DNA of 64,000 nucleotides, from assembly GCA_004431415.1 (NCBI GenBank), contig QPMI01000474.1, forward strand, positions 62,001-126,000, in the 5' to 3' direction. Both the position numbers and the translations under genes were made by a program. Under the pieces are notes generated by a model that was not told where the DNA came from, searched no databases, and saw nothing but the letters and a program-made list of their open reading frames with translations. Positions 1 through 64,000 of this stretch are shown here, piece after piece. The stretch comes from Cyanophora paradoxa CCMP329 (taxonomy: Eukaryota; Plantae; Glaucophyta). Numbering within the stretch: the first letter of the stretch is position 1; every line of letters begins with the position of its first letter.

Positions 1-3000
1 GAGGGGCGGGCCACAACGCCTGGGAGTTCGGGGGAGGGGGCGCGGCGGTGGGCAGGCGAGGCGGATCGGCCGGCGCCGGAGGGGCCGACCGGGGGCAGAT
101 CGGAGGCGAGAGAGGGGACGCCGGAGCCGCGGCGCTCCATGCGGGCTCCGAAGGGCATAACAAGCGACTTGCGGTGGCCGGACGCCTCCCCGATGGAGCC
201 ACGCGGCGCCGCCGCCGGCAGAGCGCCTGCCTCGCGATCGGGCCCCGAGGCGCGCCGGGCGTACGCGTGCACGGTCGGAGGCACGGCGGGGAGGGGCCTG
301 CGGGCCCGCCGGCCTCGCATCAGAGGGGCCTCGGGGGATGGGGAGGGGGTCGCGCAGGGGAGATCTCACTGCGGCTGCATGTGCCGGCCGAACATGCCGC
401 CCAGCCCGGCGCCCGCCTGGCCCTGCTCCTGCAGCTGATGGAGAGGTGGCAGCAGCTGCTCCAGCTGGACCCAGCTGCGCCATGCATGGGCGAAGTCAGA
501 TGGTACGTCCAGTTCGGCGGCCATCGTCCCCGCCGGCGCCACGCCCGGCGCGCGCACGTGACTGTGGCGCGGCGACCGCGGCCGCCGCGGACGCTCTGCG
601 CCTCCCTCTCCTGCGTGATGGAGCCGCGGACCGACCGACGGCCGTGCAGCGAGCCGCCGGGCACCGCCGGCCACGCCCCCGCCTTGTCCTGCGCCAAGAC
701 GGATGAGGGGCGGGCTCGCGATCGCGGGCGGCCGGGCGGGGCCGGGGCGGACCTCGCGGTCGCGGTCGGGGGCGTCGAGGTGGAGGGCGCGGACGAGGTG
801 CCAGAGCAGCGCGAACTCCGCCTCCCCCTCCACCAGCGGGCCCATCTGCGCCCCCGCCCCCGAGCGGCGTCGGCGGCAGAGCCGTCGCGCGGGCGGGCGG
901 GCGCGGGGCGCTGCGGACGTCGATGGCGCCGTTGGGGAAGAGGGCGCGGACGACGGCGCGCCAGAGGAACAGCGGGCTCGCCCCGCGGCTCGCCTGCGCC
1001 GCCGACACCACGACCATCATCCGCGCCCCCGCCGCCACCTGCCGGGGCGGTCGCGCCACGCGATGCCGACGGCCGCGCAGAGATCGCGATCAGCGGAGCG
1101 CACATGGCGGGCGTGCGCGAGCAGCGCCGATTTCCCTGCGCGCGCCGATCGCGAGTGAGCGATGCGGCCCGCGATCGCGAGTGTCCCGTGCCCGGCAATA
1201 TTACTCAATTGCAAAGCGCACCGGATCCGCCGCCCCCTTCAAAGAGAAGGACGCGGGGGGGCGGGCTCTCTGCGACGCCCACGACGGCGGCGGGGGGCGC
1301 CGGCCGTGGCCCGCCTGCCGCGGCCGCGGCGGCGGCGGCGCGCACGACGGCATCGATCCGCAGAGCCTCCGCCGAGCGCGCCGTGAAAGTGATCGGGTCG
1401 CCCTGCGATGTCGGCGCGTCCGGATCCGGCATCGACGTCTCGCGCGCGCAAGCGCCGCGCATGGCGGGGTCGCCAGGGGCGGGGCGCGGGACCTCTGGAT
1501 TGGCCCCCGACTTGTTGGAGCCGTTGAAGGTGATGGGCGCCCCGCCCCGCCGCTCCGGCCGGTAGAGGGGGACCTGGCATGGAGGCCGGGGCTCGGCCGG
1601 ACAGGCGATCCAAGGGGGCCGGGCCGGGCGGACCTGTCCCTCGATGCCCTTGAGCGTGAAGTGCCCCACGAAGGACATCTTGAGTTTCGAGCGGCACGCG
1701 TCGTGCGTCTGCGGAAATTTAAATTTGGGAATTCGCACATGGGGCGGACCGAGCACAAACAAAGGCCTAGGACGCGTGCCAAAGCGATTAAGTTTGAAAT
1801 GCGCCAAGCGAAACGCGCCTTTGAATCAGTGTAAATATCGCCTGGACTCTTCGCCATCAGCCGCGCTGCATGATGGAGCGGGGGAAATAAACGCCAGGAA
1901 CAGGACAGAGCGCTCTAGATCTACGCACACGTACCCGCTCGACTGCACATTACCGAATGTCGAACAAGGGTGGTGTGCGCGTGTTGTTAGCGTTGAGCAC
2001 AATATATACAATTAGAAAAGCAGACGTTGCGCACTTCACAGTTGTACCGAAGACGCTGTGTATTTAACGCAAATGGGCCGGGAAAAATTTAAATATAAGT
2101 GGCCAGGCAATCGAAGCCACTACATACAGCAGCTTGATTTCGATGATCTAGCATAGAGCCCGCTTCGAACGTGCAGACCTGAACTCGCAGCGCGTCGGGC
2201 TTCCCACTGCGCATCGCACCAAAGGCGCAACAGAATGAAATTAGAGACTCGCGCTCAACGTCACGGCGAGAACGCGCAAGCTTAAAGGCGCACCGAATGT
2301 GCAGAAGACGAGGCCAGTCGTAATTCTGCGATCGCGAGAATTATTCGCGAAGAGATATAAAGCGGTGAAACGAAGAGCTAGGAATTGCAACCCAACGGCA
2401 CGTCTTGAAGGCAAATGCATCGTCCCCCCCATTCAAGCTCTAGAACAATCTATTGTGCACGCGCGTCTCTATTCAAACATCAATGAAGCGCACCCGATGC
2501 TGGTCGTCACTCCGATTGCTTTCATCGATTCCTGCATGTCGACAGCTGGGAACGTTCCCGTTAGTTTCGCGATGTGATCAACAGTACTAGTTGTGGCGCG
2601 ACGCTCTGCATTAAATTCTAGATTATAATTAGATCTGCGGATTCCGCGCACCGCAGGCGACGGCGCGGACGGGGTCGTCGTCGTGCGCGACGGGCCACAG
2701 GCCCCACACGGCGATCAGGATCAAGCCCTTGTCTTCGGGTTCGACGCAGACGGCCGCGGGCACGCGCAGGGGCTCGCCACAATCAGGGGCGCGTGCGGGC
2801 GGGCGGGCGGGCGGGCGCGCGGACCGTCGAGGACAATCTGGCGGAGGGAGCCCTCGTGGGCGTACAGGACCGCCTGCAGCGTCCGCACCGCCCGCTGGAC
2901 GGCCGCCGCCGAGGGGTCCAGGCCCGCCAGCTTCACGAACTGCCGCCCGACCCCGTCCCCGTTTGCGCGAGCCGTAGCTGCAATGTGGATCTAGCCGCCA

Positions 3001-5664
3001 ACGAAGCGAAACGTCGATTTCCGACCCGCCACATAAAACCCAGCCCCACGCGAAGAAATGCGAAAATGCGAAAACGGGGATCGGGAATCGGAATCCCCAT
3101 TCGCATGAGCCAGAGCTGCGAAATAAATCTAGACGCCAGCGTCCCTTCGTATGAAGCGGGCCCAGGCCCATGCGAAACCGCGAAAATCCGAAAATGCGAA
3201 ATTCAAACGGGGATCGGGCTCTGGCGCGTGCAGCGCGCACGGCGACGGAGGCGACGCGGAACTTCTAGGGTTCTTATAGGCTTCTTCTAAGGTTCTTTAA
3301 TCCAGGTCTTCTAATAAACATAAGCTTTGCGCGCGCACGGCGACGGAGGCGACGCGGAACTCGGAGAGGAAGCGGGTCGGGTCGAAGGCGTCGGCCTCCG
3401 TCGCCGCGCCCCACTCCCGCATCGCCGCCAGCCGCGCCCGCACCGTGTACGGCCTGCCGGGCGCCCCCGTCAGCGGCGGCGCCCGTCAGCGGCGGCGCCC
3501 GCGGCGCGAGGGTGGGCAAGAGCCTCACACGTAGAGGGCGACCTGGTCCTGCTCCTCGGGAGCCAGCTCGGGGAGGGGCGCCTCCGCCGGCTCCCCGCCC
3601 GCCGGCCCCGCCACGAACGCCGCGAGGGCCTCGCGCGCGGCCGCCGTCGCCGGCACGACCGCGTGGGCGCCGGCCCCGCGGGACGAGGCGGGGCCGGGGC
3701 TGGTCCCGCGGGCCGTCGGCTCGGGCGTCAGTGCCCGCGAGCTGCGGTCGCGGTCGGCGCCGGCTGGGGAGCCCCCCGCGACCGCGAGCGACGACGTCGA
3801 GTGGACGGAGCTGTGCCGCGCCATCGCGCGGGCGACGGCGGCCGGCGGGCCGCCCGGGGAAGACACATGTACGGGCGCGAGGGCGAGGGCGGGGGCGAGG
3901 GCGGGGTCCGTCAGGTACTGCTGGGCCGAGGCGCACACCGCCGTCTCCCCCTGCTTGATCGCTGCGCGCGGGCCGCCGGGGGCCGTCGGACCCCGGCCAC
4001 GGCCTTCGATATTGCGCCGATGCGCGCGCACCGCCCAGGGCGTCGCCCGTCTCGGCGATGGCCGGCCCGGCGATGAAGTGCACCATGCGGCCCGGCACTG
4101 CACGGCGCGAAATTAAATCAAATTCGTCTTGCCTCGACTCCCGGAATCAACTTGAAATTTCCCGCTCTATACCGCCCGGCCTTCCTCGGGCCTAGCTGCC
4201 CGGGCCGCACCGACGTGGCCGCGGTCGTCCATCAGCGCCGCCTCGCACGCGCCGTCCCCGCCGCTCGTCGCGCCCCCGATCCCGCAGAAGTACTCCGAGA
4301 AGTCCCCCGCTGCCCCCGCCCGTCAAGGCCCCCGCGAGGACGAGAGGGCGGGAGGGGAAGCGGGCGCGGGCGGACCGGCGACGGCGGCGCGGAGCTTCAT
4401 GTCCTTGCCCATCCCTACGCACACCGACGAGAAGACCTGCGCACGCGCGCGCCCCGGCCGGGCCCGGCCGGCCGCGAGCGCCTCAGGGACGCCGGGCGCG
4501 AGGGGGGCCTGGGCCTAGGCCTGGGGGCCCGCTGCAGCGCGCCTCCTGGACGTGGAGGGCGTACTGCAGGGCCCGGGCGCAGCGCAGCGCCATCGCGCCC
4601 CCGAACGCCTCCGGACCCGCCGCGCGCTCCAGCGCGTCGGCGCCGGCGCCCGCGGCCGGCGGATTCGAATTCGAATCCCCCGCGGCTGGCTCTCGTGGGC
4701 GTATGGGCCAGAAGACCTGGCCGGGGCGCGCGTCGCGCCGAGCCGTCAGAGCGGGGGAGGGGGGTTCGAAGCGGGGAAGGAGGCTCGCGGGAGGGCACCA
4801 ACAGGCCTTCGATTCGCACCGGAAGCCGCACGCGAAATATTGAGGGCGCGGGGTCAGAGGGGGCGGGCGGCGGGCCGGGGGGCCCCGAGGGGCGGATCCC
4901 GATCGCGACCGCGATCGCGAGGCGCGCTCACCGTCGCCGAGGAAGCAGAGGACCTGCCCGCCGTAGTGCTCCGCCAGCTCGACCTCCTGCCCGCCCCGCC
5001 CAGATCGCCTCGAGCTCCCGCAGCCCGCCCCGCCCCGCCCGCGGCCGGCCCGGCCCCCGCGGCGCAGCGCTGGCGCGCAGTGCCTCAAGCATCAGCTCGG
5101 ACCTTGGAGAAGGCGCCGTTGATGACTCGGCAGAGGTCTGCGTGGGGGCGTCAGCCGAAAGGCCTCCCGGGGAGGGGGGCCCGCCCCGCGGCCGGTCCGT
5201 CCGCGTGCCTTCCATGAGCGTCTCGTCGCTGCTGGCCTGCTCGCACAGGGCTGGGGGAGCGCGCGCGCCGCGCGGCCGCGGGGCGCCCGTCGGTCAGGCG
5301 CGCGAGGGAGGGGCCGCTGAGTTGTGCGGCGGCCTGGCCTGCATGCAGAGGGGGCGCGAACCCGAGAACCCGCTGCGGCGCGCGCGCGCGGGGGGGGAGC
5401 AGCTCCAGCGTCAGCGACGTCGACAGCAAGTGGCTCGGGAGACGGTGGGCGCTCGGGCGGACCTGATGTCGAGCACGGCGACCGCCCCGCTGACCGAAGA
5501 GAGCGGGGCGCGCCCGCGCTCTCCGGATCCGCGCTCGAAAGTGACGCTCCCGCGGGGCGCGGTCGACGATCCCCTCCGCGCCTCGCCATTTCCCGCGACG
5601 CGGCGGGCCCCGCGCTGCTGCTGTTGCACGATGTGCTGCACAACCGACCTTCCCGCGCGCCCAT
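1..5664 (-). CDS. Soluble adenylyl cyclase (ADCY10-like): two class III cyclase domains followed by a STAND P-loop NTPase; multi-exon, runs off the left edge
   Basis: Minus-strand exons in the expected order: GAVAVLDI (~5465), HYGGQVLCFLGD (~4950), GRMVHFIAGPAIAETGDAL..AIKQGETAVC (~4090-3930), C2 domain LQAVLYAHEGSLRQIVLD/DKGLILIAVWGLWPVAHDDDPVRAVACG (~2880-2650), ITTGLVFC, VGSPTRCEF, FTLKGIEGQVPLYRP (~1670-1555), then VLLFEGGGGSG/GKSALL (~1250-1115). Start codon uncertain. Confidence 0.85.
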
Positions 5665-6271
5665 AATCAGCGCTGGTCAGCGCAGCCTTGAAGCGGCCGC
5701 GGCGAATCGATATCGGAGAACGCGTACGAGCTCACGAAGCGCCGGGCGATATCCATGCCTAGGTAAACCTCGAGCTCATGGTCGATCTAGATCTAGAGCA
5801 CTAGTCCAGCGTGCGCGTCCCATGGCCAGCAGCGCAGGGCGTCACAGCCGCAGCCAGCCGCGGCGCTCCGCTCCAGATCTCGATCGATATCCGGTACAGC
5901 TGGATCATGATCATCGGCTGCGGATCTGCTTGCAAGCTAAAGCTTCTCAGCTCGCGAGTCACGGACTCACGGTCACGAGCGCGTCTCACGACAGCGCCGC
6001 TGCGCGACGACATTAATTATATTCGAGCTCCGCTCAGAGTCCGCTGCTCCGAGTCCGAGCGAGGCCGCTTTCCTGGAACTTCGGAATACAGTACCCAGGG
6101 GCGGGGTCCAAGTAAAAAACGCATGAAGATGAGGAAAAAAGACTGACGACCACTAAGCTGGCTGTTAGGAGCTGGCCGGCGCAGCCGCGCACTGAGCGCC
6201 GAGTGAGCGGAGTCTGAGCCTCGAGCTCGAGCGGAGTCGACGTCGAGCCTAAGGCCCTATAGGCTCCTATA

Positions 6272-6538
6272 CCGTAAAACACTTAAGTAATGCGCCGGTA
6301 AGTAATGCGTTTTTGGACCCGGACCCCCAGTACGGTTAATTATGCGCCCCCGAATTAATGCGTTTTGAAGCCTTCTGGCTGCATGAGGGGGGTACATACC
6401 GCAGTTTTCTTAGCCTAGTAGCTCCGGCTTAGCGCTCGGATATTAATGCGCCCCCAAATTAATGCGTTTTGCCAGCGGAAAACGCATTATTTCGGGACCG
6501 CATTACTTAAGTGCACGCATTACTTAAGTGTTTTACGG
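6272..6538. mobile_element. MITE, Tc1/mariner-pogo type (family A)
   Basis: TIR CCGTAAAACACTTAAGTAATGCG...CGCATTACTTAAGTGTTTTACGG, TA on both sides, internal TAATGCG/CGCATTA repeats, no ORF. Confidence 0.9.
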
Positions 6539-7096
6539 TAGCTAGCCTTAGTAGCTGAGCTGCAGGCCTACCGGGTACCGGTAGCCTGCGGTACTAGGGT
6601 ACCGGTAGGCCGGGCTGAGCGGCGCCGGCGCTCCCCGCGGCCGTCCGAGACGGTCCGACGGCTTGCAACGTTCACGTTAACTAATTATAAGTTGCCAAGT
6701 TGCAACTTTTTTGGCAAGTTCAACGTTTTGTTAACGGGTGCAATTGCAAGGTGCAGGGCCACTGCAGGCTCAAGCCGCCGTGCTTGCATGCGCACTGCGC
6801 AGGCAGCGCGGGCAGCGCAGCGCATTCGGAGAATTTCGGACTCGCTGAGTCAATTTCGGAGTAATTTCGGACTCGCCGAGCGCGAGTCGGATTATAGACT
6901 CGGATATCGATCTCGGACTCGGACTCTCGGAGACTCGGAGTGACTTTCGGACTCAAATTTCGGAGAGACGCATCCGCCAAGTCGGCTCATATCGCATGCT
7001 ACTATGATGCACTGGCAGATCTAGCCTCATCATCTAGGCGTCGACTAAGATCAGCAGGAGGCCTGGCCCGTGGCGAGCGCGCCGGCCCAGGCCGCC

Positions 7097-9327
7097 TCAG
7101 GCGAGGTGGAGGTGGCGGAAGTCGCGGACGGGGCGGGGGACGACGCGCAGCCCCGGGACCGAGAGCCCCAGGCGCCGCGCCACCTCCCCCGCCGGCCCCG
7201 CCTGCCACCGCCCCGCCCTCAGCACGCCTAGCCTCGCCCCGGGGGGTGCGCGGGCGCGGCGCACGGGGGGGTCCAGCTCGTCGCAGTCGAGGAGGGCCTC
7301 CAGCAGCGCCCGCAGGCCGAACACGCCCGGCGCCCGCTGCGGGGCGTGCATCTGGAGGGGGGTACGCAGGGGCGCCGGCGGGGGGAGGTACCCGGAGGAC
7401 GGGAGGGGGGCGGAGAACGAGGGTGCGCACGCGGGAGCCCTCCCGCGCAGCGAGGGCGCGCAGCGCCGCCTCGTCGTACCCCGGGGCCCCGACAAACGCC
7501 TGGGGTACGGGTTCTCCGAACTTGGGGGTACGGGGTCGATGCAAGCGAGCGGGACGGACCTCGCAGCGGGTCAGGTCGACCTCCTCGAGGCAGGGGTACG
7601 CCTTCTCCAGCGCCGCGAGCGCGTCCTGCGCGGCGGCTAGCGTGAGGGGTGAGAGACGGCGCGGGGTACCGCGCGACGCACGGGGGGGTAGACGAGCTGG
7701 GGGTCCCGGCCCCAGCCAAGCACGCGCACGCTCCGGACCTGCAGGGGGGCGAGGTTGGGGGGGTGGGTGGGGGAACAGGGAAGGGGGGTACCTCGGCGAA
7801 GGCGGGGGCGACAGCCTCGGCCGTAACGCAGTCGGCACCGAGGCGGCGTACCCCCCGACCGCGGGGCGCCGAGCAGGCTGCGCCGCGGATCGGTGTGGGG
7901 CGGGGAGAAGTCCGGGGAGGGGCGGGAGGGGGGTACCGGCGCCGGCGGAGGAGAGGAAGGCGCGGAAGGCGGCGCGCTCGCGGGGGGCGAGGTCGTCGGG
8001 GGGGCGGAGCTCCAGCGCCTCCAGGCGGGGCCACGCCCCAGCGGGAACGCCGGGGTACGCCCCCCCCTCCGGCGGCTCCAAGGCCACCAGCCGCAGCGAC
8101 CGCAGCGCCGCGCAGCTGCGAGGGGAGGGGGGTACGCGTCGGAGGGCGGGCGGGAGCAGCGAGGGGATGGGGGTACGGGGCTCACCCGAGGGCGGCGGCG
8201 AGGGCGGCCGCGTCGGCTAAGAGGCCGCCGCTCTCGTCCTCCGCCTCGCTCACGTACTCGCAGTCCGCCACCTGGGGGGTACCGGCTCGACGGGGCGGGG
8301 GGCGGTGGCGTCGTGGGGGGGGGGGTACGCGCGTGCAGTTCCTCGAGGGAGTCGCTGTGGCGGGAGGGGAGGAGGGACCAGCGGACGCGGGGCGCGCCCC
8401 CGGGGCCGTCCCCCTCCGCCCGCACAGTCACCTGGGCGAGTCAGAGCGGGCGAGGGGGGGGGGAAGGGCGGGGGGTTCGCGCACCTGCGTGAGGCGCACG
8501 CTGCGGAGGGCGACGCAGGACTCGAAGACGGCGTCGATGGCGGACAGGGGTACCAGCAGATCCACCAGCTCGACCTGTCGCGCCGCGGTCGGCGCGGCGG
8601 GCGAAGGGGCGCGGCGGGTGGGGGCGGGGGGGCGGGGGGGCTGGGGGGGGCGGGACTGTGTGGAGGCAGGCGGGCGGGCTGCTCGTGAGGTCGAAGCGGG
8701 AGTACAGCGTCGACATCTCGCGGAACGTGGTGGCCCCCACGGCCTTCAAGACCTGCGGGCGAAGGGGTCGCGGGCGCGTCGCGGGCGGCGGGCGCGGCGG
8801 GCGGGCGCGGCGGCGGGGCGGGCCTGGAGGCGGGGGCAGAGCTCGTGGAGCGGGGGCAGGTCGCCGCCGCCGAAGTCGGAGTCGCCTTCCTCGTCCGTCG
8901 CGGCGGCCGCGTCGAGCGCGAGCTCCTCCAGCGCCTCCCATCCCGCCGCGACCACCATCTCCGACAGCTCCCGCCCGCCACCCAGCACGCTCACCCGCCG
9001 CAGCGCCGAGCGCGCCGCGCCGGAGCCCGTCAGGAAGCGCGCCGCCGCCGACCGCGCCGCCGGGCTCCAGGACGTGCGCGGCACGGCGAAGCTGCTCGTG
9101 AGCGCGTTGTGCTCCTTGAAAACGGTGCGCCACCTGCGAGGGATCGCTCGTTGGCGCGCCCCCGCTTACTTCGAAGCGGCCGCACGATCCGAGGATCCGG
9201 TGCGGAGCAACGGGCAGCACGTGCAATGCACGCACCTGCGGCAGACGCGCTGGAAGCTGTTCAATGTCCACGGCTCCACGGCGAGCTCGAGCACCCGCGC
9301 GAGCACCGCGTCCGGCAGCGACTCCAT
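7097..9327 (-). CDS. F-box-like / leucine-rich-repeat protein, multi-exon
   Basis: N-terminus MESLPDAVLARVLELAVEPWTLNSFQRVCRR is F-box-like; LRR-like segments WEALEELAL, CPRLQVL, WPRLEALEL, YPCLEEVDLTRC. Confidence 0.65.
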
Positions 9328-9528
9328 TGGAGCTGCAGCAGCACTTTGTCTACACCTAGAACTAGTGCGTGGGTGCCACTGTGCCAATCCTCCAACGAAC
9401 GAGTCCCACTGTACCCGTCCTAGCTGTGCTGCCAGAGTGCTGGCAGTGCTGCACAGCCCGCAGAGCAGCGATTCGCGCGACGAGGCGCAGATTAAACGCG
9501 TGCAGTAGGGGCTCTAGCTGCAGCCAAG

Positions 9529-11911
9529 ATGTCGCAGCCAGCAACATCTGCGAGATCCGTGACGCTCAAGCGCTACCCCGGCGCGCGCGAGACACAGCGC
9601 GACGACTTTGAGATCGTGTCCTCGCCCCTGCCTGAGCAGCTGCCTCCTGGCCACGTTCTGCTGCAGGTGCGCCCTATGCACGTGCCCGGCCACATCATTC
9701 GACGCGCTGGAGCTCGCTCTCTAGGCCAACGCCGCAGCTTGCAAGCCGCCGAAATGGAGCGCGGGCATGCGCGTACGGCGGGAGCCGTCCTGCGCTGACG
9801 CGCGAACGCGCCCGGCAGGTGCTCTACCTCTCTGTAGACCCCGCGCAGCGCATCCGCATGCACCCCGGTCAAACTGGATACTTCCCGCCCTTCGAGCTCG
9901 GCAAGGTGAACCGCTCCAAGCGGCCCGCCTCGGGTCCCGGCCGGCGCCCTCTGACAGGTCCTCCTCCCCCAGCCCCTCGACTCCTACGGCATCGCCCGCG
10001 TCGTCGCCAGCACCAGCTCATGCGCGCCTCGTCCCCGGCCCGCGCCCGCGGCGGCCTGCCGCGCGCTGACTCCCGCGCTCAGCGTACGCCGTCGGGCAGC
10101 TCGTCTCAGGTGCCGCCGCCGCCGCCGCCGCCGCCGCGCGGCCGCGCCGACGCGGCGTGCGCAGCGTTCCTCCCGGCGGTGGACTACCGCTTGGCGCACG
10201 AGAAGGAGCTGCAGGCCCGCTCCTTCCACCGCTCCATCAGCCCCGAGGCGCGTGCACGCCTCGTTCCCCGCCCCGTCCCCGCCCCCGCCCCTTCCCCCCC
10301 CCCTCCTGAGCGGCAGCCGCAGATCCCCCTCCCCCTCTACATGGGCGTGCTCGGCCTCACCGGGCTCACCGTTCGTACCCCCCCCCCCCGCCCGGCTGTA
10401 CCCCCCCCCCCCCGACGGGCCCGGCAGGCCTACTTCGGCTTGACTGAGGTGGGGAGGATCAAGGCCGGCGAGACCGTGCTCGTCACCGGCGCGTACCCCG
10501 CCCCCTTCGATTTCCCCCCTCCCCTTAAGCTTCCTGAGCGGGATCCCCGCCGCAGGCGCCGCGGGGGCCACCGGCTCCGCCGCCGTTCAGATCGCGAAGG
10601 TGCGGCCGCGCGCCGCTGCCCTCTGATCCCGCACCCCTCGGGGGGCCCCGACGGGTCCGCAGGCGCTGGGGTGCCGCGTCGTCGGCGTGGCGGGCGGGCC
10701 CGAGAAGGCGCGCCCCTGGGCCCCGCCCCGCTCTCCCCGCGCCCCTCTCTGGGTCCGGCCCGCCCACCGCCGCCCAGGTCCGCTTCGTGCGCGAGGAGCT
10801 CGGCGCGGACGCGGCGATCGACTACCGCCCCCTCGGCATGCCCCGTCCCGCCCCCCTCCTCCCCTCCTCCCCCCCCCCTCCATCCCCCCCCATCCCCCCT
10901 GACCTCGCCTCCCCTCCCCGCAGGGTCGGACGAAGGGGCGATCTCTGCGGCGCTGCGGGAGGCGTGCCCCGGGGGCGTCGACGTGCACTTCGACAACGTC
11001 GGCGGCGCCTTCGCCGACGCCGCCATCGGCTCCCTCAACCAGGCACGCCTCCTCCTCCTCCTCGCCACCGGCCCGGCCTGACGCGCGGTCGGTCGGCTCG
11101 CAGGGCGGCCGCGTCGTGATGTGCGGGCAGGTCCGCCCCGCCTTCGAGCCGCTGCGAGGTCGGCCCGCCCGCCCTCAGCGTCAGGCCTGCACCGCAGATC
11201 AGCGACTACAACGCGTTCGGCGAGCCGTCCTCGCGCTACGGGTACAAGAACCTCGCCAAGGCGCCCCCCCCCCCCCCCCCCCCCCCGCTCTCCGAGGTGC
11301 AACTGAATGGCGTACCCCCCCCCCCCGCAGCTGATCTTCAAGCGGGGCTCCATCACGGGATTCCTCGTGTCCGACTACATCGCCAAGGTCCGGGACCCGC
11401 GAACGAGAAGAGCGCCGTCGCTCGCTCTGAGGGCGCTGCGGGGGCGGGCCAGTGGGGCGAGGGGGTGGAGCGGCTCGCGGCGCTGCAGCGGGAGGGGAAG
11501 CTCCGGCAGCGCGACACGGTCCTCGAGGGCCTCGACCGCTACCCCGACGCGTGCGCCCCCCCGCCAAGCTTAGCTGAGCCTAGCTTAGCGTAGCTTATAA
11601 TTAGCGTAGCTTAGCTTAGCTTAGCTTAGCTTAGCGTAGCTTATAATTAGCTTAGCTTAGCTTAGCTTAGCTTAGCTTGGCTTGGCTTAGCTTAGCGTAG
11701 CTTATAATTAGCTTAGCTTAGCTTAGCTTAGCTTAGCTTGGCTTGGCTTAGCTTAGCGTAGCTTATAATTAGCTTAGCTTAGCTTAGCTTAGCTTAGCTT
11801 AGCTTGGCTTGGCTTCTAAGCGGGGCGGGGCGGGGCAGCTTCTGCGAGATGATGGGCGGGCGCAACGTCGGCAAGACCATCGTCCGCGTCGCGCAGGAGG
11901 CCAAGCTCTGA
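9529..11911 (+). CDS. NADP-dependent oxidoreductase, prostaglandin reductase/CurA-like MDR family, multi-exon
   Basis: Spliced reading gives LYLSVDPAQRIRM, MGVLGLTGLTAYFGL, GETVLVTGAAGATGS, CPGGVDVHFDNVGG, GGRVVMCGQISDYN, GRNVGKTIVRV-AQEAKL-stop. Confidence 0.93.
11568..11815 (+). repeat. (GCTTA)n pentamer satellite with ~61-bp higher-order period, inside the last intron of the oxidoreductase
   Basis: Runs of GCTTA/GCTTG punctuated by GCGTAGCTTATAATTA, the last three about 61 bp apart. Confidence 0.95.
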
Positions 11912-13279
11912 GGGGCGGCGCCCGGCGCGCAAGCGCTCCTCTTGCGCCTGGTCGACCAACGTCGAGGCCTGTATCTGCGAGCATCGTCAATCGATAGCAC
12001 CTTCGTTTCAGCACTCAATATTTTAATGAAGCTCTGTGTAATCCGCGAATTCGAAGCTGCATTATAATTACCATACATACGCACTGCCGCACGCGCCGTA
12101 CGCGTGCGCGCGGGCGACAGCTGCCTATACTGGATGGATGCTCGTGCACCCGCTGCGCATTTTTGTAATTATTAATATAATGGAGCGCGGGCTTGAGCGT
12201 GTAAGGTAATATATATAACGCACCTCGGACCAGACCCTATAGCTATGATCCGCATGCCCCCCGGGCCAACTGCAGGATTGCATCGGATATCCGGATCCAA
12301 GCTAGTGCCCATTCGTCTACGCTCCGCCCGCGATTCCGGTACTCGGCGCGCGTCCGCGCCGTCTAGATCTGATGAACGGCGAGCGCGAGAAGGAGATGGA
12401 GGGATACAGCCTCATTGGGTCGTGACCCTCGCGTCTTGATCACGGCGACAAAGGAGATCGACCGAGCTCGAGGGAGTGTCCCCTGATTATGAGGCCGAAA
12501 AGGAAGACCACGTATTGCCTAATAGGAGTGGTTGGGGGGCGCGTTTTCTGCCGGTACGTGATTTCAGATCGCGCTCGCTGGGCAGTGCGATTTCGGCTGG
12601 CCATGGGGTACAGCATTAAAAGCTGAAAATAAAGGACTGCTCGAAGGCAGCCACCCCCCTCATGACAGCCCGAAGGCCCGCAACTTGGCAAAGTGCACGT
12701 GGCAACGGCCAAAGCCCAGGCCTTAAGGGAAAGCCGATCGGGCGAAAGAAAGAATAAACGCAGCGCAAACAAAGCTTAATTGCAAGGGGGGGTCAGCTGC
12801 TCAAACCCCCCTTGCTACCCGTCGGATTGTCTGTCACGCTGTCCTAAGCCGGCCAGTTCGCAAGTTGGCCTTTTTTCCGTCGGCAAAAGTCTTTTTACGG
12901 TACCCATGGCCAGGCCGGCTGGGCCGGCCGCGGCCGGCGGCCGCGCGCGGTCCAGCTAGCTGCAGAGCGCTAGCTAGTGTTCGCTAGGAGAGCCGGCCGA
13001 ACCGGTACATGCAGACACCGCAGTGCCGCAGCTGCAGTGCGCACGCCACAACAAGCGCGGCCACAACGCATGCGCAGCCCGCCGTCCGACGGTCGCCCGC
13101 AGGCATGCAATCGAGTCTGCGGCCGCGGGGGCCAAGCCCGCGGCCAAGCAGGAAGCCGCTAGACCGGCAGCGAGCTTGACCGCGGAAGATCTAGCTAGAG
13201 CGAGGGCGCTATAGCTAGCGCTATGCAGCCGGCAACAAGCTAATCGGCCGCTGCCGCAGCGGGCGGCGCGGCTCTTAAG

Positions 13280-13860
13280 CTTCGGGCGGGGCGTAGGCGC
13301 GGCGGGCGGCGGCGCGGCTCGCCGGGCGAGGCGGGGACGCTGCGGGCAGCGGCGCGGCTTGCCGCCGAGTCGCCAGGCGAGGCGGAGGCGCGGCGGGCAG
13401 CGACGTGGCTCCCGGGGCAGGGCGGAGGCGCGGCGGGCGGCGGCGCGGCTCGACGGGCGTGGCGGGGACGCGGCGGGCGGCGGCGCGGCTCGACGGGCGG
13501 GGCGGAGGCGCGGCTCGGCGGACGGGGCGGAGCGCCGGCCGGTCGGGGCGAAGGCGCGGCGGGCGGCGGCGCATCGATATCTCGGCGGACGGGGCAGAGC
13601 GCGTGCCGGTCGGGGCCCGGGGCGGAGGCGCAGTGGGCGCGCGGCGCGGCCGCGCGGGGCGGACCGGAGGCGGAGGCGCGGCGCTGGCGGGCGGCGCGCG
13701 GCACGGCTCGCGGCGGCGCGGCTCGACTGGCGGGGCGGAGGCGCGGCGGGCGGCAGAGCAGCTCTCCGGGCACCGGCGGGCGGAGGCGCGGGCGGCGGCG
13801 CGACTCGCCGGGCGGGGCGGAGGCACGGTGGGCGGTCGCCGGGCGGCGCTGCGCGCGCAG
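13280..13860. repeat. Degenerate GC-rich tandem repeat
   Basis: Recurring unit GGCGGAGGCGCGGCGGGCGGCGGCGCGGCTCG with variable spacers. Confidence 0.7.
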
Positions 13861-16800
13861 GCGCAGCTGCAGGCCTACGCCTAGCGGGCGTATATTTAGA
13901 AAGCCGCTGAGCAGTACTTATAATTAGTTGTTGTATTCTGTCAACGTTCCTAGTTTAGACCCCACCTTGCACCTCCTGAGACGAGCAGGCGCGGGGCGAG
14001 TCGAAGACCTAGTTATGCCTGCCGAGGCGCTGGCTGCCGCAGTGGCGCCAAATCTGCCTTGGGGAAAGGAGAGGCCCTTAGGTTGGAGCCTGTCTGGGGA
14101 ACATCCTGGCCACATGCATGTAGGCCTAGAAATCGCTCGCCCTAGAAATGTGCGCCGCGTGACCCGCCCCGCCCTGGCGCCGGCCGCGGCCGAACGCCGC
14201 CGCCAAACGATTTGAAGATCTCGAGGTCAGCACTATCGACATCATCGTTCTCTCAAAACTAGATCTAGATCTCTCTTTAGCGGTTAACTGTAGTGTTATA
14301 ATTATAATTACTCCACCACGTGCGCCCGAAAAGGCACCCCGCCCAGATCTAGCTATAGAAGATCAATCATTGAATGCAATGACAGACTGCCAATTGCAAA
14401 CTACTGTTCAGCTTCCAGGCGAGAGAAGGGGACAGGCTGGACGTCCCTTGACTTCAGCACCTTCCGAAGTTCAACCGCAGCATGCGGGGCTCACATGGAT
14501 CCCGTACACCATCTATCCTCGAGCTCCGAGGCTCCTCAGCCTCTGACGCAACACAGGCTCAAGCGAGACTCGAATTTATGAAAGGTATCTGATCTCCCAC
14601 TTCACGGCCGATCTACACTCACTCAATATTAATGCAGAGACAAGGAAAGGATTCGGCTATTCGAGCCGAATTCGAAACCTCGCATGCGCAGTCACGGCCA
14701 ATAGCCAAGCGGAAGGCAGCAGAGCAATGCGCTGCCGGAATCAAAAACAGGGCCAGGCCCCGCATATTTATATGCGGTAGACCAGCTCATCTGAAATGCA
14801 TGAGATGTCGGTTTTAAAAAAGAAGAAGAGATATCCCCCATCCCAAGTCCCCAAGACCCAAGGCCATGGCCACTCCTGTTCCGCAAGGACTCGCTTGTTC
14901 AACTTCAAGAAAGCTGCGCATGCAGCTGCATGCAGCTTGCCCAAGATTCGCAGCTTATTTTTATCCCTTATTTAATTTGATATATATAGCCGTGTCATGG
15001 CCTTCAGTGTTTTCGATTACCAGCTTTCGCTTCTCGGGCCCATCAAACTGCAAATTGACACAGAAGGACCCGGAACACCGGTACCGAAATGACACCAGCC
15101 TGAGCACATGTATACACACACATCTCATTGCAAGAAACGTACACCATTAGCGAACCTATGTAATTCATTCACGCATATACGTATGCGTACGCGTGTAGCA
15201 TCTCACGAAAATAATAATAAGCTTTGGTTCTGAATTCACGACTAGAATTCAAACAAGCTATAGCTGGAGATTCCACACTGTGACGCTGATTCATGGATCA
15301 CTTATTCGCGTACGTAAGCATATGCGTGTACGCGTACAGCTCTGCTTTAGTGGCATACGTAAAGCTGGAGAACACACTAGCACTGAAGCTGCAAAAAGAA
15401 CGTTTACTTATAAGGTCCGACGGTCGCGATCGTGCAATTGCATTGCAATCGCCCTGCAACTGGAAGTCATCACGCCACGAAATGATCATGAGTAGTCGTC
15501 TGGGAAATAAAGCTAATTATAAGCTAAATAATGCTGGGGATCTGAAAGGATATGATACGTGTACACGTTCACATGTCTGTCAGCATAAAATTAAAAAGCG
15601 TGTTCGAATTCATTGCAGGTACAGATCGGGGAGCGAAGAGCGTCGCCGTTTGTAGCGCTGCGAGTACGCGTAGCACTCGGGATCTGACGTCCCTGCGCCG
15701 CAAATGTGAGACCGGGGGCGATCTGGAATCTCGAAACCCATTGCGAGTTTCAAGAATGGGTCGCACAATAGATGGACCTGGCCTCGCAGCCGTTGGGTAA
15801 CCTGAGGGGTAGATCCACGGGCGCAATGGGCGCTGGAGAGACCTCCGCCTCCTCAAGATCACCGGTACGGGTTTTGCCACACTTATCGTGAATGGGGCAT
15901 GCGCAGCTGCAGGGGGCACCCGGGTCCGCGAGCCCCAGCGTATTCGAAGCCAACGCAGAGGGCATAGAGGAGCGCCGCCGTAGGTTGCGCTTGGCGAGGC
16001 TCACGCGCAGCGCTAGCTCGCCCGTCGAGGCCGGGGCCTGCGCGTCGGCCCCGATGGACTTCCGCCGGCGCGCCGCGTCTGCATGGCGATCGGTGCCCTG
16101 CCGCGTGCCGCGTTCGGTCAGCATCGGGGCCCCCGCGCACGCGAATTGCGGCATTCATATTTTACACGAATTCGAATTCGAAATTTGTCATGAATCCGAA
16201 GCGACTTACGATGGCCGACTGCGCTTGCAATTGCGCTGTTGACTCTGTCGAGTCGTGGAAGCGCACTGGCGAGGCATATTCACACGGCGAATATGATGGC
16301 TCGAGCTCAGACCGCAGGCGCAGCTGCGGAGGCGGGGAAGCCGTGGACAGCGCCTCATGATCATTGTCCACACATGCATGCGCCACATGTACAGTGTTCA
16401 GCGCCTGAAACAGCCGCGCCAGAGGAGATGCAGTGGGTTTGTTGTGTAACGACACCGATCGACTGCAGCTGCAGTTCAACGCAAGAAGCTCGCGATCGGA
16501 ATCGCTGTCCGCTGCGATGACCCGGGTGGGCGTCTCACAGCGGCTGCTGGCACTGGACTTCGAATGCATCTGCAGCTGCATTGCGAGCGAAAGACTTCCG
16601 CCGATATATTTCGATGTGCTGGCGTATGACTCGCGATCGGTCTGAGTGCTACCTGCATGCATATGCGCAGCTGTAGCTATACTATGATATAGCTGTAGTA
16701 GCTGTAGCTAGATGCAGGCTGCATGCGCAGATTGCGGCAGGCTGCAGACTTGGCCGCGAAGCCTTGGCCGCTGAGTAGTAGCTGCAGGGCGCGGCCTGCC

Positions 16801-17697
16801 GCACTGCGGCAGTGCAGGGCACTGCAGGCTGTGCAGCAGCAGCACCCGGCGTGACCGTGCCTGCACGGTGCGGCGGTGCCTGCACCTTGGCACCTGCCTG
16901 CGGCATGCCGAGTCATTGCAGACTCAATGCCGAGCCCGCGCGGGCGGCGCGGCTCCCGGTCCGAGAGTCCGGATCCCGGAGTCCTGGCCCCTCCGGAATC
17001 CGGATTCAGCGGCAATTTCAGCCTCCAGAGTCCAGGCTCCCGCCGGCTTAGGCCCGGCTCTCCCGCCCGGCCCGGGGGCCGGGGCCCGGGCCCCGCGCCC
17101 CGGACTCCGGGAGTCCCGGCCCGGCCCCAGGCTAGGGCCCCGGGCGGGCCGGGCCCCGGGGCCCCGGCCCCGCCGGTCCGGCCCGGCCCGGCGGGCCCGC
17201 CCGGGCCGGGTAGCGCTGCATCATCAGCCTGAATATTAATGCTGCATGCAGCCTGGCAGCCTGCCAGGCTGCAGAGTCAGTGCAGACTGCAGTCTGCAGC
17301 TGACTCACTGAGTCAGTGATGCACTGCAGCAGTCTGCAGCTGAGAATCATTATTTTTGAGATGTAGGCTAATGTAGCTGTTCCAGCCTCCAGCGGCCGCG
17401 GCCGGGCCGCCGCCGCGGCGGCCGCGCGCGGCGCCGTCGCCGCCGGCCCGCCGGCCGCTTATAATCATTGAATTTATCGGCGCTGATCCCGGGTCCGACG
17501 GTCCGCGACTCCGCGAGTCCCCGGCCCGGGGCCCGGACCGCGATCCCAAATCATGAATCCGCCGGCCATTCAGGTAATGCGAATTCGAGAATTTTTTCGA
17601 GGTTGCGAACTTGAAACCGTTGAACGATTCAGGCCCTCGCCAGCCATTGGCCCATTGTTCTGCAGTTAAGCTGGAGATGACGGCAGCTTATAAATTA

Positions 17698-19325
17698 CCG
17701 TGTAACACTTAATTAATGCGCCAGTAATTAATGCGTTTTTTTTTTTTTTTGGTGAATTACCGGCCACAGTCTCTAGACACCAGCACTGCGGGGGCTGCCC
17801 AGGGGGCATAGAGACAAAATAGCAAAATAACTAAGACAAGAGCACGAAGAAAGATAAGACAAAGAGCCAAAATCGACAATAAAAAAGGAAAGACACAGAG
17901 CTCGAGACAGATCGATTGCGAGAAGAGACGATAAATCGAGCAGATCTAGGGACAGAGGATAACTGACACGAAGAAGAGCCAGAGCTAGAGGATAACTGAC
18001 ACGAAGAAGAGCCAGAGCTAGAGATACCATCAATATCAGAAGGAATTACATCACTAAGAAGCGGGGACAAAATTGAGAAAGATAAATAACAGGAAGAAGA
18101 CAAGTAAGAGGAACAACAAGACGACATGGAGGCGGAGGCGAAGCAGGACGATGCGAAAGGGCAGAGCTACGGCACGAGGTCGAGGAGGACACAGGAGGCG
18201 GAGCAGGCGGATCAAGAGCAGGCAAAAGAACAGTCAAAGGAATCACTAAAGCCGGCCGGGGTCGAGGCGGGCAATCGAACTGCAAACGACGGCGAACAAC
18301 AGGTCGAGCACGAGGACTATAGCTAGTATTGAAACTAACTCTAGCATCAACACTACGATCAGAATCCGAACCAGACCGAACTAAACTAGAAGACGAAGAA
18401 GTACGCCGGCGCCGGCGGGATACGATCGCGACCAGCGAAGCAGAAGACAAGGACAAAGGCGGTAGGCCGGTATCAAGAACAAAGGCCGGAGGGTCCGGCC
18501 CGGCAAACCGCCGGGGGGAAGTAGAAGGAGCCGCAGGCTCGGCAAGCCGGCGACGGGTACGACCACGAGTCCGGAAGGAGATCGGGGAAGCCGGTCCCGG
18601 AGCTGAGGGCCCAGGAGCAGAGCCAGGAGAAGGTAAGCCCGGCGAGAAATCTGACCCGGAGCCGGAACCCAGCGAACGACGACGACGAAGAGGCCCCCGA
18701 GGAGCCACGACGGGGGAGCTACCGAGCAAAGTACTGACAGCCGGCGCCGAACACGGCGGCGGAGGTACCCCGCAGACAGTGGCAGGCGGAGAGTCCAGGG
18801 TCGATCGAGAGATCCGCCGACGGGAATGCGGCGGGGGCCGACGAGACGGAAGAGGCGAGGAGGGGGCCGAGGAAGGGTCGGAGGCAGGGGAAGGGCCACG
18901 AGCAGGTGACGGGGATCGCTGCCGGCGCCGAAGAGAGGGCAGCAAAGCAGGAGAAAGGTCGGGTGGCGCCGGAGCAGATGACACGGAGGTCATGGCCATG
19001 GGCGGTGCAGAGAGAGACGAGCTCGAGGGCGCAAGGGCCCGACGAGGGCGCCGGCGGCGAATCTCACGAGCGCCAGGAAGCGGGATAGGACCCGCAGATG
19101 GGACCCGAGGCGCCGAAGGGGGAGCAGGCGTTTTTGGACCCGGACCCTTAATATGGCTATTAATGCGGCACCAAATTAATGCGTTTCGAAGCATTTTGGC
19201 TGCTGTGTGGGGGTACATACCGCACTTAAGTAATGCGGTCCCAAATTAATGCGTTTTGCCAGCAGAAAACGCATTAATTTGGGACCGCATTACTTAAGTG
19301 CGCGCATTACTTAAGTGTTACACGG
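17698..19325. mobile_element. MITE family A copy interrupted by a retroposed insert
   Basis: TA-CCGTGTAACACTTAA...TTAAGTGTTACACGG-TA; segments 17698-17740 and 19136-19325 are colinear with the 6272-6538 MITE. Confidence 0.9.
17741..19127 (-). mobile_element. 5'-truncated non-LTR retroposon insert (poly-A tail, 8-bp TSD)
   Basis: T15 run at 17736-17750; GCGTTTTT duplicated at 17733-17740 and 19128-19135 but present once in the empty MITE at ~6307. Confidence 0.8.
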
Positions 19326-19759
19326 TATAATTAAGCTGCTTAACGCGTACGGCTGCTACGGGCCTACGGCAACGTCGGCAAGTTGCCAAGTTGGCAACTT
19401 CGTCGGCAAGTTGGCAACTTCGTCGGCAAGTTGTCGTCGGCAACTTACTATTATGATCCAATCACTGATTACATACTCGACAGTTCGCGAATGAATTCGA
19501 AATACTGGTATTCTCGTGCTCACGTAAGGGTCGGTCCTTCGAATTCGACGTCAAGCGCAAGGAGCCCCCCCTCCCCCCAAGCGCCCCGGCGGCCCCACCC
19601 CCGCCCCCGCCCCTACTCTGACACGGCGTACTCCCCCCGGGCCCAGGATGGCCCAGTGGGCGCCACGCCGTACGCGTCGCCCTCGTCCAGGCTGGCTGCC
19701 TACCCCACTTCCTCCACTGACCTCCATGCGCGCGAGGTACCGATAGCTCTCACGGCGGG

Positions 19760-20447
19760 CCCGGCGGAGACATTCACACACGTCTTCTTCTGCCCGGGGC
19801 CCCATGCAGTGGCGCACCGCGCGGAGACCGCCCGTGAGCTGAATCGCTTCCTGCGGCGCGCCCACCACGAGACTCACGGACCCCAACTCAAGAACATTGA
19901 TCCCACGATAGCGCTCACCTCCGGCCTTGTGCCCACCTATCTGCGCGTAGCCGACGATGACGCCGAAGCGCGCAGCTCCGACGACCGCCCGACCACGTAC
20001 TCGCGGCTCTGGGTCCTCCAAGGTGTCGCCCCGCAGTCGCTCGAGCGGGACTTGATCCGCGCCCTCGACCTCGACCCGCGCCGCGCGCCCCGCACGGCCA
20101 AGCGCGTACGCCAGATGCTGATCGAACGCGCGCGTCGGCTCTGGGCCAGCCGGTGCGAGATCAACGCAGCATGGGAACGAGACTGTCGCATCTCTCAAAC
20201 CTCTAAGCGTCGCCCGCGCCCGCCCCGCACAGGAGCTAGAGCTAAAGAACGCGCCCGCGGACCCCGTGTCCCGATAGAGCTCTGTCCTGCCTGCGACGGG
20301 CCCATACACCTTCATAACGACCTTCGCGCAGCTCAGAACGCGGACTGCCCGCCGGAATACCGAGGATGGAAGGCAGCGCTTCAAGCCCAAGAACTCTACG
20401 ACAGCACCAAGGTCCGCCCCTGGAGCCTGCCCCCCCCGGACGATTAA
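19760..20447 (+). pseudogene. C-terminal remnant of a LINE-like ORF2 (zf-RVT-type tail)
   Basis: ETFTHVFFCP resembles the ETxxHxFxC end of the CCHC finger, followed by RRLWASRC; intronless; no RT core visible upstream; likely 3' UTR extends to ~21500. Confidence 0.6.
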
Positions 20448-22561
20448 CCTACCCTCGTAGGGGGAGGGGGGGGGGGGGGGGGGGCTACAACTGGAGGAGA
20501 CGCGGAGACACGGAGACTCCACCACTACGCCCACTGACGACCTCACTCTCAACCTATCACCTACGGCCGCTCGCCGGGCCCTCGCGCCCGCCGCCGACCC
20601 GCCGTCGCCAGCGCGACCTGCGCCTCCACACCCCTCTCACTACCGCCGACACGCTCGCCTACCGCCGACACGCTCGCCTCCCGCCGCCACCGCTGCTCTC
20701 TCCCCCCCTGCCCTCTCTCGCCCGTTGCCCCAGTCGCCCTCCCCCACGGCCCCATCCCCCACCCCCTCCGCCCCTTCTGCTCTGCTGATCTCCCGCTACC
20801 CCAGGGAGGGGACGGTGGTGCGGGCTGCCAGGTGGAAGGTCGTCGGTCGGCCGCTGAACCCACCGGCGCCTGCCCCGGCCACGCGCCAGGCCGGGGCGGC
20901 CGGACCGCCGTGGAGGGGGCTCGTCATTGCCCGCGGTGGGGGGGAGGCGGTCGGCGGGCGGCTGGAAGCCCGGCGGAACGCGCCACTGGAGCCTCCCTCC
21001 TCCCGACCGCGGCTGCCCGACCCGGTCCTCCCCCGTCCTTTCCCACCGCCCAACGTCGCTCCATGCCGTGCCCCCCTCCCCGCCCCCGTCCCCCTTCCCC
21101 CCGACCAATCTTCCCCGAATGCTCTGAGCCCGGCGGCTCCACCAGGCTTGCTCTCGGACGAGCGAGCCCCCGACCCGACCCGCCGTGCCGACGACACGGC
21201 GGGCCGTACTCTAGCGTGTACAGAGTGGCTCAGATTATAGTGCGCCTTCTCGGAGGCCCTAGCTTACTAGGCATAGCGCTAGCTACAGCTGCAGCTCACT
21301 TTGCTGCCCACCTCTGATTTCTATTCTCGTCCCTGGGTAGTCACTTCCCTTCCCGCGTAGGATCTTTCCTGTGCTGCAGCTCTAGACTTAGTCCCCGGGG
21401 TAGCGTTTCCAGTTATTTCCATATCCGAGCTCCACCCGGTCCGATGTCCGAAAGGCTTAGTCCCGTAGGTTCATCTCTCGACTTGACACAGATGGACACC
21501 TCAGCTATATCTCTAGCCATTTGTCTCGGTGTGTGCGAATTCAGTTACAGCTGACCTCCATGCATGACCAGGCCCGCGTATACACGCACGTATACGTAAA
21601 TGTAAACGCCGTGCACGTGACGTTACTCGAGCGGAGCCGCGCGCGCGCGGGCCCGCGGCCCGCGGGCCGCGACTCGAGGGGTGCCGGAGATCTAGAGCTC
21701 ATATGCATGGAAGACATGTTTACAGTCGGTTTAAAAGAGCAATTCGCTGCTAGCTCAGCGGCTGTAGCGTGCTGTGCATGCGCAGCTGCGTGTGCGATGG
21801 CGGGGGCCATCAACTCGCGCCAGGGCGTGCACGTGCGCGTGCTGCGAGTCGTGCCCTTCGGCCAAGATCCGTGGTCCACGAGCTGCCGAAAACTGCCCCA
21901 GCCAGGCCGAGGTTGTTGGCGTCGGTCTGGATTCGCAGCACCTTGGCCGTTTGCCAGGCAGACGTAGGGATAGACGTAGGGGAAGATGCCATGATGAGCT
22001 GCAGCAAGTCGCGCCACCATGTGATCATCAGATCATGTGGCACGCATGAATCATCCGATGATACGAGAATGCGAATTCCTTTAATTTATATTATGAATCA
22101 TGATCATGAATCATAAAACAGTAGACTGGAATTCAATGATTCGAAGTGGGCACCGGCAGAACTGGGGCCCTAGTCTGGGGGTAGGGCCCCGGCAGGCCCA
22201 ATCATTGAATCGCGACGACGCGTACGGGGGTCAGCAGCGCTAGCGGAGATACAGCCAGGCCGTGGCCAGGCCTAGGCCGGGAAGCTGACAGGAACCACGA
22301 CATGAAATCAAATAATTCAAGGTGAATTCGAAAGGCCTAGGTTCGCGCGCGGAGGACAGATCTAGATCTAGAGTCCAAGAAGACGTGTGCTTAGTAGACT
22401 GTCACGTTTCTCGAGGGCCCCGAATGCCTTCGCTGCGGCAGCACGACCCATGATCATCGGATCATGACGGAAATCGCTCTTTCAGGTCTCCGGTCCCTCA
22501 AATTTGTAGAGCGCGGGGTTCGCGATCGCCTTCTCAGCTCGAGGCAATGCGTCGCAGGGCT

Positions 22562-25500
22562 TCAAGGCGCCGCCAGGCCGCGGTGGGCGAGGGCGGCGCG
22601 GGCGTCGGCCTCGCCGCGGCCGGCGGCGCGGTACGCGGCGAGCAGCGCCGCGGCCGCCTTTTCGCGGGCGCCGGGCGGCTCCCCCGCGCGGGCGCCCCCG
22701 GCGGGAGAAGCGCGGCGGCGCGCTCGGCGGCCTCCAGGGCGCCCTCCGCCCGCCCGCCGCCGCCTCCTCCAGCGCCAGCTCGGCGAGGGGTCCCGCGAGG
22801 CCCGGGTGCTCGGGCCCGCGCGCCCCTCCACGGCCGCCGCGACGCGCCGCAGCACGGCGGCCGCCTCCGCGTGGCGCCGCGCCGCCTGCATGGGGCCCAG
22901 CAGGGCCCCCAGGTAGAGCAGGGCGGGGGGCGGGCCCTCCCGCCCCGGCCCCGCCGGCTCCGCCTCCGCCTCCGCGACGGCGCCCCACAGGAGCGCGTCG
23001 GCCTCCTCGCCGCGGCCGCCGGCCCGCGCCGTGGAGGCGGCGGCCTCGGTGGCCGCGAAGGCGGCGGGGTCGCCCGGCCCGCGCGCGCGGCGGAGCTCGG
23101 CGGCGGCGGAAGCGAGGCCGTCCTCCACGGCGCGGGCGTCGGCGGCGCGCCCCTGCCGGCGCAGCATGTGCGCGAGGAGCTTGGCGTAGTCCGCCGCGGC
23201 CGGCGCCGCGTGCGGCGCGGCGATGCCCTGCGCCTCGGCCAGGCGCTCCCGCAGCAGTGTCTCGGCCTCGCCGGCGCGCCCGGCCGCCGCCAGCAGCCCG
23301 GCGAGGCCGACGGTCGTGTTGCGCGCCTCCGGGGCGAGCGGGCCGCGCCGCGCCCGGTGGATCTCGGTCGCGCGCTCGAGGAGCGGGAGGGCCCCCTCGG
23401 GGTCGCCCCGGCTCGCGAGGCAGCCGGCGAGCGCCGAGAGCGCCTCCGCAGTCTCGCCGCTCTCTGGCGCGAGCCGCTCGCCGTCCGCCGCCGCCCGCAT
23501 CAGCACCGGCAGCGCCCCCTCCGCGTCCCCGGAATCCAGCAGAGCCACCCCTGCCGCGTCGCGTCGCGCCGGGCGGCCCGACGGGCGGCGGGGCGGGGCG
23601 GGCGGGGCGGACCGAGGGCGAGGGCGGCGGCGCGGGCGGTGGGTGGTCGCGCCCCATGGGCCCCGCCTCGGCGGCGGCGAGGGCCTCGGCCTGCAGGGCG
23701 GCGGCCCCGCGCGGGTCGCCCGCCCGCGCGAGCACCGCCCCGAGCCCGTGGAGCGCCCCGACGGTCCCGTGGTGCGTGGGCGAGAGGGCGGCGCGGAAGC
23801 CGGCGAGGACGGCCTCGTACTGGGCGCGCGCCTCCTGCAGGCGGCCGGCCGCCGCCAGCGCCCCCGCCACCGCGTGCCGGCTGTGCAGCGTCGTCGGGTG
23901 CTGCTCGCCCAGGGACCCCGCCGCGATCCCCGCCGCCCGCTCCGCCGCCTGCCGCCCCCGCCGTCAGCGGCGGGGGCGGGGCGGGAGCGGCGGCGGGGCG
24001 GGGGGCGGCGCACGGCGAGGGCGGGCCCCGGGCGGGGACCTCGCCGAGGGCGGCGGAGAGGTTGACGAGGAGGGGACGAGGGCCGGGCCGTCCCCCCGAC
24101 CGCCCCCGCCGCCGCGATGCCGCTTTCTAGTGCCGCCAGCGCCTCCTGCAGCCGCCCCTGGTGCTTCAGGCTCTGCCGGTCGCGCCTCAGCGCCTCTCAG
24201 GCTCTCAGCGGGGCGGGGGCGGGGCGGGCCAGGGCGAGGGCGTTGGTCGTCTCGACGGTGAGCGGGTGGCCGGCGCCGAGCAGGCGCCCCCGCGTGGCGA
24301 GGGCCTCCCGCAGGAGCCCCTCGGCCTCCTTCGCCCGCCCGAAGCCGGCGAGCACCGCCCCGAGGTCCGAGGCCGCCGACGCCGCCTCCAGCTCCCGCGG
24401 GCGGGCGCGGCCCTCCGCCGCCGGCGCCGGCAGCCGCCACATCGCGAGCGCCTGCGCGAGCGCCTTCAGAGGGGCGCCGCCTTCAGATATGCAAGACCCA
24501 CGAACGCACCTGGGCGAGGGTCTCGGCGGCGGCGGCGGCGTTGCCGGCCGCGTGCAGCAGCGCCCCCGCGTTCTGCGTGATGTTCGCGAGGGGCGACGAG
24601 CCGGCTGCAAAGGCCTCCTGCGGGCCGGGCGCGGTGGGCGGGGGGGGGGCGGGGGCGGGGGCCGGCGCGCGCACCGGGGCGCGCTCGAGGGCGGGGATCA
24701 TGCAGCCGAGGGCGGGGCGGAAGAGCCCGAGCGTCCGGCAGACGTGGCTCGCCGACTGGCACGCGAGCGCGCGGACGCCGGCCGGCAGCGAGGCGTCGGC
24801 GTCTATGCGTCGGGCCGCCGCCTCGAGCTCGGCCCCGGCGCGGCGGAGGTCGCCCCCGGCGGCGAAGCGCCAGAGGCGGGCGGCCTCGCGGACGGCGGGG
24901 TGCGTGCCGAGGCGGTGGACGAGGATGTCGGGGTCTAGAAGGGCGGCCCGCAGCCGCTCCGCCTCGCCGGCCGCCAGCAGCTGGTACGGCAGCTCGACCC
25001 AGCGCCGGTCCGAGGGCGGCTGGGCGGCGAAGTAGTCGGCGAGGCGGCGGTGCTCGGCGGCCCGGCGCTCGCCGCGGAGCTCGAGGCCCTCCTCCACGGC
25101 CGCCCGCATCCCCGCGTTAAAAAAGTCCAGCAGGCCGAACCGGTTCACCTGAGCGAACGTTCACCTGTGGGAGGCGGCGGGGGGGCGGGCGGGGCGGGGC
25201 CGCCGGGGCGGCGCACGGTGTAAGGGGCGAGGGCTCCGGAGAGCTCCGCGAAGGCGAGGGGCGGGGCGCCCGAGAGCTCGCGGGCCTCCGCCTCCGCCAG
25301 GCCAAAGCGGCTGGCGGCGAGGGCGGCGAGGAGGGCGCGCGCCGGCCCGCCGTACTGGCGCTCGAGGCGGCGGAGGGCGAGGCGGAGGGCCCCGGGGGTG
25401 CCGGCGCAGGCGAGGAGCCCGTCGAGCTTCGCGTCGAGCGTGTCGAAGACCGCGTCCGCCTTCACCTGCCGGCGCGGCCGGTCGCCTTCACCATAAAGCC

Positions 25501-28500
25501 GGCGGGGCGGGGCGGGGCGGGGCGCGCCTCGGCGAGGAGGACGGAGAGGAAGAGGGGGCTCCCGCACTGCGCCGCCCCCGCAATCCGCGCCATCTGCCGC
25601 CGTCCGTCACAACAAGCGGAGCTAGTCGGGAGAAGGGCGTGCGCGCGCCCGCGGGGCGGCCATGCCCTTGCCGGCGAGGGCGAGGTCAGCCTCCACCATC
25701 GCCGCCACCTCCCCCGACCCCAGCGGGCCAAGCTGCGCGCGCGTGCCGCCCGCTCGGCCCCGGCGACGGGCCCCTCGGGACGGGAGGGAGGGCGGCGGGG
25801 CGGCGCGCCTCGAGGCGGGAGAAGGGCTCCAGCTTGGCCCGCAGCGCCTCGTCTTTCGCGGCCGCGGCTGCGCGCGAGGGCGTCGCGAAGGAACCGCAGG
25901 CAAGAGGGGCGAGGGAAGGGGGAGCTCGAGGGCGCGCAGTCCGCCGTGAGGGAGACGACAACGCGGAGGCGACCCGAGGCGGCGTCGCCGGGCAGCCACA
26001 CGAGCCGCCGCGCCTCCGCCCCCCCGAACTGCCGCCCCGCCCGCCCGCCCGGTCGGGCCGAGCTCGAGGGGCGCGGTTGGAGTTTAGTTCGGGCGGCGCA
26101 CGCGGTCCACGCCGTCGACGAGGAGTAGGAGGCGGCGGGGGAGGGCCCCGCGGGAGGCCTGCAGCCAATCCGCGAATCTGGGCGGGTGGGGTCAGGGCCG
26201 GGGGCAGAGAGCGGGGGGGAGGACGGGGACGGGGGCGGGCACCGGCCGCAGACGGCGGCGTCGTCGTCCCAGCCCCCGCGGGCCTCCTCCTGCACGCCCG
26301 GCCCGCCCGCCCGTCGGCCAGGCGGCCGGGCGGGGAACGCCCGGCATACAGGCGCACCTCCTCGAGGGACGCGTCGGGCTCCCCGCGCCACGCCGCCGCC
26401 TCCTCCCGCACCCGCCTGCGCACGAGCGCGCTCGCGTGCTGGGCGAGGGGCGGGGGGCGGGGTGGGGCGCACCGGAAGAGGCCGACGATGGCGGTGCCGC
26501 CCTCGGCCGCCCCCGCCACGTAGTGCTCCACCACCAGCTGCCCGCCCCGCCCCCTCCTCGTCCCGGGACAAGGGTGTGGGGGGGACGGACGTAAGGGTAC
26601 GGCACCTCGTCGGGGTGCTGGGCGCGCCACTGCCCCGCGAACTGTGCGAGCAGCGCTGCGCGGCGGCAGAGCGTCAAGGAGGAGAGGGGCGAAGGGGAGG
26701 GGGCCGGCGGGGGCGCGCCGCTCTTGCCAAGGCCCTCGGCCCCGAGGAGGGCGAGGGGCGCCGGGCTCGCCCCCGCCGCGTACCCCCGCAGCGCCGCCAG
26801 CGGCCCCTCCCGCCCCACGAACGCCCTCCGCAGCATCTGCCCGCACGCCGCCGGCTCGGACCGGAGTACCCGCACACTTTCGGGGGAAGGGGGGGTACCT
26901 CGCCCTCGGCGAAGTGCTCGAGGCGGCGCTCCTCGGCCCACGAGAGGCCCGCCCCCACCGGGTAATCCCGCTCCAGCAGCTGCCCGGGGAGGGGGAGGGG
27001 TGTTACAAAGTGGGGGGTAGATCAGGCGACCGCCGGGGCGAGGGGGGGCGTTGGGGGGTACGCTCGCCCGGAGGAGGTCGTCGTGGAGGGCCTCCGCGAG
27101 GGCCGCCGGCGAGTCGTACCCCCGCGTCGGCATCCCCGCCGCGGCGACCTGCGGGGCGGGCGGGCGGGAGCGGAGCTGAGGGGAGGCGGAGCGGGGGCGG
27201 CGGGGTACGGCGCGCCTCCCGCTTGAGAGCCTCCAGGCGCGCCGCCTGCGGAGCAGTCGCGACCGGTTCGGCCGGCTCGGCCGGGGCGGGGCGGGGCCAG
27301 GGGCGGGGTTTGGTGGGGCGGGGCGCGCACGGCGTAGGGCCCCTCGGGCTCCCCACCCGCGGGGTCGGCCGCCACCATATCGGCGCCGGCGATGTAGAAG
27401 AGGCTCCGCCCCGCGCCTCCTGCGCCGGCGTCGACGCAGGCCGCGCCGGGCGGGCGGGCGGGGGGGGGGGGGGGGGGGGGGGGGGGGCCACCTCGGGCCG
27501 CAGGAGGGAGCCCAGGCGGATCTCCCTGCGAGGGACGCTCGAAGAAGGGGCGAGGGGGGCGCTTGGGGCGGAAGGGTACGGCGCACAGCTCGGTGACGCT
27601 GTTGTCGCGGTGCGCCCGCACGAAGGGGTACTCCCCCGCCGCGTTCTCCAGGGCACTGCGCCGCCGCCTCAGAGCGGGGAGGCGAGCGCGGAGCGGGCGC
27701 GGGGTGGGCGCGCGTGGCGAGGAGCGGGTCCTCCTTTCCCGGCGGAAGGTGCCACCCTGCGCAAATCGGCGGCCCGGGCCCGGGGCCCCTTTCGATCGCG
27801 ACCGGCCAGGCCGGCTGGGGGCGGCGGGGGCGGGAGCGGGGCACCGTAGCGGCCTGCGGGGGACGCGCGGTCAGCCGGCGGTCAGCCCGGCACGGGAGCT
27901 GCGCCGCCGCGGGCCGGGCGCGCGCCTTTGATCATGGCGGCGAAGTAGGAGGCGCGCTCGACCTCGCGCAGGCAGAGAAGGACCACCTTGCCGCCCTGCA
28001 CCTCCTCCTCCGTGATCCCCTGCGCTGCCCCCGTCGCCCCGCGCCGGAGCGGCGGGGCGGGGCGGGGCGCGCGATGGCGCCGGCGAGGCGCCCACCCATC
28101 TGGGCGCGCGGAAGTGATGCGGCGGCCGGCGCGGCGGCGGGCGGGCGGCGCGGACCGGAGGTCGATGAAGGAGAGGAAGATGCCGCGCCGGGCGCACTCG
28201 CGGCGGAGTCGCGGGAGGGCGGAGCGGTTGATCTCGTTGCGCTCCTCCTGCATATCGCGGAAGCTGCGGCGCCCAAGGTCGTCGGCGCCGCCCCGGCCCG
28301 GGCTCGGGCGCGACAAGGCGACGCACGTAGAGCTGAGGAAGATGCGCAGCGTGCGCTTGTCCGTCGCCGAGCCGCCCCTGGGCCGCCCTGCGCGGAGCCC
28401 TCGGAGGTTACAATTTTGATCCATATCGATATCGGAGCTCGTACTGTCCGGGGGCGCACCCGTGTCTTTGGAGACATATGCATCGGATGAGAGCTGCATC

Positions 28501-28774
28501 TTGAGTGCATCGGGAACCCTGGCGCCGTGCACGACTGATGGCGCTGGCTGCTGAGCGGACGCTGCATGCGCAGCCGGCGCCAGCGGTGAGTCATCGAGAG
28601 CTGGCTGAGCTCTCAGTTGGTCAGCACTGACTCAGCAGTACGCGCGGAAGCCGCTGGAACACGTCGTACGCTCACCGGAGGAGGCGGCGCTCCAGATCGA
28701 TGGACCGCGTGCTGAGCGCTCCCGCGGCCGCTCTCCGTCCTCGGCTTCCGCCGGCACATACCGAAGAGCCCCAT
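22562..28774 (-). CDS. DUF4062 + STAND/AAA NTPase + TPR protein (nephrocystin-3/TEP1/TTC41-like architecture), multi-exon
   Basis: LRIFLSST/FRDMQEERNEI..FIDLR/GITEEE..LCLREVE (DUF4062); Walker A LLGAEGLGKS; Walker B-like LLVDGVD; LVWLP; CGSPLFLSVLL; kinesin-light-chain-like TPRs (LGAGHPLTVETTNALA). Confidence 0.85.
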
Positions 28775-29139
28775 GGCGACGCGGGCAACGCTTACGTGCA
28801 GTCGACGTCCCTTAGCCTGGCCAAACAGTTGGCGCTGCCGTTGATGGCTTGAGCTGGAGCTGGAGCCCGACCTGACGGCTAGCTTGACGGCTAGACTGGC
28901 GGCTGCCGGCCGCGGCGCGAGCCGGAGCTGCGCATGCCGGCGCCGCATGCGCAGTGCGGCCGCGGCCGGCGCCGGCGCCGGCCGCAGTAGCGCTAGCGCG
29001 GCACTGCGGCACATCGATATCCCGCATCACCCACTGCCAAGCGGAGGCAGGGGTCGCCCAGCTAGCGCCGCGCGCCCGCGGCGCTGCAGCAGCGCGGTCC
29101 GCTGCACAGAGCAGCGCGGCGTTCGTCGCCACTCTCGCT

Positions 29140-31830
29140 TCAAGCTTTCATTTCACTGCCAAGGCCTCCAGGAGCCTTGGAGGAGAAGGCACACGGCCAG
29201 GAGCTCGCGGCTCTAGGAGCCTGCCTACTCGTAGCTGGAGGGGTCGTAGTCCTGCGGGCGGGCCCGGGGCCGCGGCCCCCTCCACGGTCACCCAGGCCTG
29301 TGAAAGCGCGAAGACGGGCGCGGGGGGTACGCACCTCGCCGAAGAAACGGTCCACGAGCTGAGCGGAGCGGCGGGCGAGCTCCTCGTCCTAAGGGGGGAG
29401 GGATGAGGGGGGAAAGAAAGAAGGGGAAGGGGGGTAGGGGCTCCCTGACGCGCCTGCCCCATCTGTAGGCTCTCGATCGCGTCGATCCCGTCCGCCTCCT
29501 CGACCAGCCGCGGGCCCTGCAGGGGGTACGTCAGAGGGGAGGGGGGTACGGGGGGTACGGGGAGGGAGAGCGGGCCCTGGGGTGTCGCTCGAGGACCATG
29601 TGGACGAAGGAGAGGGCCGCCCGCGCGATCTCCGCGTCCGGCGCCCGCAGCAGCTGCTCCGCCTGTGAGGGGGAGGGGCGGCGCTGGGCCGGGCTGGAGG
29701 GGGGTACGCGGGCCTGGAGGAAGGGGGGTAGGCAGCCGGCCTGGACGAGGGCGACGGCGTGGCGCCCGTCCGCCCCCAGATTCGCCACCGCGAACGCGGC
29801 CTGGGGGGTACGCCATCTCAGAACAGGGGCAGGGCGGGGGTACAGGGGCACGCCTCGCGCTTGACGTCGAAGGGGGCGGAGGAGAGGAGGTGGGCGAGGG
29901 GGGGGAGGAGCCCGGCGCCCAGGGCCGCGTCCGCGTAGTCCGGGCCCGTACCCGTCACGTTCGACACGATCCAGGCCGCCTGTCGGGGTACGAGGTAAGA
30001 AACTGTGTTGTGACCCGTACCCCCCGCGGCCTCCCACCTCCTTAGCGGTCGCGCGGTGCTCCTCGGAGGCGAGGAGGCGGCGGAGGGCCTCCAGGAAGGC
30101 GGGGCCTGCGCCGGGGAGGGGTACGGGTTCGCTGCGGCGGGGCGGGCGGGGCGCGGGGGCGGGCCCTGGTGGAGGAGGACGGCGACGTGCTCGGCGGGGC
30201 CCGAGGCGACGTTCCCGAGGGCGCGGAGGAGCGGCGTCAGCGCCCGCCCGCCCGCCGGCCGCTGCGGGTCCGCCACGCGCGCCACCTGCCGCCCCGGGGC
30301 GGTCGGCCGGAGGGGCGCGGCGCGGGCGGAAGGCCGCGGGGGGTACCATCGCGGAGACGACGCCGGCGTCGATGAGCTGCCGCGCGTTGCCGTCCTCCCC
30401 CGCCGTCAGGTACGACCTGGGGGGGGGGGGGTACGGGTCGAAGGCTGGGGGCGGGTGCAGGGAAAGAGGGGCGCACAGGAGCCACGCGACTTCCTCCTGC
30501 GTCTCGTCGTCCTGCGGGGGAGGGGGGGGGGGGGGGGAGTCGGCGGGGCTCACGTAGGCGGCCGCGGGGTACGACACCGCGAGGGAGGCGGGGGGTTGAT
30601 GGCGAGGGGGCCACGGCCTGCGGGCGGGCGAGGGGATCGTACCCCTCCCCGACAGGAGGGGGGGAGGCGGGGGGGGGTACGGGGACGACGCCGAGGGGGA
30701 AGTAGTCGTCGACGCGGGGGCGCGGGCCGCGGACGAGGTTCGTGAGGGCCCACGACGCCGTCTGCACCAGCGACGCCGACTGCCGCGGGACGAGGACTCG
30801 GTGACTCGGCGGGCCGGCGGCGCGGCGGGCGGGGCGGGCGGGCGGGCGGGGCGCACGCGCGCGGCGCGGAGGACGGCGATGAGGGCGGCGCGGCGCCCTC
30901 CGCCCGCAGCTGCGCGGGCCTCGCCCGGGGCGGGGGGCGCGGGGCGGGGGCGGGGGGCGGGAGGGTGGCGCGCCTTGTCGCGGAGCTCGACGCTGTCGCC
31001 GGCGATGTTGCCGAGGGCCCACGCGCCCTGCTCCTGGAGGATCTGCCCCCGCCGCTCGCAGAGGGGCGGCGCGGAGGGCCGGGGCCGGCGGGCACCGCGT
31101 CGCCGGAGGCCACCAGAGCGATGAGCTGCGGGGAGAGGGCGGCGACGGCCGCTGTCTCCTCGTGCGTCCCGGTCGCGATGTCTGCCCGCCCGGCCGCCCC
31201 GCGCGAGTGAGCGAGCCGGCGCCGGCGCCGGGGCGCGGCGCACTCGTGCAGATCCACGCCGCCTCCATCCTGTGCTCCGCGCTCGCCTCCCCGAGGACGC
31301 GCTGCCGGCGGGGCGGGCCGGGGCGGGCCGGCTCGGGCGAGGCGAGGACGGGGCGCGCCCCGCCGGCCGGCCGCGCACCGCGAGGCGCTCGAGGAGGCCC
31401 ATGGAGAGCGCGCGGGCGATGGGGGCGCCCTCCTCGGCGCTCAGCGCGCGCCGCAGCCGCCGCAGCGCCTCCGTCCGCGCCGCCGTCGCGCCCTCCTGCC
31501 GCGGCGGCGCTCAGCGGGGCGCCGGCGGCCGGCGCGCCGCCCCGCGCACGTCGAGCGCCCGAATGAGCTGCTGGAGCTCGGCGTCGGTCATCGCGGGGCC
31601 CGTGTCTGCGCTCGCTCAGCGCCAGCTGGTTCCCGCGCGGGCGCCGGCGGACCCATCTCATCTTCGCCGGCGCCGCTGGCCTTCCTGCGCTTGAGCACCT
31701 CGCCTTTGCGCTTGTCCTTGCGCAGCTCGGCGAAGGCGCGCTCCTTTTCCTTGCGCGCGGCGCCCGGGTCGAGGGTCTTCTTGTAATCCTTCGCCCGCGA
31801 CGCGCCGCCCTTGCCGCCGCCGTGCTCCAT
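29140..31830 (-). CDS. Importin-alpha-like ARM-repeat protein (IMPA-9/TMCO6-like), multi-exon
   Basis: IBB-like ELRKDKRKGEVLKRRK; EAAWICT, EQGAWALGNIAGDSVELRD, TASWALTNL, LRALGNV, APFDVKREAAFAVANL, VEEADGIDAIE, VDRFFGE. Confidence 0.9.
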
Positions 31831-32396
31831 TGCGCTCCCGGCGTCGACCGTCTGCCGGTCGCACGTCGGCGCGTGACGGCTGCACTGGGCGCGTGCGAAG
31901 GATGTAACTTGGCGGCCGGGGGCGATGCGGATCACCGGAGCCGCTTCGAATTCTGGCGGGCTAGTGGACAGAGCGTGTACCCAGCTGCTAAAGCACCCGG
32001 TACCCCGTCTCAGTGTGATCCCCCGCATGAATAATATTATAGCTCGATCGTCCGCGCTCGTGCACGATCGAACCGGTTCGCGTTTTCCCAGCTTTTCGGC
32101 GGGCCGGCTCACGGCCCGGGTACCGGGCCACGGCAGGCTCCAGAGGCGCGCCGACGCGCCCGGCGGCCACCTCCGATATCGATTCCGCTTAAGCTCTTAG
32201 AGACCGGAAGAACGCCTCGAGTGATCGCCGATCGGAGCTGACAGCCTGGCAGGCTAGCTGCAGCTGGCGCCGGCAGGTTGGAAAGAGAAGAGATCGGAGC
32301 CGCGTAAGCTTCGTCTAGCTGAGCACTTGCAGCATGCTGGCCTGTTAGCCGAAGGCCGCTGAAGTCCCGCGCACCCACGTTGCGTCGGCCGCGGCC

Positions 32397-35300
32397 ATGG
32401 AAGGAGGACGGCGCCGGAGCCAGCGGGCATGGAAGCGGTGTCGGAGGCCAGCGGGCCCCCACGGGCCCCCGTGTTCGCGCTGGCGCGTGCGCCCTTCCGC
32501 AGCGGCAGGGCATCTAGATGTGTTTAGAGCCGTGCAAGCGTGCCTCCTTGTGGCGCTCGCCCTCCCCGGCTCGGCGACGGCGAATCCAGCGGCAGTGACA
32601 GTCATCATCGGGGGGTGCGTGCCTTGTGATTGCGCCCAGCCACGCTCGTCCCCCCCTCGGCTCCGGCGTCTCGTGCCGGCCGCGGAGCTCCCGGTGACGA
32701 GACTGAGCCCGGCGCAGGACGTTCCAGCTGGCGCAGCCGGAGGGCGCCACGCTGGCCGACATCTTCGTCTTCGCCGTGGGCGAGGCGAACCGCACGCTCG
32801 CCCCGCCGGGCTTCGAGTTCGCGCCCCTCGTCGCCGACCAGGTCCGATCTTGGCTTTCGGCCCCCCCCCTCCCCTCCCTGCGCTGGCAGCGCCCGCCGCC
32901 CACGCCCGGCCGCCCCTCCGCCGCAGGGCCTCAACGCGAACGCCGCCGTCGGTTCCGGTGCGCGCGCGCCCTTGCTGGAACGCCGCTTCAAGGCTTGCAC
33001 ATTGCACAGAGGCCGAGGCTGGCGCTGACACTCACCCCCCCCTCCCCTTCACCCCCCCAAAAACACACACGCAGCGGTCTCCCTCGCCGGGGCCGGCGCT
33101 GCTATCATTATCGGGGTGAGCGCCCCCCCCTGCGCACCCCTTGCGCGCGCCCCTCGGCTGAGAGCGCGGCGCAGCTGCGGACGTCTGCGGCCGCCCAGCC
33201 GATGGTGCCCCGCCTCGCCCCGCGGCCTCGGGCCTCGCCTCGCCTTGCCGGGCGCTGAGGGGCGGGCCGGGGCCGGCGCAGTCGTACGCGCTGAACAACT
33301 ACGAGCTCACGCACATATCCGTCACGGCCACCGCGCCGACCTTCTCCAACAAGGCCGAGGCCCGCCCTCCCCACTCGATCCCCCCTCGCCCCAGCCCCCC
33401 TCCCAACACCCCCCGCCCCCCCCGCCGCGCAGTTCCCGTACTACGGGCGGGTGGTGCCGAGCGACGCGCTGCAGGGCCCGGCGATCGCGGAGGTCCTCGC
33501 CGCCTTCGGCTGGCGCCGCCTCTCCATCGCGTTCACCCTCGACGTCTACGGTGAGCCGGCCGGCGAGCCGCTCTCGACGACCCAGCCGGGTTTCCTTGAG
33601 GGCGCCGCTGACGCCCGGGGCCGGGGCGCGGTGCAGGCCAGGGCATCTCGGCGAGCTTCGCGGAGCGGGCGCGGGCGCTGAACCTGACCCTCGCCGCCTC
33701 CGCCTCGTTCTTCCCCTCGGCGGACCCCGCGGCGGCGGTGGCGGCGCTGCGGGCGGCCGAGGCGCGCGTCGTCGTCCTCGCGATGCTCCACGCCGACGCG
33801 GCCCGCTTCGTGGCCGCCGCGCTCGCCGCCGGCATGACCGGCGACCAGTACGCCTACCTCTGCAGCGACTCCCTCGGTGACCGAACGCCCACCGCTTTCC
33901 TTCCTCCCTTTCTTGTAGAGCCCACGTTCTCCTTCTCTTTGATCCGAGGGACGAAACAAACCCCTTTAAAAATCCTCTTTGCTCTTAAGCTTCAAACCAG
34001 CAAGCGAAGCTTCGCCGCCCCCGCCATCTTTCTGAAGGGCGGCGCGGCAGCGGTGGAGACGTCGCTGGTGGGGAAGCCGGCGGCCGTCCTCGCGGCGATG
34101 GACGGGATGCTGGGCGTGCGGACTTTCGCCGGCTCGGCCTCCTCGGACGCCTTCGCCGACCTCGAGCGCGGCTGGGCCGCCGCCGAGGCCGCCCGCCCTC
34201 TACGGCCGCCCCGGGCGATCCCCTACTACGGCCTCTTCACGTGGGACGCCGTGCAGGCGTCGGCGCGCGCCCTCGCCTCGCTGCCCCGCGAGGCGCTCCG
34301 CAACGCCTCCGCATCGGCCCCGGGCCCCAGCGGCCCCGGAGGCCTCCGCAAGAGCCCCCTCGGCCAGGTGCCCGCGGCCGCGCCTCCTCCGCCCCTTCCC
34401 TTCTTCATTTTCGCGGCAGCGGCTGTACGCGTCGCTGGTGGGGACGCGGTTCGAGGGGGTGACGGGCCCCGTGGCCTTCACTGCGGCCGGGGACCGCGTG
34501 GGCATCTACGAGCTCGTCAACCTGCGGGGCGGCGCCTGGGCCCGCGTCGCTACCTACGACCCCGCCCGCGGCCTCGACCCTCCCCGCCCCGCCGTCCGCT
34601 TCTTCGGCGGGCGCCCCGACCCGCCCTCGGACCGCCTCTCCTGCCCCGCCGGCAACGCGCGCCCGCCCCGCCCCGCCCCCTTGGCTTGACTCCAGCTGAG
34701 CCGGCCCCCTCTCCACAGGTTCCGGACGGGCAGGGGGTCGGGTGCGTCCCGTGCCCCGCCGGCTCCTTCGCCGCCCGCCCCGGCTCGGCCGCCTGCGCCC
34801 CCTGCCCCCAGGGCTTCGCCGCCCCCGACGCCGGCTCCGCCTCCTGCGCCCCGTGCGAGCCCCGCCCCCCTTCCTTCTCCCGATCCGATGATCTGACGAT
34901 CTCTGCGCAGGTGCGAGCCCGGGAGCTTCCAGGACCGCGTGGGGCAGACGGCCTGCGTCCTCGCCGACCCGGGCTTCTACGTCCCCTCCCCCAACGCCTC
35001 CGCCCCGCTCCCCTGCCCCGGTCCGCCCCTAGCGACCCCTCCCGCGCTGCTCGTCCGCTCACCTGTTCGCGGGCAGCGCTGGCGACGACGCGGCGGCAGG
35101 GGGCGCTGCGGGCCTCGGAGTGCCACTGCGCGCGCTCGACGTACGCGCCGGGCCCCTTTGGCGACGTCGCCGGCCCCGCCGCCAAGTGCCTCGCCTGCCC
35201 CGCGGGGGCCTACTGCGACGGGCCCCTCCCGCCCCGCGCCCTCCCGGGCTTCTACGAGGCCCCCTGGGCCCGCTTCACCGGCTTCCAGCGCTGTCCGGAG

Positions 35301-38300
35301 GCGGAGGCCTGCCTCGGGGGCCCGGAGCCGGCCCCCGCCGTCCTTCAAGCGGCCGCCCTCAACCAGAGCCTCTCGTTCGCCCTCGCACCGCCCCCCGAGG
35401 CCTGCGCGCCGGGGTACGAGGGCCCGCTCTGCTCGGTGTGCACGGAGGGGTACGGGCGCGGGGGCCCCTTCCAGTGCGCGCCCTGCATGCCGGCCGAGGC
35501 GATCTGGTTCATCGTCGCCGCCGGTGCGCCCCGATGGAATCGAGCACCTCGAGTAGGTACAGGCGGCTCCTGACGCGGCGCTCCGCGGCCCCCAGGCGCC
35601 CTCGCGATCGTCCTCGGGATCCTCCTCCTCGTCGTCCGCACGTGCGCGCGCTCCTCGAGCCCTCGCCCTCGCCCTCCGCCGCGGCAGCCTGAGGGGCGTG
35701 GCCCCCAGGGTGAAGTCGGCGCTGAAGCCGGCGGCGCGGGGCCCCGTCTACATCAAGATCCTCCTCTCCTACGTCCAGCTCCTCTCCTTCTGCAAGTTCT
35801 CCACCCCCTGGAGTGAGCCGCTTCGAGCTCTCCAGAACAGATTAAGCATCATCGAGCCGCCGCGCTGACTGCTGTGCCCGGCAGCGGCGGCGCTGAACGG
35901 CTTCTTCCGGGTGGCCTCCTCGGGGGTCTCCCCCCTCGACACCGTCTTCTCTGCCGACTGCGCCCTCCGCAACCGCCGCGGCTCCTTCGACTTCTACGGT
36001 GCCGCCCCGTACCCCCCCTTCCTTTCCTTTCCTTTTCCTTTCCTTTTCGCGCCTTTTCTTTTCTTTTCTTATGGACCGCAGACCGCCTGCGCATCGTCGT
36101 CGGGGCCCCCGGCGTGCGCCCGTGCCCCTCTGATTCTGAGCCCGCCCGCCTCGCCCCGCCCTGCTGATCGGGCCGCAGGTGGCGCTCCTGGTCGCGCTCT
36201 TCGTGTTCCTCGTTGGCCGCTTCTCCTCGCGCGCCCGCCGCCTCCTCGCCGACAAGGAGGCGGCATCCCCCCTCTCCGGCTCCCCCCGCGCCTCCGCCCC
36301 CGGCCCCGGCCCCGGCCCGGCCCCGGGCCTGGCGCCCTCGAACGTCGTCGCCCGGCGCTACGTCGACGAGGAGGCGGGGAGCGAGGCGGGGCGGGACTCG
36401 CCGGCCTCGCGCTCCTCGCTGATCCCCGGCGGCCCCGCGGTGCCGACGCCGCCGGGCGGGCACGCGAGGCGGGCGCGGGCCGGCGCTCGGTGCTGGGCTC
36501 CCTCGACGACCTGCGGGCGGCGGCGGCGGAGTACCGGCGCTCGTCGGTGGCGTCGGACGCCGACCGCTACGGCGCCGGCCTCCTCCTCGCCACGATGAGC
36601 CTCCACGCCGAGCTCGGGTCCGGCGCCGCCCGCCGCGGCAGCGGCGAGGGGAGGGACCCGGCTCCGCCTCGGCCCCCGGCGGCGGCGGGGGCGGCCGGCG
36701 CAAGGCGTCGGTTTCGGGGCGCCGCCTCTCGCGCGCCATGCGCTCCGTCTCCTCCATTGCGGCCAAGGCGCGCCCCCGCCCCCCGGCGCCAGCAGCTCGC
36801 CCCGCGCGTACGCGGCCCCCTCACGCGACCGCCCGCGCGCAGTTCTACGTGCCGTCCGCCGCGGACTACTTCTGGTCGTCGACGATCCTGCTCGTCTTCC
36901 TTCTGCACCCCGCCATCACCGAGACCGTCCTCCTCGCCTTCCGCTGCACCTCCGTCCAGGCCCGCCCGCCCCGTCCCAACTCCTCTCCTTTCCTCGACTT
37001 CGAAGCGATCTCGAGGCGAGCGCAGGGGCGGCGCTTCCTGTACGCCGACCTCCGCATCGACTGCGAGGGGGACGACTTCCGGCGCTCGACCCTCGGCCTC
37101 GCCCTCCCCGCCCTCTTCTCCCGTCCGCTGCTCTCCCCGCCCCCGCCCTCAGCCCCAGCCCCGGCTCAGGCGCGGGCCCCGCAGACGTGCTCCTGATGGG
37201 CTTCGCCCCCTTCGGGTTCCTCGTGTGGAAGCGGCGCGCGATCTTCGCGCCGCACCTGCGGACGCGCTTCGCGTTCCTCACCCGCGGCTACCGCCTCCGC
37301 GTCGTCTACTGGGAGGCCTTCGCCGTCGCCCGCAAGGCCCGCCCCGCCCCGCTGGAGCTCAGCCGAGCTCAGCTGAGCCTCGGGCGGGCAGATCCTCGTC
37401 GTCTTCATCGCCGTCTTCCTCTCCGAGGCGGCCTCGGCGCAGGCCCTCTCGGCCATCGGCGCCCTCGTCCTCAGTCAGCCGCCGCCGGCACCTCAGTCAG
37501 CCGTCGCCGCCCCTCGCCCCCTCTGAGAGGGGCCGGGGCGCGTGGCGCAGCGACGGCGGTGGCGGCGAAGGTGCAGCCCTTCGAGTTCCGCGAGGCGAAC
37601 ATCCTCGTGCGCCGCCCCCGCGCCCCCGCGCCCGCCCCGCCCGTCTCCCCCGCCCCTCACGGCCTCGCGCGCCCGCGCAGGAGACGTTCGCGGGCGTCTG
37701 CGTCACCATCTCCGTCTTCGGCGGCGCCTTCCTCACCGTGCGCAGCGCCGCCGGGCGGGCTCTCCAGCGCAGCGAGCGCTGGCTCGACCTCACGCGCCGC
37801 GCAGGTGGAGGCCGCCGAGGAGGCCGCGGGCGCCGCCGGCGGCTCGGGCTCGGGCTCCGGCCCGCAGCTCTCCGGGGAGCGGCAGGCGGCGATCGCGGCG
37901 ACGGTGCTCGCCATCAACTGCGCCTTCCTCGCCACCTGGGCCTACTACTTCCTCCGCGAGGCCGGCGCCCGCCTCGCGGCCCTCGCCTCCCGCCTCCGCC
38001 CCTCCCTCTCCGCCGCCGCCCCCGTCTCCCCGGCCCGCCCGCCCCCGCCTCCCGCCCCGACCTCGACCCCAGCCCGCCTCCCCGCCCCCGCTTCCCGCCG
38101 CCAAGGACGCCGGGGAGGGCGCCGACGGCGGCGCCGACGCGGCGGCGGCGCCGCGGGCGGTGCTGGACGGCGCCGGCATCTGGTCGCGCTTCGGCGGCTC
38201 GGGCCCCTTCGTCGTGCCGTCGCCGCCGCCCCGCCCGCCGCGGGCCGTGCGGGGCCCCAAGCCGGCCCCCTCGGGCGCTTCGCTCGCCGGGGCCGGCCCG

Positions 38301-38876
38301 GAGCCGCCCCTCGCCCTCGTCTTTGCCCTCCAGACGGACTACTGCTCGGCCGGTGAGGACAGCGCCGCGCGGCCCGGCTCCAGCCGCCAGTCCTCCTCCT
38401 TCCTCCTCGACGAGCCGCCGCCCGCGGCCAAGCTGGCGGCCGCCTCCGCCGCCCCGCCGCCGCCGCCGCCGCCGCCGATTGCGGGCTGGCCGCGCTGGGG
38501 AGCCTGGGGCCCGAGAGCGAGTTCGAGGGCGAGGGCGAGGGCGAGGGAGGCGGCTTCGGAGGAGCGGGCGGGGCGCTGGCGCCGGAGGACGAGGGGCCGC
38601 CCCGATGCCCCAGAAGAGGATGAGGATGATGATGATGAGGGGGAGGAGGAGGAGGAGGAGGAGGAGGAGGAGGAGGAGGAGGAGGGGGGGGCGGTGGCGG
38701 AGGTGCACCCCTGGGCGTCTTCCGCGCTCTGCTTTCCGGCGCCCTTCCTGGCGCGCGGGTTCGCCGGCAGAGGCGGCGGCGGCGGCGGCGGGGGCCGCCG
38801 GAGGGTCTCCGCGTCTCTCGCCAGCAGCTCCTCGGCGCGCTCGAGCACCGCCCTCGCCCCGCCCGAAGAGGCCTGA
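32397..38876 (+). CDS. Membrane receptor: Venus-flytrap (ANF-receptor) domain, Cys-rich repeats, multipass TM region; multi-exon
   Basis: Signal-like LLVALALPG; TATAPTFSNK/FPYYGRVVPSDALQG..FGWRR; FEGVTGPVAFTAAGDR; CVPCPAGSF repeats; TM segments IKILLSYVQLL, LLVFLLHPAITETVLLAFRC, FLYADLRIDC, FAFLTRGYR..YWE. Start codon uncertain. Confidence 0.82.
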
Positions 38877-39470
38877 GGCCCTGCCGCCGCCCCGGCGCCC
38901 CGCCCCATGCCATTCCCTTGCTGCTCTTCTTGATGCCCATGGCCACTAGTAGTGTCTGCATTCGGATTCTATTTAATCATGATCACTCAGTGCCCGGGGC
39001 CCGCTTATCATTGTACTTTTTCTGCCCGGCCATGGATAGAATATTAATCTATTATTTCGAAGCTTGTTTGTTCAGCTTAATCAACAGCTCGAACTTTTTC
39101 ACGTCGGATCTTTTCACAGATCTAGAGTGATTGTTTTCCAGTAGTACTAGTGTCATAGTATTTCCACAATTCCACAGTTCTCATAGTATTTATTCCAGTT
39201 ATATTCCTTCTGCCTCGGCCGACGCGTCTGTCTCGAAGTAGTTGTATTTTCCTTGCTCGTGATCATGATCATTTAAACTCGATTGATGACTAAGTGATGG
39301 TAATTCACCAAAAAAAAGGCCCAGTGGCCTCGAAAAAGCGCAGGATATTCTTGATTTCTAATTACCAGGTACCTGGTAATCTACGTAAGCGCACGTGATT
39401 GAACCCCTACCCCAGTCCCTCGAGCTCGCAGCCCCCGCTGCTACGGCCATGGGATCCGATGATCATTCGA

Positions 39471-41902
39471 TCACCAGTGCAAGGGGGAGGAGCACTCGCG
39501 CCCCGCGAACATGTCGCCGATGGCGCCCGCCGCCTCCAGGCCCTCGCGCCCCGCGTGCATGGCCGGCGGGCCGCACAGCTCGACCCCCACGGCGACCCCG
39601 GGCCCCAGGCGCGCCTGCAGGATCTGCGCGCCGTCGGGCGGGGCGGGGCGGGGCGCGCAGCTTCGGGCCCGCTCGCACGGACCTGGTAGGGCGCGAGGGG
39701 CGGGGCGTGCGGGGAGTAGGACCGGATGCGGAGGCGGCGGAGGGCGGGAGGGCGGCGACCGCCTCGGCCTCCTCGGCCTCCAGCGCCCGCCCGAGGTGGA
39801 GCCCGAGCTCCGTGAGCGCCCGCCGCGCCCCGGCGCTGGCGAGGACGGCGACGACGTCGGCCGCCCCGAAGAGGGCGTGCGCGTCATCCTCGCCGGGCCC
39901 GAAGGTGATGTCTGCGCGCGCGGGCGGTGGCGGGCGGGGGCGGGAGGGGGGCCCTTTGGGAGGGCCGGCCGTGCGGGGGCACCGGTGAAGTCCAGCTTGA
40001 GGGTCGCGAGGCGGGTTAGGCCCGAGAGGGCCTCTCCCAGGGTCCGCGCCGCGCCGGGCGCGTACGGGCGGAACGAGAGCTCGAGGTCCACGAGGGCGCG
40101 CCGCGCGCCGGGGCTCTCGAGGACGGCCACCGCCCCCTCCGACGTCGCCTCGTCGAAGCAGCCTGCGCGGCGTCGGCGTCGGCTGCGGCGCGCTAGCTCA
40201 GCGGCCGCCGCCGGCTGCGCACCCGGGGAGACGGCGAAGACGTCCCACTTGAGGCGCAGGGCCTCGAGGCGGGGCAGGGCGGCGAGGGCCGCCGCGAGGG
40301 CGCGCGCGACGCCCAGCGTCCTCTCGTCGTCCTCGTAGCCCGCGGAGACGAGCAGGGACGCCTCCCGCAGCGCCGCCGCCCCCCGCAGCGCCAGCACCGC
40401 TCCCCCCTCCACCTCGTTATCTGATATCTGCCGCCGAGCCGAAGCTGAGGTGGTCTGGGGAGGGCGCAGGCGAGTGGGCGAAGGGGGGCGGCGCCTGGAG
40501 CGTGTGGAAGGACTCGAGACGAGGCATGCGGGCGAGGGCGAGGAATGTCGCCTCGTCCGCCCGCACGGACACGCCGTGCCCGTCCGCCGCCGCCAGCTCC
40601 CCGCCGCCCGCCAGCTCCGCCTCGCCCTCCCTGAGCCGGGCCCTCAGCGGGGTACGCCAAGCCAAGCGAGATGAGCTGATTGCGAGCACGTGAGTAGGGC
40701 GCTGTTCTGGACGAGGGCGATGCTCCGGAGGCTCCGGCCGGCGGCGCCGTCGGCGAGCGCCGCGAAGCCTCCCCGCGGCTCGAAGCAGCCGCCGGGGCCG
40801 ATCGGGAACTGCAGCGCGAGCCGCTCGAGGTGGGCCAGTCGGGCGAGCTCGGCCAGGACGCCGTCCGCCGCCTCGCGCGAGCGGCGCAGGCTGACGGCGA
40901 CGCTGCGGAGGAGCGGGCAGGCGCCGGCGACGGCGGCGGCCGCCTCCGGGCTGAGCGCCATGAGGGGCTCGTCGAAGGCGAGGGTCAGCGAGCGCAGGCC
41001 GCCGAGGGGCCCCAGCGCCTCCCGCAGCTCGCCGGCGGGCGGCCAGGGCGCGCGGCCGGCGGGGAACTCCTCGTAGAGGTCTGCGAGCTCGTCGTCCGTG
41101 CCGCCGAACTCGTGGCCCCAGCGGAAGCCGACCCGCAGGCTCTCCAGGCTCGGGAGGCTCCGGCCGAGCGTTCTCAGCAGGTGGAGCAGGTGGATGCGGA
41201 ACGAGGCGCCCTCCGCCTGGCCCCCCAGGTCGCCAGTCGGCTGCTCGAGCCCGCCCCCCTCGCCTCGCCCGTCCCCGAGGAACTCGAAGCTCACGGCCGC
41301 CGGGCGCGCCCGGCCGCAGATGGCCAAAAGGAGCGTGAACGCCGCCGCGTCCTTGAGCACGTTGCGCCCCGCCGCCTCTTCCGAGCCCTCCTGCGAGAGC
41401 CGCAGGCGGAGGCTGACGCTGGCGCCCGCGCCGAGCCGCAGCTTCCTCTTCAGAAACAGGAACGGGAGCTTTGCGGCCCAGCTCGTGTGCCGGTCGTCCA
41501 CGTCCAAGCCGTTCGCGTAGAGGGACATCGCGCCGTCCAGCTCGTCGTGGCTGCAGGAGCAGCTTTCCACGAAGGCCTCGCCCGCGTCCAGTTCGAAGCT
41601 CTCCCACTCTGTCTCCTCGATCACGCGCCGCCACCGCCTGCCGCCCACCGCACTCTTAGAGCGCAGCTGCAGCGGGCCGGGCGCGGCGGGACGAAAGAAC
41701 GCGGATCGGACCTGCACACGCCGCGCAACGTCCAGCTCGCCCGCAGCCCGAGTTCTTCGAACACGCAGCTCATCACCGCGTCTGGAAGCGCATCGAACGG
41801 AGCCGCCCCCTTTAGAGCTCGAGGCTCGGCTGGCGCTGGCGCTTCGACGCGCGCTCGCTTCTCCGCGCGCTCTCCCGACGAGCTCCCAGCGTCAGCCGAC
41901 AT
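39471..41902 (-). CDS. F-box / LRR (RNI-like) protein, multi-exon
   Basis: FDALPDAVMSCVFEELGLRASWTLRGVCR/RWRR; LRR-like LPSLESL, LRSLTL, ACPLLRSV, LPRLEALRL. Confidence 0.8.
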
Positions 41903-42763
41903 CGCCCAGTACTAGTGCTCACACTTGAGATCCCCGAAGGCCTGCAGCTCGAGCTCAACGCGTACGAGTCAGTCGAGCTCGAGCGCCATGTCATACGCCG
42001 CGCCGCGCGCGCATGCACATGCCGGCACCCTGGCTATGACCGGGGCACTCGCACCTCGAGCTCGCAGTCCGCCGCCGCAGCCGGCGAGCGCGCGCAGGTG
42101 ATCGGCGGGGATGCGTGTCGTACCCCGGCCGCGCCGCGCCGGGAGCCACTGGGGCCACAGCCTTAACGCGCTTGCGCATGCGCGTGCTGTTAACGTTCAA
42201 CGGTTGCGCTGATCATGATAATGACTAGTGCTCATGATCATGATCAAGTGCCGCCCTAGGCCTCACCACAGCCGTATACTGCAGTTCGCTGTTGCACTGT
42301 TCAATTGCAACTTGCACATGTACAGTTCGCTGCTGCGCAATTAATATTAATCATTGAATATTGCAAGAGTGCCGCCGTCGACCGTCGACGTCGACGTCGG
42401 GGAGGCGCACTGGCGCAGGCGTCGAGTCGTACCCCAGCCCCCAGCTCGGGGGGAGGGGGCCCTCAGGGGGGGTGTGCGCTGCGGGCCTGCGGCCCAAAAA
42501 CCAATTGCAAATTTGCAATTGCAAGGTGGGCGGATCCACTGCCGGGCCAGTGGACGTGCCGGCGCCGCATGGCCACTGGCCAGTGGAAGCTGCTCCGGTA
42601 GGGTACATAGTAAGATCATTGAAGGGGCTGCAATTAATTGCGCAACTTGCCTGCACGCTGCAGCTAGCGCTGGCAGCTGCAAATTCCCTGCAATCGCATC
42701 TGACTCAGTGACGCATCACCAGATTCGCATGCGCAAGCCTGGCAAGGCCGCGCGCCACGCGTA

Positions 42764-43025
42764 CCGTGTGGCACTATAATACCGCGCCCACTTAATTACC
42801 GCGGTACCAAATTACCGCGTCGAGAATTTGTTAAAACGCGGTAATTTGGTCCCGCGGTAATTCGCTTCCGTGAAGTTACCCCATACAGTACCCCCCCGAA
42901 TACCCGCCCCATACAAGCCTCTAGTTTTTTAAAACGCGGTAATTTGGTACCGCGGTATTTTGGCCACCCTCGTGCCGGAGTTTCTAACGCGGTAATTTAT
43001 GCCGCGGTAATTTAGTGCCACACGG
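42764..43025. mobile_element. MITE, Tc1/mariner-pogo type (family B)
   Basis: TA-CCGTGTGGCACTA...TAGTGCCACACGG-TA; internal TACCGCG/CGCGGTA repeats. Confidence 0.9.
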
Positions 43026-43132
43026 TACTACGGTATACGTACCGTGCGGCGTACGTACGAGCCTCGGAGGCCGCTGCAGCTGCAAGGCTGTGCAAGCCTG
43101 CAAGTTGCTGCAAGTACTACGGTAGCCTGCAA

Positions 43133-43668
43133 CAGTGTTTGTGAAAGTTTACTCCCCGCCGGCACCCTGAAAGCTTTCATGAAAGCTTTCTGAAAGCTTT
43201 CTGAAAGGATTGCTCCCGGAGTCCCATACAAGGAAACCTTGCCCAGCGAAACCGGAAATATTTGTTTCCAGCAAGCGTCCAAACACAAGTCTATGCTTTC
43301 CAATGCCATCTCCAACTGCAATCTTAAAGCCCGCATGGCCCTCGTGTGCTCCTGAGCTCCTTTCAGCCAAGTTTCAGTGGAAGAGGGGGTACAGCTCCGG
43401 AGGCTGCCACCTTCCCCAGCGGCCCCCGCCCTTCCACAACGTCATGCAACCGTTTGCCCCGTGTGGCATTATGCTTTGTTGCACTCTAGCTTGCTCAAAT
43501 CCGTCGTTTTCCGCATGAAACTCCGTCGGAAGGCCTGCTGTAGGGTACCCCCCCGTTGCAACGAAACTGAAAGCTTTCACCTGCGTTTTTAGGGCATGAA
43601 AGCTTTCAGAAAGCTTTCTAGAAAGCTTTCAAAATGAAAGCTTGCCACTGAAAGTATATCAAACACTG
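43133..43668. mobile_element. hAT-type MITE
   Basis: TIR CAGTGTTTG...CAAACACTG; perfect 8-bp TSD GCCTGCAA (43125-43132 and 43669-43676); subterminal GAAAGCTTTC palindromes at both ends. Confidence 0.92.
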
Positions 43669-44769
43669 GCCTGCAACTGTACATGTACATGTGGCAATTG
43701 CAACTGTAGGCTAGTAGCTATAGGGCAATTGCCAGGCTTGCTCGCCGTAAGCGTCGACTCGGCGTCGGCTGAAGCCTTGACACTACTAGGCTAACAACCC
43801 GCGCTGCTGGGCCGGGCCGCGGCCGCTGAACTCAGCGACCTGAAGTCGTCGACGTCAGCAATCTGCGCAGGCTGCTATGACGCGTACGAGACTTGCAGCG
43901 CATTCATGTGCTGCACGCGCAGCAGCAGCTGGTCATGATCATATGCATGGCCTCAACATTAATCTGCTAGGCCTAGGCATTCTCCTTGTGGTCGTGCACG
44001 CGGCATTGCATACACATATGCATGCATGTGGAGCAGAGGCGCTTGTACATCAAGCTTCCGAATCCTCGAAGACCTCGCCCTCGAGCTCGACACGTGCGTG
44101 CGATCCGTTAACATTCATGATCAACCGGTTGCTCGCACACCACGACCTGATCATGAATGCGTATACGCGTGATCATGAGCAGGTCGTCTCGCAAGCGTTA
44201 TTGCAGATCCTGCCGTGCAAACTTGCAGTGCGTCACGCGTACGGCGCGCAAATGCATATACCTCGAGCTCCCATGGCCACTGCGCCCAGTCCAAGCCTTT
44301 TATCTAATATCTGTATCTAATCTTAATAAGCGTACGTACGTATACAATTGCAATTAAAAAGGGGCCTACTAGCTATAGGCTAGCTATAGGTCGGCACACC
44401 CGCCGCCAGTTCTATACTATGAAAGCTACCTAAGAGGATTGCTATAGCTATAGCTGTAAAGCTATAGCTAGATATAACTAGCGCTCATTAACTCCTTTAA
44501 CCTCTCGGGGGCGAGCCCTCTCATCTCGGCGCCGCCGCCGCCCCGCATGCGCAGCCGGCCCCAGCTACCATAAATATTAATCTTCATAAGCTTTCCGCTC
44601 ATGATCATGATCATGAGCATGTCTCCAACTCTGGTGCAGGCGCGCACTTCGGGGGTGGCGAGAGCTACATCACCCTGCCCTCTTTGCACCTTGGCAATCC
44701 GATGTCCTTTGAGTTCTGGTGCGCGTTTCCCTGCTCAGTTCTGGAAACGCGCTTGTGAAGCCCAACGGA

Positions 44770-46118
44770 CTGAAATTGGGATCAGGATCAAGCTCGGTCA
44801 GCGGCAGCAGGACTGGACGCGCGTCTTCGACTTCTCGAACGGCGGGTCATATCGCGGGAATGTGGTGCGTCGGCTTTTGAACAGTCCCTGCAGCTGGCGA
44901 CGTCGATGGCGATACTGATTTCGCTGCCCGCCTCCCCTCTGGCCGATCGGCGCAGCTCATTGTTCTCCGCGCGGTGAGCGCGCAGCTAGCACGCATGCGC
45001 AGCTCCGCAGCTGCCGCCGTGGCTGCAGCATCTCCCGTCCGCAAGCGCCTGATCATGATCATGATGCACGTCGCTGACAGGACGCCGTCATCTCGAATGC
45101 TCCGAGCCCTGACCACCTCTTCCTGATGGTTATGGATCGAGCTCGAACAAATGACCCAGTACCCCCGGTTTGCACGTTACTCTTTCTGTGGACCGACTGC
45201 GGCGCCGGCCGCGGGCCGGGTCGGGCGGGGCCCATATTAAAAGCACCCTTAAGCCTGTACATGTGCACGAGATATAGCCGCTGAGCTCTTGAACGGTCCC
45301 ATGCCACTGATCGCCATCGGCCCGACTCCGCGTCCACAGGAATCACCGGAGGAGGACCAGGTCCATCTGTACTCGGCGTCCAGCACAGACACTGGTCAGA
45401 TCGAGGTACGCACGTGCACTTGCAAGAAGCGCGCTTGCCTGCAAGCGTGCAATTTCAATTGGATCACCGCTGCGTGCACGCAGGTAGGGCGGTGGTACCA
45501 CGCGGTGACTGTGCTTGGGGCGGCCGGTGACCTGCACTTCTACCTGACGGACAGCGTGACGGGCACCCACGTCCACATCACCGACGGGACGCGCACCTCC
45601 GGCCCGCAGGGGCAGAACGTGACCATTCTGCCGAGCGGGCCACGCAGCGATAATTACATCGGCAGAGTTGCAACACCGGTGCGCGCTTAAGTTTGCAAGA
45701 GACGCGCACTTCCGATGCTCGCGATCGTGGATTGCTTCGAGCGCTAGCAATCTAGCTCGGTTTAAAGTATAGGTTCGATCAGAATGCCGGCGCCCGACTG
45801 AGCGCAAACATACGTGCAGGACCCCAAGCTGTACACGCCGACGAACATGCAGCTGTCCGGTGCGTCCGCCTGTAAACATCTCATTTAAACAAATTTAGAG
45901 CCTTTGAGCTATATTCTCAAGTTCGCCTGCACGTTCGACATGAGGACGCGCCTGGGGTCGCAACCGCAAATGCATCTATACATGCACATGCTGACTTCGA
46001 AACCGCGGCCGGCCGCGGGCGCGTGCAGGCTTTCGGGTGTGGCCGGCGGCGCTTTCGGCGAGCGAGGTGCAGACGCTGGCGGCGGGTGGAGACATTGGGC
46101 GGCAGCCGCTCGTGCACC
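44770..46118 (+). pseudogene. LamG/concanavalin-A-like domain host gene, interrupted by the viral insertion (5' end not resolved)
   Basis: WTRVFDFSNG, VGRWYHAVTV, RSDNYIGR, FRVWPAALSASEVQTL; the frame runs straight into AT-rich DNA after QPLVHL. Confidence 0.75.
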
Positions 46119-46405
46119 TCACACATAGTAAAATGCGGAGTTTTAACCCTCGGCTTATCTTAATTGATTTTGTTGATATATCTCGTATATTCTATTTCAA
46201 TCAATCGATAATCTGTGTATATCTTATCGAATATTCATTTATTTCGATTATTTTGTATTCTTTTCGATATTTTATCGTAAATTTCTCTTATTTTCCGATT
46301 AGTCTTACTGAGTCTATCGATAATCTGTATATATTTCCGAATAATATAACTGAATCTCAATTAGATCTTGCCTCTGGTTAAAACTCCGCATTTTACTATG
46401 TGTGA
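46119..46405. repeat. Terminal 30-bp perfect inverted repeat enclosing a T-rich spacer
   Basis: TCACACATAGTAAAATGCGGAGTTTTAACC (46119-46148) and its reverse complement at 46376-46405. Confidence 0.95.
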
Positions 46406-46655
46406 TTGGTCTAAAAGGTAATTGATTTAATCGATATTATATTCATGTACTTTCTCGATTAAATTTAATTAAATTTAATTCATTTAATCGGAAATATATC
46501 GCTAAACTCGATTAAGATCCATAAAAGATTCATTTGTTAAATAAAACAAATCGATCTCTTATTGAATTCAATCGTAATTATACATGAAATTGATATGTTA
46601 TTATCATGTTTTAATGATTCTAAGGGGGGACCCTTAGGATTTTTGAAATAATTGG

Positions 46656-47040
46656 GTGTGACAGGTGTGACAGGTCTATCCCAAACTTTTGATAGTTCAT
46701 TTTTATGTTATAGAAAAGTTTGGGATAGACCTGTCACACCTGTCACACAAACCATATTCAGTAAGGATCTCTTTTAATGTTAAAATTTCAGTGTTAGTTG
46801 GTGTAGTTGATTCACAAAATGCATCCTGTCACACCTGTCACACAAACCATATTCAGTAAGGATCTCTTTTATAATGAAAAACTCAGTAACAATAAGTAAG
46901 AAGTTTATCTATGTAATTCTACTTGAATAAACAAATGAAATAATCGAGTGTGACAGGTGTGACAGGTCCATCCCAAACTTTTGAGAGTTCATTTTTATGC
47001 TATAGAAAAGTTTGGGATAGACCTGTCACACCTGTCACAC
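46656..47040. repeat. Two 35-bp-stem hairpins built from 10-bp GTGTGACAG(G) iterons (copied at ~49582-49965)
   Basis: GTGTGACAGGTGTGACAGGTCTATCCCAAACTTTT at 46656-46690 pairs with 46714-46748; second hairpin 46948-47040; a half copy lies between them. Confidence 0.95.
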
Positions 47041-47593
47041 AAACCATATTCAGTAAGGACCTCATATATTGGTAAAATCTCAGTGTTAGTTGGTGTAGTT
47101 GATTCAAAAAATGCATTTATACTCTGATTCATTGTTATTTCCTGTGAAATTTGAGTCAACTCAACCCACTTAGTCAACCCTTGCATTGAATTCGTAACAA
47201 AATCCATATACTTTTACTACTTTTACGATTAATATGAGTCAACCTTGAGTCCACTTAAATATAAATATAATATAATAGGGGGAATCAAGGGGAGATGCTT
47301 ATAAACATATGAGTTATTGAGCCTATGATACTTACATAGTCACGCTGGTCTCGGTAAGAGGATTCCGAATCTGTTTTTATCTTTGTGAGATGATGAGTTG
47401 GTGAAGAGATACATGCGTTTTAGTGTTTTGTATCGGATTTCATGTTATGACGTCATAATGACGATGCATATGTATATGATATATATGATATACCACGTGA
47501 CTCGGGAGATCATGACGATCACGGCGATGCAGTCAGTGTGATGTTATGATGCATCATGTAATGACTCATTCAATGACTCATTAAATGACGCAA

Positions 47594-47720
47594 TTTGGTG
47601 TATCCCCGTTTTCATGAGCCATTAAATAACTTATTTTATGATGAAATTTGGTGTATCCCTGTTTTCATGAGCCATTAAATGACTCATTTTATGATGAAAT
47701 TTGGTGTATCCCTGTTTTTA
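47594..47720 (+). repeat. 53-bp tandem repeat, about 2.4 copies (copied at ~50519)
   Basis: TTTGGTGTATCCC starts at 47594, 47647 and 47700. Confidence 0.9.
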
Positions 47721-47959
47721 TGATTTATTACATCACTAATGATGAGGTATTTATCACAGTCGAAGTTTCGCCGAAGTTTCGGTATTTCGCTGTCGGCATC
47801 TTCAAACGCTTGTATCTCATCACCAGATCATCGAAACGCAACGTTCTGCATAGCGCTGTGAAGCGCTTGATAAGATCTACAAGACTATGTGTATATCATG
47901 TGCATATATGTATATCAGTCATACATATATTTGGAAAAAACGAGTTTTTGCCTAGCAAA

Positions 47960-49055
47960 CTAGCTAGTTTTGGTCCTTTCTCTTAGTGTTCTCTGAGGTT
48001 TAGGGGCTGTATATGACTCCTTAGTAGTCTGAAAGTCATTATACCATCTCTGGCTATTAACCTCAGAAAGTTTCTGTGTCCCTGCTATAGTGAGCTTTTT
48101 GAGTTCCCTGTTAACTTTCCCAGCCTTCTCCTTTCTAGCCTCTATCAAAGGCTTATCTGGACTTCATTAGCAGCTTCTATGCCTTCTCTCCTTATAGCAG
48201 CATCAGCCCTGGCTTCCTCTTTAGCTTGCTCCAAGGCATCCACTGTAGGGGTTTCTAGATATTCAACTGCATTCACAGGCAACAGCTCATGGAAAGCAAA
48301 CCTGTTTTCTATGATCTCACCAGTGGGACTCCTTAGCTTAAACTTAAAGCCTTCCCTACTATCAACAGTGTAAACCATCCTAGACCAATTGTTACCCTGT
48401 TTAGCAAAGGGGTTCTTCTCAACTTTCACTCTAACAAACATGCCAGGCTGCATGGTATCAAGGTAAGCTATTGATTTCTTGAATCTTTCATCTTCTAATC
48501 CCACTATATACCTATAATGCTCCTCTGTAGTTTCGCCTGGCTTCATCTTAGTAGCTGAGTGAACTGTATTATTGTAATTATACTCAATATCACCTAACAC
48601 ATCAAAGAATCTAGCTGTGTTATTAGCTATGCAATAGTTTGTGATCAGTCTCTTAATCTGCTTGTTAAAGGCTTCAATTCGACCTTGGCTTCTGTGGTCT
48701 GCAGTTCCACTCACTTGGTGTTCTATGTATTTACTAGATAAATACTCCTGGAATATTCGATTTTGGAACTCACTCCCAGCATCTGATTGAACCTTTACTA
48801 TGGGTCTTGCTACTCTCATCTCAAGCTGTTTAAATGCAGCCAATGTAGTGAGAGCTGATTTATCCCTTATAGGTATGATATACCCAGTTCTCAGTGTAGA
48901 TTCCATTGCAGTCATAAAGGTATCATAGCCATTGTTTTGTTTCTTATAAGCTGGGAAAAAGAGCAAATCAATCACATAGGTATCAAGGGGTTGCCTAATT
49001 GGGACCATGGGATCTCTCTTCCTAGATATAGCAGGTGCATTGATCTGAACAACTT
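47960..49055 (-). pseudogene. 5'-truncated duplicate of the rve integrase
   Basis: Matches the 50885-51980 copy apart from single-base indels; cut at the duplication junction; DDE core intact from MVPIRQ. Confidence 0.9.
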
Positions 49056-49061
49056 AAAACT

Positions 49062-51980
49062 CGGAGTTTTAACCCTCGGCTTATCTTAATTGATTTTGTT
49101 GATATATCTCGTATATTCTATTTCAATCAATCGATAATCTGTGTATATCTTATCGAATATTCATTTATTTCGATTATTTTGTATTCTTTTCGATATTTTA
49201 TCGTAAATTTCTCTTATTTTCCGATTAGTCTTACTGAGTCTATCGATAATCTGTATATATTTCCGAATAATATAACTGAATCTCAATTAGATCTTGCCTC
49301 TGGTTAAAACTCCGCATTTTACTATGTGTGATTGGTCTAAAAGGTAATTGATTTAATCGATATTATATTCATGTACTTTCTCGATTAAATTTAATTAAAT
49401 TTAATTCATTTAATCGGAAATATATCGCTAAACTCGATTAAGATCCATAAAAGATTCATTTGTTAAATAAAACAAATCGATCTCTTATTGAATTCAATCG
49501 TAATTATACATGAAATTGATATGTTATTATCATGTTTTAATGATTCTAAGGGGGGACCCTTAGGATTTTTGAAATAATTGGGTGTGACAGGTGTGACAGG
49601 TCTATCCCAAACTTTTGATAGTTCATTTTATGTTATAGAAAAGTTTGGGATAGACCTGTCACACCTGTCACACAAACCATATTCAGTAAGGATCTCTTTT
49701 AATGTTAAAATTTCAGTGTTAGTTGGTGTAGTTGATTCACAAAATGCATCCTGTCACACCTGTCACACAAACCATATTCAGTAAGGATCTCTTTTATAAT
49801 GAAAAACTCAGTAACAATAAGTAAGAAGTTTATCTATGTAATTCTACTTGAATAAACAAATGAAATAATCGAGTGTGACAGGTGTGACAGGTCCATCCCA
49901 AACTTTTGAGAGTTCATTTTTATGCTATAGAAAAGTTTGGGATAGACCTGTCACACCTGTCACACAAACCATATTCAGTAAGGACCTCATATATTGGTAA
50001 AATCTCAGTGTTAGTTGGTGTAGTTGATTCAAAAAATGCATTTATACTCTGATTCATTGTTATTTCCTGTGAAATTTGAGTCAACTCAACCCACTTAGTC
50101 AACCCTTGCATTGAATTCGTAACAAAATCCATATACTTTTACTACTTTTACGATTAATATGAGTCAACCTTGAGTCCACTTAAATATAAATATAATATAA
50201 TAGGGGGAATCAAGGGGAGATGCTTATAAACATATGAGTTATTGAGCCTATGATACTTACATAGTCACGCTGGTCTCGGTAAGAGGATTCCGAATCTGTT
50301 TTTATCTTTGTGAGATGATGAGTTGGTGAAGAGATACATGCGTTTTAGTGTTTTGTATCGGATTTCATGTTATGACGTCATAATGACGATGCATATGTAT
50401 ATGATATATATGATATACCACGTGACTCGGGAGATCATGACGATCACGGCGATGCAGTCAGTGTGATGTTATGATGCATCATGTAATGACTCATTCAATG
50501 ACTCATTAAATGACGCAATTTGGTGTATCCCCGTTTTCATGAGCCATTAAATAACTTATTTTATGATGAAATTTGGTGTATCCCTGTTTTCATGAGCCAT
50601 TAAATGACTCATTTTATGATGAAATTTGGTGTATCCCTGTTTTTATGATTTATTACATCACTAATGATGAGGTATTTATCACAGTCGAAGTTTCGCCGAA
50701 GTTTCGGTATTTCGCTGTCGGCATCTTCAAACGCTTGTATCTCATCACCAGATCATCGAAACGCAACGTTCTGCATAGCGCTGTGAAGCGCTTGATAAGA
50801 TCTACAAGACTATGTGTATATCATGTGCATATATGTATATCAGTCATACATATATTTGGAAAAAACGAGTTTTTGCCTAGCAAACTAGCTAGTTTTGGTC
50901 CTTTCTCTTAGTGTTCTCTGAGGTTTAGGGGCTGTATATGACTCCTTAGTAGTCTGAAAGTCATTATACCATCTCTGGCTATTAACCTCAGAAAGTTTCT
51001 GTGTCCCTGCTATAGTGAGCTTTTTGAGTTCCCTGTTAACTTTCCCAGCCTTCTCCTTTCTAGCCTCTATCAAAGGCTTATCTGGGACTTCATTAGCAGC
51101 TTCTATGCCTTCTCTCCTTATAGCAGCATCAGCCCTGGCTTCCTCTTTAGCTTGCTCCAAGGCATCCACTGTAGGGGTTTCTAGATATTCAACTGCATTC
51201 ACAGGCAACAGCTCATGGAAAGCAAACCTGTTTTCTATGATCTCACCAGTGGGACTCCTTAGCTTAAACTTAAAGCCTTCCCTACTATCAACAGTGTAAA
51301 CCATCCTAGACCAATTGTTACCCTGTTTAGCAAAGGGTTCTTCTCAACTTTCACTCTAACAAACATGCCAGGCTGCATGGTATCAAGGTAAGCTATTGAT
51401 TTCTTGAATCTTTCATCTTCTAATCCCACTATATACCTATAATGCTCCTCTGTAGTTTCGCCTGGCTTCATCTTAGTAGCTGAGTGAACTGTATTATTGT
51501 AATTATACTCAATATCACCTAACACATCAAAGAATCTAGCTGTGTTATTAGCTATGCAATAGTTTGTGATCAGTCTCTTAATCTGCTTGTTAAAGGCTTC
51601 AATTCGACCTTGGCTTCTGTGGTCTGCAGTTCCACTCACTTGGTGTTCTATGTATTTACTAGATAAATACTCCTGGAATATTCGATTTTGGAACTCACTC
51701 CCAGCATCTGATTGAACCTTTACTATGGGTCTTGCTACTCTCATCTCAAGCTGTTTAAATGCAGCCAATGTAGTGAGAGCTGATTTATCCCTTATAGGTA
51801 TGATATACCCAGTTCTCAGTGTAGATTCCATTGCAGTCATAAAGGTATCATAGCCATTGTTTTGTTTCTTATAAGCTGGGAAAAAGAGCAAATCAATCAC
51901 ATAGGTATCAAGGGGTTGCCTAATTGGGACCATGGGATCTCTCTTCCTAGATATAGCAGGTGCATTGATCTGAACAACTT
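49062..51980 (+). repeat. Near-identical direct repeat of 46136-49055 (~2.92 kb)
   Basis: Identical ORFs offset by 2925 bp (46995/49920, 47648/50573). Confidence 0.97.
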
Positions 51981-52268
51981 CTTGTTTTTTATAGAACTCT
52001 TGCAACTGCTTATAGGATTCATCAGGTAACTCAGCCCTCATAGCTTGAAGCCCTTTGTAACCAGTTCTCACATCATAGAATCTCTTGGCAATCTTGCTGG
52101 TTTCTTTCACTGCAATAGCAACTGGGATCTCTACTGGGACAAGCTCTTTCATCTCTGACTTTTTTACAATTCGAGATTCTCCCTTTTCCTCCTTGGAACT
52201 GTGATAGGCAGTAGGTTACCTTGTAGTTGCTCAGTGGTTCTCCTAACTATTCTTCCAGTTGCTGGCAT
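50885..52268 (-). CDS. Retroviral-like (rve) integrase, Polinton/virophage type; frameshifted in this assembly
   Basis: Catalytic triad YVIDLL / QSDAGSEF / GRIEAFNKQIK; YNNTVHSATKMKP; C-terminal VRVK..WSRMVYTV..HELLPV. Confidence 0.95.
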
Positions 52269-52271
52269 CTC

Positions 52272-55200
52272 TTAATTAAAAGGAACAGAATTAATACCAT
52301 CTGGTAAGATGTATCTCTTTGCATCAAAGCAGTTTAGGGCAACCCTTCTACTCACAGTGTCTATTATTGTGTGATCTGCCCTTCTTTTCTGCTTTGCAGT
52401 CACAGTCTTGCTGATACCTGCAAATAAACACTGTTTTAAATCATTAAATTGGAGTTCCTCAGTTGAAGTCCCAGAGAGCTTACTCCTCTCAATCTCAGCA
52501 GTTCTGAAACTGTAAACTTTAGCTCTCAGACCCACATACTCCAATATAGCAGAGCCAGGCATTTCATTTTTGTATTTACCTGGGGTCATTCTGGAATCAC
52601 CTCCAAGGTCTAATGCATAGGATATATTCTCTATATCTTTTTGTAGGGTCTTAGATTCGATATATAGACAAAAGGAGTCAGTATCATGGAATAGTAACTT
52701 TGCTTTTGTCCATTGGGACCTTACAGTATCATAGAAGAACTTGTAGTTATGCAGTTTGGCTGCATCCAGAACATAAGCCCCAATAGCAACTGGCTTATCT
52801 AGCTTCACATGCTTTGTGTAAAACTCAAAGGCAACTGCTTTTTCGTTTATGGACTTGTTGATTTCACCAATGGGGAGGCTGCATATTTCATAAACAGTTT
52901 CTCACTGTTTGCAATCTTAACCACAGATCTACCTCTGCAAGATTCAATGCATTTCCCATAGATTGAGTTATTCATGAGTTTATAGAAATCAGCCTCGAAT
53001 TTATTCACTGCTTTCCTTCTCATCTCAGTATTCAGCTCAATGTAGGGTTTCATTACAGGAGCCACAGTAAATGATAGGACCCTGTGAACCTTCTTTAGTT
53101 TCACCCCTTTGTCCAACAGATACTGTAGAAGAGGCTCAGAAATCACATAGTTGGTCACAGAACCAAAGGTTGCAGTTAGCTTAGGGGTCTTATCAAGCTC
53201 TTCTCCTGAGAGATCTAATAGGCTCTTTTGATATTGTGATAATTCTGCATATTCTACTATTTTCTTGTTAATAATTAGGGGGAAATCACTGTGGTCTAGA
53301 TATAGCCTAATTGGGTAATCCAGATCAACTTCCAGGAAACTGGATCTGTTATCTTGTGGGTTGAATTCGGTCTCCCATCTAAAATCACCAACTGGGATTG
53401 GCTGACTCAAACAGTAGCCATACAAGTTGTTAGCATCAAACAGCATTATATGGGAGTTCTCACCATCAGCCTCAGCATACCTACAAGGCATTGTTGCAAA
53501 GCCACCCTGATTCCCCTCTCAACAAATTCGTATTGCTCTACATCACTTATAAGCTCTATTTTTGCCTTGGTGGTCCTAAGCATAGCATCCCAAGATAACC
53601 CAGGTGCAGATACATAATGAACTGGGTCCAATCCATATACTGAGTGTGAAAGCCTTCTGAAAGCCTGGAATTTGCTCATTAACTCATCTACATCAGCAGC
53701 CCCAAAGTCCATAAAATTACTTGCATCAATGAACTTGTAAAGACCCCATTGCAATGAAAGGTATTGATCAAAGTTTTTCGAAAGGATTTCGATTCGCTTT
53801 TTATCACCCATGCCTGCTATTTTTCTGAAAATGAATGTCCCACAGTCATCCATTTGGTCAACAACCACTGCTACTTTTGTTTGCTTTGAGATTCTCCTAT
53901 GGAGATTGCAGTTTCTGCATGCAGGTGCAATGTAATTACCTGTGTGGTGATCATGATCCCTGCATTTGAAGTTTTCCTTGGTGAACCTCTCACTGCAAAG
54001 GTAACAGTGTTTGGTAGCTCTGTAAATAGCCTTTTGCTCATCTGTGAGTTCATTCATGGAATATTGGTGAACAGGAAATCGATTAGCTCTCTTGCTTTGG
54101 ACTCCAAGCATTCAAACAGACCTCCCATTGGATCCTGACCCTCAAATCGAAACTCCTGAACATCTGCCCCAGTGACTATTCTAATGTTGACTGCTGAGAC
54201 TTCCCTCTTGGATTTCGATGCATCAATGGGGATGCTTCTATGTTCAATCTTGCAGTAAACCACAACAGGAAGCCAGACAGTTTTCCTGAGGTTTTTCAGT
54301 CCAAACTCTATTGTGGTGTCAGGCTTAGGGTGATTCCCTTTGAGAGTCTCCAATCAATGCATCTGTTTGAGTCCACATGAGCAGTGAGTTTAGCCTCAGA
54401 CCTGAATCGAGATAAGCATGTATCACAGTAGTGTAACTTTTGATCCTTGGTTTTATCAAGGGCAACTCTGAGAAGTCTTGAAAGGGACATGATAGTAATA
54501 TAGTGACCATTCCCTTCATCATCATGAATGAGCATTAGATTAATCTTTTGCTTTCTGCCTGGGTTGCTGGATTGATGTAGGGATATATAACATCTCCATC
54601 CATTCCAAATATGTTTATGCTGATGCCTGCATTTTGAGATTCGAATTTATCAATGATTTCAGCATCACAAGGAACAGGGAATGGATATTGTCGAAATTGA
54701 GAGCCAAAGGATTGTATGTGGTTGGTGAGTATTTCCATTTGCGATATTGTGTAAGCTCACTTCTCTTGTGGAATTTACATCTTTCCTATGGATCCATGCC
54801 AAAATGGCATTTTCAAAGCAAGAATCATCAATATTTCGAATATTCACTGTGGCTCTCTTGGCTGCAATTGATTCTGGTGTTTTAACATAGCAGCCACCAG
54901 TTGGGCATAACTCATAATAGCAACTCTTAGCATTTCGATTCTCTCCAATCGATAGCTATCAACAACATTCATCTGTTCCTGACACATTTGGGCTGCTTTA
55001 TTCAGCTCAGTTCGAATATTTCTCGATTTGGTTAATACAAAATAATCGCTGTAAATGTATTTCGATATCCAAACCTGTGGATTGCTGACTTTTACGAACT
55101 TGCAGATAAACGACAAGCGAACTTTGATTGCCCTGAATTGATCCAGACTATCTCTTAAACGTTTGGTAGAGAGGTTGCAATTCTATCTAAATATTCAATC

Positions 55201-55505
55201 ACATCTACCACAACTTCCCTTCTGGCTCTGTATGTGAGCCAGCGATATAATTCATTCATGGCTGTTCCATCTTCTGCCTCTGGTTCTATTTGCCTCAGGC
55301 GATCGAGTTCATCAAGAGTCTCAACTTTGTCATAGAGGTTATTGGCTTTTCTGGTTAATTTTGCTAAAGTGGGTCTGCCCTTGAAATAAATCCGATTTCC
55401 CGGTCATATTCAGCCTCTGTGATTTCATGGCTGCATACAGTGTTCCCAGTAATCCCATAAGTTCCCATTTCTTCTCTCTAATGAGTCTGTTGCTAATTCG
55501 GGCAT
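52272..55505 (-). CDS. Protein-primed family B DNA polymerase (Polinton type) split over several frameshifted ORFs
   Basis: DANNLYG, KLMNNSIYGK, FHDTDS, GKYKNE, VGLRAKVYS, YGLDPVHYVSAPGLSWDAML; endonuclease-VII-like CYLC..RDHDHHTG..ACRNCN; C2H2 finger; vOTU-like NIDDSCF..GHY. Confidence 0.93.
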
Positions 55506-55574
55506 AGTTCCTAACTTGTTCCTACTAAAAGGGGAGGTTTTAAATGGGGAATTCTGAACACAAAATTTGATGAA

Positions 55575-55609
55575 AACTACTTAAAGAAATATCTTCTATA
55601 TATATAAAA
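55575..55609 (+). promoter_or_regulatory. Putative viral promoter motif ACTTAAAGA-n-TCTATATATA (also 56441-56468, 56891-56925, partial 59398-59407)
   Basis: Near-identical AACTACTTAAAGAAAwATCTTCTATATATATAAAAGG precedes the ATGs at 55615 and 56944; variants precede 56483 and 59436. Confidence 0.75.
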
Positions 55610-55614
55610 GGACA

Positions 55615-56405
55615 ATGGCAGAGAAGAAATCGTATTGCCTGGAAAAGCTCAAAGCGGCTTTAATGTTGCTTTGTGGATCTGATAACTTCAATGATTATGT
55701 TGCTCTTGGAAGTAACAGGAAACCGCTCCCTCTTTGGGCAAAGCTTGCAAAATATGGATTAAGTGACTATGACCTGCCTCCAGAGTCTGAGCATTGCGCC
55801 TGTGATCATCCAATTAAAGAGCAATGCTATATTCTGCATGTTAATAAAAAGATTGTGGTCATTGTTGGGAATTGCTGCATTTTACGATTTATTCCGAAGG
55901 GTGCCAGAGGTCAAGATATATGTGAAAGATGTGGAGATCGCATAAAAACCGAAAGGATAATTTCTGTAATAAGTGCAGAATCGCTTTAAAGCAAGAAGAA
56001 CTGGAAGAAAAAGAGAACTTGAAAAACAAGAGGAAGCTCGAAAGAGGCAGCTTGAATTAGAAGAAAGAGAGCGAAGAGAGAGAGAATTAGAACAAGAAAG
56101 AGCAAGGAATAAACATGCAGTTAATCTTTTCCTGATTTGGTGCAACCAATTTATTCCGAAAATGGATAATCTTCGCAGAGATGATATAGAGAGGTTCAGA
56201 GAGGGCAGATCTGCATTGATTGAAATGTATGCAGAACTCAGTACAACAAATACATTGGTTGCTGGGTTTCAGGTGCCTTATCTTAAAAAAGATATCGCAA
56301 AAGATTAGATTGCAGATGGAATAAGGACAAGAAAACATGGGAGACCTTGGAAATCGAACCATTTGTAGCATTGCTAGGTAAGCATTTCAAACTTATGTAT
56401 ATTGA
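55615..56405 (+). CDS. Cys-rich zinc-binding viral protein with coiled coil and C-terminal DUF5710-like motif (frameshifted)
   Basis: CACDHPIKEQCYI..IVGNCCI, CERCG..FCNKC, E/R-rich coil, VPYLKKDIAK/RLDCRWNKDKKTW after a one-base shift; end approximate. Confidence 0.6.
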
Positions 56406-56482
56406 GCGATTTGGACAAAGAGGTTAGAGAACAAAAAATGATTTAAAGAATTCTCTATATATATTAAGAGAGACAGAGGAAA

Positions 56483-56725
56483 ATGCCACTCAGTGAAGCC
56501 CAGAAGAGAGCTATGAAGAGATACCAGCAAACTGAAAAAGGTAAGGCTCAAATCAAAAAGTTTAACGAAAAAATAGCCACACAGCTTAGAGATCTATATC
56601 AAACCGATGATACCTATAGAGCAATGAAAATAGCAAGTTCATGTCAGCGAAAGTATGCAGCCAATGCAGTCTGCTTTGTCAAGTATTTGTATGATGTCCC
56701 TTACTCAAATAGAGGAGAAAATTGA
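56483..56725 (+). CDS. Small basic hypothetical viral protein
   Basis: Intact 80-aa ORF MPLSEAQKRAMKRY.. downstream of the shared promoter motif. Confidence 0.65.
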   Translation: MPLSEAQKRAMKRYQQTEKGKAQIKKFNEKIATQLRDLYQTDDTYRAMKIASSCQRKYAANAVCFVKYLYDVPYSNRGEN

Positions 56726-56943
56726 AACATGTCTAAATTATTTTTCCCAGCATATTACTAGGCTGGGGATATGCTGTTTATTCGCTGAAATACCCATTCA
56801 TCCTTTTGTATCTAAACCACTCGATATATCATGTGGATAAATTCGTAGGGATACTTTCTCGATTTCCAACAAAAATGATTGGGGACCCAAAACTACTTAA
56901 AGAAAAATCTTCTATATATATAAAAGGGACCCGATCGCTGAAA

Positions 56944-59215
56944 ATGAACGCCAAACAGACTAAATCGCTCAAATCGCTCGCTAACTGGCTCAGATCTGAT
57001 GAGGAACTGTCCAAAAACATGATTATCCCAGTGAAACCTGACAGCAAAGACCCTGTTTTCAAGCATAAGGAGGTGCATGGTCCTGGGAAAAGTATGAGGA
57101 AGCGCTGGCAACTAATCATATGTATCTTGGGGCATTCTGCTCTCAGACAACATGATGGTTATTGACTTGATGATGAGGAGGACTTTGAGAAATTCCGGGA
57201 TATGTTTCCTGATGACTTTGATGCCAATCAGCCATGGCAAAAACTAAAAAAGCTATCATGTCTACTTTAAACGACCTGAGAGTTCAATAAACTCAAAATT
57301 ACCGATAAGCTCCTGGCTTTAAAGGCTTGAGAAGGTTGACCTGAAAACAATCACTGGAACTGGAACTTCTGACTGATCAATGTGTGTCCCAGTGTGAACA
57401 AGGCTTGGTAATCTCCCCATGGGATGATACCTGTGATTTCAATGAGCCTACTGATGACTTCAAAAAGTGGATAATAGATAACTACATCTATAAGAGTGAG
57501 TATACTGCTAATGCTACCTCACATGATGAACTGGAAAACAATATTATCAAAGAGCTGGTGGATATGGATTTATGCATCCCAATATAATCTCTAAAACTGA
57601 ACTTGGCTTTAACTTGATGCTGCTAACAAGGGACTCAATTGCCCATGCTGCAATGGTTCACATGAATCGAATAACTGGTATGTATGAAAGCTAAAGGAGA
57701 TGATAACAAATACATTGTGTCAAGCTACAGTGGAAATTGCAAAAAACGATTCATCTGCATTGGAATGCAATCTGATATCTTCAATCTTATAGATAAATCC
57801 GCTGTTCTGGTGGCGCTCATTATGATGTGAGTTTAGTATGCAAAGAGGTTCTTAAACATACTGGAGATACTCCAAAAAGTCATGGTTCAAACTCAATACT
57901 GATACTGGATTTGGAGCATGATGACACAAACCTAAAGATTTACCTAGATATAACCGTCTTGTTGTCCCCAATACCTTGGAAGGCTGTGCATTATAGTCAA
58001 AGAGCTTTAAAGGATGAGGAAACAAAGCAGCTTTCGAAGAAAGATCCAAAACATTGATGACCATTGCCAAAAATCTTAAACAATCAGGATTTCGCAAATC
58101 CCTTCTGACTGACTTGTCCCACTGCTGAATGATGATGAATCTTGAGAAATTGACACAGTTCCATATGTATTGGATCGAAAATGTGTATTTGATCTGACCA
58201 CTATGACTTTCAGAAGGTAAACTGGAAGATATGGTGAGCAAGACTGTGGTTATGACTATACTGAAAATGTAGACCCAAGAAAATAGAGCATCTCAATCAG
58301 ATTTATAAAGAGATTGTGGATGATCCAGCAGAGCGAAAGTATCTTCTGGCATCCATTGCAATTGCCCTTAGTGGATCAACTAAATCCAGAAGTTCTATAT
58401 GTGACTGGTGCTGGTGCTAATGGTAAATCACTGTTCAGGAATACTGCAAACAGATATCTGTCGCTATTACAGCCTCTCGAAATATCCTATTGGACTAAGC
58501 CTAAAAAGAACTCATCAGAGCTACTCCTGAACTTGCCAAACTCCTTGGAAAGCGACTTGTATTCAGTAATGAGGCTGAAGATGTGATAAACTGCAGATCT
58601 CCAAATTAAGGAGGTCACAGGTGGAAATGAAATGACTGTGAAGCCTTGTTCAAAGACCAGTTATCCTTACCCCAATGTTTCAGGTCTACATTACAACTAA
58701 TGACAATTTGACTATAAATAAACCAGACTTTGCAATTCAAAGAAGACTTTCCTATCAGAGATTCAATAATATATTCAAGAGAAGCCAGAAGCTGGTCAAA
58801 AGAAGCTGACCCAACTCTGTTCACACTTCTACACAATGATGATGAGTATAAGATGGCTCACATGAAGATATTACTGGATATGTGGAAACAAAGAGGTTGA
58901 AGAGATCTTAAGAAGTCCCCCTCAATCGATTATTGACAGGGAATTAACTTTATAGCTGAAAATGATAGATTGGTGAATGGCTTCGAGATAATTTCGAGGT
59001 TACACATAATGCTAACGACTTTGTTTCCAGTGATATCATTACAAATCATACAAAGTGTTGATGATAAAGTTGAATGTGTATCTGTTATGAAAAGAGTAAG
59101 GAGATCTTCAATGTTAAATCAAAAGAAAACGAGTTATGGTATTCTTGCCAGAGGATATATTGGATTCGAAAGATAACAAGGTTCAGAAGACAATGAAGAT
59201 GATGCCGAATATTAA
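56944..59215 (+). CDS. Primase(-polymerase) fused to a D5-like SF3 helicase (heavily frameshifted)
   Basis: Walker A VTGAGANGKS; Walker B region GKRLVFSNE; KEVTGG; N-terminal prim-pol-like VIDLDD and a YHVYF-like motif read across frameshifts. Confidence 0.8.
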
Positions 59216-59261
59216 AGAAAACGATTAATGATGAGATTTACATATATTTTTATAGCTTACT

Positions 59262-59370
59262 GAAAATGGTTTGTGTGACAGGTGTGACAGTCCATCCAAG
59301 AAAGCCTGGTGAAAAGTTGATTTTCAAAATCGATGGATAGACCTGTCACACCTGTCACACCTGTCACACC
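59262..59370. repeat. Internal copy of the GTGTGACAG iteron inverted repeat, right after the helicase stop
   Basis: GTGTGACAGGTGTGACAG...CTGTCACACCTGTCACACCTGTCACACC; its flank matches the reverse complement of the left-end flank. Confidence 0.9.
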
Positions 59371-59664
59371 TATCGAAAAGACCAAAATTTGACAAGAATA
59401 CTTAAAGCTTACTTGATGTGTATAGTGAAGACAAAATGCAAAACTCTTGATGAGATGACCATGAATGAGTTAATAAATGCATAAAGCATGGAGATAGGGC
59501 ATATATCGAAATGTCACAGAGATTGATAGGTTACAATATGTATGCAGCAAAACCAAAGAGAATAGATCAGTAACATTCACATAACTGTTTCAGTGTCTGA
59601 GAATGCAAACAAAAAACAACAAAGCATATTTACAAAGTTATCTGTGACTTGCAATTGATTGCAA

Positions 59665-60972
59665 GTATAAAGCCAATTCCTTGTATATATTTTATAGCTG
59701 CCTCAGTGCATACTGAGACCGCTTTTGCTCAATTATCTATAGACCTGGGGTCCATTGCTACTATCAGTAGGCAAATAATATTTAATCGGTCTCCCTCTGG
59801 GTCTCTGCTCCTCTTTTTGGCTTTTTGCGATAATAGGATGCCAGGGCTTGCTTTTTATACTCTCTATATGCTGGGTCCTCTATATCGTTTCTGCATTGCC
59901 AGAATGTGTCTTATAGACCCCTCAGTAACAGGTTCATCACTGGTAAACTCGATTAAACTAATAGTGTCCTCCATTTATATTCCAGAGAAAACGTTTTCTG
60001 CTGCAGAGAACTTCTCCTTGGATACTCCTGTTGCTCATATGTATACTCTGTGGGTCTGCTGGCATTGACTCCACAGAAACTGTTGATCTCCTTCTCTCTC
60101 TTGCCTCAGATACATTATCCTCAGTATCTGACATCTCAAACTCTATTGTTGTGTCACAGCATCCACTGTGGCAATTGCTTACCACATGCAGACTGAGCAT
60201 CTCAATAAACTTTCGTATTATATCCATGTCTCTAATAAAACAGAGAAATTAAAGCCAAACTCGTCTTTTATATACTGTGGGAGCTACTCCCTTTCTACTT
60301 CAGTTTTAGTGGCACCAGGTTCAATGGTTCCCTTTGGGTCTTTGTTTTCATTTCATCTACTGCTTGCTCATCGATTTGGTTCTCTTTCTTAGCAATAAAC
60401 TGTTTATCTGGGACACCAGTAATGCCCATTTTATAAACTTCTTTCGAAGCATCTCCTTTAGCTTGGCTCTCTCTTTCTTCTCAGTAACATACTGCTCCAA
60501 AGCACTGGATTTGGCTTCCAGATCTTTGAGTTTAGCAGTCATCTCATCCCATTGAGCCTTGGGAATTCGATGAATATTTTGAGTGGGAGCAGTCTTATAT
60601 GTGACTTCACCAGCCATAGACTGAATTACCTTGTCTGATTCCTTACTAAGACCTTCACCTTTGCGAGCCAGTGAAGATCTTGCAAGCCTAAACCTTTATC
60701 ATCAGCAGCACCAATAATTCGCCTGGCACCCTCAGCAACAGCTTCATTTTGAGCTTCTGGTGAGATGTTGAGTTGGTCACTGGTTGAAGCCTGTGGGGCT
60801 TTGTCATCGACTGATTCCTCATAGGCAGCATTAAGAGGGTCTTCTTGCTGTGAGGGCTTCACCTCATTCATACCATTGAATTTCATTGGTTCAGTATTAA
60901 TGGATCCATTGTTTCCACCACCTGAATAGCCAACAGCCCCAGCTGGATCCCTATCTTTCGTTTGGGAGGCAT
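59665..60972 (-). CDS. Cluster of about three small hypothetical viral genes (starts ~60972, 60617, 60227), frameshifted
   Basis: Closely packed ORFs with plausible ATGs (MPPKRKD.., MAGEVTYK.., MDIIRKF..SGCCD); no family recognised. Confidence 0.5.
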
Positions 60973-61034
60973 TGTATCTTTATTAGAATGAGAGATAATT
61001 TTATAAACCGCGTTTATATCGCATCAATTTATTG

Positions 61035-61738
61035 CTATGGACTTGGCTTTTCACTTCTTTAGGGGCTTCCTCTTTCTCTGGAGGTTTCAGTTCATCTTCT
61101 TTCTTTTTTGGCTTTCTGTGGAAGCGAGGAAATGGGAAATCTTTCACAAGCTCAGCTTTATCTACAATAGTATTTAACTGAGTTGCAGAGGACCAAATAT
61201 ATACTGATAGGAGTGAACATACTCTTCAAACATCTTGTAAAATCCTCTTTATTTCGCATTATATTGTATTCTTCCTCTATGGCTTCAAGTTCTTTGCGAT
61301 TTGCAGCACTTAGAAACATGCATATCAGAATTAACTCGAATAGTCGAAGAGACTTTCCTTAGCTTTTTGTGATGCAGATAATGGATATTTTTCGAATGAT
61401 CCAATATTTTATCCTGTAATCTACTATCTCATTATCGATTAAATCATCTAAAAACACACATTGGTTAACAGGTTCCACCTTTTCTATTTTCTCTTGCCTC
61501 TCATCTAGCAATTTAGCAATGTAAGGGGCATCCCTTTCCCAGTTGCAGTGTTGCACTTTATCCCAGAAATGATTGAAGCTGGTTCCACTCACAACTAATA
61601 CAACATCAATCTTTTTGGCATCATGCACTGCTTCAACCAATACTTTACAGCTTCTGATTTACCAGTTGCTGATTTCCAATTGTGACTCGAAAGGGGGTCT
61701 ATCATTTCACCAGCCACAAATTCATCCAAATCGTTCAT
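61035..61738 (-). CDS. A32/FtsK-HerA-type genome packaging ATPase (frameshifted)
   Basis: Walker A (G)KSATGKS, VLVVSGT, Walker B VFLDDL, arginine-finger region STIRVNSD. Confidence 0.82.
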
Positions 61739-61791
61739 TGGTATCTCTCTATAAAGAGACAGATAAAAATAATGCAGGAGACTGAAATGGT

Positions 61792-62680
61792 TTACAGGTT
61801 AGATAGGAAATCGTTTAATGCACCCTCAATATCAGTTTCGGTGAATGGGATTCTTAGGAGTTTGATATTATTAGCTTCACAGTACCGATTTTTAATTCCA
61901 TCACGAATTTGGGTATCTTCAAAGGCCTTCTGACCTCCAAACTGTTCCACAGGTTTGAAATGTTGTATACCATCATATTCAATTGCAATTTTGAGAGATG
62001 GAATATAAATATCGAATGGGAGAACTCTTTTATGCTTGCAATCAGGAAATCTGTGGATATTGAGAAGTCTAAACCAATTTCTTTTAGGGCTGCTTGAACT
62101 TTCGTCTCACCAATAGACGATCTACATGACAGACAGCCATACCCATTGAGAAAATCACTTGGTGTCTTTTTGAATTCAAGATCACACTTTTTACAGATAA
62201 TGGTAACTTTTGTTCTTGCATTAACATACTCACTTTAGATAAATCGTAGTTATCCCATAGAGTTTAAGCCTCTCTGTAATTTCTCAATCCCCATTTGCAA
62301 CTTATCTTTGATGCGATCCATTTTACATTTTGCATGCCCATCCATGCATGTGTTTGTGTGGCTTTTGATTGAAATACCTTGACATTTCTTGCAGAAAATT
62401 TTATAGGGTCATCTCCTTAATATAAACAGATTCGAATAGTAAAGATCTTTATGTTTCGCTTCGCTCTTTGACAAACTCATGGTTAACCTATGCATTTTCC
62501 TTTTTAATATTCCACAAGGGACAGCCACATTTGTTTATGTGACTATGGGCAGCTTGAATAAACTCAGTGTTGCATTTGCATATATAATTTTTCTTCATTC
62601 CCCATGAAATTAACTTTCGAATAATCATAATTTAGCCATGCCTGAATAGCTTGGCTAGAAAGACTTAGAGTATAAGACAT
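61792..62680 (-). CDS. DUF723-like zinc-ribbon repeats + Vsr/DUF559-like PD-(D/E)xK endonuclease (frameshifted)
   Basis: YDYSKV, NARTKVTIICKKC, GYGC repeats; SIGETKV; LPFDIYIPSLKIAIEYDGIQHF; RDGIKNRYCEANNIKLLRIPF. Confidence 0.82.
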
Positions 62681-62712
62681 TTACTTTTGTAAATGATTTC
62701 AAAAATAAATAA

Positions 62713-64000
62713 TCATTTTTCTTTAAATGCCTTACGAAATGGTAACAATCTATAAATTAATTCTGCGTAAACCATCTTTGTCACAATAATAAAGCTATGC
62801 ATGAGAGCGCGAACATTAACATCGATTACCTTATCTGAAGGCATGTAGAGGGTGAGGAATGAAGAGGAGGAATTTGTTAAATCAACATAACCAGACTGGG
62901 CAATATTTCGAATTGCCTTTTCTCCATCAAGGCAGAAGGATCCTGAAAGGACATAGCGATCAGCAACCTTATCCATGTTAGAGCATTTGAAGGCATCAGC
63001 AATTAGCTCAGCACCTTTGAGTAGGGAAATTGGCTCAGTGGCAAAAAGTCGCTGACCATTTATTTCAGTTGTGAATGTTATCTTTGGAGTTGGCATAGGT
63101 CTTAAGAACACTGTGGGAGCCATTGGATTTGTCAACAGTTGCATTATCACGAACTGAAACAAGCAGAGCATATACAAGACCTGAGATTTGAGAGAGGTTA
63201 ATTCGATTGGGTTGGGCATTGCCCTTGGCAGGGAAAGCACTAGCATCTACAAATCCAATATCAAGGGAGGGAATAGCCATGCCAGTAGTCTTAACTTTTT
63301 CAATTACAGTAGCGAAAAGCTCATCAGAAACATTAATAGCATGCATGTAAAGGCGAGGAGAAGTAATAGAAATACAGGGTTGTTGCACCAAGAGTAAAGT
63401 TGTGATGTTTTGACCAACATTTGCAGAACAGTTTCAGCAGGGGCAGTTCCAAGACCATCATCTTTGAATAATCTACATCAGCTGCTGCAACAGTAAGACC
63501 ACGACCACCATAGGAAGTTTCAACATAACCCTTTCCAGCATCCTTAAACCAAACAGTAACAACCATTTCACCAGATAAAGCACCAAGGGGAAGGTAGTGA
63601 TTTAGCCAAGGCACTGGATTTCAACAAAAATGAGCCACCAAGTCGGTTGGTTCCATGAGCAGGGATGCCATGAACCATGCCCATTGATCGTTTCTTTTTA
63701 GCTAGTTGATCCTCCGAATAATAGACCAGGGGGAAATGAGCAAGGAAATCAGATGGATGTAGGTGTAAGATCCATAGGTAATTTCAAGTCGCTGAACTAA
63801 AGCACCAACTGGGCGAGTGTATCCATTGCGAACTAGGTCAGTATCACCAGCAAAAGTGATGGCTGGAAGGTCGAAAGCAAGTTCGAGTTTTCCACAGAAA
63901 TTGTAGCGAGGTAGCTTGAAGGAAATGCGATTTCCAACATTATTCTCAAAAGTATTGCTGGGATTCACAACAACTAGAACTGGCTTAGACTTGGATTCGA
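62713..64000 (-). CDS. Probable double-jelly-roll major capsid protein (PLV type); 5' end outside the window, frameshifted
   Basis: Beta-rich ORF pieces ISFKLPRY..LELAFDLP, LVQRLEITYG, YLPLGAL, INLSQISG, SFCLD..GYVDLT; over 420 codons; next to the packaging ATPase. Fold is inferred. Confidence 0.65.

Follow-up and report, generated by a model that had tools for sequence, protein, structure and literature searches.

An endogenous polinton-like virus of Cyanophora paradoxa with a protein-primed polymerase, primase and helicase modules and candidate iteron origins

Introduction

How polinton-like viruses (PLVs) swap or combine their replicases is an open question that rests mostly on gene lists. 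Genes for an rve integrase, a protein-primed polymerase (pPolB) and a primase/helicase occur together in low-GC EMALE virophages (PMC8547959), and the mavirus-type pPolB has only a remnant exonuclease with a separate SF3 helicase alongside (PMC11161782). That exonuclease loss accompanies helicase gain is a published rule (Krupovic 2024, PMC11161782). Multi-replicase polisuviruses have also been described and include a contig with the prefix QPMI01, which is that of the Cyanophora assembly (bioRxiv 10.64898/2026.10.13.758929).

A survey of capsid genes reported 366 hits in the C. paradoxa genome and two MCP clusters, 21 and 29, both labelled 'new' (Bellas 2023, PMC10120064 Tables S2, S4); by column count in Table S4, neither carries a group name or a Mavpol label. 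These viruses are catalogued by capsid only, and the species is absent from the main text. A literature search that reached few subscription papers found none describing the gene content of Cyanophora or glaucophyte elements, and the main text of a preprint on Nucleocytoviricota-related PLVs makes no mention of Cyanophora.

Results

The element and its borders

The window analysed here is a stretch of 64,000 nt from C. paradoxa contig QPMI01000474.1. Its GC content is 54-85% at positions 1-46000 and 31-43% at 46001-64000, and the part from 46119 to the window end is confirmed as an AT-rich endogenous PLV integrated in C. paradoxa (Table 1). A first-pass annotation had named five modules in this block, and family or profile scores bear out all of them as real: an rve integrase, an EndoVII-type pPolB, a Prim-Pol/SF3 helicase, an A32-like ATPase and a double-jelly-roll capsid gene. 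PLVs in the broad sense measure 15-40 kb and have terminal inverted repeats and a target-site duplication. The element spans at least 15 kb after subtraction of a tandem duplication and continues past 64000; its right end and any target-site duplication are beyond the window. Its left end lies at about 46119-46121, where a host-flank contig stops at 46120 with 0 differences, and the hairpin at this end (fold z = -10.4) is likely the start of the left terminal repeat.

The duplicated unit comprises the terminal region and the 3' part of the integrase. Its copies are 99.8% identical (2 mismatches, 3 gaps), and the duplication may be either real or made by the assembly. Both the duplication and the position of the capsid 5' end were absent from the first-pass annotation. 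The host exon before 46119 seemed LamG-like by eye, a reading rejected after an empty Pfam search.

Table 1. Features of the integrated element, in window coordinates.
Feature	Position	Strand	Remarks
Left terminal hairpin	46119..46405	none	49-nt arms (30 nt perfect), 189-nt AT-rich spacer
Tandem duplication, 2926 nt	copy 1 46129..49054, copy 2 49055-51980	none	
Subterminal GTGTGACAG iteron cassettes	46655..47040		hairpins 46656-46748, 46948-47040 and half 46826-46843
rve integrase duplicate, truncated at 5' side	48145..49053	-	Pfam rve E 7e-5, duplication alignment
rve (DDE) integrase	50885..52152	-	one frameshift near 51340
pPolB	52272..55470 (5' end approximate)	-	about 9 frame pieces
Three small ORFs (Cys-rich; coiled-coil; basic)	55618..56725	+	function unassigned
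Prim-Pol (AEP) primase, then D5/P4-type SF3 helicase	56944..59176	+	heavily frameshifted in assembly
Iteron hairpin behind primase-helicase	59273..59369	none	fold z -5.6; candidate replication origin
Several short frameshifted ORFs	59400..61000	-	function unassigned
A32-like packaging ATPase	61001..61738	-	frameshifted; Walker A split by break, Walker B CVFLDD
Zinc-finger homing-type endonuclease	61792..62690	-	PHROG 559 E 2e-30
Capsid gene	62716..64000, 5' end past 64000	-	

Integrase, packaging ATPase and capsid

The integrase matches Pfam rve with an E value of 7e-5, which falls short of the family cut-off. It is 27-31% identical to the rve proteins of four out of four relatives in IMG/VR, with best E values from 2e-15 to 3e-33. 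Neither the three small ORFs nor the short ORFs at 59400-61000 fall into a convincing family in Pfam, PHROGs or further profile searches. A 39-nt promoter-like repeat lies 5' of both the first small ORF and the primase-helicase gene (55573-55611 and 56889-56927, 97% identity). The homing-type endonuclease is optional, because other copies join across its position (joints 61777-62742 and 61778-62797 in short-read contigs). Family searches found no Ulp1-type maturation protease within the window, and no penton (minor capsid protein) was recognised in this part of the element, which runs on beyond 64000.

The ATPase scores 33.1 against a three-member A32 profile, with controls at or below 21.3; its pieces match no ATPase family in Pfam or PHROGs. 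The capsid gene shares 49-65% identity with P0002, an intact protein, and matches Capsid_N/Capsid_NCLDV clusters of the Atlas at 0.97-0.98, the N-terminal piece matching Capsid_N clusters at 0.97 (25/30 matches) with a recognition value under the tool's comfort level. P0002 is row 106 of Bellas 2023 Table S2, with an HHpred match of 98.5% to an iridovirus MCP (PMC10120064), and gene_64235 of the same study has a 24-residue stretch identical, when compared by eye, to the window capsid piece. The PLV-like capsid of the first-pass annotation is upheld by these matches, and both the A32-like packaging ATPase and the capsid expected of PLVs / Polisuviricotina in the broad sense are present. The same annotation had proposed structure prediction for the MCP; an AlphaFold2 model from the two-sequence alignment of P0002 and P0025 had a pLDDT of 35, and the jelly-roll assignment stands on the identity to P0002, the Atlas matches and the published HHpred match.

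Further searches with capsid sequences added little. PDB sequence searches gave nothing significant, P0002 and P0025 match no family in Pfam or PHROGs, and the viral and metagenome contigs searched held no capsid relatives with gene context. A homologue search with the C-terminal piece was empty, and one with P0002 returned P0002 alone. In one search for capsid relatives, two out of 103 matches covered the full stretch and were kept; the other 101, multi-stretch matches to long proteins, were discarded as noise.

A protein-primed polymerase with a decayed exonuclease

The pPolB comprises a presumed terminal-protein region, a vOTU-like region with Cys and His, an EndoVII-type zinc insert, a decayed exonuclease and motifs A, B and C. 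It matches DNA_pol_B_2 (E 6e-11) and Endonuclease_7 (E 4e-6) in Pfam, and six out of nine pieces align in order to a four-sequence pPolB profile (positions 227-1231). Motifs A, B and C are intact and the vOTU Cys/His are kept. The exonuclease has a degenerate ExoII and lacks about 100 residues (profile positions 623-722), and the ExoI-region piece is unaligned. ExoII is kept in 36 out of 36 measurable relatives, and the span from EndoVII to motif A is 174 aa here versus 269-328 aa in measurable relatives. A short-read contig over 53756-54078 shows 0 substitutions; among the contigs listed none spans the gap of about 100 residues near 53700, so that the gap could be peculiar to this copy or assembly. 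A pPolB with a decayed exonuclease next to a helicase fits the rule of Krupovic 2024. The less ordinary features of the element, namely the exonuclease decay and the iteron hairpins, had been overlooked in the first-pass annotation.

The primase-helicase

An 18-member TIGR01613 profile finds the SF3 helicase at +58791 with a score of 78.9 in a frameshift-tolerant scan, against at most 20.3 in eight shuffles and the reversed element. An earlier four-sequence SF3 profile was set aside as too weak: its score of 21.5 lay inside noise, and the 18-member profile did not recover its top match, at host position 16631, which was rejected. The window's top match to a 44-member PF09250 Prim-Pol profile ends at +57298 and scores 26.1, a modest margin over ten shuffles (15.5-21.8). 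Reading through with X placed at the breaks gives 21.9 bits versus at most 4.5 in 1000 shuffles; the breaks, and hence the frame path behind this stronger score, were chosen by hand. The N-terminal AEP and SF3 helicase of an AEP-SF3 replicase are both present, with a modest Prim-Pol score, and their order and length suggest that they likely form a single fused gene some 745 codons long. A homologue search with a helicase piece found no homologues and tblastn gave no phage match; a search for loci with the ATPase and helicase pieces was empty.

Iteron hairpins

At 97 nt 3' of the primase-helicase stop there is a GTGTGACAG iteron hairpin. It is inverted relative to the left subterminal cassettes (75% identity), which occur again at 49581-49965. 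The iteron 9-mer has 25 occurrences versus 0.15 expected, every one inside the element. In 13/34 viral loci a primase/helicase gene has its 3' end no more than 350 nt from the doubled motif; these loci represent nine out of 19 independent groups, or eight when a DUF3987 gene is left out; in the other 10-11 groups no primase/helicase end is near the motif. A scan with a shuffled motif gave 0 matches, which leaves this motif-gene association without a matched control.

The recurrence of the motif behind primase/helicase genes in 8-9 out of 19 groups makes the hairpin at the 3' side of the primase-helicase a likely replication origin. In pRN1 the origin is formed by a stem-loop that follows an AEP-SF3 gene (PMC4234260), and PICI origins have an AT-rich core flanked by two iteron sets (PMC6092414). 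Our literature search, with most subscription papers beyond its reach, found no paper on iteron origins in polinton-like viruses.

Frameshifts and assembly quality

The frameshifts resemble long-read errors left unpolished in the assembly. Differences between short-read contigs and the window are mainly gaps (0 substitutions and 11 gaps over 57913-58215; 0 and 10 over 58967-59290), and the host-flank contig of 1483 nt has no gaps. All 12 indels listed, out of 298, are bases absent from the window, and those at 52850, 53504 and 58641 coincide with frame breaks. Family members probably carry intact versions of these genes, the frameshifts being assembly-derived; since the short reads are drawn from many copies, this single copy may be truly broken. 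Contig depth is above flank level over the element, and we draw no gene ranking or copy count from it. No RNA data set was listed among those containing the sequence, which has no bearing on expression.

Discussion

We lean towards reading the element as an integrated PLV copy with an integrase, a pPolB without proofreading motifs, a primase-helicase, an ATPase and a capsid, in which polymerase and helicase would cooperate as is thought for mavirus. The linear genome would be inserted by the rve integrase; after excision the primase-helicase would load at the GTGTGACAG hairpins, unwind the DNA and possibly prime. The pPolB would then use its terminal-protein domain to prime at the ends and would extend from there, and the ATPase would package the genomes into capsids. 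A stronger version, which we regard as possible but doubtful, is that the element belongs to a glaucophyte-specific, unnamed lineage with a stable two-part replisome that fires from terminal GTGTGACAG origins, an independent case of exonuclease loss and helicase gain with the remnant still present.

A replacement in progress is unlikely in our judgement: the primase-helicase and its own origin would have been acquired recently and would be displacing a decaying pPolB, or be a passenger in some copies. Two preprints read dual replicases as transient turnover (10.64898/2026.10.13.758929, 10.64898/2026.07.28.741278). The gene and the downstream candidate origin could be a self-contained cassette, the pPolB exonuclease has decayed, and the pairing is rare among relatives. 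However, the pPolB has retained its polymerase motifs and vOTU residues, the origin motif is also copied to the left subterminal region, the primase-helicase gene shares its upstream repeat with a neighbouring ORF, and its GC content and CpG depletion equal those of the rest of the element. It is improbable that the element is instead a composite, in which a transpoviron-like replication-integration unit (46119-59369) was joined to a separate capsid module or a neighbouring insertion. The composition is uniform over the border, a second copy of the terminal hairpin is absent near 59400, and a short-read contig covers 59380-59682, directly beside the cassette, even though inverted cassettes (46655-46765 and 59256-59361) bracket the integrase, pPolB and primase-helicase and the tandem duplication is a sign of local rearrangement. 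Such bracketing and tandem elements have been described, including a QPMI01 contig, in the polisuvirus preprint.

That the copy is a dead relic or a mis-assembly, truly pseudogenised or a chimera of related copies, we hold to be very improbable. It would account for dozens of frameshifts, the duplication of 2.9 kb and the numerous variant letters among the reads, and false consensus in such regions has been described (PMC10120064). Yet the differences are near-pure gaps with no substitutions over 300-nt stretches, intact capsid paralogues exist, and the objection bears on this copy, not on the gene set of the family.

Returning to the cooperative reading, a polymerase without proofreading motifs beside a helicase puts the published compensation rule to the test in another lineage, and the encoded primase-helicase allows an assay of the candidate origin. 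If the stable replisome is real, an internal origin of defined sequence would be available for a eukaryotic polinton-like virus, in an alga that can be cultured axenically and whose virus-derived genes are methylated and silenced (PMC12344493). With hundreds of related capsid genes in C. paradoxa, co-occurrence across copies is countable. The surprise is limited, as the basic gene combination is already known. The first-pass annotation had suggested a possibly undescribed lineage that pairs an EndoVII-type pPolB with a separate primase-helicase and a PLV-like capsid. The combination of pPolB, primase-helicase and rve already occurs in EMALE virophages, Halocafeteria virophages and polisuviruses, and the EndoVII-type pPolB beside rve is common, being present in 4/4 first relatives. 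Of the undescribed lineage, what holds is that the capsid cluster apparently lacks a group name; the capsid family itself had been catalogued in C. paradoxa (Bellas 2023). The element is a variant of a known gene combination in an already catalogued capsid family.

Comparison with known systems

The Cyanophora viruses of Bellas 2023 share the capsid family of the window element. Mriya48, HUH and VLTF3 genes, traits of Zora, Zephyr and Alpensee PLVs, were not recognised within the window. The pPolB and rve of Maverick-Polintons are both present, and the palm domains of EndoVII-type pPolB + rve Maverick-Polintons/PLVs in IMG/VR (L001-L004, L147-L167) are 31-38% identical to that of the window pPolB. 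These relatives also share the A32 ATPase and, in four out of four first relatives, the order pPolB then rve, and differ in keeping ExoII wherever it could be measured. Among the 39 IMG/VR loci of at least 8 kb, a capsid profile matched 0/39, Prim-Pol 0/39 and SF3 helicase 1/39, the latter two with profiles built from bacterial members; the pairing of pPolB with a primase-helicase is rare on these counts and may be transient.

Mavirus and low-GC EMALEs resemble the element in gene set, in the remnant exonuclease and in being AT-rich insertions in a GC-rich host. The element has the mavirus-like combination of a pPolB with remnant exonuclease, an SF3 helicase and rve, but its capsid is not of virophage type: it is close to Capsid_N/NCLDV clusters, no virophage family is among the Atlas matches listed, and in Bellas Table S4 neither Cyanophora cluster falls within the virophage columns. 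Its pPolB also retains the EndoVII-type insert, its closest counterparts are polymerases whose exonuclease is complete, and neither protease nor penton was seen in the window.

Multi-replicase polisuviruses and Halocafeteria virophages carry a pPolB with an AEP or D5 primase-helicase, repeats that bracket the replication module and palindromes at the termini, as here. They differ in interpretation: the two preprints treat such dual replicases as states that are transient or tandem, and their accessible main text contains neither an origin role for the repeats nor a link to exonuclease loss. In pRN1 and in PICI/P4-type replicons an AEP-SF3 or primase gene is likewise followed closely by a stem-loop or opposed iteron sets. 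Those are prokaryotic circular replicons that depend on the host polymerase, whereas the cassette described here belongs to a eukaryotic virus that encodes a pPolB itself and has the cassette again close to its genome end.

Element borders and left end

The first-pass annotation had proposed an AT-rich polinton-like virus (PLV) block with integrase, pPolB, primase/helicase and ATPase genes and a capsid-like ORF, and this block is real. GC content falls at about 46100 from 54-85% to 31-43% and stays low through the window end. A host-flank short-read contig of 1483 nt has 0 differences from the window and ends at 46120. The insertion point seemingly coincides with a host exon end; the exon looks LamG-like by eye, and LamG was not confirmed there by Pfam.

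The left part carries an apparent duplication, absent from the first-pass annotation, with 99.8% identity between copies. Because its junction holds a short perfect fold-back and two bases unlike the first copy, a hairpin-driven rearrangement would suit it better than an assembler slip. We further note that CpG observed/expected is depleted in the viral genes (0.11-0.52, 51262-64000), at 1.01 in the terminal region and 1.11 in host DNA; CpG methylation occurs in the likely host, Cyanophora paradoxa (PMC12344493).

Coordinates of features in the element and in neighbouring host DNA
Feature	Position	Strand	Remark
TTAGC-type 5-mer array	11570-11815		broken by AT-rich unit, period ~61 nt
Perfect 37-nt hairpin	19221-19302		71-nt inverted partner at 6444-6514
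ORF	19344-20447		beside the 37-nt hairpin; may be part of a retroelement
Host stretch before the insertion	44500-46118		holds the exon that looks LamG-like by eye
Left hairpin, 287 nt	46119-46405		opening of AT-rich block
Duplication, first copy	46129-49054		
Duplication, second copy	49055-51980		
Duplication junction	49048-49066		fold-back
Degenerate tandem repeat, 53-nt period	47561-47740, 50486-50665		between iteron cassettes and integrase stop
39-nt repeat (97%), core TATATATA	55573-55611		before first plus-strand ORF
39-nt repeat, weaker copy	56441-56470		ahead of third small ORF
39-nt repeat (97%), core TATATATA	56889-56927		before primase-helicase
Prim-Pol region and D5/P4-type SF3 helicase	56944-59176	+	

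Gene content and frameshifts

The rve integrase matches Pfam at E 7e-5, under the cut-off, and is 27-31% identical to the integrases in 4/4 IMG/VR relatives. pPolB matches DNA_pol_B_2 and Endonuclease_7 in Pfam, and 6/9 of its frame pieces (stretches between frameshifts) lie in order on a profile of four relatives. In a frameshift-tolerant profile scan of both window strands, the SF3 helicase scores 78.9 (controls at most 20.3) and the A32 ATPase 33.1, with its peak at 61188 on the minus strand (controls at most 21.3). The Prim-Pol score of 26.1 is the window's best match, with a modest margin over 10 shuffles at 15.5-21.8. Read through with X at hand-chosen breaks, the Prim-Pol region reaches 21.9 bits, whereas none of 1000 shuffles exceeds 4.5; this read-through aligns one DxD-type motif and one His motif. 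The 39-nt repeat is a candidate shared promoter. A homing-type endonuclease between the ATPase and capsid genes (PHROG 559, E 2e-30) is an optional gene, since short-read contigs from three runs bridge its site.

Among the runs listed, 20 contain a portion of the window, and in 18 of them about 45% of its words are present. Short-read contigs differ from the window mainly by gaps (0 substitutions and 11 gaps at 57913-58215; 0 and 10 at 58967-59290). The 12 indel rows listed of 298 are all bases absent from the window, and three of these 12 (52850, 53504, 58641) fall at known frame breaks. The frameshifts fit a repeat left unpolished in a long-read assembly, a pattern known for elements of this kind (PMC10120064); since the reads pool many copies, this one copy may nevertheless be truly broken.

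The capsid cluster: catalogued, apparently without a name

The element's capsid fragment shows similarity to Capsid_N clusters. Among 1.84 billion representatives searched with it there were 103 matches, two of them full-stretch. P0002, an intact capsid relative, is a Cyanophora paradoxa protein in EukProt, which makes this glaucophyte alga the likely host; it is 49-65% identical across the element's capsid gene and is placed with Capsid_N/Capsid_NCLDV clusters at 0.98. In Table S2 of Bellas 2023 the HHpred match of P0002 is an iridovirus capsid protein, at 98.5%. Among the rows listed there, a closer paralogue has a 24-residue stretch that by eye equals the window's (PMC10120064). Clusters 21 and 29 account for 366 capsid hits in Table S4, where they are marked 'new'; going by column count, neither has a name among the rows listed (PMC10120064). 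The element is a real endogenous PLV; the earlier suggestion of an undescribed lineage holds insofar as its capsid cluster is apparently unnamed, and fails insofar as that cluster is catalogued and the gene combination is familiar.

Exonuclease decay in the polymerase

Motifs A, B and C of pPolB are intact, and the Cys and His of its vOTU-like domain, a domain described previously (PMC11161782), align to the relatives' profile. ExoII is degenerate, with about 98 profile positions (623-722) missing, and the ExoI-region piece gives no alignment to the profile. ExoII is kept in all 36 measurable loci of the 102 related loci surveyed. The EndoVII-to-motif-A span is 174 aa, against 269-328 aa in 36 relatives, and a second span is 99 aa, against 194-238 aa in 42/43 (one value being spuriously negative). 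A contig over 53756-54078 has 0 substitutions relative to the window; none of the contigs listed was seen to cross the exonuclease gap itself. Helicase gain accompanies exonuclease loss in mavirus and Tlr1-like PLVs (Krupovic et al., PMC11161782), a rule that the element fits on a different polymerase background. One metagenome contig locus (L177:429-8615) pairs an intact-exonuclease pPolB with an SF3 helicase gene seemingly split by an opposite-strand 1225-aa ORF.

A candidate replication origin

The 9-nt iteron GTGTGACAG occurs 25 times against 0.15 expected, always inside the element, as opposed pairs flanking an AT-rich core. One iteron hairpin follows the primase-helicase stop at a distance of 97 nt (z -5.6); the left end has two and a half, doubled by the apparent duplication. 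The doubled motif was found at 34 IMG/VR loci forming 19 groups, and 25 nearby ORFs were scanned with Pfam. It lies at most 350 nt from a primase/helicase gene 3' end in 13/34 loci and 9/19 groups (8 without a DUF3987 gene), one such gene being a Prim-Pol-D5_N-SF3 fusion as in the element; the other 10/19 groups have no such end within 350 nt. Chance is estimated at a few percent for this association, the shuffled-motif scan having given 0 matches and thus no matched control. Opposed GTGTGACAG repeats with no such gene end close by, in viral contigs L093, L096, L099, L100 and L114 and in L097 and L115, are possible stand-alone origins.

In pRN1, a stem-loop located 54 bp downstream of the AEP-SF3 gene serves as origin; the primase of pRN1 starts at GTG, yet replication continued when GTG was mutated (PMC4234260). 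PICI origins are AT-rich regions between two iteron sets (PMC6092414). We infer that the iteron hairpins are a candidate replication origin.

How the replication modules may relate

The best reading, towards which we lean slightly, is that the polymerase and primase-helicase modules cooperate: the rve integrase would serve integration, the primase-helicase would load at the iteron hairpins, an error-prone pPolB would carry out protein-primed synthesis, and the ATPase would act in packaging. A replacement in progress, for which the decayed exonuclease would speak and against which the intact motifs A, B and C would, we regard as rather unlikely.

Among 39 relative loci of at least 8 kb, all partial, 21 match the integrase and 21 the ATPase, one the SF3 helicase and none Prim-Pol, the primase and helicase profiles being bacterial; the element's capsid type is found in 0/39. 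A composite element, in which a capsid module has been joined to a transpoviron-like unit, seems improbable. A dead or chimeric copy, for which the broken frames and the duplication would speak, is very improbable. Cooperation of the two modules remains our preferred reading.

Comparison with known systems

The gene combination is of a known style. Low-GC EMALEs combine rve with pPolB and primase/helicase genes (PMC8547959), Halocafeteria virophages have pPolB, a D5 primase-helicase and terminal palindromes (bioRxiv 10.64898/2026.07.28.741278), and a preprint on mosaicism describes multi-replicase genomes with repeats around replication modules, one QPMI01 contig included (10.64898/2026.10.13.758929). 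The main text of the 2026 PLV framework, as available, does not mention Cyanophora (10.64898/2026.06.19.733378), and exonuclease decay and iteron hairpins of such elements were not found in the literature searched. The element would work like mavirus, but virophages have another capsid type, and the element is therefore not a virophage. What it adds to the known picture is a polymerase with a decayed exonuclease, together with the iteron hairpins.
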